NCBI GenBank assembly: GCA_964187785.1
Contig: OZ076415.1
Location: 30,380,001 to 30,444,000 of the forward strand
Reading direction: 5' to 3'
Length of the DNA stretch: 64,000 nucleotides
Source: Amphiscolops sp. MND2022
Taxonomy: Eukaryota
Both the position numbers and the translations under genes were made by a program. Every line of letters begins with the position of its first letter. Within the stretch, counting starts at the first letter, position 1. The notes under the pieces were generated by a model. It had not been told where the DNA came from, did not search any database, and worked only from the letters and a program-made list of their open reading frames with translations. Positions 1 through 64,000 of this stretch are shown here, in pieces.

Positions 1-375
1 GAAACAAATGGTACAATTTCATTACAATATTGTCACCCCGAGTAACAAATACACAAAAAACACGACCTAGAATCTCAGTCTTCATAGGAAACAAGCAAAA
101 AAACAAACAAAAAAACAAAAAAACACAAACCAAAATTACCTGACGCAAATGAGGCATATGTTAAAAGTCTGGTCCATTCACTGAGTTCGACTGCCAAAAA
201 GTTAGGAACTCCAAAACATTAAACGGGTCAACACCGCCCAATCGCTGCTTAAACTGTTTCGTTTCACACGCTGCACGCACTGCACGTCAAAGAAGAACAT
301 GACTACCGTACGCTCAGGAGCCACCAAGTTTGCCAAAGCGCGACCAACTGATACATCATTTTCGACCACAACGCT

Positions 376-1279
376 TCAAAAATGCGGAGTAGTATCCAAG
401 CACGATAGCACATTCACAGCTAATGTCACGACATCTGCTTGCCAAGTTTCACGCACAGGAAAAGTCACTAAAATCACTGATTTCGTGCCTGCATCATCCA
501 AAAAGTTACAGTCAATCCTCCAGAAGTTACCATCGAAAAATACCCGCAGACCGATACGATGCCTTCTCTTATCTTCTCGAGAACATATGGATAAATACCG
601 TATAACACCAACCTCTAAAACACAGAAAACCGGAATCAAACCTAGCCACTTAAGGAATTGACACGACCACGAAGTCGTCAGTACGACTCAAATCCAATAC
701 CAACAGACACTCTACAAAATAAATAACACATCATAACATAGCTTCAAAGCCACAAAGTAACCACCTGACATTGCAAAAAGTCGAAATTTCTTTCTGCAAA
801 CCGTAGCAAGCCGCGCATACTAGTTGCCCAGCTATCCATCAATCGCAGCAAACTCTTGAAATTGTTCACAGTAGCCAGCCCGTTTATAAAAAACACAACC
901 ACAAATAGGATCTTCTCTCCGTAGTCAATTGTGGCTTCCCAGGTTCTGCCTCAGTTTTCTCTTCCAGACGAATTCGCTCGTCAGAAGTCAACCCAATGGG
1001 AGACAGGAGATAGACTGGCGGTTCCCTCGATTAATCTGAACGTATGCGCCGTTCTTCAGCAGCAGACACAGGGCGACATGACTTATCAAGGAGCGTGCGT
1101 TGAGTCATTATTCGATATTTCTGTTCGATGCGAGTTTGCTCTGCGCCTTTCCAATGACTCAACAAATTCTGGAGGTCTCTTCCTGCAATGCTCAGATCGA
1201 CTTTACACATAAGGCACCTCGCAAAGCTAGTCAGAACTCGAGGAGGAAAACCCACGAACAGTCCGACTACAACGGACAC
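376..1279 (-). pseudogene. Degenerate Zn-finger/hAT-like antisense cargo gene, homologous to the gene at 53635-57502
   Basis: ORF 1031-1279 has CLMCKVDLSIAGRDLQNLLSHW..EQKYR, resembling CQICKTNVSIFSKGAREIVRHF..DQRWR of the 55.7-57.5 kb ORF. ORF 376-639 resembles the beta-strand region of its exon 2. The frames are broken. Confidence 0.45.
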
Positions 1280-2894
1280 GAAATAAGAAGGCTTCAGTGT
1301 GTTGAATTTTCATTTCCGAACTAAAACACGATGTACGTCTACCCTAAAACTCAAAACCCTTTGAAATCTTATTGGCCACTAGTAGCCAACATTTTCCCCC
1401 TTATCTTGTAAAACATTTCATGTGATCTTGAGAAAAGTTACCAGGCTTTGCCCCCGACGCAGACGCCACAGGCACGTTACCAGTGGCAGGCATCAACAAT
1501 GGATCGCCGATAGCAGTAGGGACTTGTGAAACAGTACTCGAACCACAAGCAGCTACATCCGTAGCAACTGGTATCCAATGGACCAGAATCAGACACACGA
1601 CGACTAGAGCCAGAAGGCATTCTTGTCTGAGATGCCAAGAAGAGAGATGTCTGAGAGGCCTCCACAAACGCTGACTTGAGTCTGACCTGGAAGTCTTCAA
1701 CAGCCAGCGCTCCAACAGTTCGCAGCTGTCCCAGGAAAGAGTCTAAAACAGCCTTCACCCAATGACGGACACTTTCCTCGAGTCGACCCTCTAACTGATG
1801 CAACAGTTCCTCCAACGTCTTTGATCGAGAGTCGCCACTATCTATAACACTCAACACACCTCAGTCAATATACGCTGAAAAACCAGCAACGACTGAACAT
1901 GTCACAAGCTACCCAATTCAAGAGGACACATAAAAAGTTAACCACCAATAACTCACGATCACGTTGAAAAGTGGTTGTGCTGACCTAGGTTGTTATCTAT
2001 CAGCTGATGCAATTGACCGCCAGCACCAGTTGTCCCCATTCAACAGCTAGAATCTCCCAGGGCCGGATACGCACGAACATATTCTAGTAACGTCGACAGA
2101 TCAATGCCGTCAGTAAACAACAAGTACACTTTCAAAGTAACAAAACGGACACAGATACAAACAACGTTCCACTTCTAAGCAGGGACAAAGTATGACTGGA
2201 AACAAAGTTTTCCACGAATGAAGTAGCGCTACAAACAAAGATAAATTTCCCTTCTCCACCACAGGGCAATTTACATGGTGTTCTACAAAAACACATATTA
2301 CAAAAAGGAAATCCCTACCCACGGTATGCAAATTAACAAGGCACTTACGAGAAACTTCTGAAAGAGCAAGATTCAATAATGCATCAAGGCCCTCTCGATT
2401 GACTGAATCTACACAAAATGCAAACCGACAGCATGGTGGATCCACTCGGGCAGCCTCAGAAGCTAACGCAAACTCAGAATTTGCACCTATACTTGACGAC
2501 ATTTCTTCTATTTCCACTGACCTTCGCTCCACCAAAGGCACTAGGGACCACAAGTTCAAATGAACAACTAACTGCCCAAAATTGACATCCAACGTGAAAC
2601 CACGACTAAAAGTCTTGAGAGCAAATACTAGACACAGTAATAAAAAATCGGGAAAATAGATAAAAAGATGATCCAAGACGATATATACGGATCACTGCAG
2701 GAAGTGTGGATTATGTGGCCTGATCAACTAAATTTTGCCCTAGTTGCCTGTCCTACCAAATCTTCAAAAGGAAATACTTCTGTATTTTCAACAGTCTACT
2801 GTTCCAAACACAAAATTATCAGAAGGCACACCCAACGCCTGCACAACTGAAACTAGTCTTTTCAATTACCCCCTTCTTCAATACCCTCTTTTAT

Positions 2895-3094
2895 NNNNNN
2901 NNNNNNNNNNNNNNNNNNNNNNNNNNNNNNNNNNNNNNNNNNNNNNNNNNNNNNNNNNNNNNNNNNNNNNNNNNNNNNNNNNNNNNNNNNNNNNNNNNNN
3001 NNNNNNNNNNNNNNNNNNNNNNNNNNNNNNNNNNNNNNNNNNNNNNNNNNNNNNNNNNNNNNNNNNNNNNNNNNNNNNNNNNNNNNNNNNNNNN
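2895..3094. other. Assembly gap (200 N)
   Basis: Run of N. Confidence 1.
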
Positions 3095-3912
3095 CCACAA
3101 CCCACTCTAACCCAAATCGCGAATAGAAACGATAAACCACTGACAATAACAAAAGAGAAAACACACAATGAAGTGACAAAACGGAACAAGCAATAGAGCA
3201 ACTGGAATTATGTGAACGAGATTGACAAATTGAACGGAGTTGTAACGAAAACATCGACTGCTGCGGTGATTCTTCTCTCTCACTGGTTACTTTAACACGA
3301 CTACCTTTACGACCACCATTAACTACTTACTCGCTATACTTCTACATAAACCGTTCATTGACGTCACAATTCGTTCTCTCCCTTCCGATGATTGCAAAAT
3401 TGTTAATTCTTTCCGACGGGAGCGAAACTACGATGCTAACGACCATTACCACGAGTCGTACAAGCAGTTATTGCGGAAACACTAATACCGATATGAGCCA
3501 CCTAATCAACGAACCTACAACCATTACCAAGCCGAACACCAACTTCCGATCAGCAAATTCTTAATTCAAATTGCATGATTGAAATTAACGACTGAAACCT
3601 TCAGTCGTCACGAACAAACAGCAAACCGAATTAGTACGACACTACTGTCACACCCGAATATCATCCCTGCTGATTTCCCTACCCAAAACCTGACTCTTGT
3701 TTCAAAGAGGCGGAGCGTCATGCTCATTCGTCACAATTCAGAGAATTTTTATTTCATTGGAACCATTTACATGAAGCCATTACATGAGAAATCCTTTAGC
3801 ATAACTAGTCGCCAATTATTTTATACTATCCATGCAAGCTAAATTATCCTATATTTCCTGTCATAGTGCATCCATCTTTTCTTCTATAGTGCATCAATTC
3901 ATCGAAATTTAG

Positions 3913-4085
3913 CACACTCATTATTTGGAAATCATGTGGGATTTACGAAGAGTGTTAGTAGTCATCAGACATATTAGAAGCATCGGTTGAACATTAAAAG
4001 TTCACACTCATTATTTGGAAATCATGTGGGATTAACGACGAGTGCTAGTAGTCATCAGACATATTAGAAGCATCAGTTGAACATT
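3913..4085. repeat. Two-copy tandem repeat, 90-bp period
   Basis: cacactcattatttggaaatcatgtggga...gaacatt starts at 3913 and 4003, with few substitutions. Confidence 0.9.
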
Positions 4086-4437
4086 CACTTTCTCATCAAA
4101 TGTAAAATCGCAGTAATTACAAATAACACGTTGTGAGGATTAGTGCTACTACTCTACCGACCAGTGCAAATTACTCTTGCTAGTGCTTAACAGGTGACAC
4201 AATTACCACCAGTATGCCTATCAATCAGAAACCCACAAATGAACAACGCCTAATTGATGAATAAAAACTCGTAAAAGGTACCAACAAACTTCAGAGAGAT
4301 TTGTACAATCATAGGTTTTCAGTCGTTACTATATACAATCGTAGATAAAATTCTACAATTAGTACTCTTAATTTCTTCTCAATACAATAACTCACCCCTA
4401 CTCAATTCAATTCTGAAACTCCAGCTATTTTCTCGAA

Positions 4438-4749
4438 ATGGGAAACACCAGACTTCAAGCTTCGCAGAACAACCAGTCTAGAGAAGACAAAATGAATGAT
4501 TTTGATGACAATTCCAGCGAACTTAGCTTTCCTAAAATTGGTACGCGTACCTTCGAAATAGAAAACTATGCTCACAGGAACGGCGAACAGAAGAGAGATC
4601 ATGAACGTGTTCGTATCGAACGTCGATTCAGTGAAACGATGAGACAAATTGGCGAGTAGTCCAAATTTTGACTGAAAGGACTTCCTCGAGTAATCGAGAA
4701 AAGAATGGCAACAATTCACCTCGGAGTAGATCGACGTGCCATTCTGACA
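4438..4749 (+). mobile_element. Probable 3' end of an LTR carrying a degenerate gag-N-terminal-like ORF
   Basis: ORF MGNTRL..RDHERVRIERRFSETMRQIGE* (helical). The sequence ends ..TGC CAT TCT GAC A at 4749, in the same register as the LTR ends of the other elements here (TCT CAC A|TG; CAC GAC A). The 5' LTR boundary was not found. Confidence 0.4.
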
Positions 4750-6521
4750 CCCATGTGTTTTGCAGGCTGTGTTGAAACTTTGAACCAACTAAATTTGGTT
4801 TTAAACAATTGCATTTTCCGCTGTTTTAAGATACAAAAGCTTCCCATGGCCATACAAACAAGAATATGCGTTGTCTGCGATAGTAATTGCAATAGAATTC
4901 CAGGAATCACGTCTTGATTTTTACAGCACCTATGGTAGTAAAATTGTTGCAAAATCGTCTCAATCATGGACTTTGTACCAGAAATAGCACTACGTAACGT
5001 ACCACTAAAAGCATGTTTCTAAGATTCCTCATCCTACGATGTCGATTTTGTTAGAGTTAAGTACGATGTGTCGTACCATCAAACGCTTTAAAATAAGATG
5101 TATCGCACCAGCATGCAAATTGAAGTACGAGTTCACTATGGCGAGTGGTACAATCGCCGCGGAGATTTATGCGTAACTGCGCCGAAATCGTACTACGACA
5201 TGTGTGGACGTGGGTAGTCAAAGTATGGACGATAAATGTTTATTTTTCCAGTCTGACAATAATCTAACACAAATATGATACCAGATTGATCAATTAACTT
5301 TCTTTATGTAAGGTAATTTGTATTATTTCAAAATTTGATGCTATGGCCAGAGTATGATGAGTATGATGGTCAAAAAACCCGGCAGCGAGACTTCTTTTCA
5401 ATAATTCGAGTACTGAACCGTGCCTTGAACGAAAGTTGCAATGGCACTGCAATATTTATCATGAAACTGAGTGGTTTTTTGTTTGTTTCTCAGAAACAAT
5501 CTCCAGTGCCGAACAACTCTAAAGGGAGCCTCAATGCTCGCAAAACGCTTTGTTCCTGCTAAACGTCAAGGGAGCTTCGTTAAAAAAACGCATAGTCCCA
5601 AAAAAACGATTGTGACCCTTTGGCCTTTCTTCTCAGACTCAGAGGAACTCACCTTTACCTTCAGGCAAGCCCAGTGGCCTCCAGCCTGGCATATCAATTG
5701 AAGTTTTAGAAATTATGACAAAAACTGGTGGCGGAAAAGAACAAAAAAATCTTGTCTGAAACAGGTTTTTCGCATTACCAGACAAATTCCGGTAAAATGA
5801 ATTTCAGTCACGCAGCGTAATCTGTGTAATCCGTAAAGTGGTCATTCTGCGTAAGTTAGTCAAGACGGTCTACGCCTGGACGGTGTAGCTGTGTCAATGC
5901 GCGCATCGGAAAATCGTGTAAACTCGTCAAGGTACGTAGTTAGTGAAAAACGGAAGTTAGTTCAAAAATATACTTTTTCGTAATTCAGTCAAAACTTTGA
6001 CTAACTTCCACTTTTTGCAAGTATAGCGATCTGCAAGTTGCAAAAAGTGGAATTTGGTCAAAGTTTGACTAACTTACATCATGTTTATATGCATTCAAAA
6101 CTCAGTGTTCATTTTAATTCCAGTTCATACCACTACATTGTAAAACAGTCACTTTAAACAATGATTCAACAAATAAATAGTTAACAATACTAAGCTGTAT
6201 CGTGCATAGTACGTATAAACTGCATTCAATGCAAGTTGCGCACGTGTACACGTGTATTTCATCCACGCATTTTACGTGCAAATAAAATACCTTGTAGCTA
6301 CCGGCGTCTCTTAAGACAAAAAATATCAGCAAGTCCCCAAAGTCTTTGGTCAGAATCGGAGAAAGTCTTTATTTTTCTCAATAACCTGTTTTTTTAGATC
6401 CCTAAAAAATGGGTACAAAAGACTTTAGACGTTATGAGAGCGAATTTAATTGTTTCGTATTTTTATCTGATGCGTTTTTCAAAAATTAACCCCGAATTTC
6501 AAGATCCCTCACTGTTTGCAG

Positions 6522-9500
6522 AACTTGTCTATGTCAAGATGTGAGTGAGTTCATGCACCTACATGATGGTGTCGACATCGGCAACTGTTTTTATGTGTGT
6601 GTCGACAAGAAATCTTGTGGAGGTCCCGGACATGTGTCGGTATACAGAACGAAAAACAAGAAAAAGAACTGCTACGATGGTTCAGCTCTGCCTACAAGTA
6701 GGTGAAAAAAAGTACTTTTGAACTGTATTTGTAATTCGGTGAGCTATATGAAACGAAACAACAAAAACCCACAAACGTGCAACCCAAAAATAAATCAAAT
6801 ATTAAAAATTCCAAACAAGTTTTATTGCAAAATTCAAATACTTTCTAAAGTTATATCCTGAAGAGTAAACATACATCATTAGTATATGCTATGGAATGTT
6901 ACCCGTACAGTTTGTAAATGAACTTATAAATTTTGGCGCCAGTTTTCATCGAAATTGCTTTTGAAAGCGAATGATCGAAGGATGTGAAATCCTTGAAGCA
7001 TCAGTCAAACGAAAGTTGCGAGCCATTAAAACCAACAAATCTGTAGTTGTTCATTTTGACAACTTTCGGCTCTGAAGAAGAGTTCAACTCTGAAGAAGTT
7101 CCAGAAACAAAAAGAAGCTAAAACTCTCAGTCAACTCGCAAATCGCAAACTGATTTTCTTTGTCGCCAATCATTCACGTCATTCAGCCCAGTTGATCTTA
7201 CGAGTACCACATTTTCGCCGCCAGATGGCTCGTTTTGGTTCCACCTGAGTTTTCCCGCTGGAATTCGGTTGCTTTTCATGTCTCTCCAAATTCCGTCATC
7301 ATCAATATAGATTCCCAAGTAAAATTCATTTGGGCCCAATTTTTCCTCCAAAAAATGAAGCTGTTCCAAAGTTCCATTCACATCATCGAAAAGGTGACCC
7401 CCCAAGTTGATGCAGTTTTGCTTGGCTGAATTCCAGTTTAGTTCCTCTGATACGAATTTCATCCATTCCAGATCTATTCGGGATCCACCTTCGCACTCCT
7501 TTCCGCCGTGAGATGGCTGGAAACAATCACGAAAAAGAACTTTCTTCCACTCATCAGCCGAATCAACTTGAACTTCGTGCCTTTCATTGATCCATTGACC
7601 ATCGATTCGCTTCAAGTCAATTTGGCATAAGTTATCATATTCGGAGTCTTCTCGAACACTCTTGGAAACCCCCTTCTGCTGGCATTGTACGATATAATCT
7701 CTCTTCATACCAACGTAAGAACAGGCGGGATAATTTTCTAAAACAGCTTCCATCGAGAATTTGTCTCCTTGATTCAGTTCACATTTTTCTGGACTACAGG
7801 TGTTGAACGAAAGACATTCAGGTGTGATCAAACACAGAAAGGCACAGAACTGTCTGAATGTTTTGAACTGGGTCTTCCATTGATTGCTTATCAAGCGCTT
7901 TCCTTTCAGCATGTCTCCGTATTGAATCATTCTTTGGGATAGCAAATGACCGGAGGCTTCCACTACATGTAGAAGAAACAACATGTAGAAGAGCAGAGCT
8001 GGAAAAATTGATAGGAGTTTCGCTGAATAGAAGCAAATTGCGTAATATTTACTGATAGCAGAGATCCTCATTGTAACTGAAGTTCTCGCGGATGCCTTTT
8101 TTGTTGATGATCCACGGTCACTGTTTCTGTTGCCCAATGAAGAGCAGCTGTAAAAACATCACTGTTCCAAAATGTAGATAATCAATAATCATCGCAGTCT
8201 ACAATTATAACAATTCGAAAAACGCAGTCAAATTTTTTGCGGGCATTTCATTCCCAGAAAACTTATTTCTAGATCTCCTAGTCCGACAAAAGCTGACATT
8301 TCACTCCCTGCATTTTCTAATGTTTGCATTTTGTGGCAGTTTCAACATCACTGTTCAATTAGAGCGACTGTGTACTATATGCCAGCTGACATCTACCTAG
8401 CTGCTTCCCTTGAATAAACATTGAATTGACGAAATGATGTGACTGTAACGATCTTTGCCTTATGACACCTTTCCGTTATTTTTGGAAAACTTTCTGAAAA
8501 GTTGAAGTTCAGTTAATGTGCGAAAAATATCACATTGCCACAAAGGTTTCGTAAAAAATAAAAGGATATAAAAGAAAATCAATCGTTTGTTAAATGTAGT
8601 TGATCAGTCAAATTTAGAGGAAACGGAAGCACGGTGGTTTCAAAGCATGCTTCTTTTACCTATTTCTTTACCGAACTGATCAGAAACTGCAGTTCCCAAT
8701 TGGAAATTTTTTGAGTTCGATGTCACTAATACGTTCAATTGATTTTGTTTGAACTTTTTTCCCCAAAGAATCTAAATTTGTTGAATCTGTATCTTAAAAC
8801 CTTCCTAGTTTCGCCTAGAAAACTTTTAGAGTAACAGTTTTCTTAAAAAGAAAAGAGGAATCGTACCTTTGCTATGTTCTGTTCTCCCCCGTCAAATGTC
8901 CCCAGAAAAAGAAAAATGACTGAACTTCAATTGAGTCCTTGATTTCAAGCAAAAAGCAGAAGCTTAAATTTTCCAGCTTTCGAGGCCAAAAGTGGTTCTT
9001 TTGATTATACTGAAACAAAGGAATCAACGGGTTCAATAGTGACCAAAAACAATCAAGTGGAAGCTTTGCAAATTTTTATTCAGGTCTCAAAGCAGGTGAA
9101 AGCATGAATGAAAAACAGCTGAAAATACACCCCCATTGTCCTGGAAGACTGTCGTTGAGAGCTCGTTGAAAGACTCAGAAAATCAAACTTGAAAAAAAGA
9201 TAGATAACAGGTGATAATGTAGACTGTTAATTTTTTTAAAAAAAAAAAGGATTTCTGTAAAGCAGGTGGGGGATTTATGAAAAACGGCAGTTTTTTCTCT
9301 CAACTGTTTTTGCATAACAAAAATTTTGAAAAAAACAATGGCCCAAAAATGCAAATTGATAACATAGCAAATAAGAGTTGTTGTCTTCCACATGTTGATG
9401 AAAATAACGATTGAAAATGCATAGGGCGAAATTTCCTGTTACCCAAAAAGTAACACCTGTTTTGGAGAAACTTTAGCAAACGACGTTTTGTCGCTTGTAA

Positions 9501-12386
9501 ATTGTTTGTGAGATCTCTTCTTTATATTTACTATCTAAAGAAAGGACATAATCTACACTGTTACATGACTGCTGTTGATGTTTTCTATCAATGAAGCTGT
9601 TTGCTTTTCTGTTTATAAAACAGATGGTTACGCTTTGATTTTCTTTGTTTTTCATCCATGATCATGGCTTTTCATGGCATTACATGCGAATCATAGCAAT
9701 TTATTCACGGTTAATTTCAGTTTGTCCGAATCATAGCTAATCATCCATGGTAATTTTCATTACATTCGAATCAATGCAAATAATCCATGGGCTTTTGATT
9801 ACTATTTGAATTAGGCTGACTTTCCATGATCATGGCTTTGATGAGGACCCATGATTCATCCATGGATATCCATGGCAAAAAGGAACATATAAATCACAGA
9901 GTGCACCTCATTCTAGTTTGTTAAGCTCGGCGTGAATACTGTACTTAATGTCGATTTAGAATTCAATCACTGACAGAGTTAATGGCATCTAGAATTGTAA
10001 TGATTTTCAACTAATCAATTTTGTCAACGAGAAGAAAGTTTATTTCCCCAATTCCGCGGGGTGGACGCCGAATAAGCAAACCTGCTTTTCTAAGTCGGCG
10101 CCTAAGTCTAAGTCTTTCGGATACTATCTCCCCATAGCAAGCTATGGTACCATATTTGCAGCCAAATGGTCAAGCAATGGTGGACTTGAAGCTGTGGTTT
10201 CAAAGTGACTTGCTCAAGGTCACAAAGGTCAGACTGCTCACAGTTGCTCTTTTTATTTTGCTTTTCTCCGCCAAATGCGTTATTTTTTGTCACTGACCAC
10301 TAAGCTAGGGATGAAAGACTTGATTAAGGCCCAACAATGGTGAGCTGAGAGAGATTATCTCAGCTACTATCACCGCATAATTCAACAGTTTTTTCTAATG
10401 ATACTTTGTGTTCTAGATCGAACTTTCAGCTCCTATATTGTCGGGTCCGAGGGATCTGGAGCAATGTGGCTGTCCAGACTCCTCCTAGCTGGCTCCGGCA
10501 GCAGTCTTACAGAAGACGCAACATCTCAGTTTGTTCACGTCGCCAGAAAACTGGAACCCCATCTACTTACTTCCGGAAGTATTCCCAAAATTATCGTCAT
10601 CCGGAACCCCTTCTCTGCGTTTCTGTCTCAGTTCCGGAAAAAGATTGAGAGGGATTTCCATTTTGACACTCATCACACATATTTAGACAGGAAGGTGATG
10701 GACAGGTAAGAGGGTTTAGAGTAAATATATCACCTAAAATAATTTGACTAGAAGTTTTAGTCCAAGTTTGGATAATGTCTCACAACAAACCTTGAATAAA
10801 TGCTATTTGTAGAACTTCGGCTGCAGTCTCAGAGTAATGTTTTCCATGTTTTATAAAAAAAAATTAGCCTGCATGTTTCCATGCAGCATGTAAAAAGTTC
10901 AAGCAATCTCGACTAGGGATGTATATCAGTGCCGTAAAATAGTCTTTCTATCTGAAAATCGATACTTCAAACGACCCAGACAGTTTAAAACCTATGTTTT
11001 AAAGCTGTGTTATCAACGAGTTCACCAGAACTTTGAAAATTGCTACTTAAATCCCAGTTTTGGGATTAAAAAATTTGCAAGTAATTCAAGTAATTGAAGA
11101 TTATTTAAACTTTCGTTCAACCAACATATGCTCCAGAATAAATCTGGTTCAAAAGAAGATGGTCTTTTGTCTAAGCGACTGAAACCCAAATCGCAAACTT
11201 TTTATAGGTGAAAAGTGATTCGATTTTTTTTTCAGATATGGTTGGAGATACTTCCTTGATGATGTTGTTGAAGATTGGAGGGTCACATACAACTACTGGA
11301 TCCGAATGAGCTCAACGCAGAAAACTCAAATTATCTATTACGAAGATTTCATGTCGAACCCAGCTGGGCAAATCATCAAGTGAGCTACTGAATTTGATTT
11401 TCATCTCTAATTCTGGTAAAAACTAACCAGACTGTTGGGAGCATTAAAATGCTTAATCATTAGTATACTTTTTCGTACAGTTGTTACGAATTAGCTCGTT
11501 TGAATGTGGGCGAAACATGCCACGTATTACATACCTGTGTGAACTATATGGACCTTCCTTCAATATCTCTCTCACCAAGTTTAACAGTCTTCTGCGCCAT
11601 AATTTTCTGTTTTCAAATTCTAATCCTCAATTGCGGAACGTAGTTACCCTAAATCCTTAAATACAGCTTTACTATTGAATTTAATAGTTGATAAGAATCT
11701 GAAAGTAACAACATACGCTTGTTTTGTATACAAACTTAGTGTTTTCCCAAAGATTTTCCAAGCAGATGATACTTTTCAAAAACGATCTTTTGGTTTTATT
11801 GATCTATTCAAGTACTAAATTTTCAGCAACATCACTGCAACGATCAAGGAATGTATTGATTGTTCGTCCAGGATTGCTGAAATTAATATATCAGTTCATT
11901 ATTTTGATCAAAATAATACATTGAAGTGGTGTACACTTATAATGATTCTGGGAAAACAAGCATTTTTGAAAGTTGATGTTCGAAATATTTGGTTTCATAT
12001 CGTTACGTCCCAAGTCAAAAACCCAAATATCATATCTTCTAGACGACACCGATTGTACGACTCCGCAACCCCAGTTTGGCCGAATAATTTCACATGGATT
12101 GTGGGTTAAATTTTTTATCGAATATTGCAGGTCCCTCAAATTTCTCGATATTCCCATAAAGTATGGCAACATCATCTGTACCATGGAGAACCATGTCAGG
12201 CACTACAACCAGGCACTGTCAACTGTGTTGCCCTACACCCTCAACGACACTCTCGCCATCCAGAGGGCCATCGATGACGTCAGAGACACCATCAGGTTGC
12301 GGAACTTACAACCTATGCCTTTTTACAAATTTGAAAACAGATCGGTAGAGGTCAAAAATGTTGATGACAAAGAAAGAGAGCTGTAA
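6522..12386 (+). CDS. WSC-domain-containing sulfotransferase (WSCD-family-like), 5' exons not identified
   Basis: Phase-consistent GT-AG exons: 6522-6697 (TCLCQ..CFYVCVDKKSCGGPGHVSVYRT, WSC C-terminal half), 10416-10705 (GSEGSGAMWLSRLL 5'-PAPS-binding-like; IIVIRNPFSAFLSQF 3'-PB-like), 11236-11379 (IIYYEDF), 12131-12386 (FLDIP..ICTMEN..PMPFYKF, stop). Confidence 0.75.
7127..8137 (-). CDS. Intronless secreted protein: signal peptide, PAN/apple domain, TSP1-like remnant, C-type lectin domain
   Basis: 336-aa ORF. Hydrophobic N-terminal stretch (the true start may be an internal Met); CAFLCLITPECLSFNTC (PAN); DGQW..DCFQPSHGGKECEG; LNWNSAKQNCINLGGHL..FYLGI..WNQNEPSGGENVV..LNDVND..SVC (CTLD with EPS). 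Confidence 0.85.
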   Translation of the reverse strand: MGNRNSDRGSSTKKASARTSVTMRISAISKYYAICFYSAKLLSIFPALLFYMLFLLHVVEASGHLLSQRMIQYGDMLKGKRLISNQWKTQFKTFRQFCAFLCLITPECLSFNTCSPEKCELNQGDKFSMEAVLENYPACSYVGMKRDYIVQCQQKGVSKSVREDSEYDNLCQIDLKRIDGQWINERHEVQVDSADEWKKVLFRDCFQPSHGGKECEGGSRIDLEWMKFVSEELNWNSAKQNCINLGGHLFDDVNGTLEQLHFLEEKLGPNEFYLGIYIDDDGIWRDMKSNRIPAGKLRWNQNEPSGGENVVLVRSTGLNDVNDWRQRKSVCDLRVD

Positions 12387-12686
12387 GAAGGTCAGTTTTC
12401 GGAAATTCAAGCGACTGGAATTGGACGAAAATAACGTGCAATTGTCACGAGACATAACTGGTACATTTTGAATTTTCTATGATACAAACTCGGCGAATTC
12501 ATTGGGGACCATGTTTTGTTCGGAACAAGGTTTAGGTTAAACTAAAATTTCTCTTGAGTCTTCACTATTTTGGAATCCGTGTGTCATTGGAATCCCATTT
12601 TGTATGCTGAAATAAGATAAATTTGTTATAGAGTCAATAAAACGTCTTTTCACGAATTCATGAAAACTAGAATTCATAGTAGTGAG

Positions 12687-13198
12687 CAGATGTGTGATAG
12701 CGTTAGCGATAGCGCCGCTATTAGCTGAATTTGATTGGCCAACGATAGCGATCGCCATTAGCTTATTGAAATTTCAATTGCGGGAGATAGCGTTGGTACA
12801 ATTCAATTCAGCCATTATGGTCTTAATTCGTGGCCTTTTTCATTCCCGGTCACTAACGTGACTTTGGAGCATCACTGGGAAAACCAAGAAACGAATATGT
12901 TCACAGACCTCATTCAATCGGTTTTGGCCTGTGTACCAAGAAGCGCTGCAACGGAACGCCTTTTTCCTGTCGCAGGCGCTTTGAAAACTGCAAAAAGGAG
13001 TCAGCTAAGTCCTAAAAATTTGTCGAATATAATGATGGTTAAGTATAACCAAACTGAATAACTCAAGTTTTTATCGTTCTCATTTTTCATATTAACGTTA
13101 GCGTTAGCGATCGAAAAAATCATTAGCGGTAGCGATAGCGATAAGCAAATTAACCCCAATAGCGACTAGCGATTTTTTGATAGCGAGTCACACCTCTG
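12687..13198 (+). mobile_element. Non-autonomous hAT DNA transposon with dimerization-domain remnant
   Basis: TIRs CAGATGTGTGA / TCACACCTCTG; perfect 8-bp TSD GTAGTGAG (12679-12686, 13199-13206); ORF 12858-13061 SAATERLFPVAG..KRSQLSPKNL. Confidence 0.9.
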
Positions 13199-27011: not shown

Positions 27012-27819
27012 TACACTAGAATACCAAAAGGCTAGAGACACTCGAATTCGTTCGCGAAAAATTCAAAGTTCAGTAAGTTTTTATAAATTCTTTCGGCAAA
27101 GAAGTCTCAGATGCAAAAATTTTACGAACTTTGATCGAAATTACAAGGGCATTTTCTATTTTGAATTCTGATCAAAAATACCTCTGATATTGTATTTCAA
27201 AGATTGGGGGATATTTTTGAACATTTTAACGCAATATCAATTGAGACTTTTTTGTCAAATGCATATCTGAAAAAAAATGTGTTTTCACCTGCAATTTTTC
27301 CTGTTTTGGCAACCTTTTCTGCAATTTGCTGTATTGGTACATACTGTATTTTAAAAAACTTAGCTTAAGTTCTCAAAAGATGCAGACGAAAACAGATGGG
27401 GGCTTATACGGAGGGGGGCTTATATACCGGAATATACGGTACACTAGAATACCAAAAGGCTAGAGACACTCGAATTCGTTCGCGAAAAATTCAAAGTTCA
27501 GTAAGTTTTTATAAATTCTTTCGGCAAAGAAGTCTCAGATGCAAAAATTTTACGAACTTTGATCGAAATTACAAGGGCATTTTCTATTTTGAATTCTGAT
27601 CAAAAATACCTCTGATATTGTATTTCAAAGATTGGGGGATATTTTTGAACATTTTAACGCAATATCAATTGAGACTTTTTTGTCAAATGCATATCTGAAA
27701 AAAAATGTGTTTTCACCTGCAATTTTTCCTGTTTTGGCAACCTTTTCTGCAATTTGCTGTATTGGTACATACTGTATTTTAAAAAACTTAGCTTAAGTTC
27801 TCAAAAGATGCAGACGAAA
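26964..27819. repeat. Apparently identical 428-bp tandem duplication
   Basis: Units start at 26964 and 27392; identical ORFs 26968-27171 and 27396-27599. Confidence 0.95.
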
Positions 27820-29390
27820 ACTCAAAATCAAAATAAAATAAAAACAAACAGTGAAAAAGAAAACTGCAGAAGCAAACAATTGAGTTCACTGGTAAAATCC
27901 CAAAAAAAATATGATGAGGTTATCATTTTACCGGAGACATGGTACAAGTTTTGTGGATTTGATAAATCAAGAGCTGCGAAATGCTCCGGAATCTACAAGT
28001 GAGGTAAGATCCAGAACTGATCGAGCGAATGAAGTCAAACTTCGTTTCTTTTCGAAATTGGCATCTCCGAGATTTCCACTGCGTTAAAAAGCGATCCAGC
28101 TCGAAATTACATAAATTAAAATATTTGCACTGTAGCTTTTTATGCCCTCTGTTTAAGCGTTTTTATACCTTTCGCATTAAGTAAGCACTGAATAAAACTA
28201 ACCCTGAGATTGAACAAAAGGCAGGAAAAAAATTCCCAGCAGGAAAACTTGCACAATTCTGGTTGCCAGTTTCATCATTTTTTTGCAATTCGCTCGACAA
28301 TCTTATTCTCAGCTACTGTTGAGGAAAAGTGATGGAAAAACTGGAATGCCAGAAAAATTGAAAAGTCAGGCCTCCCAAATTCCACCCGACGTACTACTTG
28401 AAAAACTGACAGGGCGTCAGCATGGATTGGTACGCCTCCTGGCAGAAACAAAATCCGACGTTTAGGAAAAAGGAATTTGAAAATCTAGATTTGAATCTAA
28501 AGGAACTTCCCTGACGTACAGACCGAAACTCTTGAGAACAAAATGCTCTAAACGCCACGTCGGAGATGCCACGTTAACAGGAATGAGATAGAGAGAATTC
28601 GATTTCCAGCCGTTCTGCTAAATATTTGTTTAATTCACTTCATCTTGTTTTTCTACAATTTTTTGCAATTTTCCAAAGACAGATTTTGCAGTCACCTCAT
28701 TAAACCTAGGACCGTTTCTAATTAAAAAGACCCTCTCGGTTTCAGAGTTTAAACTTATTCATGCAAAATTGAAGAAGTTCTGATAATCGTGTGAGTGTTT
28801 AAAAACTAAGAAGCTAGAAAATTTCATGTTCGGCTTTAAACTCTCGTTTCAAAAACTTCTTTTATTAACATTAGTAAAGTTTTGAAACTGGCGTTTGTAA
28901 CAGGTTCCGAAGCATTATATGCAGACTTTGTAATTGTGTCAAATTTCCTAGTTTTGTACATTGAAGACGCTTAATTCCGTTTGAAATTTTAAAAATCTTT
29001 CACACCAGAGATTTTGGCAGCTTTTGGAGTTAATTAAGTTGCTACTTCACAGCTTTCGATAAAAATGCTACCATTAACGACTAATCTCCTCTTCCATGCA
29101 TATTCTTAATATATGAAAACAACAAGTGGCGCAGTGGCAATACAATATTTTTCGGTTCCCTGGTAAATTGAACGTATAGGAAAATCGAGGCAAATAATTC
29201 AAAATGATTTCATTTTGACAAAAAATGAAAACAATTTTAGCTCAATGACTGAAAACGGAAAATTTGAAGAGGTTGATCAATATTTGGTGTGTAAAATATT
29301 AGTAACAGCCTTTTCAAACTGAACAGAATGTGTTTTTCGATAGCCCAAATCATTGATATCATATTCTTGCAGAAAACGTTTTATTTCAGC

Positions 29391-31280
29391 TGTCGTGAGT
29401 ACTCTCTAGTTCCTCGTTTCTATTTGGAAACCTGTAGTACTCATCTCTGGAATCGTTCCTAAACCCACGGTCTAAGGCTTCTCCCACGGTCTAAGCTTCT
29501 AGCCGGATTCTCCTATCTCCTTTCAGGCATGTGTCTTTGACCTGATTTCAAAGTAGCCTGTATCTGCGGCAAAATTTGATCACTAATTGCTTCGTTTATG
29601 GCTTTTTGAAGCTGTGATCTCACTGTACTCATGAAGTCACTCAATTCCCTGGTAATTCTTTGGTTTAACTCTCCTGACAACCTATTGAATTCACTACCTG
29701 AATCTGCATCCCTTCAACTATGTCCATTTTGGGCAAAAGTCCTGATTTCTGCTTCGTGAGAATTAGGATGAGAATTACTATTTTGATTCAACAATGTGTC
29801 AAAACTGGGACTTTCAGGCCTTCTGCCATGATTACTAATCTCGCTTTCATCTCTTCCTGAATGATTCCCACCTAACATGACATCAAGATTCTCTATGTCA
29901 GATAGCATATATACTTCTCTTGATTTCCTAGCCTTCTTCTGTTTCCAGTGGTAGGCATGAGAACCCGATTGTAAATATTTGAATTATTTTATTCGGAAAA
30001 CTGGTATTGTTAGAAAGGTTTCAACAGTAAAGCAGTTTGCAAAATTGTGTCCCCCTAAAGTAAGTAATGGCTATATATACTCTCCCGAGGATGACACTTG
30101 CATTTTTTACATATTTGGAGTGTCTATTAAAGACGATAACAAGGTTCAAATCACATGACATCAGATCATAACATTCCTTAGGGGTTCACAAGAATGCAAT
30201 CTTCAAACAAGCATCAAAATAGGGGAGAGCTTTCGGAATTGATACATATTTGGATAGCCACTTCAAACAAAACATCTACTTTGAGAATGTTAACAAATTA
30301 CAAGGTATTTCAAGTATGAATTATTGGCACGTGCTGGCACGTGAAGACTGATAAGGAATATTGACAAGGTGAATTCATGATTACATGTAGAGGCACATAT
30401 AGCATAGTGGCCTAATGTGGACAACTGACCCGGTGTTGTATCATAAACAACAGTCTGGGTTTGCGCAAAGACTGGTACTTTTGATATATCCTGCACGCGA
30501 ACGCTTAATACATTCTAAAGCATCAAACTATCCAGCACAACTTAAACTAGGAACAAATAACAATAAAAGGAAGAAAGCAACATTGTTACATAATTGGGCC
30601 GGGAAAAGCCATTTGCCTTATTCTAATCGAGCATCAGTAAAATACGATTAAACGGCCTTGGTTTAAAAGTGATATTATAGCTGGGGTACTGGTAGCTAAT
30701 CCGCACTGAGGTACTTATTATCATCAAAACTTTAGAATACTTAATTGCAAGAGTATTTAGCATCTTAACAGCATCTTGTATGAAAATAGCCAAAAATTGC
30801 CATTTGACTCGTGTCCCGGTTGAGGACAGCACAATAGCGTCAATAGGCCTTATTCGGCCATTGATAAAAAGGTATACTATTAGCTCTGCAAATGGTGAAA
30901 TATGATTGGTTTAAATCATGTGCTCAAGTGACGTCGCAGTATTAGCACTCAGCGTCACTTGAAAATGTTTCCTCTACTGCCGTACAGTTGCATGCAACTC
31001 GTCTCAATTTCTGCTTTGATTTATATACACAGCAACTTTAGCAAATTTAACAACACGATTTGGACATTCCAAATCGTATTTTAACAGACTAATAGCCTAA
31101 ATGTTCTATAACATTATGGTACAACAAAAGTATATTAGAAGGATAACCAAAATACGTGTGAGTTTATCTTAAAGTTTGTCTATTTCTAACTTCAATAGGT
31201 TGGTAAAATTCCGGGTATGATGTTCTGTCCTTCAGCAGATGTCGTCATAGTCGTACTGTCACAGGCTGCAGCCTGCGACA
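29391..31280 (-). mobile_element. Solo LTR (1890 bp) of a family related to the 45.6-61.0 kb element
   Basis: TGTCG..CGACA termini; 5-bp TSD TCAGC (29386-29390, 31281-31285). Contains degenerate MPTT..KARKSREV.MLSDIENLDVMLG and ELNQRITRELSDFM..AISDQILPQIQ, homologous to the LTR-encoded gag N-terminus; shares GTAGAGGAAAC and CCAAT motifs. Confidence 0.85.
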
Positions 31281-33387
31281 TCAGCCATTTGTTTGACATC
31301 CGAACGTAGAAAATTTTTCCCAGACATAAGAGTGTTGAAATCAGCGTGTCATTACAATGATGCAATGACTCACAGTGAGCGAACATAAAATGAACTTTCA
31401 CCATTACGGCCTGAAGCTCGAGCAACATGCTCTACGATATTTTTTGTGTCTTTCGGTATAACTGAAAAATCAAATTGTTTTTTCTGTAAACTTTCTCATA
31501 CAACAGGAACCAAAACTTGACAGCTAGTGGAAACTATTTTAGTTTTCAACCAAGTTTTTTCAACGCGAACATGCAGCCATGAAACCTTTCTTTGGAGTTC
31601 TTGATACCTTAGGTCTAGTATGAAGGAACAACTTTCAAGATAAGATATTTGATGGGATGTTTTGAAATCTTGAGCTCAATTGCTCTACAATTGATGATTG
31701 CCAGAAAAGTGTTTATTTGTGGAATTTGCTTCGTCAACAAAATTGATCAATAACTTCCATAGGGAAGTTCAAAAAATAGCTCCGCATAAACTAAGCGTTT
31801 CGTTTCTCCAACCAAATTGTTTTGACTTTTGCACGACAATGTCACCGCAGCCTTTGATCGCGTTTTACTAAGGAGGAGGCCGATGTTCGAAAGAAAGCGA
31901 TCCGATATGGCCCAGCACGCAAGATCCGAACTTTCGAAGAGTTTTACGAGCACGAAAGGCAACCTTTGGGTATTTTGACACTTTTTGTGAGCATTTTTAA
32001 AAACTAAGTTTAGAGCCGACTTGAGGCGTTCCTTGTTGGACATTGTTGGTCATTGTTGTTATTGTAATATCGTGACAAAATTGTTAAAACCTTCCAAAAA
32101 CCCTCTAGAATCGGCCGCGCGCCGAATTTTCAAAAAGATTGCCTATAATCTACAGGATCAAATGACAAAAATTAAGAAATAATACAATTAGATAGAATAT
32201 TCAGATCCCGAAAACAAGTTGAAATGGGTGTTTCCAATACTCGTTGGCTCCGATTCGACGTAAGAATGTTGGCAATTTGTTGGTTAGGAGAAACACTTGA
32301 AGTGCACATGAGTCAAAATTAAGAACTGAAAATTGCAGCTCAAATCTTCGAACTTCATGTGGATAACTCAATTAAAAAGACAAATTTTTCCAATAAGTCT
32401 ACTACTTGAGAAACATTTTCTTAAATATCAAGTTTCCAGCTATTCTATAGGCGTCTTTCTTTTAATTTTAACGACATTTCACTTTCATGGAACCCACCCA
32501 CGGCATATATACAAAAAACGCATTTTAACCGCATGCTCCACAGCAACAGTTGTCTATAAGTTGAGCCACGCGTGTTGTTTCAAATTGGGATGTGCGGTGA
32601 TCTGAATCGACGGGGAGGGGTTTAAGAGTACCCGAAACTGAACGCACAACCTTATTCCTGACTTCTCAAATCAATCTGGCTGTGCTAGAATTAAACGTGC
32701 TCTTGTAGAATAAAACTGGCTAATCTAGAACAAAACCTGTTATCCTAGAGTGAATTTTGTTATTCTTGAATGAATTAGGTAATCGATAATCGTTGATTTA
32801 AGTAACGATGAACGCAAGAAATTTAAAAAATGGCCACTCTTTGATTTGCGAGAAATCTTATAATGGTTATAGCCTTCTTAAGTTTGTGCAAAATTTCCGG
32901 AAAGTTATCAATGATTTCGTCAAAACCCATGGGTAGCCATCCGTATAGGGATCCTGTTCTGCTCATGCTTGTCTCGTTTTAAAAAACTAGGCAAATATCA
33001 AATTAAAATTTGAAAAAAAAGGAAAACAATGTATTGAACTATGAGAATGCGGCGCGAGAATATATTATGAATAACCAAAATTTATCCTGGCTGTAAAACG
33101 AAATGAATGATACAAAAACAATAAAACATGCAAACTTATTCATCTGTAGTGAATGGTTCTGGAGGGATATTCCATAAACTTTAAAGCATGATTCACCAAT
33201 TTTGGGCATTTCAATGCCAGTAGTCTTACTATATATTCATCAAAATCAATCTAGAAAAAAGTTAATTTACAAAAAGAGTTCTTGAAAACGTTGCTATTTA
33301 ACGGTTTCTCCGTATGCTAGTATTCTAGAAACTTTAAAATATTAGAGAAGTGTTTTCAACTGTTTCGCCCATGAAAACTGTGTTGAG

Positions 33388-34250
33388 TCAAATGTTCAAG
33401 TTGCATACTGAGGTTTCAAGCCTGGTACTCTCCACATCGTTCAGTCCAAGCGAATCAACTACCACCACATTTTTTCCATGTAAAGTGGGTTCGTGAGGAA
33501 GCCATAAAAGGTCGTCATCGGCTATTGGGACTCCTTTCATATTGTTCCAAACACTTGTATTACTTGTATTTGTAACAGAGACCGACATGCCCAAATAGAA
33601 ATTGGTATGACCCATTTTGTCGGGCAGAAACTGTAGCTGAGACGCCGTTCCATTGACTGCATCGAATAACTCCCCACCTAAAGTTTCACAATTAGATTGG
33701 GCAGCATTGAACGAATAATGATCACGCACGATTCATATCCACTCTACGCAGAACTTTTTCACTTTCCCCAATGCAGTTGTTTTTCCCACCATGCGCACTT
33801 CGGAAACATTCGCGAACATGCACTTTCTTCCATTCGTCAGCATTGTCGATCAAAATTTCGTCTCTGGCATTGATCCAAAAACCGCCATTTCGTGTTTGGT
33901 TTATCTGGCAATTGCTGTAGAATGAGTCATCCTGGATGTCCTTCAAGTCTCCTCTCTCGTGACAAGTAGGTTGATGGTGGCTTTTCAACCCAACGTAATC
34001 ACAAATCAGGTCATTTTGAAGCAACGCGTTCATCGAGAAAATGTCTGCTCCATTCAGTTCACACTTGTCACCGCAACAAGTGTTGAACGACTTGCAAGCA
34101 GGCGTGAATAAACAATATTGGGCGCAAATGTTCCTAGAAACACCGTTGCAAGTCTTCCAGTGACTGCTGCCATCAAGTCGGTTACCTTTTTTAACATCTT
34201 CATATTGTATAACTCTCTCAGATATTGGAGTGCTACCGCTGCTACGTTGT
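33388..34250 (-). pseudogene. Pseudogene paralog of the PAN/C-type lectin gene
   Basis: VIQYEDVKKGNRL..CAQYCLFTPACKSFNTC..HGGKNNCIG, then frameshift and stop near 33730-33760, then SFNAAQSNCETLGG..WLPHEPT..LNDV..SVC; 5' end disrupted. Confidence 0.85.
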
Positions 34251-34289
34251 CAGCAAACAAGGAAAGAGTGTTACATGTTATCTATACTA

Positions 34290-34498
34290 CAATTCAAACA
34301 ATATAGAATAGAATAAAAATAGGAAAATTCCTGAATAAAATAAGGCAATATTATTAACAGGGGGAAAATGTTTGTAGTTTATAGGACCACCAGTCCATTT
34401 GACATAGAGCGGCAAATCTTCTGGGGGAAGTGGCAGGCTACCGCAATCGTCGGAAGCTACTTGATATCGGTTTCGATCGCAGGCGGCAGTCTGCGACA
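34290..34498 (-). mobile_element. Truncated LTR 5'-end fragment of a third related family
   Basis: Minus strand begins TGTCGCAGACTGCCGCCTGCGAT, homologous to TGTCCCAGGCGTCCGCCTGTGAT; no TSD found. Confidence 0.5.
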
Positions 34499-34692
34499 AG
34501 TAGAAAAATTTTTGCAAGCCTAAAAGCATCCGGTGATCTTTGTTATCAAGTCTCTCTGCTATAAAGTTATGGTTTCGAAGTAATACAGTGTAAAATGATA
34601 AATAGAAAGGAAGTTTGAATAGATAGAACAAGGCTCCTATACAGGATCCCAAGAACTTGAAAAACCCAAGTATTGCATCACAAGCTTTTTAG

Positions 34693-35445
34693 GTGAACGT
34701 GGCCGGTTTCGCTCATTTCTGGGGTGTCACAGTGAACACAGTATCGACTATCCTACTGATTCTGGCTGTTGGACTAGCTGTGGACTTTGCAGCACATATT
34801 AATCACATATTTATGGTTCAATCAGGGACCAGAGAAGGTGTGTGTGGTTATCCTGTGGCATGAAAAATACTACACTGGTTTTCAAAGGTTCTTGGGAGAT
34901 TTGTTTTTAAAACGTTTTTGTGCATTAGTTATCGAGAGATGCCCGCTGTTTAACTCTTGCAATTACATCAAAACAAAAATTACATTCAAATTTTTGCGAG
35001 AAAATATTTTTTGTCAAATAATAAGAGAACCGACTACGTTAAAATATAAGAAATACATTTGTTGAAAGTTACTCAAAAAGTAATTCATTTGCCAATGAAA
35101 GATATTTTTTCAAATTCATGCAAGATACATTTCTATGTACAAAGGATCAAAAGCAGGTCCAGTTCTTGCTCTTTGCAATCTAGAAGAATTTCAACGCATG
35201 ACGATGTTAGAGCCATCGAAACGATCCCTTTTTCTTCTGTAAAATTTTCCATTGAACTTTTTTTGAGAAGAAAAAACGGTTTTGTCCATCAAACTAAGTG
35301 ATATTCACTGCTTCAGAACGCGTGAGGAAATTTTTGAAGAAAACGAGCACTGCAGTGTTTAATGGTGCTCAGCACTTTCAGCACTTTCTTGGCTGTTCTG
35401 CCTCTCTCGCTATCAGCTTCTTTCATATTTTTAACATTTTTCAAG
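34693..35445 (+). pseudogene. Partial Patched-domain paralog (two exons, frameshifted)
   Basis: Exon 34693-34837 VNVAGFAHFWGV..GLAVDFAAHI (145 bp, same as 42481-42625); exon 35317-35445 ERVR..AVFNGA.STFLAVLP..FFK carries a 7-bp insertion (129 vs 122 bp). Possible terminal exon at about 38670-38728. Confidence 0.85.
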
Positions 35446-36283
35446 GTAAATTCGCTACTAATTCAATTCATTTCACCAATTCAATGTTTCCGTTAACCTG
35501 GCATTCAACAAGAATTCTATTTTTTTAATATACCGAACAAATTCATTGCGATAGTTTTCGAATATGTATATATTTTGATCGCAAAACAAGCAAAACGTAG
35601 AGCTGGAAAAACTTTTGAAGTGCACTAACACAATACCAACGTCTTTGAATACTCTTAAAAACTAGTTTTTCAACCTAAAAAGATCTTTCAACCAGAGGAT
35701 CTTTTCAATGCTGGGATGCTAGTCGTTTGAGAATTTTGAGCTACGCGCACAAAGTCCGGGTACCTCATCGTGTTTGTAAAAACCGTACCTAGCATTGCCG
35801 AGTGTTTATACTTCGGCGGTCTGATGAAAAAAATCTATTTGAGCTTCGTGAAAGAGATCTTCGGGAAAACAGACAACCTGCGGAATTCTATCATTTAAAC
35901 TAAATAACAAGTCAGGAACGTCTCAAGTTGGTGCTTTGTTTAAGGCTCAAGAAGCACAGCGTTTTGAAAATATGCTTTGTGAAAAACACACAAACAAGTG
36001 TCGAAACATCCGAAGGGTGCTTTTCGTGCTCAGAAAAAGCTTCAAAAGTTCGGATATATCGTGCTGAGCCACGTGGGAGTGCTTGTTTGAATCTTGGCCT
36101 CCTCCTTAGGAAAACGTGATTTACTTCGAATGTAATGTCAAAATTCAGATACAGCGCAAAATGTTATCCGCTTCCTCTTCCTTTTCATATACATTTATGT
36201 CCCAAAAAGACTGCCACTGAGATACACATTTCATATTTGAATGATGTGTTCATTAAACACCCCAAAGACTCCAAAAGTAGGAT

Positions 36284-36790
36284 AAACAAGACGGGAACGT
36301 CTAAAGTCGGCGCTATATCTAAGGCTCAAAAGGAGCAAAGTTTTTAAAATTGTAAAAGGGGGCCCTTTAGACTTTTTCAAATCCAGTTTGTTGCAAAATA
36401 TCGAAAAAGTTGAAGGTGGGACAATTTGAAACATAATGACCTTTTGAGACATTAAAAAAATACATTTTTTTGAAACAATTTTCGAAAAAACGAAAAATGA
36501 GAATTTTGTAGCAGTCTCAGAGTGCCAAAAAACTAGAAAGGAGAGACCCTTTGGGCTTTTTGAAACTTCGGTTTGCTTTAAAATATCAAAACACTTCAAG
36601 GGGGGACCCTTGGCGACAAAAAAATTTCAAAAAAAGTCGACAGTGCGGAAAAAAATTCAACGGGGGACCCTGCCGTCCCGTCCGGTTTGGTATCTTACGT
36701 TAAAAATTGAGTACACGAAAGGGGGATCCTTTCCATCAATCAACTTAGATGCGTTTCCGTTTGCCGGTCCAGTAGTTCAGTAGTTCGGTA
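36284..36790 (+). repeat. Interspersed repeat, DINE-1/Helentron-like family
   Basis: Starts aaacaagacgggaacgtctaaagtcggcgctatatctaaggctc. Confidence 0.7.
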
Positions 36791-37324
36791 GAAAAGGTGT
36801 CCATTACGCATACAATCTGTGTTCTGACGAAACAAAATGAAAAAATCTTGCCATTGTAGTAGTCGGGCTCATTTTATGATGTGCCGCAAATTTGTAAATC
36901 TCTTCAATTTTGTCCAAAACCAGTTTGTTAAGAATGTAGAATTTGAAGATTGTAAAAATCTTCCCGAAAGCAGCAAAAACGATATGAGGCGTGCACGGAA
37001 AAGGCTCATAGTTTGACGTCCGTCATAAATGGGGTTTACACCAAGGCAATCCTGGCAGATGAAGGACACAGAAGAAACCCACACTGAAAATAGTTTGATA
37101 GATCTGGAGTGTATATGAATAGAGCACGTCAAAAGCTCATTTGAAATTAGAACAACGTTGGACAAATGAGACAAGAGAAAACCATCACTGTTTCTCCTTC
37201 TACCTCATCGAGGCAGAGAGGTGTTTTCGCAAGAAGACCTTCCTCGCTGACATCGTCACGTAAAGCTTTATTGTTGTATAAGGGGTCTTCTCCCTGCACA
37301 AACGTAGAATGAAGGCAAACAAAA

Positions 37325-37327
<3 letters not shown>

Positions 37328-37356
<29 letters not shown>
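37328..37356. repeat. (AAT)n microsatellite
   Basis: About 10 units. Confidence 0.95.
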
Positions 37357-37499
37357 TAGCAAACAAATGCAATCTGTGGCTTATTTTTTTACAAAATACT
37401 AGCATTAGACATTAGGACTATGATTGAACGACCTACCACGTAAGTGAATTCAAAATCTCATTGGGTAGAAATGAGAAATGAGAAATTGCATAGAAATGC

Positions 37500-37916
37500 A
37501 GCAACAACTTTAGCTGTTTATTTTTAGTCGGCGCTTTATCCTTTTAAGGAAAAATGCCCGACTATAGCAGTGACGCAAAAGCTTGCGAAGTAGTATTTTT
37601 ACATCATCTAAAGAAACTCAACGGGACCAAAGGGTACGCCCTCCTTACAGTCTTTTCGGCTCTGTGAGACTTTATTTTCGAAAAAATTTTTAATGTCTCA
37701 AAAGGGTCCCTCCTTCGAGTTTTCTCAAATTTTTCAACTGAATGTGTGTTAATCAATCCCAAAGGGTCCCCCCTTCTACATTTTTCGGTACTATGCGACT
37801 TTTTTTGAAAGAATTTTTTTTCAAAAATTACAAGTTTTAAGTTTTTTTTCCAAAAAAATGTTTTGCGCTTTTTGAGCCTTAGATATGGCGCCGACTTTAG
37901 ACGTTCTCGTCTTGTT
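37500..37916 (-). repeat. Interspersed repeat, same family, inverted copy
   Basis: Ends gagccttagatatggcgccgactttagacgttctcgtcttgtt. Confidence 0.7.
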
Positions 37917-39446
37917 ATTCATCACACCGTTGCTCTGATTCCGTACTACGGTCGTATCACAGAAGGTATTGTAGTTGAATGGTGCTCAAATATGGGAACC
38001 AGTTGGAAATCATCGAAGTTTTATATTGTCATCGAAAATAGGAAGTTGCCCCCAAAAAGAAAACCTACACTTTTTCTCGACTCGTTATGTTGGCTCTGTT
38101 TTTTGGGGTTGCAGTTACTCCAAAATGCTTCTTTTCCAGCAATTAGCTTTCTTCATAAGAAGGAGCTGCATTAGCCTCGACAGTACACCGAGAAATCGAA
38201 AAATTGACAAATTTTCGGCTAAATTTTTTTCAAAGCTTCATTTCTCCACAAATAATGGCCGCACCTCCAATCGGTTTTCTGTTTTTGAAAACCCTTTACC
38301 TAAGCTTTCAAATGCGCACTAGTTAGGTCGCGAGTTGGTGCCACTTGTTGGGATGAGAGCGCCACCCGGCGGCGCGGGTCCCGCTCTGCCGGGCCTTTCA
38401 AATATCAGTTGAACTCATAACTGAAGCTTCATTGAAAAAAACTTCTATATGCGTTTTCAATGGTGGCAAACTGTTTACTTGCAAAAAAAATCAGTCACAT
38501 ATTAAGTTTCGAAATAGCGTCGTATTCATCGTGCTATTTGATTAACGGTGATTACATAAGGTACTTACTTGAGAAACTTACGCGTGAACACAATGTCAGC
38601 AAAAATTTTGTTGAAATAGCAGCATTTTCAGTTGAAAAAGAAAATTAATTATATTGAATTTACGTTTCAGGATGAAGCCAAGAAAAGGAATGCCGTTGAA
38701 CCAATAGCAAAATCAGATGCATCAACATTGAAACCTGTTAAGAAATGATTGTGAACATTTTTTGCATGACTTCCTGAAAGGAATTGCATGGGTACGTAAC
38801 ATTAAACCAATGCAATTTCGACTGCTGTCGTTTCACCTTTGCACTGTTTCAACCTAGCGCAGTTTCGTCATAAACTAACTTTGGCAAAACAGTCCTAATC
38901 CCATTGAGTTCTCATTTCGTTACAAATCTAAGTAGTGAACCAAACAAGCTAAATTAATAGTAATTATTCACAACAATGCAGAAGCTTGTCAAAACCGGTA
39001 TAAAAAATAGCACTTTTGAATGTAGAAGTGTATGAAATTGAAAACCATTTACAATAATTGTATAACTAATAAGAATCTATTAGTCAAATTTAGCGTAGGT
39101 CAAAATTACAGACAGTTGAAAGAGAAACTGTGAGCGGTTGAAATGACAACGCTTGAAATTGCATAGGTAGAAGATACATAGGGTGAAATTTCCTGACACC
39201 AAATTGCAGTGCCCGCCATGTCATTTTCCATAAATTTCTCGCCTATTGTTCTCTTACTTATCTGGCGTAGATGATAATAGTAAATCCCTATAAATTGGAA
39301 ACAAAGGGAGATTGTCTAGAATGTAATTGAAAAAAGTTCAATTTTTTTCTGAAAGAAATGAAGTTTTGATTTGCAAATTGTTCTTGGACATTGTTTTTGT
39401 TAGATTCAATCAAAAAATTAGTTTTCGAAAAAGTTATTGGGTGCCA

Positions 39447-42400
39447 TCATTCATCCTTCCTTGGCGCTGATTTTTGGTTTTTGACAGAATCATCCAGAGT
39501 AGCTGGTTTGTTCGTTTTCAACTGAAAGAAAAACAAATATGAAATCATAATGAAATGAAATATAAATTCATTATCCAATTAAAATTACTTTATACGGTTC
39601 ATACTGGCTTAACCTCTACCGAGTTTCAGAAAAAAAACTGTCAGAACTTATCAAAGAAAGCTGTCAAAATATTCACAAACAATGGAATCTTTTTGTAGAT
39701 GAAACTGAGAACATATATAGCTTTATGTTGATCCTGTATGATGATCCTAAGTTGACTTGGTATAAAAGATTTTTAGAAATAGACATACATTAACCTTACT
39801 TAGAATATCAGAATACCAGAATACAACAAAATAATATCTTGCAAAATAATTGAACAAGTGAAAATTAAATTACAATCTTACAAACGGTTATGTCTGCACT
39901 TTTAAATGGAAATTCCTCACGAAAATATGAATGTAGTGTGTACAAAAACTTACTTCATGCTCAATTTGTTCATCCCGGGATTTATAAGGAGCTGGTCCGA
40001 ACAAGCTGAGGGCGACTGGTAAGAAAATCAAACCATGGAACAGTCCTAGCAGCGTGACAAGAAGAAAAATCTGTAATAAAAAAAACAAAAGAAGAGTTCT
40101 TGAAACTTTGAATGCCGGAAACGGCGCAAGTTGGCGCCCGGTTAAAGCTTAAACAAATGTAGAGTTCGCTGAAGACCTGTTCTTGAAAGATTCATCATAC
40201 CAAATGAGGATTTTTGTATCTTTGTATCTCCTTCAAACTGCGCTTTAAACCAATAAATAATCGAACAACATAAGTGGATATAATTTTGTTATATCCTCTT
40301 TGTCAAATCATTGTGATTGGACGATATATGTTTTTTACAGCAGTGTGCAAAAAATATCCCAGTGCCATTACGCCTCGTGTAAAATGTTTGTAAAATGAGA
40401 GGTGGTTTAAAGTTGATTGGGCCATGATTTGTTACAAGACCTAAATATCGAAAAAATTTCACGACACTGTCATAGGACAAGAATTATTTTCTAAAACGAA
40501 TAATAATTGGGGAAAATTACATCAATTCTAAAATTTTACTGGCCTCTTAAATCTGCATTTCAGTTCAGATTATTCTGTACCTTTTTTGGCGAGCTAGAAG
40601 GTGTTCTATTTTTTTCTCAAAGGCGTGTTGTAAAACTATACAAAAAACATCACAGTGCCCTTTGTCTCTATTAAAATTCCATCAAGAACTGATGGTGCAC
40701 CAGTATCTTCACTTCAGACAACTTTTCACAGAAAAAATTTCCTCCCAAATTTCTCAAAAACTAGAACCGAAATTCTCAATGTTTGTCAGTAACATTTGCT
40801 TGAAAGTTTTATACCTTGAAGAATGTCACGAATATGAAGGAAGTTGAAAAAGAAAGAGGTAGCACTGCCAAGAAGGTGCTGAAGCCACCATTGAACACTG
40901 CAGCTCCCATCTCTCTCAGAGAACGTCTCATGCGCTCTGGAATAGTTTGGAAGTAACAAGACGGGAACGTCTAAATCAGCGCTATATCTAAGACTCAAAA
41001 AGCGCAAAGGTTTTTAAATTGTGAAAGGGGGACCCTTTGGGCTTTTTGAAAATCCAGTTTGTTGCAAAATATCAAACAAAATTGAAGGAGACACTTTGAA
41101 GGAAAAAAATCAAAAAAAGTAGCACAGTGCCAAAAAAATGAAAGAGGGGACGCTTCAGTCTCGTCCGCTTTCGCAAACGCTCGAAAAAGTTTCTGGCTAA
41201 CGCAAAGACTGGCCCTGGTTGACCATCATGACTAACTCATGGATATTCATCCATGATCATGGATTGTTCAACACATTACATACTTATTCATGGAAAAACA
41301 TTGATGATTCATGGGAGAGTGACGCTTCATGGATCTTCATCCATGATTGTCATCCATGATCCATCTATGATTTGCCATGTTTAAAAAATTCGTTCGAAGT
41401 AGGCAAAATTTTCTGTGCGTGTCTCTTCCCATAAAATGGAGTTTTTTGTTGTTTATTGTCGTTTTTGTTATTATTAGAATTTCAGGTTTACCCTTATGAT
41501 AAAGTAGGATAAAGTAGGTAGGATTTCAGGCCGCAAGATAGGTAGGATTTTTGCTTTTTGTAGAGCATTTTTGTTAACTTCACAATCAAAAACTTAGTAT
41601 TATGGCTTCATTATTTTCATAATTCATCAATTCTAGTGTATTTAACTGACGATTTGACTTGTTTGTTTTCGACTAGATTTTTTGGTAATATTTTTTTCAT
41701 AAATCATAGAATCTAGTGTATTCAGTTTAACGGCCAGTTCAAGAACTGGACCTTCTCGTTAATTTGCATCGACGATTGTCCTCGTCATTGTGGATTTTCA
41801 TCCATGATTCATGGGTTTCCTTTCATGAATCATCCATGAATCATGGATATCTTTCCAAGATCATGGAATGATTCATGGCATGGAGATCCATGAATCATGG
41901 ATGAATCATGGATGAATATCCATGAATCAGCCATGATGGTTAACCTGGGGGAACCCGTGGCCACTGGGTTCCCCGTAAACCGGTTAAAGTCTGTACTAAA
42001 AAGTGGTACATACTACACGATGAGGGATGTGGTCTGAAGAAAAAAAAAAGAAAAAAAAACTAGCCCCTGTAATAGTCGGGCTCTTTTCACTAGAAAAGCA
42101 CCGACTAAAAATAGAGACCAAAACTGTATGAAGGCCAACCGATAATGGATTAAATTTTAGGACCTACTCTTCTACTGTCTCATAAAATTGGTTTTACGTA
42201 ATAAATCATCATCGGAACAAATGGAAATGGAATTAGCTGCCGCAACTCTGTGGAATGAAGTTCATTTTTTTGAAATACGTTCCGAGTGAGGCTTCCGATT
42301 ATTTTACAACAAACAGTTTTGATTTTTTTAATCTCAATATACGCCAAAAACAAATTTGTTTGCAGCTACAATTGTAGCCGAAACAAAATTATTGTTTATC

Positions 42401-45400
42401 ATTGTCAAGAAAATTGTAAAATATCAGCTCTTGGAACAGAAAATTTTGCGTTTGAAAGAAAAATTGTAAATCACGATAACCTTCTTTTGATCCGTTACTA
42501 GTCATAAACGCGTGGCCAATATGCGCTGCAAAGTCCACTGCCAGGCCAATAGACAATAGAATCAGAACTGCTGAAATTGCGTTGATAGTCACTCCCCAGA
42601 AGTATGTAAATCCGACAACATTGACCTGGAAAACAACAGTTTCAGTCTTAGTGTGTAACCTCGCCATTTAGATACACTTCGCCTCAAAGAGACACCACTT
42701 AGGTTCGCAAATTTCTTTTTCCTTGCTGAAAATAACAATAACGTAATGGAGGTTTTTGGTGGAATGCGTTTCTTTCCAAAAGCAATAGCAAAGTGTCGAA
42801 AAACTAAAAGGAGACCTTTGGCATGGTATAGCCTTGAAAACGTACAATGCTTTTCAAAACATTGTTGTGTTCTAACCCACGAATTCCTGCCCTCCAGTTG
42901 AGCCTGCAAACCTCTAGGTCAACTGTAAATGGCAGGACCAAAAATTGAGTTTTATAGGTTTACCAAAAACTGTCAGTTCGTGTTGTCTTAAACAAGCCAT
43001 CACTGCAGTTTGCATTTTCCATACAGAACGCCGACTAGTGACTCTCTTGCGAATACTTTCAAACTTCACTACATCGGAGCTGGTTGAAATTTTCGAAAAA
43101 CCGTATAAAATTTGTCCCGCTAACATAAAGGCATCCGAAAATTCAGTTACATATCCAAGTGTAAAAACTCTTGGATTTCTTACCAAGAACTTTGATTTTC
43201 CTACAGAATCCTGCTACCTCTTGAATTTCTTGATGAGATCTTGGAAAATCCGGGAGGTGAAAATTTCGATTATTTCAAAATTCAAGGCGGTTTCACAAAT
43301 TGTTGAATTAGGCCTGTTTACAGTAATTTTGGGCCATGTTATGGAAAAGTCTGTAAAATTTTCTCTATAAAACCCTTTTCTGGGTAAATTTACGGCCAAT
43401 TTCAGAGACCAATTGTCAGCAATTACCAATTCTGCAAATTTTCAATCTTGAATGATCAATTTTGGGTCTGGAACATGTAGTTTTTAGATCCGTGATACAT
43501 ACCAATGGGATCTTGTTTTCAATCCTTCTAGATCATGATTTTGCTCATTTTAGATCTGAATTTGCAATTATGAGAGCAAAATTAATGATTTTCCAACTTC
43601 AGCGGCATTTTTCGATCTTTCGTGATCAGATTTGGGTCTGAAATTTGTAATTTTTAGATCCTAATTCCATAATGCTGGATATTTTTGATAATTTTTCAGC
43701 TCATTTGCCGACACTTCTGAAGGTTTTATGATGACTGAGGTTCTAAACGAGGATCTTGAATCCTCTTGCATTTTCTTGCTTATTCTTGGTTTTTCTTGAA
43801 ACTCTTGATAAGAATATTGGGATTTCTTGAATTTCTTGGCACGATCTTGCAAGATCTTGCAAACTCTTGGATTTCTTGGTAAGAGTCTTGGCAAGGTTCT
43901 TATCAAGTAATCCAAGAATATCCAAGATTCTTATCAAGAGTTCCAAGAGTTTTTACACTGGGATTACCTAATCATTGAAACTTTTGTGTTTTTTTCTGCA
44001 CTTTTCCAGCAGACATGAAGATATCAGAGAGAATGGTTACAAATTTAAAAATCTCGGAGCATGTTGAAACATTTCAGTACGTTTCTGAACTTGTTCAGCT
44101 GACATAAAGGTATCTCAGAGTTTGGTAACAGTGGAAGTCAAATTTTCAACTTTTTCGCAACACTTAATCGTTTCACATACTATGTTCTAAGAACTTTTGT
44201 TGTCAATCAATTTCTCTTAGTATCTGAATAGTTCTGCCGACTAGGATCAAAAGATTTTATAGAACTCGTGGGCAATTTCGTGAAAAGTGGGAAAATATGT
44301 GTTTAGTGAGAGTCAAGGATATTGAAACGCGCGAGCACTTGAATATTTGTTTTTTTTTGGTTTCAACACTAACTCAGCTGATAGAAGGACGAATTTTCAA
44401 CAAAAGTTCCGTATTTACATAGTAAAGTACAGTAATGGCCCTTCTATACACAAAATCTTTGTAACCATATTGATTGAATTGTTTTCAAACCCGTTTTCTC
44501 ACAACTTTCAGTCACTGAGAATATTGATTCATCATTTTTTCTATATGCAAAAGGCTTGAAAATATAGTGTGGGCCGATACAGTTCTTTGTATGTTCTTTT
44601 TCCATAATTCTTCAGATCTGACGACTCCGAACTTACTCGCTCGGGAAATTTAATGACTTTGTGCATTTGCAAAAAAACTGCAAATGGTTTGTAAATTTAA
44701 AAAAAACGTTCAGTCGTGAGCGACACCCCGATCTAGTTATTTCTAGGTATTCCATTCTTGAAATGTAAGGTGAGTTTCACGTACCATCGTAAACACGACA
44801 CATGAGAGAACCAATAGAACCGTAGCGATGTTGGCGATTAGCAGTAGACACACCACTAAGACAACTGAAAAGGCCAGCAGAATGTTCCGGATGAATTCTT
44901 CCTTGATAGCCTGAAATCAACCAGTGAAAATGTGTGAAATTTAGCCACAAAAGTCTCATTTGACTCAAGTCAATTGAATTCTATCAATAACATTCTATGT
45001 AAAAAAGATCATTAATTGACCCCATCAAATGACCCCACCCCAGACAACAAATCTTCTGAAGTAAAACGTGGTGTAATTCGGAGTTAATTATACCTTGAGC
45101 AATTGTTCATTGAGGAGAAACAGAGTCTGAAATGTGGAACTTGCAGAGGACAGACGAACTCTTACAAACCATAGAAACTAATTAGTCTGCTTTCTTGTTT
45201 GTATCTATTTATACTACTCTTTGATTAAATACACAGTACCTACACTGCCACATAATTGCAGACGAAGTCCTAAACTCAGTGATAGAAAAGAAGATAGTGA
45301 AAAACGGTTAAATTTTGAATCCTGGGCACCACGACAATTCGTACAAACGACATTTCGTACAATAGCCAAAAACCCGACATTTCGTACACGGACAATTGGT

Positions 45401-48400
45401 ACAAAAATGAAACCGGACAGTTCGTACAAAAGACATTTCGTAAAAAATTTAATTGAACAGATTTGCAAAATAGGTCTCAAACAACAGAGTTACTAGCTTT
45501 CAGTGCTGTTACAGCCAATAAGTATGGAACCTGATTTGTAACGTCCGGCTAGCTAGCGGCGCACATCTAGGAAGAGGGACAATGTCTAGAATGCTTAAAC
45601 AGGAGACCATTGTCTTACTACATCCGTAGACACTAATTTTTGTTCCCAATATGGTCTCTGTCCCAGGCGTCCGCCTGTGATGGCAACTTGTATTCTATTT
45701 GCCACAACTATCAAAAAGCCCTACCCAACACGATCCATTTAAATTGAAACTTTTTAAATGAACCGCATTTGTATCTTAAAAGTCATGTAATTTATTTATT
45801 CTGAATATAAAATATCATGTAGGGATGATTTGATATTTCGTAATACCGGCGCTAATTTGTACGTTGCTAGTAAATTGGACACCAAGGCGTACAGGTAGAG
45901 GAAACGCGTTCAAATGTTTTCTCGCCTGTCGCCTTGGTCCACCGGTCCGATTAACTCGCTAGCCAATCACAGTGCAGTACTTTCTTTATTCGGTGCTGTA
46001 TTATGCTGCTAGATTAAAGGGACTGAGTGGCCATATGCCGCCAGTCAACAATATCTCGGTCCACTCATGTCGATTGGACGCTGAGTCCGTTTTGGAATTA
46101 AAGGCGCTTACTGGAAAGTGCTATGAATTACATAATAACCGGTGCTTTACTGTCTTATTTAGTAAATTATTAGTCCTTAGAGGACATGTAATCTGCATTA
46201 ATTAGTACGCCATCAATGCATTTGATATAATTCATGCAATTAGAAAGTGTTGAAATACATGCAGTTTATTGAGTTCATACATGTATGTCGTTGCTTGTCC
46301 GCATGGACCTCCAGTCTTCCCGCCACAATAACTGTCGGGAAAGGCCCTTTGATCTATGATGATGTCACTAGTTAACCGTTGCTATATTTAGAACTGTTGC
46401 TATTTTTAGAAGCCCTTAAGGCTATTATTAGAAAATGATGATCAATATTATGCGTGTCATGTAGTTTGTTATATATATAGCGGAGACATTTAGTCCCGGG
46501 ACACAAGAAGTTTGACCTTACTACATGCCTGTTACTTGATACTGAGTAATCTCACACTGAATTTGCAAGCCTGAGAACTTAATTTAAATTCTTACCTCTT
46601 GCAACAATCTCTTATGCCTTCTACTAGACATCAAAAAGCGAAAGCTAGGAAATCTAGGGAAATGGACATGATGTCCGACTTTGAAAACTTAGATGTGATG
46701 CTGGGAAATAGCAATAATAATCCCATAGAAAGGGAATTAGCTGAAGCTATAGATCAGTCATCGGCCCATGGGGACGCTGATACACATACGTACCTAGAGA
46801 ATGAATATAGAGATTACCAACATGAAAATGATGTACTGAGACAAAATGAAATCAGACACTCCTTTGAAACCTTCTCGAACGAGTTTAATCTCAGATTATC
46901 TCAAGAAATGGATTCTATGATGTCAATGATGCATAATCAAATAAATAGAGCTGTCACAACGGCTATAAATGAAAGAGTCATTCCAGAAATTCAAAACATT
47001 GCTAGTTCCATGTCCTCCGCTGGGCACAGGGACACTGAGGCCAGTTCGTCCCCGAATAGCCAGGAAAACAAGGAAAGCGCATCTGGGCCTAAAATAAAAA
47101 TTGCAAAGAAGGATTCACGATCTGTAGGAGATCTAAGAGAGACCCTAGGTCAGAGTTCTCACATGGTGACAGGAGCCATTGACACCCAACAGCAGATCCC
47201 TGAATTCCTGACTGGACGAATCCACTCAATCCCGAACCTCCAGAGGCAACATTCCAACCACAATGTCTCTCTGGACACGACTCTGCCAGCCCCAGACCCC
47301 GAGGTCCCAGAGCCACAGCAGGACCCGTTCAACAGATTGGCTGATGTATTAGTCAATTTGCAAAATAAACCACAAACTATGACCATCAGACCTGTCCAAA
47401 CAACTCCAATGACGTTTGACGGAAAAAGCGAAAAATTTGAGCTTTTTGAGGACTTGATCCACACGATGATCAAAATGCAACCTGCAATGACAGAACAGAT
47501 GAAATTCAACCATTTCCATTCATTGCTACGAAAAGGGGCATTACAGACATTTAGGAACATAAACTCCATCAACCGTCAGACTCTGGAAGACGTACTGGTC
47601 ATATTCCGGAGAAAGTACGTTAAACCGGAATCCCAACCGACGGCAAAACACAAATGGCATCGACTGACGTTCGACCCAAATACCATGAAATTGCCGGACT
47701 TCTTGGAAGAACTGAACCAAGGAGCTGAAAAGGCTTTTGGCGAAAATGCAAAAAGCATGATTGACAGTTTGTTATATGCGAAACTTCCACCAAAATTAAA
47801 ACGATCTGTCAACATGGCCCGGTTGGAGAACGGGACGTATGAAGAAATAGTCGCTCATCGTGAAAGAGAGCTAGAACTTAATGCATTAGAAGAGTCCGAT
47901 GACTTGCCAATGGCCACTATGGCCTCGGCGTCAACAAACCAGAGCAACTTACTCTCTACTGGCATCAACACCAACAAAGACGCTCCATGCTCTTATTGCA
48001 AAGCAACCGGACATTTTTACAAAAGCTGTCCTAAACTCAAGAAAAAGAAAGAAATGGAGGAAAAAGATGGCAAAAAACCACAGCGTCCTACTTACCCACC
48101 TTGTGACACATGTGGGAAAAAGAACCATTCAACTGAAAAATGTTGGCAAGGAGCAGGTGCCCACCTGCGTCCCAAGAGCTTACAAGCGGAGCAAAAAGAC
48201 TCAAACGCCTCAACTTCAGAAAGCAAACCTAAAACATCAGGTGACACGACGACCACCAGCTCAAGCCAATCCAATATCACAAAGACAGATCCAAAAAACT
48301 AATTTTGCCACGACTCCAAATACATGACTATATGTCGGTTCGACAGTATGTCATTTCAGACCCTCCAATTATAACATTCCGACACTATATAAAGGATACC

Positions 48401-51400
48401 ACAGGCACCCCATCCGTCGTCTGGCAGCAACAGATGGAGAAAGCCTGCATCAAAACCTATAAACAAGTACACAACGATCGCCCAGACCGATTTTACGAAA
48501 CTGACTATACTAAAGACTTTCAGACTCCATTCCGTCCCTTACCATTGGTCGAAGACTACCACCCTCAATACATTGACGCTGAGTATGGTAAAGATCCGTA
48601 TTGGGATGATGAATTATATGGCAAACGAAATCTCCAATTCCGGAACGAAGACTATCCCCCAACAGACGATGAGGACGATCCCCAAATAGAGGACACTAAA
48701 CTCTCTAGGGCCCTCATTGAACTTTGGCAACCAAATTCTGAAGCAATCACAAGAGAAATAAGGGAAACTCCAGAGCAAGAAGATCACCAAGACCCCAATA
48801 GCCTCCTGGATGAAACAGCCTTCTTGCATATTTTAGTGGAACAACAAGGTGAACCATCATACGTTCCTCTTTCCACTAATCTTGGACTTAAAATTAAAAG
48901 GCGGATGTTATATTTTCCAATGGACTTCGGAGAACTAACGTTAGATGGACTCATAGACACTGGGGCCCACTCCAGCGCTCTCCCAGAAGCAGACCTCAGG
49001 AAAATACGGCTATTAGCGCCTCAATCCATAGTCAAAGAGGGACCTGCCCCATCTTTCCAAATCATGGTCGCAAATGGTGACCTAGAGACTCCCAAAAGCA
49101 CAGTGGAATTGAAATTTGAAGTAGGGGACATTGAGTTCCATGAGATCTTCATTGTGATGGAAAAACTATCCAGCCCCATAATTGGACTTATGTTCTTACA
49201 AAGAAATCACACAGTCCTAGATATGCGCCAAGGCATACTCAACTTCCCCTTTTTCTCGATGCAATTGAAAACGGCTGACCACAAGTACTCGAACGTCATG
49301 GAGCCCATCCTCAATCCTGAGGATGTCACAATTCCACCAAATGACCGTACAATCATCTCCATTCAATCCAGAATTTACGCAGAAAATGCTGTCACTGGGA
49401 TTTTACAGCCCAGTGAACATCTAAATGAAGAAAATGATATACCCTTCTGCGCTGCCATAATTACACTCGATGAAGGGACCACGAGGATACACATTAATAA
49501 TTTTACTGACCAACCCTACAAACTCAAAAAGGGGATGCACATAGCCAACTTCTCAGTAATGACGCCAGAGCAGATGAAACACGTCAGGCCAATAGACCCG
49601 GTGTCCACATGGCACCTCCTCAATGAAAATGAAGAAGATGCTGTTCAATATATCAGCAGCCTTCTGAAAGCCAACAGGAATAACGACCAATATGAACAAT
49701 ACTGGTTCCCAACTCCCGAGAACCCGGGGGACGAAGCGTCCCACACGCCAATACAAAAACGAATACTCAGAGAATTGCGAAATTTGCAAGAAGCAGAAAG
49801 CCTCAATCCTCAAGAAAATGAAGAATCTCGGCAAACATTCCTCAGTAATTTTGATTGGAAAGACTCAATGCTACAACAGCATGAAATCAAACAAATAGAA
49901 GCTCTCTTAGTGGAATTTCATGACATATTTGCACGTCATAGATTTGATATTGGGATGAACGAGGAGTTCACGGTCAAACTGACCCCGAAGGACGACTCAC
50001 CCGCATACAGCCAGAGCTTACCAACTCCAATAAATTTAAAAGAGGATATCCTAGTTGAGCTGGCATTACTTCACAAATACGGTATTATAACTACTTTACC
50101 GTTCTCAAAATATGCCAGTCCTATTTTCGCGCAAAAGAAGCCTAACGGGAAGCTACGATTATTAGTAGACCTCAGGAAGATCAATAATTTGATTTCTGAT
50201 GATTATATTAATAACAACCACCCAGTTAGTACCTTGACGGACGCTACGCAACACATGGCCGGGAAGAGACTTTTTTGCAAACTTGATTGCTCACAGGCGT
50301 ACCACTGCCTCCAAATGGCAGACCAAAGGTCTATTGAAATGCTGGCCTTCAACTTTGCCAGCAGAACTTTCGCTTACAGACGATTGGCCCAAGGACTCAG
50401 TAGAGCCCTGTCGGCCTTCTCTAGCTTCATGAGGGAATACTTGGACCGCGTTATCAAGGCAGACCAATGTGCGCAATATGTCGACGACATTGGCATAGCA
50501 GCAAATGATGCCGAACATTTGATCAAAAACCTCCGAGCCACATTTGAATGCATAAGAGAGGCTGGATTAAAACTCACAATGCACAAATGTCATTTTGGCG
50601 CAACAGAAATTGACTTTCTGGGAAGAACAATCACCCCAGAGGGCGTCAAGCCTCAAAAGGAAAGTATCACAAACTTCCTAGAAAAAACTAACTTTCCGAA
50701 ATCCAAAAAAGCCTTGCAAAGATACCTCGGTTTCCTCAATTATTACAGAAACTACATACCGAGACTATCAGAAAAATTGGCTCCCTTCTTTCAACTACTT
50801 AAGAAGGACGAGAAGGTCTTAGTCACATCAGAGCTGATCGAACAATTCAACGAAATCAATAGAGACCTGGACCGGTGTAGCCAATTAGCCTTGAGGCAAC
50901 CACTGCCGAATCGACAGCTAGTCCTGATGACAGATGCCAGTTTTACGGCAGCAGGATACGCTATACTCACTGAAGACGATCCAAACCAGAAATTCACCTC
51001 AGTCAAGAAATCCTATGCACCTATTGCTTATGGTTCGAAAACTTTTATTCCTTCCCAACTTAAAATGTCGATATATGCGAAAGAATTTCTCGCTATATAT
51101 TACGCATTTAAAGAATTCGGACATATATTCTGGGGGACACCTAAACCGGTAATTATCCTTACAGACAACAAATCGGTCACAAGGTTCTTCCAGACCAAGA
51201 TCATACCGCCGCCATTATGGAATGCCTGTGATTTCGTCATCCAGTTCAACTTTATAATAGCCCACATTCCAGGCAAGAATAATACAGCGGCAGACTATTT
51301 GTCCCGTTTGGAAATGGAACCGACCGAAAAGTTAGTTTTGAAAATTCGTGCAGACGTTGAAACACAGCCTATTGAAGTCAACGTGCAGTCGGCCGGTGTG

Positions 51401-54400
51401 TCCGAAGAGGAACAAGTGTTCTTTACTGAGGAAGATAATGAAACGGAAGAACAAATCTGGGAACGAAAACGACAATCAAAAGCAGGACTCAAGGTCCCGG
51501 AGACTGTCATCCAAATTGATGCCATATCCGAAAATATCGTCGAAGAAATTACTAATTTCACCCAGAAGCTCCGTAGAACTAATCAAATACTGCTAGAGCA
51601 ATCCAAAGACCCGATATTACTTCAATTAAAGGCAAAAATTCAGAATGAAGAATACTCTGAGGAGATCCTCCAACAGGACATCAGGTATAGACATTATTTG
51701 AACAATCTAGACCGAATAGTCCTCAAAGACGAAATTGTCACAAGGAAATACTATGACGAAACAGGCCAAATTAAACACCACCAGATATTACTGCCCAAAC
51801 ACTTGTTAAAAGAATTACTGCAAGCAATACATGGCACGGCCCATAAACACCCGGGCATATCCAAAATGTTACAAGAAATTCGCCAAAAATACTACTACCC
51901 TGGGATAGCCAAACATGTTAAAAAATGGGTAGAAGGCTGTGAGACGTGTGCCAGAGACAAAAGAGTCCCTAACAATACAATCACGCCAGAATTGTTAAAT
52001 TTGCCCGAGTGGGACCTAGGTCCCGAAGATGCCATGCGATCGACTTACTACCAAATCTACCGACTAGTGGAGGATACCAGACAGTGATGACGGCTATTGA
52101 TATATTTTCAAGATACCTATTCGCCTACCCGCTAATTGAGGCAACAGCCACGAATGTAGCCAAGGTGATAATTGACATAATGACGAAACATTCATATTTG
52201 CCAACAACTCTCATCACAGACAAGGGGTCCTCATTTACATCGACCATCATAGCTGAGATAACTCAAATTTTGGGCATAACACTCAAATGCGCAACTACAA
52301 AGCACCCGCAAACAATTGGCAAGCTGGAAAGGACGCATGCCTCACTCAAAACCAATTTGAAAATGGCCTCAGGAGAGTATCGACGCCAATGGCATAAATA
52401 CCTGCCACTAGCAGTACTCAACTATAATACCACATATCACTCCAGTATTGGATGTGAACCGAGTAAAGTCTTTCATGGCCGAATTCCTTTTAACGTCCTA
52501 GATCACAAATTGGGGAACAATCCCAATAAAAATTTCATGCCAACTACAGACTTTGCGGAAGAAGTGCAACAGCGGACACAAATCCTCATTGATCAGACCA
52601 AAATAACATAATGCAGTCCTACCTAAAGTATAAGGACAACTACGACCGAAAGGCTAAAGCGGCTCCGCTTAAAGAAAACGAATATTGTTTTATTCTACAA
52701 CCTAAAGCGGACAGTCAAGCATCAAAGATCCCATTCAGGGAATACAGGTGGATTGGCCCCTTTGTCGTTCAGACAGTACTGTCCAATGACAATTATATTG
52801 TGCGTCGATTAAATACAAATAAAACGCAAATACTACATCGCATTAGATTAAAGAAATTCGTACCAAATGCCCCCTTAGAGGACAAATATGAAGGTGAAAA
52901 ATTACAGCCCGACAATGAGATAGTAATACCACAAGACGACTTGTATTCCATCTCATGGGAAGTGGATTTTGAGTACGACTTATTTGAACCGAGAAAGGAA
53001 GATTGGACCGACGTGGCCACACGCCGGCCGACCGACACTGAGGACAGCTGTGCGGATCATTACGTCATTGAAAATGAACGCAGCAACGCGAGCGAAAATG
53101 AAAGCCGCTCCGAACGAATTAACGAGGATGACGTCACCGAGAATGAAATATGGCCAACAAAGAAGAATAACAGTGACGAATCGTCCCCGCTGAACGAAAC
53201 GCCATATGAGGACGACAATGAAATTGACGTCACTAATGATTTCAAAAATACGGAAAGCGTTTCAAACAGAGGCGCAGATATTACCGTGCCCGGAATATCG
53301 GAAAAAGAAAGCTTTGAAGAAAACTCTAGCCCTAGAGGAGGGAGATATAACCTTCGACCTAACCCCAACCCCAACTTTACTGATGAATACAGATACTAGC
53401 CAGAAATTTGAATTACTAGTCCCCTCTTTATTTTGACTATTGGTCCATGAGGACATTCATTTTTTACTTGGGACTTTCTGACTTACTTTGTTACTTGAAA
53501 TAATTATGTACAATAAAGAAGACCTAGTGGCGAATAATACAAAGCCACGCCCAAACAAAACAACAAACAGATGAAATAAATATAAAGCAGTTTACAACAA
53601 GTACAGTCTAGAAACAAATGTACTCTTTGTACATTTAAGATTTAGAAGTTCCAGGAGCGTTCACATCACTGGACTTTGCGGCTTCAGTTTCACCAGCTGC
53701 CCGAAAGCCAACTTTCTTGCCTTTACCAGGGGACAGCTTACGTTGTTTCCCCCCTTCTTTGGACGAGGAATTGGAAGCGGACTCGATGTCAGGACGGACA
53801 CTCTTGCCCAGAGCTTTGTAGACTGCGATTAAGGTTTTATGTAAATTAGCTTTGCCGAAACTGTCTACGTGTGACCAAGGGTCTCCTGGGACGTTGCCAA
53901 TATTGAATCGGAATTCCAGATCTTTGAATGTACCCAAGGAAGCTTCTGTAGTGCACACAGCCACTGAATTTGCCACATTAGCTAGGTAAGACTGTGCAGG
54001 CATGATGACATCGAAAAGTCTACTTCGGGGATCATTGCAATCAACTCCAGAGAATTTGATGGCTGGGAGCTCTGGCAACTTAGAAGTCAGGCACAGACAA
54101 CTCAACTGGAAGATGTAGAACAGATGTTTCCGCAACTTCAATTCAGGCATACCAATCTCCACGAAATCGACGTACTCGTCTCGGGCATCAGTCTCTGGGG
54201 AATTCTCTAACCAGCCTCGCAAACTAAAGGATCTGTACAGAGCGGAGAAACAATATGTGGCTTGCTCAAGCGGCAGACTCAGGAGGGCTACTGGATCGAA
54301 ACTGCCCAGGCCTCTTACGATACCAGCATTCAGGCTAATGTCGGCAAGGATGACTTTCAAAAGATGGACGAGGTAACCTCGGGCCTTGGTGGCGAAATCG

Positions 54401-57400
54401 TCCCGAATGGCCTCAGCTGCTGTCTCCGTCTCTTCAGGCGTCAGTTGCTTCTCGCTATATATTCTCTTGACGCGAGCATGGCATGCGGCATCCAAATTTT
54501 CTTTGAGCTTCAAGCGACTCAAGAAATCTCGGTTAGACAGTTGTCGCCAATTCTGTCCTTGTAAATCGCCCAGCGACTTCCAGTCCAGGATATCAGGCAC
54601 GTGTCTGGGAAGTAGTGCTCGACCTGCCAACTTGCGGATGAAAGTATGGAACTCTCGGAAGGTGTAGAAGCCACTATCCCTTCGCTGTGCAAACTGACTC
54701 TCGAAGCTCTTGGTGTCTGGAAAACAAAACATTACCATCCTGAAGGGTCCCTATGACACCATTAGACCTAACGTGTCAATCTACTATATCTCGCATGAGC
54801 CTCAAATAGTGGTAAGAGAAACTGAGACCATGAGGTCCGTAGACAAGAGGGAAACCAATATACTAACAATCGCGGACAATTCGTGCGAAGAACTCCAGCT
54901 TGATGGTGAAGAAATCATCAGCTATGATTTCCCACTCGAGGCTTTGGGGCTTGTTTTTGACCCCCTGGTGGACCTGTGGTGGTGCTATCTTCGTCAAATG
55001 CTGGTGCACAGACTTCCAGTTCGCAATCAGTTCCGAACATATGGCTGGTACAGCGGCAATTTCCAGGTGATAGGTAGTCATCGCCTACAATCAACATGTT
55101 TATTGGAGGCAATTCAAAACTGGACCTACAGTCTTACGGACAGTGACCTTACCTTAACGAATTCTGGCATTAGGGCGGCCCAGGGCTGTCCACCGCAATC
55201 GTCCAAGAATGTAACCAGAAACTTCAACTGAGAGAAGAAACTGATGGTACCAAACACGCTGCCCCATCGTTCATGCATCAGGTCCGGCAGACAAAGAGCA
55301 TCAAATCGAAAAGGGTACTCAATCCCTTTTTGGAAGAGGCAAGAACGTTCAAGAAGAGGAATCACCTCTACAGGACACCCAGACACGCTCACAATCTGAG
55401 GTTGTGTTGATAGGACGGACAAGAGACGGGAAAGTACCAACAGGAAACCAGCAGCAGGCTCTGAAGCAGTCCGGTATCGTAGCAAACGGACGACATTGAG
55501 GGATTCGCCCTTCCAGAACCGGATCGAGACAAAGCTGTAGGTGCCTCGCATTTCAAACTCCAGAGAGTACTGACCCGTGACACTGACTTGATACGCGATG
55601 TCAGCGATGCCACAGAGGAAGATGTGATGAAAGATCGTCTAAAACAAAATTAACCAGGATGAAAATGAATCGGGGCTACGTTAGGGCTAAAAGACCCTGA
55701 GGCTAGAAATCGCCAATACTTACTGTCAGTTTGGAGGAGCCCCAATCGTAAGGAGAGAACAGACTCTGATGGTTGGTAACAGTGCCAATCTGTGACCATA
55801 GCGACTCAAGGACGTTTAGATCTCCACAACGAGGAGCGAAGAGAGCAACCATGGAGATTTGGACGCACAGTCTGATCTCCTCCTGCCCAGCGATGGAGCC
55901 CAGGCCAGCCATATGATCCTCGTAGAAGGGGTTACTGCTGCCAGTTTCAACCAAAGGAACTTGCATGAAGAAAGGCTTCTCTTTCTCAAGTTCTAAGGGA
56001 GTCAACAATTGGCCCTTCTTCCCTCTGACTTCGTGCACAATCCGGCCAGTCACCTTGTCCTTCTTCCTTAAGTGCTCATATCTCCAGCGCTGATCTTTGC
56101 GGAAATGCGGCTCACACTGGAAATGGCGGACAATCTCCCGAGCTCCTTTTGAAAAAATGGAAACGTTCGTCTTACATATCTGGCAGTAGAACTTATGTTT
56201 ATTGTGCTCTGGGTCAAGGGGGCCGGTGACGAATGTGCGAGTCCACTGAATTCCTTTGAAATAGGCTTCTTTCATTATTTTGCCTGTGCGTCCAGGAAGC
56301 CGACGACGTTTGCGAGGTGGACTTGAGGCAGAAGCTTGGTCAGTGGTCAATGTGGCTAAAGGCTCATAGTCGGTTGAGCAGAATCCTGGACTAGGGACTT
56401 GTTGTGCGGATGATGGTCCAGATGTTGAAGTCGAACTTTGATCTGGAGGACTTGGAGGGGGATTGATGCTCAGATCCTTGCCAGTTCTTTGCGAATTGAT
56501 GACAAACTCATCTTCCGAACTGAGCGCTCCACTAGTGTACCCCTCAGTCCCAACGTCACTGTCTTCCGCACCTGATCCAAGGCTGCCGCTCTGCTTACGG
56601 AAGATCTTGATTCGCTGCTTCCCGGATCCTTGAGGAGTCCCTTGGGAGCGAATTCCCGCCCGGATCGCTTCTTCCAGCATGTTCTTCATTTGGTGTAAGG
56701 AAGAAGTAATGGTTTCCGTGGAGACGGCACGCAAGATGGAATGGACTTGCCCCTGATTGAAGGCTACGGCCGCATGGCCTACCGGGAGGATGCACGGGTT
56801 GGTCTCATTGAAATGCTGATTTATGAGCGTTCGAGCAGAGGCAGATAGAGGCCTGGTGGGACTGAAGAGCTTCGGGGAAGATGTGCTTGGTAACTCAGCC
56901 GAGGTTGATGGCTTAACATTCTCATGGGTCTCGGTCCCAGCGGAGCTTAGCGCATCCAGTGCAATCAAGAAAGGAGGTTCCTTGACGGTCTCAGCACCTG
57001 AACTATCAAGCAATTCTTCAGCGTCGCTGGTATCTGTTTGAAAGTAATCCGCCTTGGTGACGGAAAATCCAGCTTCACTGACAGCATCATTGCCCCGCTC
57101 AATCTCAGCCTCAGGAGACTCCTTGTCTTGTGACCCAGTCGTGACCTGGGGAATTGGCTCCGACTCAGAAGCTTTCTCAGCGGTTGGCTTTAGTACATTG
57201 TCTACAATGGCAGATGTGGTAGGAGGCAAGAAAGAGATGTCCAATCCAGTGCCTTGACAACCTAGAGTCTGCAACTGACGCTCAATGTACGCAGAGATAC
57301 TCTCATCGGTGGAAGGGATGGGAGTTGGATCAGTCCTAGCTGAGCTGTCTTTTGGCGGATCAGGCTGCTTAGTCTCCGCGTCCTTTATGGCAGTGGCGGT

Positions 57401-60400
57401 CTGGTCGACGACTGTTTCTTCAGCCTGTTGTGGAACTTCTTCTTCTGTTGAAGCCCCAGTAGCGGTAGCGGGAATGATTTCATTGTTCTCTTCGGACGAC
57501 ATGTCTAAATAGAAAGAGATAAAATTAAGCGGAGAACTTCCTGAAAAAGAGTCCATTGCCGCATTAAAAAATCTTCCGGAAGTAGATATTTGAACTCAAG
57601 TGAATGCTTGAGTTATGGGACAGGAAGTACGTGAATGAAATGAGAGCCCTGATCAAGCCTCAAACTAGTTCATTACCAAAAATAGAAATGAAAACCCTTG
57701 AGACGCTACTGACCTGTGTGGACTAAATTGAAGGAGAGAAGTTCTGTATGTAGACTGTGGATGCTGGGTGAATGGTTAATCCTGGAAGTCGGTCTGACGA
57801 AAAGAATTATGTTGGGCTAGAAGTAGTAGTTGAACAGCAGAAGCTGGGTGAGAGAAGCAGATTCTTCTTTGAAAGAGGGAGAGGATGTTGAATATGGGTG
57901 AATTTGCCAAAAGGGACTCAGTGTCGATTGTCCTAGACTGTCCCAAGAAATCCAGAGGCGTTGTAACAAAGTGAAATTACAAAAGGAAACTTCAAATGAA
58001 ATGGAAATAAATATGACGCAAAGACTAAAAGACTAAAGATGATTAAATACTGGCGATAATACAAAGAGAGTAACTGGAGAAGAATTCGAATGTAAAAGAA
58101 TTGAAAGCTGAATTGGCAATGTGACAAAGTGTCAAAATTGGAGTTCGTGGCTATACAGTTTGGTGTCAAATTTGTTATTATTTACAATTTACAGTGTTAT
58201 GTGGATAGAGTCTGCCAGCGATATCTACAATTACTTATTCATTTCGAAAATGTACCATTTTACAAATTATTTCATGATTTTCCAAGATTTCATTAATTTC
58301 AAGGTCATTTTACATTAGTCCTTATATGGATTTACGACCTTGGGGGGCCATTTTATTCAGAAAAGATCGTGCTGCATTCCTATTGGCCAATCAAGATTGC
58401 TGGGGAACGGCGTGGCTGACTGCCATAGCTCACCCTCTTGAAACCTTTAAGTGCTTGATAAGTGTTAATAAACACTTGAAGCGGCACTCTTAATATGGAG
58501 GTGTTGACAAAACTGATGTAAGCCAACAAGGCCGTTGTCGGCGTTATCAAAGAAGGCAAGACGGATAGATGAAAGATATTACCAAGATGGAATTTGTTAT
58601 TGAAAATTTATCCTTCTCAGGAGACGCAAAACCCCGGGAAACTGAGACGAAAACTCCCGCTAGTCGACGGAAGGGAAGGCCGCCATTGTTCTACAATCAT
58701 TTGCAACAACCAGTTGGCTATTTGAAATAAAACTCAAAAAACTTCTCAAAAGAAATCTCTCCGAAAATTGCAAAGAAAATAATTATGGACAAATTCCTAT
58801 CAAGCCATTTCGACTCAGAGTCCCCCGAGTACTTCCCTGAAGACTTTCTGGGCGCAGCCCCAGGAGACGGAATAATTTGCATATCCAGTGATGATGAAAT
58901 GGAATGTGTGAGCAGAGCTTCAGTAGACGACCTAGAATCTCTATCCGACGATGATGAAGTGGCTTTACTGGCGGAATGTGTAGAAAGACAAATGGAACTC
59001 CCATTAGCCTCAGAAAACATTCCAGTGCCCTCCTGTTCAAACCAACAGGGAGAAGATCGCTCCGAGGCCCCCAGGCTCTCATACATCCCTGGACCAATGT
59101 TCGATGCTGGATACTTTGATCTAGGAATGGGGAGAGGGCCAGTCGCAAGAGACACAAGGCTCAAAAACGATCATCCGATTAATATTTGCAGCCAATTAAT
59201 TCCAATGGTGGACACGCCAATGTCCCCCCCTGCTGTAGATAAATACCCTACAGGCGACTGGAGAGCAATGGTAGAGCCCTCTACTAGTAACAAGCAACAA
59301 TGCCCAAGTGGAATACACTTTAAAGGCCCTAGCGACGACAATCCCTACATCACGGGCTGCACAGACTGCCTCATCTGCGGAAAATCTGTGGAACAGATTC
59401 AAGATGAAGCAGTGATTGACTACATGCACAAGACGGCTGTCCGAGGGGAGTCCCCAGAACAATTCAATGCCAGAAGACTAGCGTTCTTAGAAGGAATGAA
59501 GGTGGGCTGCTTCATGCTAATCCCAGGGGGAGTGTCCCAGGCGTCCGCCTGTGATGGCAACTTGTATTCTATTTGCCACAACTATCAAAAAGCCCTACCC
59601 AACACGATCCATTTAAATTGAAACTTTTTAAATGAACCGCATTTGTATCTTAAAAGTCATGTAATTTATTTATTCTGAATATAAAATATCATGTAGGGAT
59701 GATTTGATATTATGTAATACCGGCGCTAATTTGTACGTTGCTAGTAAATTGGACACCAAGGCGTACAGGTAGAGGAAACGCGTTCAAATGTTTTCTCGCC
59801 TGTCGCCTTGGTCCACCGGTCCGATTAACTCGCTAGCCAATCACAGTGCAGTACTTTCTTTATTCGGTGCTGTATTATGCTGCTAGATTAAAGGGACTGA
59901 GTGGCCATATGCCGCCAGTCAACAATATCTCGGTCCACTCATGTCGATTGGACGCTGAGTCCGTTTTGGAATTAAAGGCGCTTACTGGAAAGTGCTATGA
60001 CTTACATAATAACCGGTGCTTTACTGTCTTATTTGGTAAATTATTAGTCCTTAGAGGACATGTAATCTGCATTAATTAGTACGCCATCAATGCATTTGAT
60101 ATAATTCATGCAATTAGAAAGTGTTGAAATACATGCAGTTTATTGAGTTCATACATGTATGTCGTTGCTTGTCCGCATGGACCTCCAGTCTTCCCGCCAC
60201 AATAACTGTCGGGAAAGGCCCTTTGATCTATGATGATGTCACTAGTTAACCGTTGCTATATTTAGAACTGTTGCTATTTTTAGAAGCCCTTAAGGCTATT
60301 ATTAGAAAATGATGATCAATATTATGCGTGTCATGTAGTTTGTTATATATATAGCGGAGACATTTAGTCCCGGGACACAAGAAGTTTGACCTTACTACAT

Positions 60401-63400
60401 GCCTGTTACTTGATACTGAGTAATCTCACACTGAATTTGCAAGCCTGAGAACTTAATTTAAATTCTTACCTCTTGCAACAATCTCTTATGCCTTCTACTA
60501 GACGTCAAAAAGCGAAAGCTAGGAAATCTAGGGAAATGGACATGATGTCCGACTTTGAAAACTTAGATGTGATGCTGGGAAATAGCAATAATAATCCCAT
60601 AGAAAGGGAATTAGCTGAAGCTATAGATCAGTCATCGGCCCATGGGGACGCTGATACACATACGTACCTAGAGAATGAATATAGAGATTACCAACATGAA
60701 AATGATGTACTGAGACAAAATGAAATCAGACACTCCTTTGAAACCTTCTCGAACGAGTTTAATCTCAGATTATCTCAAGAAATGGATTCTATGATGTCAA
60801 TGATGCATAATCAAATAAATAGAGCTGTCACAACGGCTATAAATGAAAGAGTCATTCCAGAAATTCAAAACATTGCTAGTTCCATGTCCTCTGCTGGGCA
60901 CAGGGACACTGAGGCCAGTTCGTCCCCGAATAGCCAGGAAAACAGGGAAAGCGCTTCTGGGCCTAAAATAAAAATTGCAAAGAAGGATTCACGATCTGTA
61001 GGAGATCTAAGAGGGACCCTAGGTCAGAGTTCTCACAGTCTCCTAGGAGATTTTTCTTTCGTCAAAGGAGGCTCCTCTAGCTAGAGCTCCGAGGCGACGT
61101 GCCGGCACTCTCAAAGTCCGGACACACCCCCACAAGCCTGTAAAATTGAATCCTAAGGTTTTTCCCGCAACTCCTACATACTTCCGAGGTCCAAAAAGGT
61201 ATCTAACTGAAATACATTATATTTGGGAAATAAGGACTGAAATGGAGACCTAGTAGGTCAAACATCATCCAAATACTCTGTAAACGGTAACAAAACACGG
61301 GTATAAGCCCCAATAACATTACAGTTCGGATTTGGTCATCAGTCTGGCATCTGGCATCATTCCTCATCTTCGGGGCACAATGGTCTCATTTGGCATTTTT
61401 CTGCCGAAACCCTGTCTTTTTGTTGTCAGATGGCACAATTCCTGATTCTCTCGCCTTCTGGGTGATGACATCTCGGACATTCACGTTCCTGAGTGGGGGT
61501 GGGTTTTTTTGCCTTTATTTTGCTTCCTCTACGGTTTTCGTACCTGCCGGGTCGGCCATCTTGAATGTGCTTGTTTGATACCGCACATTTCGAATTTTTG
61601 ATCGAAATTTTCAAAAAATTCTGCAACGTCCCTTGCCTGACGTTACAATTCAATTAAAGAGGTTAGCATATATGTTGTATGGCTCGGTCGCTTCGCTCCC
61701 TTCGCCAAGTAGCAACATAGAGGCATGGCCAAATGGCACGTCGCTCCGCTTCGCTTCGCTCCTGCATTTAGGGCCTAGGGGTATGTGAACATAGCTGACT
61801 ACGTTATAAAAGTAAGTTGTATAATATAAATTGCACTAAATGTCGGGTTTCATTTTTGTACGAAATGTCTGGTTTCGTTTTTGTACGAAATGTCTGGTTT
61901 CGCTTTTGTACGAAATGTCTGGTTTTGGTTTTTGTACAAGATGTCGTGTGTACGAAATGTCGTGTGTGCGAATTGTCGAGCCCCCTAAATCCTTATATCT
62001 TTCTTGTACAAGTCAACAGGAGATACAACAGAACTAATTTTCTTATATTTCATTTTTGAAAAGTTGCAAGATGAAAACATGTATATTGAAATTGAAAGCA
62101 CAATTATCAACCCACTTTGAATATTGACAACAGTTGAAATCGCTCGGATAATATGAGAACAGACGAAATTTGCTGCAATCATGCAAAAATCAAACACAAA
62201 AACTAGTGTATCCATTGAAATTGGTTTAAAAGATACATGTAAGTATGGCCGTTTCACTGCCCTGGTTAATTCAACTGGTATACATTTACCTTGGCTGTTT
62301 CCCACGATAGAAAAATTTGCGTGTATATAAACGCGTTCTCTGCCCCGAAACCCATTCTGTCGACGACTCTCCGTGAATCCTGCATTGCTACGATTCCCTC
62401 AGTGGAAGTTGAAACTTCGGCCACTTTCAAGTAAAATCGGGAGCTCTGAAAAAGTGAAGATGGATGGTAAGTGAGTTTCAAAACCGATGTTTTGGATGAT
62501 CATCAAGAAGAACATTTTTTTTCGTGAGATACCTTATTCCTTATTACGTATGTACTTAATAGTACGAGTATAATATCCTTGCAAAATTATATTACAAAAA
62601 CAAAACATTAGCATCTAAAATTACAGATATTTTTGGGAGGATCGTTTTTTATGATAATCCAGCCGAAAGTGGCAAGTTGTTTTTTTCTAAGCAGTGTGCA
62701 TCAGTTTTTAACCGTCAGTGCTTTATTTGTAGATGATAGTTTTCTGTAGTCAGAAACTTGAAAATTGTCAAAAACTTAACTTCATGAAATAGCAGCTCTT
62801 AAGCTGTGAAATAGCATTTTTGCGAAAAGAGGGGTAGATTAATAAGCTTTAAAGGAATATTCAGTTCAACTTTCTGAAACTTGATGATCTTGAAAAAATC
62901 ATTCCCATGTTGACAAAAAATTCATTCCTTTCAAGAACCTTGCAAGATTCTTGCAAAAAAACACATTACTTACAAAAACAATTTTCTTGCAAGTAATCAA
63001 AACTGATGACAAAAGTTTCTAAAAAGAAACAATTACTGATATGGAAGTCTTCTCTCCAGTTTCTGCGAAATTTACATCATGCTCGAACGAATTCGCTTCG
63101 TTGTTGATGAACTTTTTGGCCAGATATGTCAATTATTCAATGTTAGATGGCTTTCCTGAACAACAAAAATACAAATTTAACAAAAACCCGTGGTGCCAAA
63201 AATATTTCTCAAATACATCTCAAATACACGCTTTTTTTGATATCGAAATTAGCCGTTGCTAGTTAATCCTCTTCTGCAATCTTCTCAATTTCATAGAATT
63301 ATTTTTTCCGCCCTAAATTTCCACAGGGGAAGTTTGAACTATTTTTTCAGTCCGATTTTTTTTTCATTTAACAAATTTTGTTGTTCAAAAATTAGAGTTT

Positions 63401-63930
63401 CTTTTGCCGAATCCAACACGATTTCAGCGATGGAAACATAAGGCTCGTTGCATACGGTTTAGTATCATTTCACGCCATATCATTTCATCCCACATTCATT
63501 TCACCCCACCTTCATTTCACTCCACGTTCATTTCACACCACGTTCATTTCACCCCACATTTACACTATCAAATGCGTCTCAGATTAATGATTACTGCCAC
63601 ACCGTTTGAATCTTAGCGCTAAAAGAAAAGCCTTGTTACCAATTAGATAATCAAACGATGTTTGCTATGTGAACCACGAAAACGAACCCAAAAGTTTCAC
63701 TCATTGGAGTTGTAACACTTTTTAATCCTGGTGTTCACTTTGTTTTAAATTTGATCAAACTAAACCCTTTGTCACTCGTGACGTCACATCCGGATCAGAA
63801 GTTGAACCAATCCAGTCATTGAAAGCAGTTAGCCAGAACACTGAGCTTCCCCCGGCTATGCTGTCCAGAGCTTCCAACTTCCCTGGTAGTTCCAACAGTG
63901 CTTCATAAGAAGCATAATAATCAATTTCCC
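39447..63930 (-). CDS. Patched-domain-containing protein (PTCHD3-like), 3' half; in-frame TAA in one exon; 5' part lies beyond the window
   Basis: Phase-consistent exons 63766-63930, 63037-63155 (TAA at 63133-63135), 62290-62445 (SSRFY..FIYTQIFLSWE), 44785-44910 (EFIRNILLAF TM), 42481-42625 (SIGLAVDFAAHI), 40815-40936 (GAAVFNGGFSTFLAV), 39954-40070 (GLFHGLIFLPVALS), 39447-39521 (stop). Confidence 0.85.
41213..41949. mobile_element. catg-rich MITE with CCC..GGG termini and 2-bp TSD (CMC/EnSpm-like)
   Basis: gg|CCCTGGTTGACCATCATG ... CATGATGGTTAACCTGGG|gg; similar catg-rich sequence at about 9650-9880 and 20215-20475. Confidence 0.65.
45325..45445 (+). repeat. MULE-like subterminal repeats (cgacatttcgtaca), inverted partner at about 61825-61980
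   Basis: cgacaattcgtacaaacgacatttcgtaca matches the reverse complement of tgtacgaaatgtcgtgtgtgcgaattgtcg. Confidence 0.55.
45659..47163 (+). repeat. 5' LTR
   Basis: Direct repeat of 59533-61037. Confidence 0.97.
46470..46495 (+). promoter_or_regulatory. Putative LTR core promoter (TATA + TTAGT initiator-like)
   Basis: TATATATAG at 46470, TTAGTC at 46490; a tatatatag..gggacacaa arrangement is also present in the solo LTR. Confidence 0.45.
46614..48302 (+). CDS. gag: Gag with LTR-encoded N-terminal extension and two CCHC zinc knuckles
   Basis: ATG 46614; capsid-like FDGKSEKFELFED..; CSYCKATGHFYKSC and CDTCGKKNHSTEKC. Confidence 0.9.
   Translation: MPSTRHQKAKARKSREMDMMSDFENLDVMLGNSNNNPIERELAEAIDQSSAHGDADTHTYLENEYRDYQHENDVLRQNEIRHSFETFSNEFNLRLSQEMDSMMSMMHNQINRAVTTAINERVIPEIQNIASSMSSAGHRDTEASSSPNSQENKESASGPKIKIAKKDSRSVGDLRETLGQSSHMVTGAIDTQQQIPEFLTGRIHSIPNLQRQHSNHNVSLDTTLPAPDPEVPEPQQDPFNRLADVLVNLQNKPQTMTIRPVQTTPMTFDGKSEKFELFEDLIHTMIKMQPAMTEQMKFNHFHSLLRKGALQTFRNINSINRQTLEDVLVIFRRKYVKPESQPTAKHKWHRLTFDPNTMKLPDFLEELNQGAEKAFGENAKSMIDSLLYAKLPPKLKRSVNMARLENGTYEEIVAHRERELELNALEESDDLPMATMASASTNQSNLLSTGINTNKDAPCSYCKATGHFYKSCPKLKKKKEMEEKDGKKPQRPTYPPCDTCGKKNHSTEKCWQGAGAHLRPKSLQAEQKDSNASTSESKPKTSGDTTTTSSSQSNITKTDPKN
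47164..47177 (+). promoter_or_regulatory. Primer-binding site (tRNA-Leu-like)
   Basis: TGGTGACAGGAGCC directly after the LTR CA; its first 12 nt are 1 mismatch from the tRNA-Leu type TGGTGTCAGGAG (from memory). Confidence 0.7.
48293..48299 (+). promoter_or_regulatory. -1 ribosomal frameshift slippery site A AAA AAC
   Basis: In gag frame immediately before TAA; the -1 frame is the open pol frame. Confidence 0.8.
48305..53399 (+). CDS. pol: Pol: aspartic protease, RT, RNase H, integrase (two 1-bp deletions in IN)
   Basis: LIDTGA; YVDD; TDAS..TDNK; HHCC; D..TDKG..x35..E; GPF; C-terminal RYNLRP. Frameshifts near 52037 (ATG C-G ATC) and 52600 (A-run). Confidence 0.95.
53635..57502 (-). CDS. Spliced antisense cargo gene, about 1187 aa: acidic disordered N-terminus, C2H2/BED-like Zn finger, hAT-transposase-like body
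   Basis: Exons 55724-57502, 55153-55638, 54868-55084, 53635-54716; GT-AG introns of 85, 68 and 151 bp (GTAAGT, GTAAGG, GTTAGT) joining in frame (3564 nt including stop). Confidence 0.75.
58785..59621 (+). CDS. Accessory ORF (278 aa) overlapping PPT and U3 of the 3' LTR
   Basis: Intact ATG-TAA ORF; acidic N-terminus with IICISSDDE; CTDCLIC; the last ~29 codons lie in the LTR. Confidence 0.65.
   Translation: MDKFLSSHFDSESPEYFPEDFLGAAPGDGIICISSDDEMECVSRASVDDLESLSDDDEVALLAECVERQMELPLASENIPVPSCSNQQGEDRSEAPRLSYIPGPMFDAGYFDLGMGRGPVARDTRLKNDHPINICSQLIPMVDTPMSPPAVDKYPTGDWRAMVEPSTSNKQQCPSGIHFKGPSDDNPYITGCTDCLICGKSVEQIQDEAVIDYMHKTAVRGESPEQFNARRLAFLEGMKVGCFMLIPGGVSQASACDGNLYSICHNYQKALPNTIHLN
59525..59532 (+). 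promoter_or_regulatory. Polypurine tract
   Basis: AGGGGGAG directly before the TG of the 3' LTR. Confidence 0.75.
59533..61037 (+). repeat. 3' LTR, containing a second copy of the gag N-terminal 183 codons that reads out into the flank
   Basis: Direct repeat of the 5' LTR; ORF 60488-61084. Confidence 0.97.
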
Positions 63931-64000
63931 CTGGAAAGCATTGGACCAATAAAAATGGCATGCGACTTCAAAAAGCTTACTCATGACACGTTCCGTGTAG

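Follow-up and report, generated by a model that had tools for sequence, protein, structure and literature searches.

How much of a Gag protein can be encoded within a long terminal repeat (LTR), and is such a stretch translated? The question is raised by a retrotransposon in the 64,000-nt window (the whole stretch of DNA that was analysed), whose gag frame opens far inside the 5′ LTR and continues across the primer-binding site (PBS) into the interior of the element.

The element and its genes

When the sequence was compared with itself 13,874 nt further on, without gaps, two direct LTRs were identified on the + strand, at 45659–47163 and 59533–61037. They were 1505 nt each, ended in TG...CA and differed at 9 positions (6 transitions and 3 transversions). 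The 5-mer GTCTC flanks the element (45654–45658, + strand, and 61038–61042), giving a target-site duplication (TSD) of 5 bp, within the 4–6 bp of Ty3/gypsy elements. A PBS follows the 5′ LTR and a polypurine tract precedes the 3′ LTR. The pol order (protease, RT, RNase H, and integrase) and domains are of the gypsy type, with Pfam matches to gag-asp_proteas, RVT_1, RT_RNaseH, Integrase_H2C2, rve, and, weakly, Integrase_p58_C. The Pfam search detected no BEL-type family in the element at E ≤ 0.1, and the solved chains nearest to the RT–RNase H part were foamy virus, chain 8r0s, and Ty3. Judged by its sequence, the element (45659–61037) is a young Ty3/gypsy-type retrotransposon (Metaviridae). 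Identity with Troyka was considered and rejected, as the CG...CG ends and 3-bp TSD given in the available portion of the source (PMC12440569) do not fit. Self-priming from the LTR was also rejected (the best LTR partner of the PBS had 3 mismatches in 12), and no tRNA gene was found in the 64,000-nt window.

The gag ORF (46614–48302, +) encodes 562 aa, with a capsid-like region at approximately residues 236–435 and two CCHC knuckles, as indicated by a weak DUF1759 match, Atlas clusters, and nucleocapsid matches (E 0.0035). Its Atlas features led to Ty3_capsid/Retrotrans_gag (Arc-like) clusters (0.95; 163 of 256 shared). The structure model of this Gag was weak in the capsid region, and a Foldseek search with this weak model against the PDB returned nothing at E ≤ 0.001. 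An A AAA AAC heptamer, which we take to belong to the frameshift-type class, is located at the gag stop (48293–48299, +); pol is open across it in the −1 frame, which suggests −1 frameshifting between gag and pol. The pol region (48332–53399, +) was delimited using ORFs, Pfam, and fold comparison. Between protease and RT, a dUTPase-like match (49316–49564, +; pol residues 329–411) was weak (E 0.0008) and below the cut-off. The integrase part occupies three frames in this copy, even though no more than 9 of the 1505 LTR sites differ; the breaks near 52087 and 52611 may be real lesions or assembly errors.

Downstream of pol, two antisense ORFs (53635–57556, −) encode 617 aa (57556–55703) and 367 aa (54738–53635). 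The former belongs to a 77-member cluster, measures 617 aa in all 15 members listed, and ends shortly past a GTAAGT donor (55723–55718). It showed a weak C2H2 match in Pfam, and its zinc finger presumably resembles the BED type. Taken with the clusters and the donor site, these ORFs are probably exons of a spliced accessory gene.

Elsewhere in the window, positions 1–3000 combine an A-rich strand skew, a higher GC content like that of the element interior, and broken frames, and are possibly a piece of a decayed retroelement. Two related cysteine-rich, host-like ORFs were observed at 7127–8158 (−) and 33722–34249 (−), the first of which we take to end in a C-type-lectin-like stretch, and a frame at 21392–21928 (+) presumably resembles the end of a MULE-type transposase. 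A direct repeat (26964–27263 and 27392–27691) is 100% identical over at least 300 nt at a spacing of 428 nt, and a 71-nt perfect hairpin (20534–20675) lies among many short inverted repeats.

Reading frames across both LTR ends

The gag ATG at 46614 is base 956 of the LTR and lies 550 nt ahead of its 3′ end, with the closest in-frame stop upstream at 46572. Codon 183 is CAC (47160–47162), and the A of codon 184 (A|TG) is the last LTR base (47163). The adjoining PBS-like sequence (TGGTGACAGGAG, 47164–47175, +) is read in frame as part of M184-V185-T186-G187. A preliminary description had proposed that gag starts 550 nt inside the LTR and that the LTR end and PBS are in-frame coding sequence; both statements are confirmed here, the 550 nt being counted from the LTR 3′ end. 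It had also assigned the first 183 codons to R/U5. That number of codons does lie in the LTR, whereas the R/U5 label has as its sole ground a TATA-like run found by motif scan (46470–46480, +), which would place the transcription start approximately 20–35 nt downstream and thus the ATG 3′ of it. The presumed leader contains a 4-codon upstream ORF (46525–46539, +).

Within the LTR, the gag frame is free of stops for 196 codons, while none of the other five frames exceeds 63. When 20,000 random sequences were given the dinucleotide make-up of the LTR, not one contained 183 consecutive plus-strand codons without a stop (median longest run, 71 codons), and the frame is not a product of chance. The LTR-coded part contains 37% A, compared with 36% in capsid, 34% in pol, and 28% in the upstream U3, so its base make-up follows that of the coding interior, unlike the upstream U3. 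The two LTRs differ at five sites within the gag frame (3 replacing and 2 silent), which reflect drift after insertion and are uninformative.

The same type of layout, with the start codon in the LTR and a frame open over the LTR end and PBS, is found in Ty1 (Ty1/copia, Pseudoviridae) of Saccharomyces cerevisiae. There, according to the portion of the source available, the GAG start codon lies 40 bp before the 5′ LTR ends (PMC10512236), in line with the earlier remark that Ty1 gag starts in its LTR by only a few codons. The present overlap differs from that of Ty1 in its extent, 550 nt or 183 codons with a conserved domain among them, and in belonging to an element of gypsy-type pol order. Reading through the LTR end and PBS is already known from Ty1; the extent here is extreme, and the opposite end of the LTR has a coding overlap to match. 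A literature phrase search for a gag start or an ORF inside an LTR found no whole Gag domain in an LTR, a weak negative because most subscription papers and repeat-database entries were outside its reach.

The overlap at the other end is formed by ORF-X (58785–59621, +; 278 aa), which crosses the polypurine tract (AGGGGGAG, 59525–59532, +), read as P-G-G-V, and enters the U3 of the 3′ LTR, whose start splits codon V250 (G|TG). In the 5′ LTR, the U3 start at 45659–45747 (+) corresponds to the final 28 whole codons of ORF-X plus its stop; as part of ORF-X, this stretch is read only in the 3′ LTR. In 15 aligned rows that were 38–90% identical, P-G-G-V-S-Q followed by A-C-D-G-N was nearly invariant. 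Among 75 relatives, the SQxxAC motif stood just past the junction in 35, of which 30 had PGG|VSQ and 26 had the stop 28 residues on. ORF-X holds a CxxC pair and an acidic motif that we assume to resemble a SUMO-interaction motif. No Pfam family was found at E ≤ 0.01 across 43 relatives, and a Foldseek search of its weak structure model against viral models returned nothing at E ≤ 0.001.

Genes overlapping U3 are familiar from retroviruses, namely HIV nef and MMTV sag, in which gag starts 3′ of the PBS. ORF-X is similar to these as a sense accessory ORF running over the polypurine tract into U3, but differs in having no Pfam or fold match, and gag here starts inside the LTR. In Ty1, POL ends 25 bp short of the 3′ LTR according to the accessible part of the same source (PMC10512236), while ORF-X codes into the LTR. 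With the LTR-coded part of gag (hereafter gag-N) lying over the 5′ LTR end and PBS, and ORF-X over the polypurine tract and U3, each primer site and each LTR end falls inside a reading frame.

ORF-X is conserved, lies in sense orientation 5 kb beyond pol, and must be expressed by some route; gag-N might double as a shared first coding exon spliced to it. The precedent is Cer1 of Caenorhabditis elegans, which shares Gag N-terminal peptides with CERV, as stated in the part of the source that was accessible (PMC10309623). AG acceptor-like sites do exist upstream of and within ORF-X; on the other hand, a simple consensus score yielded no donor reaching at least 4 of 6 in 46481–47600, and ORF-X has a Met of its own, similarly placed in most of the 15 aligned relatives. 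We consider such a shared exon highly improbable.

Conservation and predicted structure of gag-N

The LTR-coded residues 1–183 (46614–47162, +) comprise a conserved basic/acidic motif (1–34), a variable linker, a helix (81–135), a second variable linker, and a junction motif. A search with the full-length Gag gave 2623 matches among 8000 scored candidates; in the best 120 of them, the alignment began at residue 1 in 113 and at residue 17 in 7. Residues 1–183 as the query retrieved 608 representatives, with identity down to 33% among the 150 listed, and a second gag-N query reached full-length Gags of distant groups. The 179 read-through Gags that start at the same Met1 form six groups, which are 36–75% mutually identical in the LTR-coded part. 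Its length is 181–190 aa across these groups, which implies that only in-frame indels have occurred. Every relative seen has this same layout, in a sample of predicted proteins that is itself selected for open frames; the layout may have arisen through upstream extension of gag or through a downstream shift of the LTR boundary. Seventeen pattern matches in viral contigs and 233 in metagenome contigs gave no confirmed related locus. The Atlas search with residues 1–183 returned no usable match, which shows neither novelty nor absence, and Pfam contained no meaningful family for gag-N.

The position of the LTR end can be read from the relatives themselves. Of 378 proteins, the 256 that aligned across the junction with Tyr or His at position 183 were used and the other 122 were left out; 196 of the 256 continue with Met-Val, and 60 carry other tails of 1–93 residues. 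The first tail residue was compatible with a codon beginning with A in all 60, compared with 23/55, 25/54, and 23/53 at the next three places, in a set that includes a few near-duplicates and one apparent mutated 5′ copy and under the assumption of an LTR ending in ...ACA at that codon. In the cluster of the 3′-LTR frame of this window, the rule held in 11 of 11 scorable rows among the 15 listed. As the first tail residue fits the LTR-terminal A, the codon at which the LTR ends is the same over the whole range of identity, 33% to 100%.

Translation might instead begin at the PBS-overlapping Met184, with the upstream frame as an untranslated remnant or a carrier of RNA or DNA signals. Met184 has G at +4, whereas Met1 has a weak context with an upstream ATG ahead of it. 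M184 and V185 were kept in 120 of the 120 best-listed relatives; this invariance is uninformative on initiation, since it is forced by the LTR end and the TGG of the PBS. At least seven in-frame ATGs lie 5′ of Met184. Furthermore, the junction RNA fold was no better than that of shuffled sequences (z −0.27), and an Rfam search at the junction gave one match only, at chance level. Met1-Pro-Ser-Thr is kept among the relatives, and several in-frame indels have left the frame open even where identity is as low as 36%. Under our own neutral model, a 183-codon stretch at 36–43% identity would stay stop-free with a probability of 0.003–0.006. Among the 104 cluster members listed (no more than 15 from any one cluster), the start was Met1 or Met17 with read-through in 69, a site inside gag-N in 9, Met184 in 2, and a site further down in 14; the other 10 were LTR-only.

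Substitution patterns point in the same direction for parts of gag-N. Identity to the two most distant groups was 74% in residues 1–34, 40–52% in 81–130, 6–33% in the linkers, and 89–94% in capsid. Against the same neutral model, helix changes relative to these two groups were conservative (mean BLOSUM +0.54 and +0.77 versus −0.44; z 3.1 and 4.2, respectively), with z 2.2 in a third comparison. Changes in the 1–34 motif were also conservative (z 3.0, 1.9, and 2.6 in the three comparisons), and those in the linkers of distant groups were not (z −0.3 to 1.0). The ratio of between-subfamily to private changes was 0.96 over residues 1–183, close to the private rate, as a Met184 start would lead one to expect; it was 0.92 in the helix, 0.50 in the motif, and 0.08 in capsid. 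Constraint on residues 1–183 is therefore modest and far weaker than on capsid, and part of the conservation near 1–34 and 164–187 could reflect nucleic-acid signals. Given the retained Met1, the open frame in relatives, and the conservative change with a hydrophobic period in 81–130, initiation at 47163 with an unconstrained upstream frame, which the preliminary description had named as the outcome that would speak against it, seems to us very unlikely. The LTR-coded Gag layout, read from the sequences of the relatives, is real and family-wide, and it is probably translated.

AlphaFold2 (57 rows) predicted a single confident feature, a helix over residues 65–135, with pLDDT values of 73–88 over 81–130 and weak values in the rest of gag-N. 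Conserved hydrophobic positions in the helix (46854–47018, +, for residues 81–135) recur with a period of approximately 3.75–3.8. Such a period is typical of right-handed coiled coils. Three copies of residues 72–140 were modelled as an in-register parallel bundle with a score of 0.38, versus 0.01 for the best control; runs agreed in at least 85% of contacts, pLDDT was at least 73, and the contacts fell at the same positions. In calibration, 21 of 30 solved pairs attained the corresponding mark, as did 0 of 23 single chains. For eukaryotes the figures were 17 of 29 for pairs (animals, 7 of 16) and 0 of 30 for single chains, and of the eukaryotic proteins that lack an older solved relative, 1 of 7 passed; this calibration used two copies and the bundle model three. 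The model supports self-association of residues 72–140 but settles neither that association nor the number of copies. A predicted coiled coil ahead of capsid also occurs in the Ty3/gypsy element Cer1, as far as the accessible portion of PMC10309623 goes. By the same partial account, Cer1 differs in having a 5′ UTR after its 492-bp LTR and hence no LTR-coded Gag, and no CERV-type splice was found here. Read most simply, the LTR-coded part would be a normal pre-capsid domain of Gag that is found at an unusual location.

We consider it probable that a real pre-capsid Gag domain, the first 183 residues from the ATG at 46614, is encoded inside the LTR, and that LTR-only peptides are by-products. 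Transcription would start near 46490–46505, and ribosomes would pass a leader of approximately 110–120 nt and initiate at Met1, with Met17 and Met19 as back-ups. Translation would then cross the LTR end and PBS into capsid and nucleocapsid, followed by Pol through the −1 frameshift. The basic/acidic tip and the parallel coiled coil would bundle Gag molecules ahead of capsid, with fast-evolving linkers joining the parts. Because the LTR end and PBS sit in a linker, the DNA signals would fix only a few residues (Y/H-M-V-T-G) at little cost. An R-U5 strong-stop of approximately 660–670 nt would be copied in reverse transcription.

LTR-only frames and coding LTRs

As the 5′ LTR has to read through, it must be free of stops, and the same frame, followed by a random tail, is therefore present in 3′ and solo LTRs. 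In this element, the LTR-only gag-N frame (60488–61084, +) encodes 198 aa, namely the 183 LTR codons plus 15 residues from the TSD and flank, and its cluster has 94 members, compared with 92 in the nearest full-Gag cluster. The earlier proposal that 3′ or solo LTRs carry a truncated, helical gag-N peptide holds for the frame, given the tails of the 60 copies and the 94-member cluster, and is consistent with the predicted helix at 65–135. Its further analogy with the Ty1 restriction factor p22 is weak. Like p22/p18, gag-N would be an element-encoded truncated Gag that could interact with full Gag. However, p22 is the capsid-side (C-terminal) half of Gag, and the LTR-only product ends at residue 183, before the capsid-like region begins at approximately 236. 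It is possible, though improbable, that gag-N would be dominant-negative through the modelled coiled coil, by a mechanism other than that of p22.

In addition to the role of gag-N in Gag, the LTR-only peptide might be made from 3′ and solo LTR promoters, and as a capsid-less partner in the coiled coil it would poison assembly according to copy number. In the nearest subfamily, LTR-only frames equal full Gags in number, and they keep the promoter-like run, the ATG, and the whole helix with its bundle model (0.38 versus 0.01). Nevertheless, they share no common stop, and their tails of 1–93 unrelated residues are what a by-product would give. Two AATAAA hexamers lie inside the gag-N frame (46940 and 47093), where the residues over both vary among relatives, and RNA cut at either would leave an LTR-born transcript without a stop codon. 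Transcripts of this kind undergo decay. The capsid half that constitutes p22 is absent from the product, and the family has reached hundreds of near-intact copies. Poisoning of this kind is, in our estimation, improbable. A broader version, which we regard as speculative and unlikely, would treat the LTR as a self-contained gene cassette of promoter, start codon, and a coiled coil that trimerises. Capsid-less Gag-N, made by hundreds of 3′ and solo LTRs, would then titrate assembly as a copy-number brake scaling with LTR number, and the cassette could fuse its coiled coil to flanking host sequence, seeding new genes.

For the pre-capsid domain that we favour, the consequences concern how LTRs are regarded. 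LTRs count as non-coding control regions, and annotation routinely separates them from the "internal" part, yet approximately 640 of the 1505 LTR bases are coding here. Reading frames take in both primer sites and both LTR ends throughout a family in which gag-N diverges by up to two thirds, which raises the questions of how translation of the PBS is reconciled with primer annealing and how a strong-stop of approximately 670 nt is handled. Solo LTRs, which are commonly viewed as inert remnants or as promoters only, may yield protein.

Follow-up and report, generated by a model that had tools for sequence, protein, structure and literature searches.

The window, a stretch of 64,000 nt, contains an LTR retrotransposon that carries an intron-containing gene on the minus strand between pol and the 3′ LTR. 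This antisense gene stays intact across element lineages, and purifying selection acts on it as strongly as on gag. We consider it probable that the gene serves a clade of Ty3/gypsy-type LTR retrotransposons of marine invertebrates as a functional accessory gene and that its product is an inactive, transposase-derived DNA-binding factor. An earlier note had proposed a genuine antisense gene with introns inside such an element, which is upheld by the open frame, the anatomy of the element, the conservation of splice sites and the dN/dS values.

The host element is a complete Ty3/gypsy-type retrotransposon of ~15 kb (45659–61037). Its LTRs of 1,505 nt each, with TG...CA ends read from the sequence (5′ LTR, 45659–47163; 3′ LTR, 59533–61037; plus strand), proved 99.4% identical when the element was compared with the window by blastn and are flanked by a 5-bp target-site duplication, GTCTC (left, 45654–45658; right, 61038–61042). 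LTRs and duplication confirmed the retrotransposon context claimed earlier but shifted its boundaries to those given here. A PBS-like sequence, TGGTGACAGGAGCC (47164–47177, plus strand), assigned by its position and TGG start, directly follows the 5′ LTR, and a polypurine tract, AGGGGGAG (59525–59532, plus strand), immediately precedes the 3′ LTR. The gag gene (46662–48302, plus strand) starts within the 5′ LTR and was located by tblastn with gag of the related copy L007 (91% identity over 46662–48299) and a weak DUF1759 match. The pol gene (48305–53399, plus strand), located by tblastn with L007 pol and by Pfam matches, encodes protease, a weak dUTPase-like stretch, RT, RNase H and integrase in this order. 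In its integrase part, two frame changes occur at ~52010–52040 and ~52600, and the intact L007 pol (1,652 aa) aligned to the window by tblastn in three pieces in three frames. Based on its LTRs, this copy is young but defective, because of the two integrase frame changes and the 23 conserved residues missing from its antisense gene. A C-type lectin gene near the element indicates an animal host.

Two further features lie upstream of the antisense gene's start, towards the 3′ LTR. A sense-strand ORF of 278 aa (58785–59621), overlapping the 3′ LTR by 89 nt, is conserved in L007, L008, L001 and L002 at 92–35% identity and matched no Pfam family. Between this ORF and the antisense ATG lies a conserved non-coding block (58000–58500) with 65–87% identity to L001 per 100 nt. 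Its peak of 87% at 58091–58190 exceeds the identity of the L001 exons to the window (56–65%), suggesting that the block may act as an internal promoter or a cis element.

Once three GT..AG introns are removed, the four minus-strand exons form a continuous open frame of 3,618 nt (1,205 codons) whose only stop is the terminal one. Exon 1 (55724–57556, 611 codons) encodes a disordered N-terminal part followed by a zinc finger and a helical region, exon 2 (55153–55638, 162 codons) carries a predicted RNase H-like core, exon 3 (54868–55084, 72 codons plus 1 nt) is gap-free in four copies and exon 4 (53635–54716, including the stop codon) encodes an all-helical C-terminal domain and then a disordered Ser/Lys-rich tail. 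Introns 1 (55639–55723, 85 nt, GTAAGT...TTTTAG), 2 (55085–55152, 68 nt, GTAAGG...TGTAG) and 3 (54717–54867, 151 nt, GTTAGT...CCAG), all on the minus strand, each start with GT, contain a pyrimidine tract and end with AG. A candidate polyadenylation signal, AATAAA, was found by motif match ~200 nt past the antisense stop (53427–53432, minus strand). The frame of ~1187 aa described earlier was reproduced from the second ATG at 57504 (1,187 aa). Translation, however, probably starts at the ATG at 57556, giving 1,205 aa, since the N-terminal peptide encoded from there is conserved in a homologue of 33% overall identity. According to the alignment of relatives, the window copy alone has lost 69 nt (23 aa) in frame, at 54156–54157 (minus strand). 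Every aligned relative spanning this stretch has 23 additional residues after ..EYVDFVE, and the deletion falls in a conserved helix region; the window copy of the antisense gene may be non-functional owing to this loss.

Comparison across copies corroborated the three canonical introns. GT..AG sites occur at identical positions in four other copies, L007, L008, L001 and L002, and L003 has an intron at the position of intron 2. Intron-less relatives are colinear across each junction: P0106/P0107, L009 and L010 across junction 1, P0308 and P0345 across junction 2 and L010 across junction 3. Introns diverge faster than exons 2–4, with identities of 0.57–0.68 versus 0.76–0.78 to L008 and 0.34–0.50 versus 0.61–0.65 to L001, and exons 2 and 3 show no indels among the copies compared. 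Including the window, four copies have intact spliced frames (L007, 1,228 aa; L008, 1,227 aa; L001, 1,201 aa), spanning down to ~56% exon-1 nucleotide identity with the window. Overall dN/dS values for the antisense gene were 0.15 and 0.06. Its folded parts reached 0.02–0.12, with 0.02–0.04 for aa 426–611 in exon 1, 0.03–0.10 for exon 2 and 0.03–0.12 for exon 4, and the N-terminal part of exon 1 had 0.19; for comparison, pol had 0.02–0.03 and gag 0.08. From these sequences, we infer that the antisense gene is expressed and spliced.

The gene is also stable in its place. L001, L002, L007 and L008, all from one sample, carry it in the same position and orientation, L006 shares the arrangement of the window, and in L009 and L010, from another sample, copies of 23–27% identity occupy the same antisense position. 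Among loci with long enough flanks, window included, eight of nine have the gene antisense to pol; in the degraded L004, pol was absent within 16 kb. Related elements with the antisense gene were present in at least four other samples. Homologues formed 960 clusters at 50% identity (E ≤ 1e-3), while clustering at 90% identity yielded 125 clusters for exon 1, 80 for exon 4 and 28 for exon 2. Relatives occur in marine biofilm and invertebrate-type assemblies. The earlier description of the gene as ‘captured’, implying a recent passenger, was not borne out, as it is an old, lineage-wide component of these elements.

Regarding the protein, all motifs quoted earlier were found (CQIC..H..H, YSLEFE, SIRFW, LIANWKSVHQHL, LEFFARIV|..KSFESQFAQ, which straddles intron 3, and GSFDP). 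The N-terminal part is disordered and acidic or Ser-Pro-rich and evolves fast, except for a conserved island at aa 237–300 (56657–56848, minus strand) that is kept in P0106/P0107, has a dN/dS of 0.07 and gave no Pfam match. By its composition, the basic stretch PPRKRRRLPGR (aa 413–423; 56288–56320, minus strand) resembles an NLS. The proposed CxxC..H..H finger held up as C458-x2-C461-x16-H478-x5-H484 (56105–56185, minus strand), with ligands 94–97% conserved in 175–192 non-redundant homologues. The C-terminal domain of ~340 aa, modelled with AlphaFold on P0121, an intact relative (pLDDT 68.7), is predicted to be helical throughout. It had no structural match in PDB or BFVD, the insertion domain of Hermes included.

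Assignment of the core relied on an AlphaFold model of the homologue P0106 (residues 487–845; pLDDT 61, pTM 0.39), transferred to the window by alignment. It predicts an RNase H-like segment with the order b1-b2-b3-a1-b4-a2 at ~aa 634–710 (55342–55572, minus strand), extending from YSLEFE to VSGCP..LLE, in which the YSLEFE..SIRFW pair noted earlier forms strands 1 and 2. Foldseek ranked the Hermes hAT transposase at PDB positions 1–12, with borderline significance (best E 3.4e-4, probability 1.0, TM 0.2–0.28), followed in the top 50 almost entirely by RNase H-fold proteins, among them integrases, Mos1, ISCth4 and the RNase H of RT. The likeness to hAT transposases claimed earlier is partly supported by these structural matches; profile searches of PDB sequences gave no match, and none of the hAT-related Pfam families (zf-BED, DUF4371, Dimer_Tnp_hAT etc.) was detected in ~97 family members scanned. 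A conserved DDE triad was not found in the antisense gene family, in agreement with the proposed loss of catalytic Asp residues.

A real, conserved gene whose RNase H-like core stems from another DDE transposase or integrase, or from another RNase H-fold source, is a less likely reading that we nevertheless take seriously. The source could be a superfamily without a solved structure, such as MULE, Kolobok, CACTA or Harbinger, with Hermes merely the nearest solved multi-domain case. Consistent with such an origin are the missing hAT Pfam domains, the low TM values to Hermes, a finger with weak Pfam matches to the ZN292-like and KIN17 C2H2 models and none to zf-BED, the absence of a C-terminal hAT dimerization motif and the dissimilarity of the C-terminal domain to the Hermes insertion domain. 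Against it, all 12 best PDB matches are Hermes, while the solved P-element, piggyBac, RAG1 and Transib transposases are missing from the Foldseek top 50. Moreover, the Hermes alignment covers 237–340 columns, comprising finger, helical linker and core, compared to ~150–220 for integrases, and hhalign gave a probability of only 0.08% for the element’s own integrase. The overall layout of the protein also parallels that of hAT transposases: an N-terminal Cys2His2 finger of BED-like spacing leads into a helical region, which precedes the RNase H-like core, and a long helical stretch comes last.

It appears improbable that the product is a still-active nuclease or recombinase that uses non-canonical acidic residues, for example the YSLEF-E Glu together with the invariant Asp residues of the C-terminal domain, and takes a direct part in DNA cleavage or integration. 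Among 13 diverse lineages, 12 retain the Glu that ends predicted strand 1, which may confer some metal binding, and invariant or near-invariant residues occur in the C-terminal domain (the D of GSFDP, an E and the D/H of GDPWxHVD). However, no acidic residue within aa 612–773 reached 80% conservation in at least 60 non-redundant sequences, Ser-Gly rather than Asp follows strand 4 in nearly all lineages, the Asp of the VFGxID motif is replaced by Ser in the window lineage and by Asn in L001, and the element has a very conserved integrase of its own. We give hardly any credence to a passenger, that is, a recently acquired host gene fragment or chance ORFs useless to the element. Its composition (GC 0.49 and weak A-skew, compared to GC 0.42–0.44 and strong A-skew in gag-pol) and the deletion in the window copy would fit this view, but it is effectively refuted by the conserved position across several samples down to 23% identity, the antisense orientation to pol, the low dN/dS and the intact frames of four diverged copies. 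We propose action as a catalytically inactive, transposase-derived DNA-binding factor as the most likely mode.

Antisense genes between pol and the 3′ LTR are known from plant Ty3/gypsy elements as aORF-3R, including the Retand/Tat lineages, gene23 of maize Grande and RIRE2 (PMC7264820), with a survey available for Retand (PMC11963269). Nuclear or DNA-binding products with a suspected regulatory role are predicted for them, and the Retand product carries Transposase_28 (PF04195) (PMC7264820, PMC11963269). Introns in antisense ORFs are not mentioned in either study (PMC7264820, PMC11963269). The window gene resembles aORF-3R in position, orientation, lineage-wide presence and predicted nuclear or DNA-binding product, and its transposase-like predicted core parallels the transposase-named domain of Retand. 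It differs in its animal host, its much longer protein (1,205 aa) of unrelated sequence and its three introns, with positions conserved in five copies. Among retroviral antisense genes, HBZ of HTLV-1 encodes a small bZIP protein and is transcribed from the 3′ LTR, with a spliced form and a product that functions as nuclear regulator. The two share an antisense location towards the 3′ side of a retroelement (HBZ is mentioned in PMC11963269) and, as far as can be inferred for the window gene, their own promoter, a spliced form and a nuclear regulatory product. Unlike HBZ, the window gene probably uses an internal promoter, and its protein is six times larger, unrelated in sequence and equipped with a zinc finger and RNase H-like core. 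Hermes, the best structural match of the predicted core, belongs to the hAT transposases, from which host proteins of the ZBED and ZMYM/DUF4371 types derive. Many domesticated hAT proteins have lost their catalytic triad, and a conserved triad is likewise missing from the window protein. It is distinguished from hAT proteins by lacking sequence-level similarity, a hAT dimerization domain and a recognizable insertion domain, and the gene resides within a retrotransposon rather than at a host locus or in a terminal-inverted-repeat transposon. With VANC of VANDAL21 (Mutator) and the Harbinger-derived ALP1, the likeness would be conceptual only, as transposon-encoded or transposase-derived non-catalytic proteins acting on chromatin or silencing.

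Retroelements replicate through their sense transcript. On this RNA, the antisense introns would read CT..AC and stay unspliced, and they would for that reason be copied into every new insertion. Transcription of the antisense gene would start from an internal promoter in the upstream block at about 58000–58500, and the transcript would be spliced and polyadenylated near 53427, shortly before the pol stop codon. The predicted product would be nuclear. After the disordered acidic N-terminal part and the NLS-like stretch, its C2H2 finger of BED-like spacing would be joined by a helical linker to the RNase H-like core, nearest to hAT but without a conserved Asp/Asp/Glu triad, and a novel ~340-aa helical domain would follow. 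Such a protein would recognize DNA or chromatin, possibly the element’s own sequences, and, without cutting DNA, would promote expression or integration of the element, conceivably in an anti-silencing or targeting role.

Of the ORF fragments on the minus strand at 53635-57556, three are long (617, 141 and 367 aa), and a short fourth piece lies between the second and the third. The earlier note had joined these pieces through three introns into one frame of ~1187 aa and, reading the minus strand, we located canonical splice signals at exactly the positions it proposed: intron 1 at 55723-55639 (85 nt, CAG/GTAAGT ... TTTTAG/A), intron 2 at 55152-55085 (68 nt, AAG/GTAAGG ... TTGTAG/G) and intron 3 at 54867-54717 (151 nt, ATT/GTTAGT ... 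TTCCAG/A). Intron 1, being 85 nt long in the window copy, has to be removed. Exons 57556-55724, 55638-55153, 55084-54868 and 54716-53635 combine to 3,618 nt and 1,205 codons with a single terminal stop, and the proposed length is recovered when translation starts at the second ATG (1,187 aa). Because the peptide starting at the first ATG (MD.F.GS.P..FIS) is also preserved in a homologue of only 33% overall identity, the ATG at 57556 is the likelier start.

The gene sits between the end of pol (53399) and the start of the 3' LTR (59533), opposite to gag-pol and inside a complete element. According to blastn, the LTRs (45659-47163 and 59533-61037) are 1,505 nt long and 99.4% identical, which replaces the 300 nt first reported by a repeat tool. 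Each runs from TG to CA, and the pair is bracketed by a 5-bp duplication (GTCTC); a TGG-initiated primer-binding-like sequence directly follows the 5' LTR and a purine tract, AGGGGGAG, just precedes the 3' LTR, so that the carrier displays the full set of LTR-element hallmarks. Pfam matches to gag-asp_proteas, RVT_1, RT_RNaseH, Integrase_H2C2, rve and Integrase_p58_C follow in Ty3/gypsy order. Measured against a related copy whose pol is intact (1,652 aa), the window pol changes frame at ~52010-52040 and ~52600. Exon 4 of the antisense gene lacks 23 residues after ..EYVDFVE that are present in every aligned relative, owing to an in-frame deletion of 69 nt at 54156/54157 by which two nearly invariant positions are lost. 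The window element is a young but defective copy: despite LTRs differing by only 0.6%, the 23-residue deletion and the broken integrase frame indicate an insertion that is neither autonomous nor fully functional.

Several further features of the element and its surroundings were recorded. A weak dUTPase-like stretch between protease and reverse transcriptase (~49320-49570, pol aa 338-420; E 8e-4, below the Pfam threshold) is also faintly visible in the homologous loci L002 and L007. The gag frame starts ~500 nt inside the LTR (46662-47163 and 60536-61048), so that it includes the primer-binding site, and the first ~170 gag codons are present again in the 3' LTR. A conserved sense ORF of 278 aa at 58785-59621 (plus strand) overlaps the 3' LTR by 89 nt and features an acidic N-terminal part, a CxxCGKS motif and ARRxAFxxGM; it recurs in L007, L008, L001 and L002 at 92-35% identity, and a Pfam search assigned it to no family. 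The purine tract and LTR end may account for part of its conservation. Each LTR contains two copies of an 18-nt unit (46374-46411, 60248-60285), and a ~40-nt tandem repeat with 2.9 copies (45332-45448) is found a short way upstream of the 5' LTR. Elsewhere in the window, an ORF with a C-type lectin domain (7127-8137, minus strand, E 6e-6) is probably a host gene exon and marks the host as an animal, and a weak gag-like relic of another retroelement at 29558-29908 (minus strand) is 32% identical to the gag of L007. Positions 1-4000, including an N run at 2895-3094, exhibit elevated GC content (0.36-0.45), a strong A-skew and a negative GC skew, as does the gag-pol sense strand; from this composition the region may be part of another retroelement, and its ORFs gave no Pfam match. 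Neither Rfam nor tRNA scans gave a hit in the window.

To place the gene in a family, we combined database searches with the analysis of homologous loci. Searches with the exon pieces recovered 125, 80 and 28 clusters at 90% identity, and a profile search of 1.84 billion representatives recovered 960 clusters at E<=1e-3. All matches were unnamed ORF fragments of exon size, predicted by prokaryote-style gene finders in ENA or JGI assemblies; the best 150 of the 960 clusters comprised close family fragments only, with no named distant relatives, and the cluster look-up yielded no named proteins. At eight of the ten loci fetched, among them L001, L002 and L006-L010, the gene sits downstream of the pol of an LTR element and in antisense to it. 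One sample contributed L001, L002, L007 and L008, a different one L009 and L010. The antisense proteins of the latter two are only 23-27% identical to the window protein, yet they share the same layout. L003 was too short to provide context, and L004, which is degraded, lacks a pol over a distance of 16 kb.

Nucleotide alignment of the window copy with L007, L008 and L001 revealed GT..AG boundaries at all three introns and no indels in exons 2 and 3. Identity to L008 is 0.57-0.68 in introns versus 0.76-0.78 in neighboring exons, and identity to L001 is 0.34-0.50 versus 0.61-0.65. Once the homologous introns are removed, all four copies (window, L007, L008 and L001) contain intact frames of 1,201-1,228 aa. 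L002 retains all three pairs of splice sites, but a stop codon interrupts its exon 3, and it is a decayed copy. Whole-gene dN/dS values (Nei-Gojobori) were 0.15 for window-L007 and 0.06 for window-L008, with 0.02-0.12 in the finger, core and C-terminal domain, whereas the N-terminal disordered region and the tail reached about 0.2. The same pairs gave 0.02-0.03 for pol and 0.08 for gag. The antisense gene is thus as constrained as the structural gene of the element itself, and we infer that it is expressed. Synonymous divergence between the window and L007 is uneven, with dS values of 1.24 for pol, 0.53 for gag and 0.38 for the antisense gene, which suggests recombination between element lineages. 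Furthermore, the integrase of L009 and L010 is 65-66% identical to that of the window, compared to the 23-27% of their antisense proteins; the accessory gene evolves far faster than pol, despite its low dN/dS.

Introns are variably present across the family, and relatives without a given intron confirm each of the three junctions. Junction 1 is read straight through in P0106/P0107 (protein fragments from a marine biofilm metagenome), L009 and L010, junction 2 in the fragments P0308 and P0345, and junction 3 in L010, while L003 contains intron 2 at the identical position. The true intron-1-less cases are P0106/P0107, P0229, P0250, L009 and L010. L004, L005 and L006 had been further candidates and were ruled out, as their ORFs run through an in-frame intron that contributes 24-27 extra residues. 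Intron 1 is likewise in-frame and stop-free in P0016, P0019, P0027, P0030, P0060, P0228, P0235 and P0238, with ORFs gaining 24-38 residues, and intron-1 retention isoforms are possible in such copies. Because each of the three introns is missing from some lineages, the element clade has gained or lost introns over its history. In established retroelement biology, new copies are reverse transcripts of sense genomic RNA. Antisense introns are not splice substrates on this RNA and would therefore be inherited intact; by equal logic, intron-containing cassettes are placed in reverse orientation in retroviral vectors.

Signals that could serve transcription flank the gene on both sides. An AATAAA motif occurs ~200 nt past the stop codon. 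Upstream, the noncoding segment 58000-58500 is 65-87% identical to L001 per 100 nt, with a peak of 87% at 58091-58190, and exceeds the coding exons in conservation. In the same comparison, conservation is poor across 57700-57990 and returns at 57557-57690. Such a pattern across 57557-58500 would fit a promoter and a 5'-UTR intron.

The predicted protein begins with an acidic, Ser/Thr/Pro-rich and fast-evolving region (residues 1-425), with the exception of an island at 237-300. A basic PPRKRRRLPGR stretch precedes a zinc finger, the ligands of which (C458, C461, H478 and H484) are 94-97% conserved among >170 nonredundant homologues. The spacing C-x2-C-x16-H-x5-H is compatible with a BED finger, the type found in hAT proteins; Pfam matches were sub-threshold and comprised ZN292-like in 29 of 50 members, KIN17 C2H2 in 17 of 50 and zf-BED in none of the 50.

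Structures were predicted with one model per protein half, using the intron-1-less homologue P0106 (residues 487-845, 98-row alignment) for the core and the intact relative P0121 for the exon-4 domain. The P0106 model (mean pLDDT 61, pTM 0.39; core pLDDT 70-81) contains a small hairpin after the finger and ~110 residues of helices, followed by strands and helices in the RNase H-like order b1-b2-b3-a1-b4-a2, in which YSLEFE forms b1, ..SIRFW b2 and ..IVxVSG b4. Among 350,542 PDB chains searched with Foldseek, the Hermes hAT transposase occupied ranks 1-12 (E 3.4e-4 to 1e-2, probability 0.72-1.0, 177-340 aligned columns), with TM scores of only 0.2-0.28. The remaining top 50 were nearly all RNase H-fold proteins: retroviral integrases, Mos1, ISCth4 and the RNase H of reverse transcriptases. 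From the P0106 model and its matches, an RNase H-like fold of the core is well supported and a specific hAT affinity is plausible. The exon-4 domain was modeled as all-helical (pLDDT 68.7); fold searches of PDB and BFVD gave no match for it, the best PDB hit (E 0.96) was not Hermes, and it could not be equated with the all-helical insertion domain of Hermes-type transposases.

The earlier note had interpreted the product as a captured, catalytically dead hAT transposase. The proposed loss of catalysis agrees with residue conservation and lineage comparison, as a canonical DDE triad is absent: no acidic residue within aa 612-773 reaches >=80% conservation and, across 14 diverse lineages, b4 is followed by Ser-Gly and the only widely kept acidic residue is the Glu at the end of b1. 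The hAT assignment held in part. It is favored by Hermes providing the top 12 Foldseek matches, but the TM scores are low and hAT Pfam families, including the PF05699 dimerization domain, were absent at E<=1-10 from 38 C-terminal domain members and distant lineages. Pfam scans of the window ORFs, 88 aligned members and nine distant members returned only weak C2H2-finger matches, and phmmer and profile searches of PDB sequences returned nothing meaningful. The gene is surrounded by an LTR element with a 5-bp duplication rather than by terminal inverted repeats with an 8-bp duplication. An origin by duplication of the integrase of the element was also considered and is unsupported, with hhalign assigning a probability of 0.08% to a match between the family profile and the integrase of these elements.

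Extra antisense genes are documented in plant LTR retrotransposons and a few retroviruses, and we know of no function established for them. The closest known counterparts are the antisense additional ORFs (aORFs) of plant Retand/Tat-type gypsy elements (PMC7264820, PMC11963269), the other closest likeness being retroviral antisense genes such as HBZ. With aORF-3R the window gene shares its position between pol and the 3' LTR, antisense orientation and conservation within a lineage (L001, L002 and L006-L010). It differs from plant aORFs and HBZ in its animal host, new protein family, transposase-like core and an exon-intron structure that is junction-verified and conserved across copies. Literature searches for animal or hAT-like antisense genes in LTR retrotransposons yielded plant aORF papers only, and animal antisense genes with verified exon-intron structure were absent from the searchable literature.

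The best-supported reading of the product is a putative nuclear accessory factor that is encoded by the element and binds DNA without catalysis. An internal antisense promoter, with the block at 58000-58500 as candidate, would drive its expression, and the protein could activate transcription, counteract silencing or guide integration. A more comprehensive scenario, which we offer tentatively and consider less likely than not, is that an old animal gypsy-type clade recruited a catalytically inactive, DNA-binding derivative of a DNA transposase and retains it as an obligatory fourth gene, antisense and with its own promoter. By virtue of its antisense orientation this gene would be host-gene-like within a mobile element, with spliceosomal introns gained (or lost) within the retrotransposon, and its protein would direct integration or prevent silencing.

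Bacterial-style ORF annotation splits the antisense gene into three or four unnamed proteins. The protein family is new, and its helical domain is novel. It is large (hundreds of clusters) and strongly constrained, and it unites both great transposon classes by combining a retrotransposon with a transposase-like protein. Its members offer a natural experiment on how introns are gained and lost when inheritance proceeds only via unspliced antisense copying, and a tractable system for studying how an accessory protein may benefit retrotransposons through targeting, transcription or anti-silencing.

Follow-up and report, generated by a model that had tools for sequence, protein, structure and literature searches.

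The window analysed here, a 64,000-nucleotide stretch of contig OZ076415.1 from Amphiscolops sp. MND2022, contains a Ty3/gypsy LTR retrotransposon. Comparison of the window with itself revealed two direct repeats of 1505 nt each, the 5′ LTR at 45659-47163 (+) and the 3′ LTR at 59533-61037 (+), which are 99.4% identical with nine mismatches and no gaps; so low a divergence (0.6%) indicates a young insertion. The LTRs start with TG and end with CA, and both outer edges of the element carry the 5-nt target duplication GTCTC. The sequence immediately 3′ of the 5′ LTR, the position of the primer-binding site, starts with TGG, while a polypurine tract, AGGGGGAG (59525-59532, +), abuts the 3′ LTR. 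The gag gene (46614-48302, +) has its ATG inside the 5′ LTR, at 46614, and reads across the LTR end and the primer-binding site; the 3′ LTR has a TATA-like run at 60344 and closes with the first 180 or so codons of gag. The pol gene (48245-53399, +) encodes protease, dUTPase-like, reverse transcriptase (RT), RNase H and integrase parts, of which Pfam recovered protease, RT, RNase H and integrase between the LTRs in Ty3/gypsy order; in the window copy the integrase part is broken over three frames (near 52000-52090 and near 52600). The GT-AG introns described below mark the host as a eukaryote, and a C-type lectin gene marks it as an animal. Background on LTR-rich animal genomes is given in PMC9911081.

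Two further genes lie head-to-head between pol and the 3′ LTR, with starts 1.3 kb apart. The first is an antisense gene (53635-57499, −) with four predicted exons and GT-AG introns at 55723-55639, 55152-55085 and 54867-54717 (85, 68 and 151 nt), a model that is open for 1186 codons; the third exon was picked for its best-looking splice sites from 20 choices that keep the frame open, and a three-exon model is not open. The predicted protein of 1186 aa has a basic NLS-like run and a C2H2 finger, which ESM Atlas places, as a lead only, near the Spin-doc/GT2D2 (0.90) and BED (0.89) fingers. A possible hAT-transposase origin of the gene found no support in Pfam or the PDB. With the last exon as query, 99 clusters were recovered among 5083 candidates, down to 33% identity, so that, judged by this exon, the antisense gene appears to be a conserved multi-copy family equally deep as that of its sense neighbour. 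The two genes are unrelated in sequence. Ten contigs of matching size occur in both hit lists (75 clusters for the sense gene and 99 for the antisense gene), four of them below 50 kb, which indirectly suggests that both genes are carried as a pair. The spacer between them (57500-58784) is a candidate internal two-way promoter: it contains two CCAAT boxes that face each other at 58382-58391, sites resembling splice acceptors at 57505 (−) and 58620 (+), and a 53-codon ORF (58569-58730) with a basic RRKGRPP run.

The second gene, the accessory ORF (P0001; 58785-59621, +), encodes 278 residues with no internal stop: an acidic, disordered N-terminus with modules resembling SUMO-interacting motifs (SIMs), a Pro-rich linker and a Cys-containing helical C-terminal domain. 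An earlier reading of the sequence alone had described an intact 278-aa ORF spanning the polypurine tract and ending in U3, and this description holds: the frame crosses the tract, the LTR edge falls within codon 250, and 28 more codons and the stop follow inside the 3′ LTR, the stop lying 89 nt in. The same sequence-only reading had made its proposal depend on conservation of the ORF among copies, and conserved copies are plentiful. A single-sequence search returned 75 clusters among 394 candidates (97-35% identity; 804 member sequences), none of which carries a name or a Pfam domain, and a profile built from 25 of these relatives reached, down to about 25% identity, 420 representatives at E≤0.001, with the top 150 listed. 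Sixteen subfamily representatives are mutually 23-61% alike, and the close relatives include clusters of 33-138 near-identical members. Among pattern matches, relatives were confirmed in 0 of 18 from viral contigs, 0 of 41 from prokaryote genomes and 1 of 191 from metagenomes; this last, L001, is the only relative with DNA. No longer, fused form was found among 928 candidates, which argues weakly against one. A conserved N-terminal extension was rejected since the frame in which the upstream DNA is translated differs among the six proteins that have an extension, and upstream of the ORF the DNA likeness between the window and L001 showed no clear excess over shuffles (1 of 200 reached the same level).

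Several observations indicate that the frame is maintained as a protein. Against L001, pN is below pS both in the 61 codons before the LTR (0.38 vs 0.71) and in the 19 codons inside it (0.25 vs 0.79); because silent sites are saturated, only the direction of these differences counts. Conservation reaches 220 codons upstream of the LTR, and a lineage would have a chance of about 5e-4 of keeping the frame open through 150 replacements. The strongest conserved block, of the GGVSQAAACDG type, overlies the polypurine tract and the first LTR bases, and within it codon-position identity is 0.68/0.79/0.42, the third positions varying freely; by this measure the block is kept at the protein level besides its role as DNA. 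Given that the TG of the LTR sits in the same codon of the accessory ORF in the window and in L001, and that the same accessory-ORF peptide tail opens both the solo LTR at 31280-29391, from a distant subfamily, and the remnant at 34499, the overlap of ORF and LTR is fixed in the lineage. We conclude that the accessory ORF is almost certainly a real gene and, on the strength of these comparisons, that it has been kept as a protein-coding gene across the whole radiation of its animal Ty3/gypsy lineage, in-frame overlap with polypurine tract and LTR included.

Frames that overlap the polypurine tract and/or U3 are familiar from HIV/SIV Nef, foamy-virus bel2/Bet and MMTV sag. The term 'Nef-position', used in the sequence-only reading, is apt for the location of the frame over the polypurine tract and U3, but nothing ties the accessory protein to Nef itself. 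Nef has an N-terminal Gly2 for myristoylation whereas residue 2 here is Asp, and neither the sequence nor the fold of the Nef core was among the matches listed from Pfam, PDB and structure searches, the last made with a weak model. What the accessory ORF shares with Nef, bel2/Bet and sag is position only.

The C-terminal domain is marked by conserved cysteines. It had been suggested that a CTDCLIC cluster, here residues 192-198, may bind metal. Its last two cysteines are indeed conserved (C195 in 59/61 alignment rows, C198 in 57/61), while the first, C192, is present in only 21/61 and is often replaced by Tyr or Phe. The CxxC formed by Cys195 and Cys198, followed by GK (59367-59378, +; 91/96 and 90/96 rows), is instead joined by Cys135 (59187-59189, +; 57/61 rows) and by the LTR-encoded Cys256 (59550-59552, +; 89/93 rows). 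Each of the four occurs in 57-59 of 61 rows, and 54 of 67 rows have the complete set; a candidate zinc site made of these dispersed cysteines is the simplest reading; H178 (52/61) and H130 (44/61) are further candidate ligands. Between Cys135 and the CxxC lies a candidate proline-directed phosphorylation site, [DE][ST]PxSP(P) (59211-59231, +), which is found in 57 of 97 rows including fragments, with S147 in 75/86 rows and P148 in 73/85.

Structure prediction of this domain had been proposed as a check in the sequence-only reading. AlphaFold2 models built with 97 and 96 sequences (pTM 0.31 and 0.45) are confident only at an amphipathic helix and over the CxxC and hairpin (residues 195-240), with low confidence at residues 120-190 and 245-260. 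The predicted helix (residues 55-71; 58947-58997, +; pLDDT 79-87) is conserved, and in one clade its position is occupied by an acid-first SIM-like motif; the predicted two-helix hairpin (residues 202-240; 59388-59504, +; pLDDT 88-97) is the one sizeable stretch modelled with confidence, the models being weak overall. A homodimer model with zinc scored 0.29 against a mark of 0.32. P0001 has no basic NLS-like run and no transmembrane segment, the top 19-residue hydropathy mean of 1.44 falling on the predicted soluble hairpin. Database searches were uniformly negative: Pfam gave nothing significant with P0001 (best E 0.084), and with 97 family members no family in more than four of them and no RING family among the first 25 of 36 families listed; PHROGs matched 0 of 6 proteins, PDB sequences reached at best E 0.18 against the family profile, ESM Atlas gave no usable match for the accessory protein, Foldseek found nothing at E≤0.001 in the PDB or among viral structures, and a wide VIA-align search returned a generic hairpin (best Z 5.8, rmsd 2.7, 45 aligned). 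A Rad50 zinc hook match in 1 of 97 members (E 0.023) does not count as support. Foldseek rows to Rhino-Deadlock (E 4.5-5.1) and to small RNA-polymerase chains, which we take to be RPB10/RpoN, also CxxC proteins (E 4.8-9.9, rmsd 7-12), are at noise level.

The N-terminal arm was the starting point of the sequence-only reading, which had matched IICISSDDE to the SIM consensus. The match is sound: residues 30-38 (58872-58898, +) comprise the aliphatic core IICI, two adjacent serines and an acidic tail, and lie within predicted disorder (block pLDDT 45-53). A second, weaker SIM-like module follows at residues 47-58 (58923-58958, +; relaxed pattern). The motif exceeds chance expectation: the strict phospho-SIM pattern arises in 0.75% of whole-protein shuffles and in 1.0% of shuffles of the acidic first 100 residues. 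Conservation in homologs had been named as the check on the motif, and the motif is kept far beyond the surrounding N-terminus. Our counts cover 55 of 218 proteins (at least 240 aa, with a Met start and the C-terminal domain covered), which form 17 clusters at 55% identity. A forward core-Ser-acid motif is found in 37 of these 55 near-full-length proteins and in 13 of the 17 clusters, against 0.12 expected from shuffles, although subfamilies share ancestry and are not 13 independent trials; the strict core of three V/I/L occurs in 10 of 17. The 18 proteins without the forward pattern are truncated, substituted or belong to a four-member clade.

Since the patterns were defined post hoc, after the alignment had been viewed, and the clusters share ancestry, relative conservation is the sharper test. 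Across the 16 subfamily representatives the eight SIM columns score 2.84, compared with 0.31 for the 118 N-terminal columns and 2.59 for the C-terminal domain, and in alignment rows S34 is present in 44/44, S35 in 38/44 and D36 in 40/45. At the third, central position of the core Tyr or Cys is found in most cases, and certain subfamilies have Pro at the first, so that there the SIM-like core would be weaker than the textbook one. Two modules are present in 8 of 19 representatives, against 0.04 expected (relaxed pattern); one protein, P0216, carries a forward motif at residue 187, a non-homologous internal position; and in the four-member clade (support 99/99) the forward core has decayed and an acid-first version is found in 4/4 by a loose pattern and 2/4 by a stricter one. 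Such turnover points to a functional linear motif. Among 19 representatives, the calcineurin PxIxIT pattern occurs in 0 and a LIR-like one in 1, so that neither of these readings fits. ZNF451 carries an inter-SIM PxRP, to which the TPRP-like run here, some 40 residues past the second module, does not conform.

Proteins such as PIAS and Daxx carry phospho-SIM modules. In PML, the hydrophobic core of such modules is flanked by acids and CK2 phosphorylation of the adjacent serine raises SUMO affinity (PMC3533183). The accessory arm resembles the PML modules in its order of hydrophobic core, serine and acids and in its disordered setting (PMC3533183), and differs from them in sitting on a retrotransposon protein, in its turnover between forward, tandem and acid-first forms, and in that its SUMO binding is putative. 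Based on these features, we believe that the arm probably binds SUMO. Such a SIM would fit activation, targeting or self-restraint just as well as counter-defence. The overall layout recalls the SUMO-targeted ubiquitin ligase RNF4, in which tandem N-terminal SIMs are followed by a C-terminal zinc-binding part, to which the SIM-like modules here (two in 8 of 19 representatives by the relaxed pattern) and the candidate zinc part would correspond; however, a RING has eight ligands, whereas only four cysteines are conserved here, scattered along 120 residues on either side of a helical hairpin, and the accessory protein would be at most an adaptor.

We tentatively propose, as the reading we favour, that the accessory protein could act as a SUMO-reading adaptor that promotes the element through the SUMO system, a role that we hold to be somewhat short of probable; that it is specifically counter-silencing, as the sequence-only reading had speculated, seems to us doubtful. 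In Drosophila, piRNA-guided silencing needs SUMO, SetDB1/Wde being recruited through their SIMs, and SUMO-SIM contacts are a known weak point of transcriptional silencing (10.1101/533091). In our model the accessory protein would be made from a subgenomic RNA, by an internal promoter or splicing. Its arm would bind SUMO, more tightly once the two serines were phosphorylated, and its zinc-stabilised C-terminal domain would tether it to a partner or to the chromatin or RNA of the element. The tether may plausibly be the divergently encoded zinc-finger protein, which bears the NLS-like and DNA-binding features that the accessory protein lacks; the only pointers to such a partnership are gene layout and contigs of matching size in the hit lists. 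At the element, the accessory protein would occupy or reroute SUMOylated nuclear factors, competing with SIM-bearing silencers of the SetDB1/Wde type, and element transcription would be favoured. The boldest form of this model is a two-gene cassette in the manner of complex retroviruses, in which the antisense zinc-finger protein finds the element DNA and the multi-SIM zinc protein takes over, or else blocks, the step of piRNA/H3K9me3 silencing that depends on SUMO. We regard this form as somewhat unlikely; were it true, the element would encode an antagonist of SUMO-dependent silencing, which could explain the mass expansion of the lineage. How animal transposons resist silencing is a long-open question with few protein-level examples.

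There are several rival explanations. The first is that the accessory protein is an acidic co-activator of transcription, comparable to foamy-virus Tas or HTLV Tax, and that its arm recruits general transcription factors, the 'SIM' being part of an activation domain, while the antisense protein binds DNA. Residues 1-75 are strongly acidic (21 D/E, 3 K/R) and contain 23 hydrophobic residues, a make-up similar to that of acidic activation domains; the amphipathic helix at 55-71 is conserved, and the divergent gene pair encloses a CCAAT pair. Activation domains, however, usually need less exact sequence than what is conserved here, namely an ordered aliphatic core and then Ser-Ser-acid, an arrangement that recurs and that one clade has in reverse. 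We judge co-activation unlikely as the explanation of the arm, and note that it and the SUMO-adaptor reading can both hold. A second rival keeps the SUMO contact and gives it another use, either self-restraint, through silencer recruitment and copy-number control, or the guiding of integration or of particles towards nuclear bodies and chromatin rich in SUMO. The motif evidence is the same for this as for escape, and host silencers use SIMs likewise (10.1101/533091). We nevertheless consider these uses decidedly unlikely, as the lineage is abundant and recently active and a pro-element function fits that at least as well as self-restraint or targeting.

A third rival, which we find improbable, is a Rev-like export factor for unspliced genomic RNA resembling CERV of the C. 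elegans element Cer1, with the Cys4 site binding RNA and [ST]PxSP acting as a phospho-switch. CERV, a regulatory protein of an animal Gypsy-type element, has no homologues beyond its own lineage, contains a loop with four dispersed cysteines and depends on a proline-directed phosphosite (PMC10309623); at the motif level, the four dispersed cysteines and conserved [DE][ST]PxSP of the accessory protein are comparable, and the acceptor-like site at 58620 would suit a spliced message. In contrast, the accessory protein is acidic (44 D/E, 20 K/R) and has no basic RNA-binding run, and the clear introns of the element are on the antisense strand. CERV, furthermore, has 517 aa, is made from a spliced mRNA sharing gag sequence, carries an NLS and NES and exports genomic RNA, with no SIM reported and 'SUMO' absent from the main text of the paper (PMC10309623), whereas the accessory protein has 278 aa, is acidic and lies across the polypurine tract. 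Of the animal systems CERV comes closest, but it differs in position and in job.

It is very improbable that there is no functional protein at all and that the frame stays open merely through DNA constraint on the polypurine tract, LTR end and promoter: the coincidence of the strongest block with the tract and first LTR bases would suit this, but it is largely refuted by the free third positions inside that block, the conservation 220 codons upstream of the LTR and the low chance of the frame remaining open. A degenerate env-like or membrane protein is scarcely credible, for although env-like genes lie where this sense ORF does, between pol and the 3′ LTR (PMC7264820), the maximal 19-residue hydropathy of 1.44 falls on the predicted soluble hairpin and the acidic N-terminus has no leader-like stretch.

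Returning to the proposed SUMO-reading adaptor, the standing example of transposon anti-silencing is VANC of Arabidopsis VANDAL elements (PMC5735166, PMC10398659). Like VANC, the accessory protein is encoded by a transposon and could counter epigenetic silencing; VANC, however, belongs to a DNA transposon, recognises specific DNA sequences and targets DNA methylation (PMC5735166, PMC10398659), whereas the route here would be SUMO and the anti-silencing activity is hypothetical. In the open-access literature, our search found no description of the accessory family or of any SIM-bearing retrotransposon accessory protein, nor, in that literature, of a transposon-encoded antagonist of SUMO-dependent silencing, and passages of two reviews (PMC13269885, PMC10144533) name no SIM-bearing retroelement accessory protein. 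The family is real and, as far as the open-access literature goes, undescribed; in it, SIM-type motifs were retained, doubled and invented anew as the remaining N-terminus decayed.

The arrangement of the element has parallels in plants. Gypsy elements such as Retand, Grande and RIRE2 have a long region between pol and the 3′ LTR with conserved extra genes in sense or antisense (aORFs), mostly of unknown function, among them an antisense gene that has a promoter of its own and a product predicted to bind DNA (PMC7264820, PMC11963269). The element described here differs in its animal host, in an antisense gene that has introns and a C2H2 finger rather than TRP28, and in a sense gene that runs into the LTR and bears SIM-like motifs, the latter not described for plant aORFs in passages of those papers (PMC7264820, PMC11963269). 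With its LTR-internal gag start, dUTPase-like domain, spliced antisense gene and Nef-position gene, the carrier is an unusually complex Gypsy element.

The LTRs of the Ty3/gypsy element that carries the 278-aa accessory ORF hold coding sequence at both ends. The accessory ORF finishes in the 3' LTR, and the gag start codon lies at LTR position 956, so that about 180 gag codons fall within U5; the N-terminal part of gag is found inside both LTR copies (46614-47163 and 60488-61037, forward strand), and the gag frame continues from the LTR through the primer-binding site. This layout is shared by a 1890-nt solo LTR at 31280-29391 on the reverse strand, flanked by the target duplication GCTGA, which is a member of a distant subfamily: its beginning matches the tail of the accessory-ORF family (E 2.9e-6) and its end the gag N-terminus (32% identity). 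A further LTR-start remnant, at about 34499-34398 on the same strand, also matches the accessory-ORF tail (E 1.2e-5).

Within the carrier, pol begins in the -1 frame where the gag stop sits, and an A-rich slippery-type heptamer (48290-48302, forward strand) directly precedes that stop, from which we infer that the gag-pol junction may be read by ribosomal frameshifting. Between protease and reverse transcriptase, at about 49316-49564 on the forward strand, is a dUTPase-like stretch whose Pfam match (E 8.5e-4) falls below the curated cut-off.

When the DNA immediately 5' of the accessory-ORF start codon is translated, six relatives (33-78% alike) give one and the same short peptide, and this conservation suggests that a cis element may lie there. 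Just 5' of the accessory ORF there is also a 53-codon ORF (58569-58730, forward strand) with a basic RRKGRPP run, which we take to be AT-hook- or NLS-like.

The antisense gene is modelled as four exons encoding 1186 aa (53635-57499, reverse strand), with further splice choices in exon 3 that also keep the frame open. Its product carries a stretch resembling an NLS, along with a C2H2 finger of the BED/Spin-doc-like kind. The last exon, which has no Pfam family, matched 99 clusters when searched alone, at identities down to 33%. Opposite exon 3 and two introns, a stop-to-stop frame of 177 codons (54698-55231, forward strand) had no match in Pfam and is probably a shadow.

Elsewhere in the window, a host-like ORF at 7127-8158 (reverse strand) encodes a C-type lectin domain, and another at 33722-34249 (reverse strand) resembles, by eye, its N-terminal part. 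A perfect direct duplication of 430 nt (26964-27821) reflects either a recent event or an assembly artefact. Short dispersed repeats in both orientations, together with a 25-nt tandem array (15400-16300, 36280-38600, 40970-41170; 18556-18709 with 61656-61809; 61831-61930), are probably other small mobile elements.
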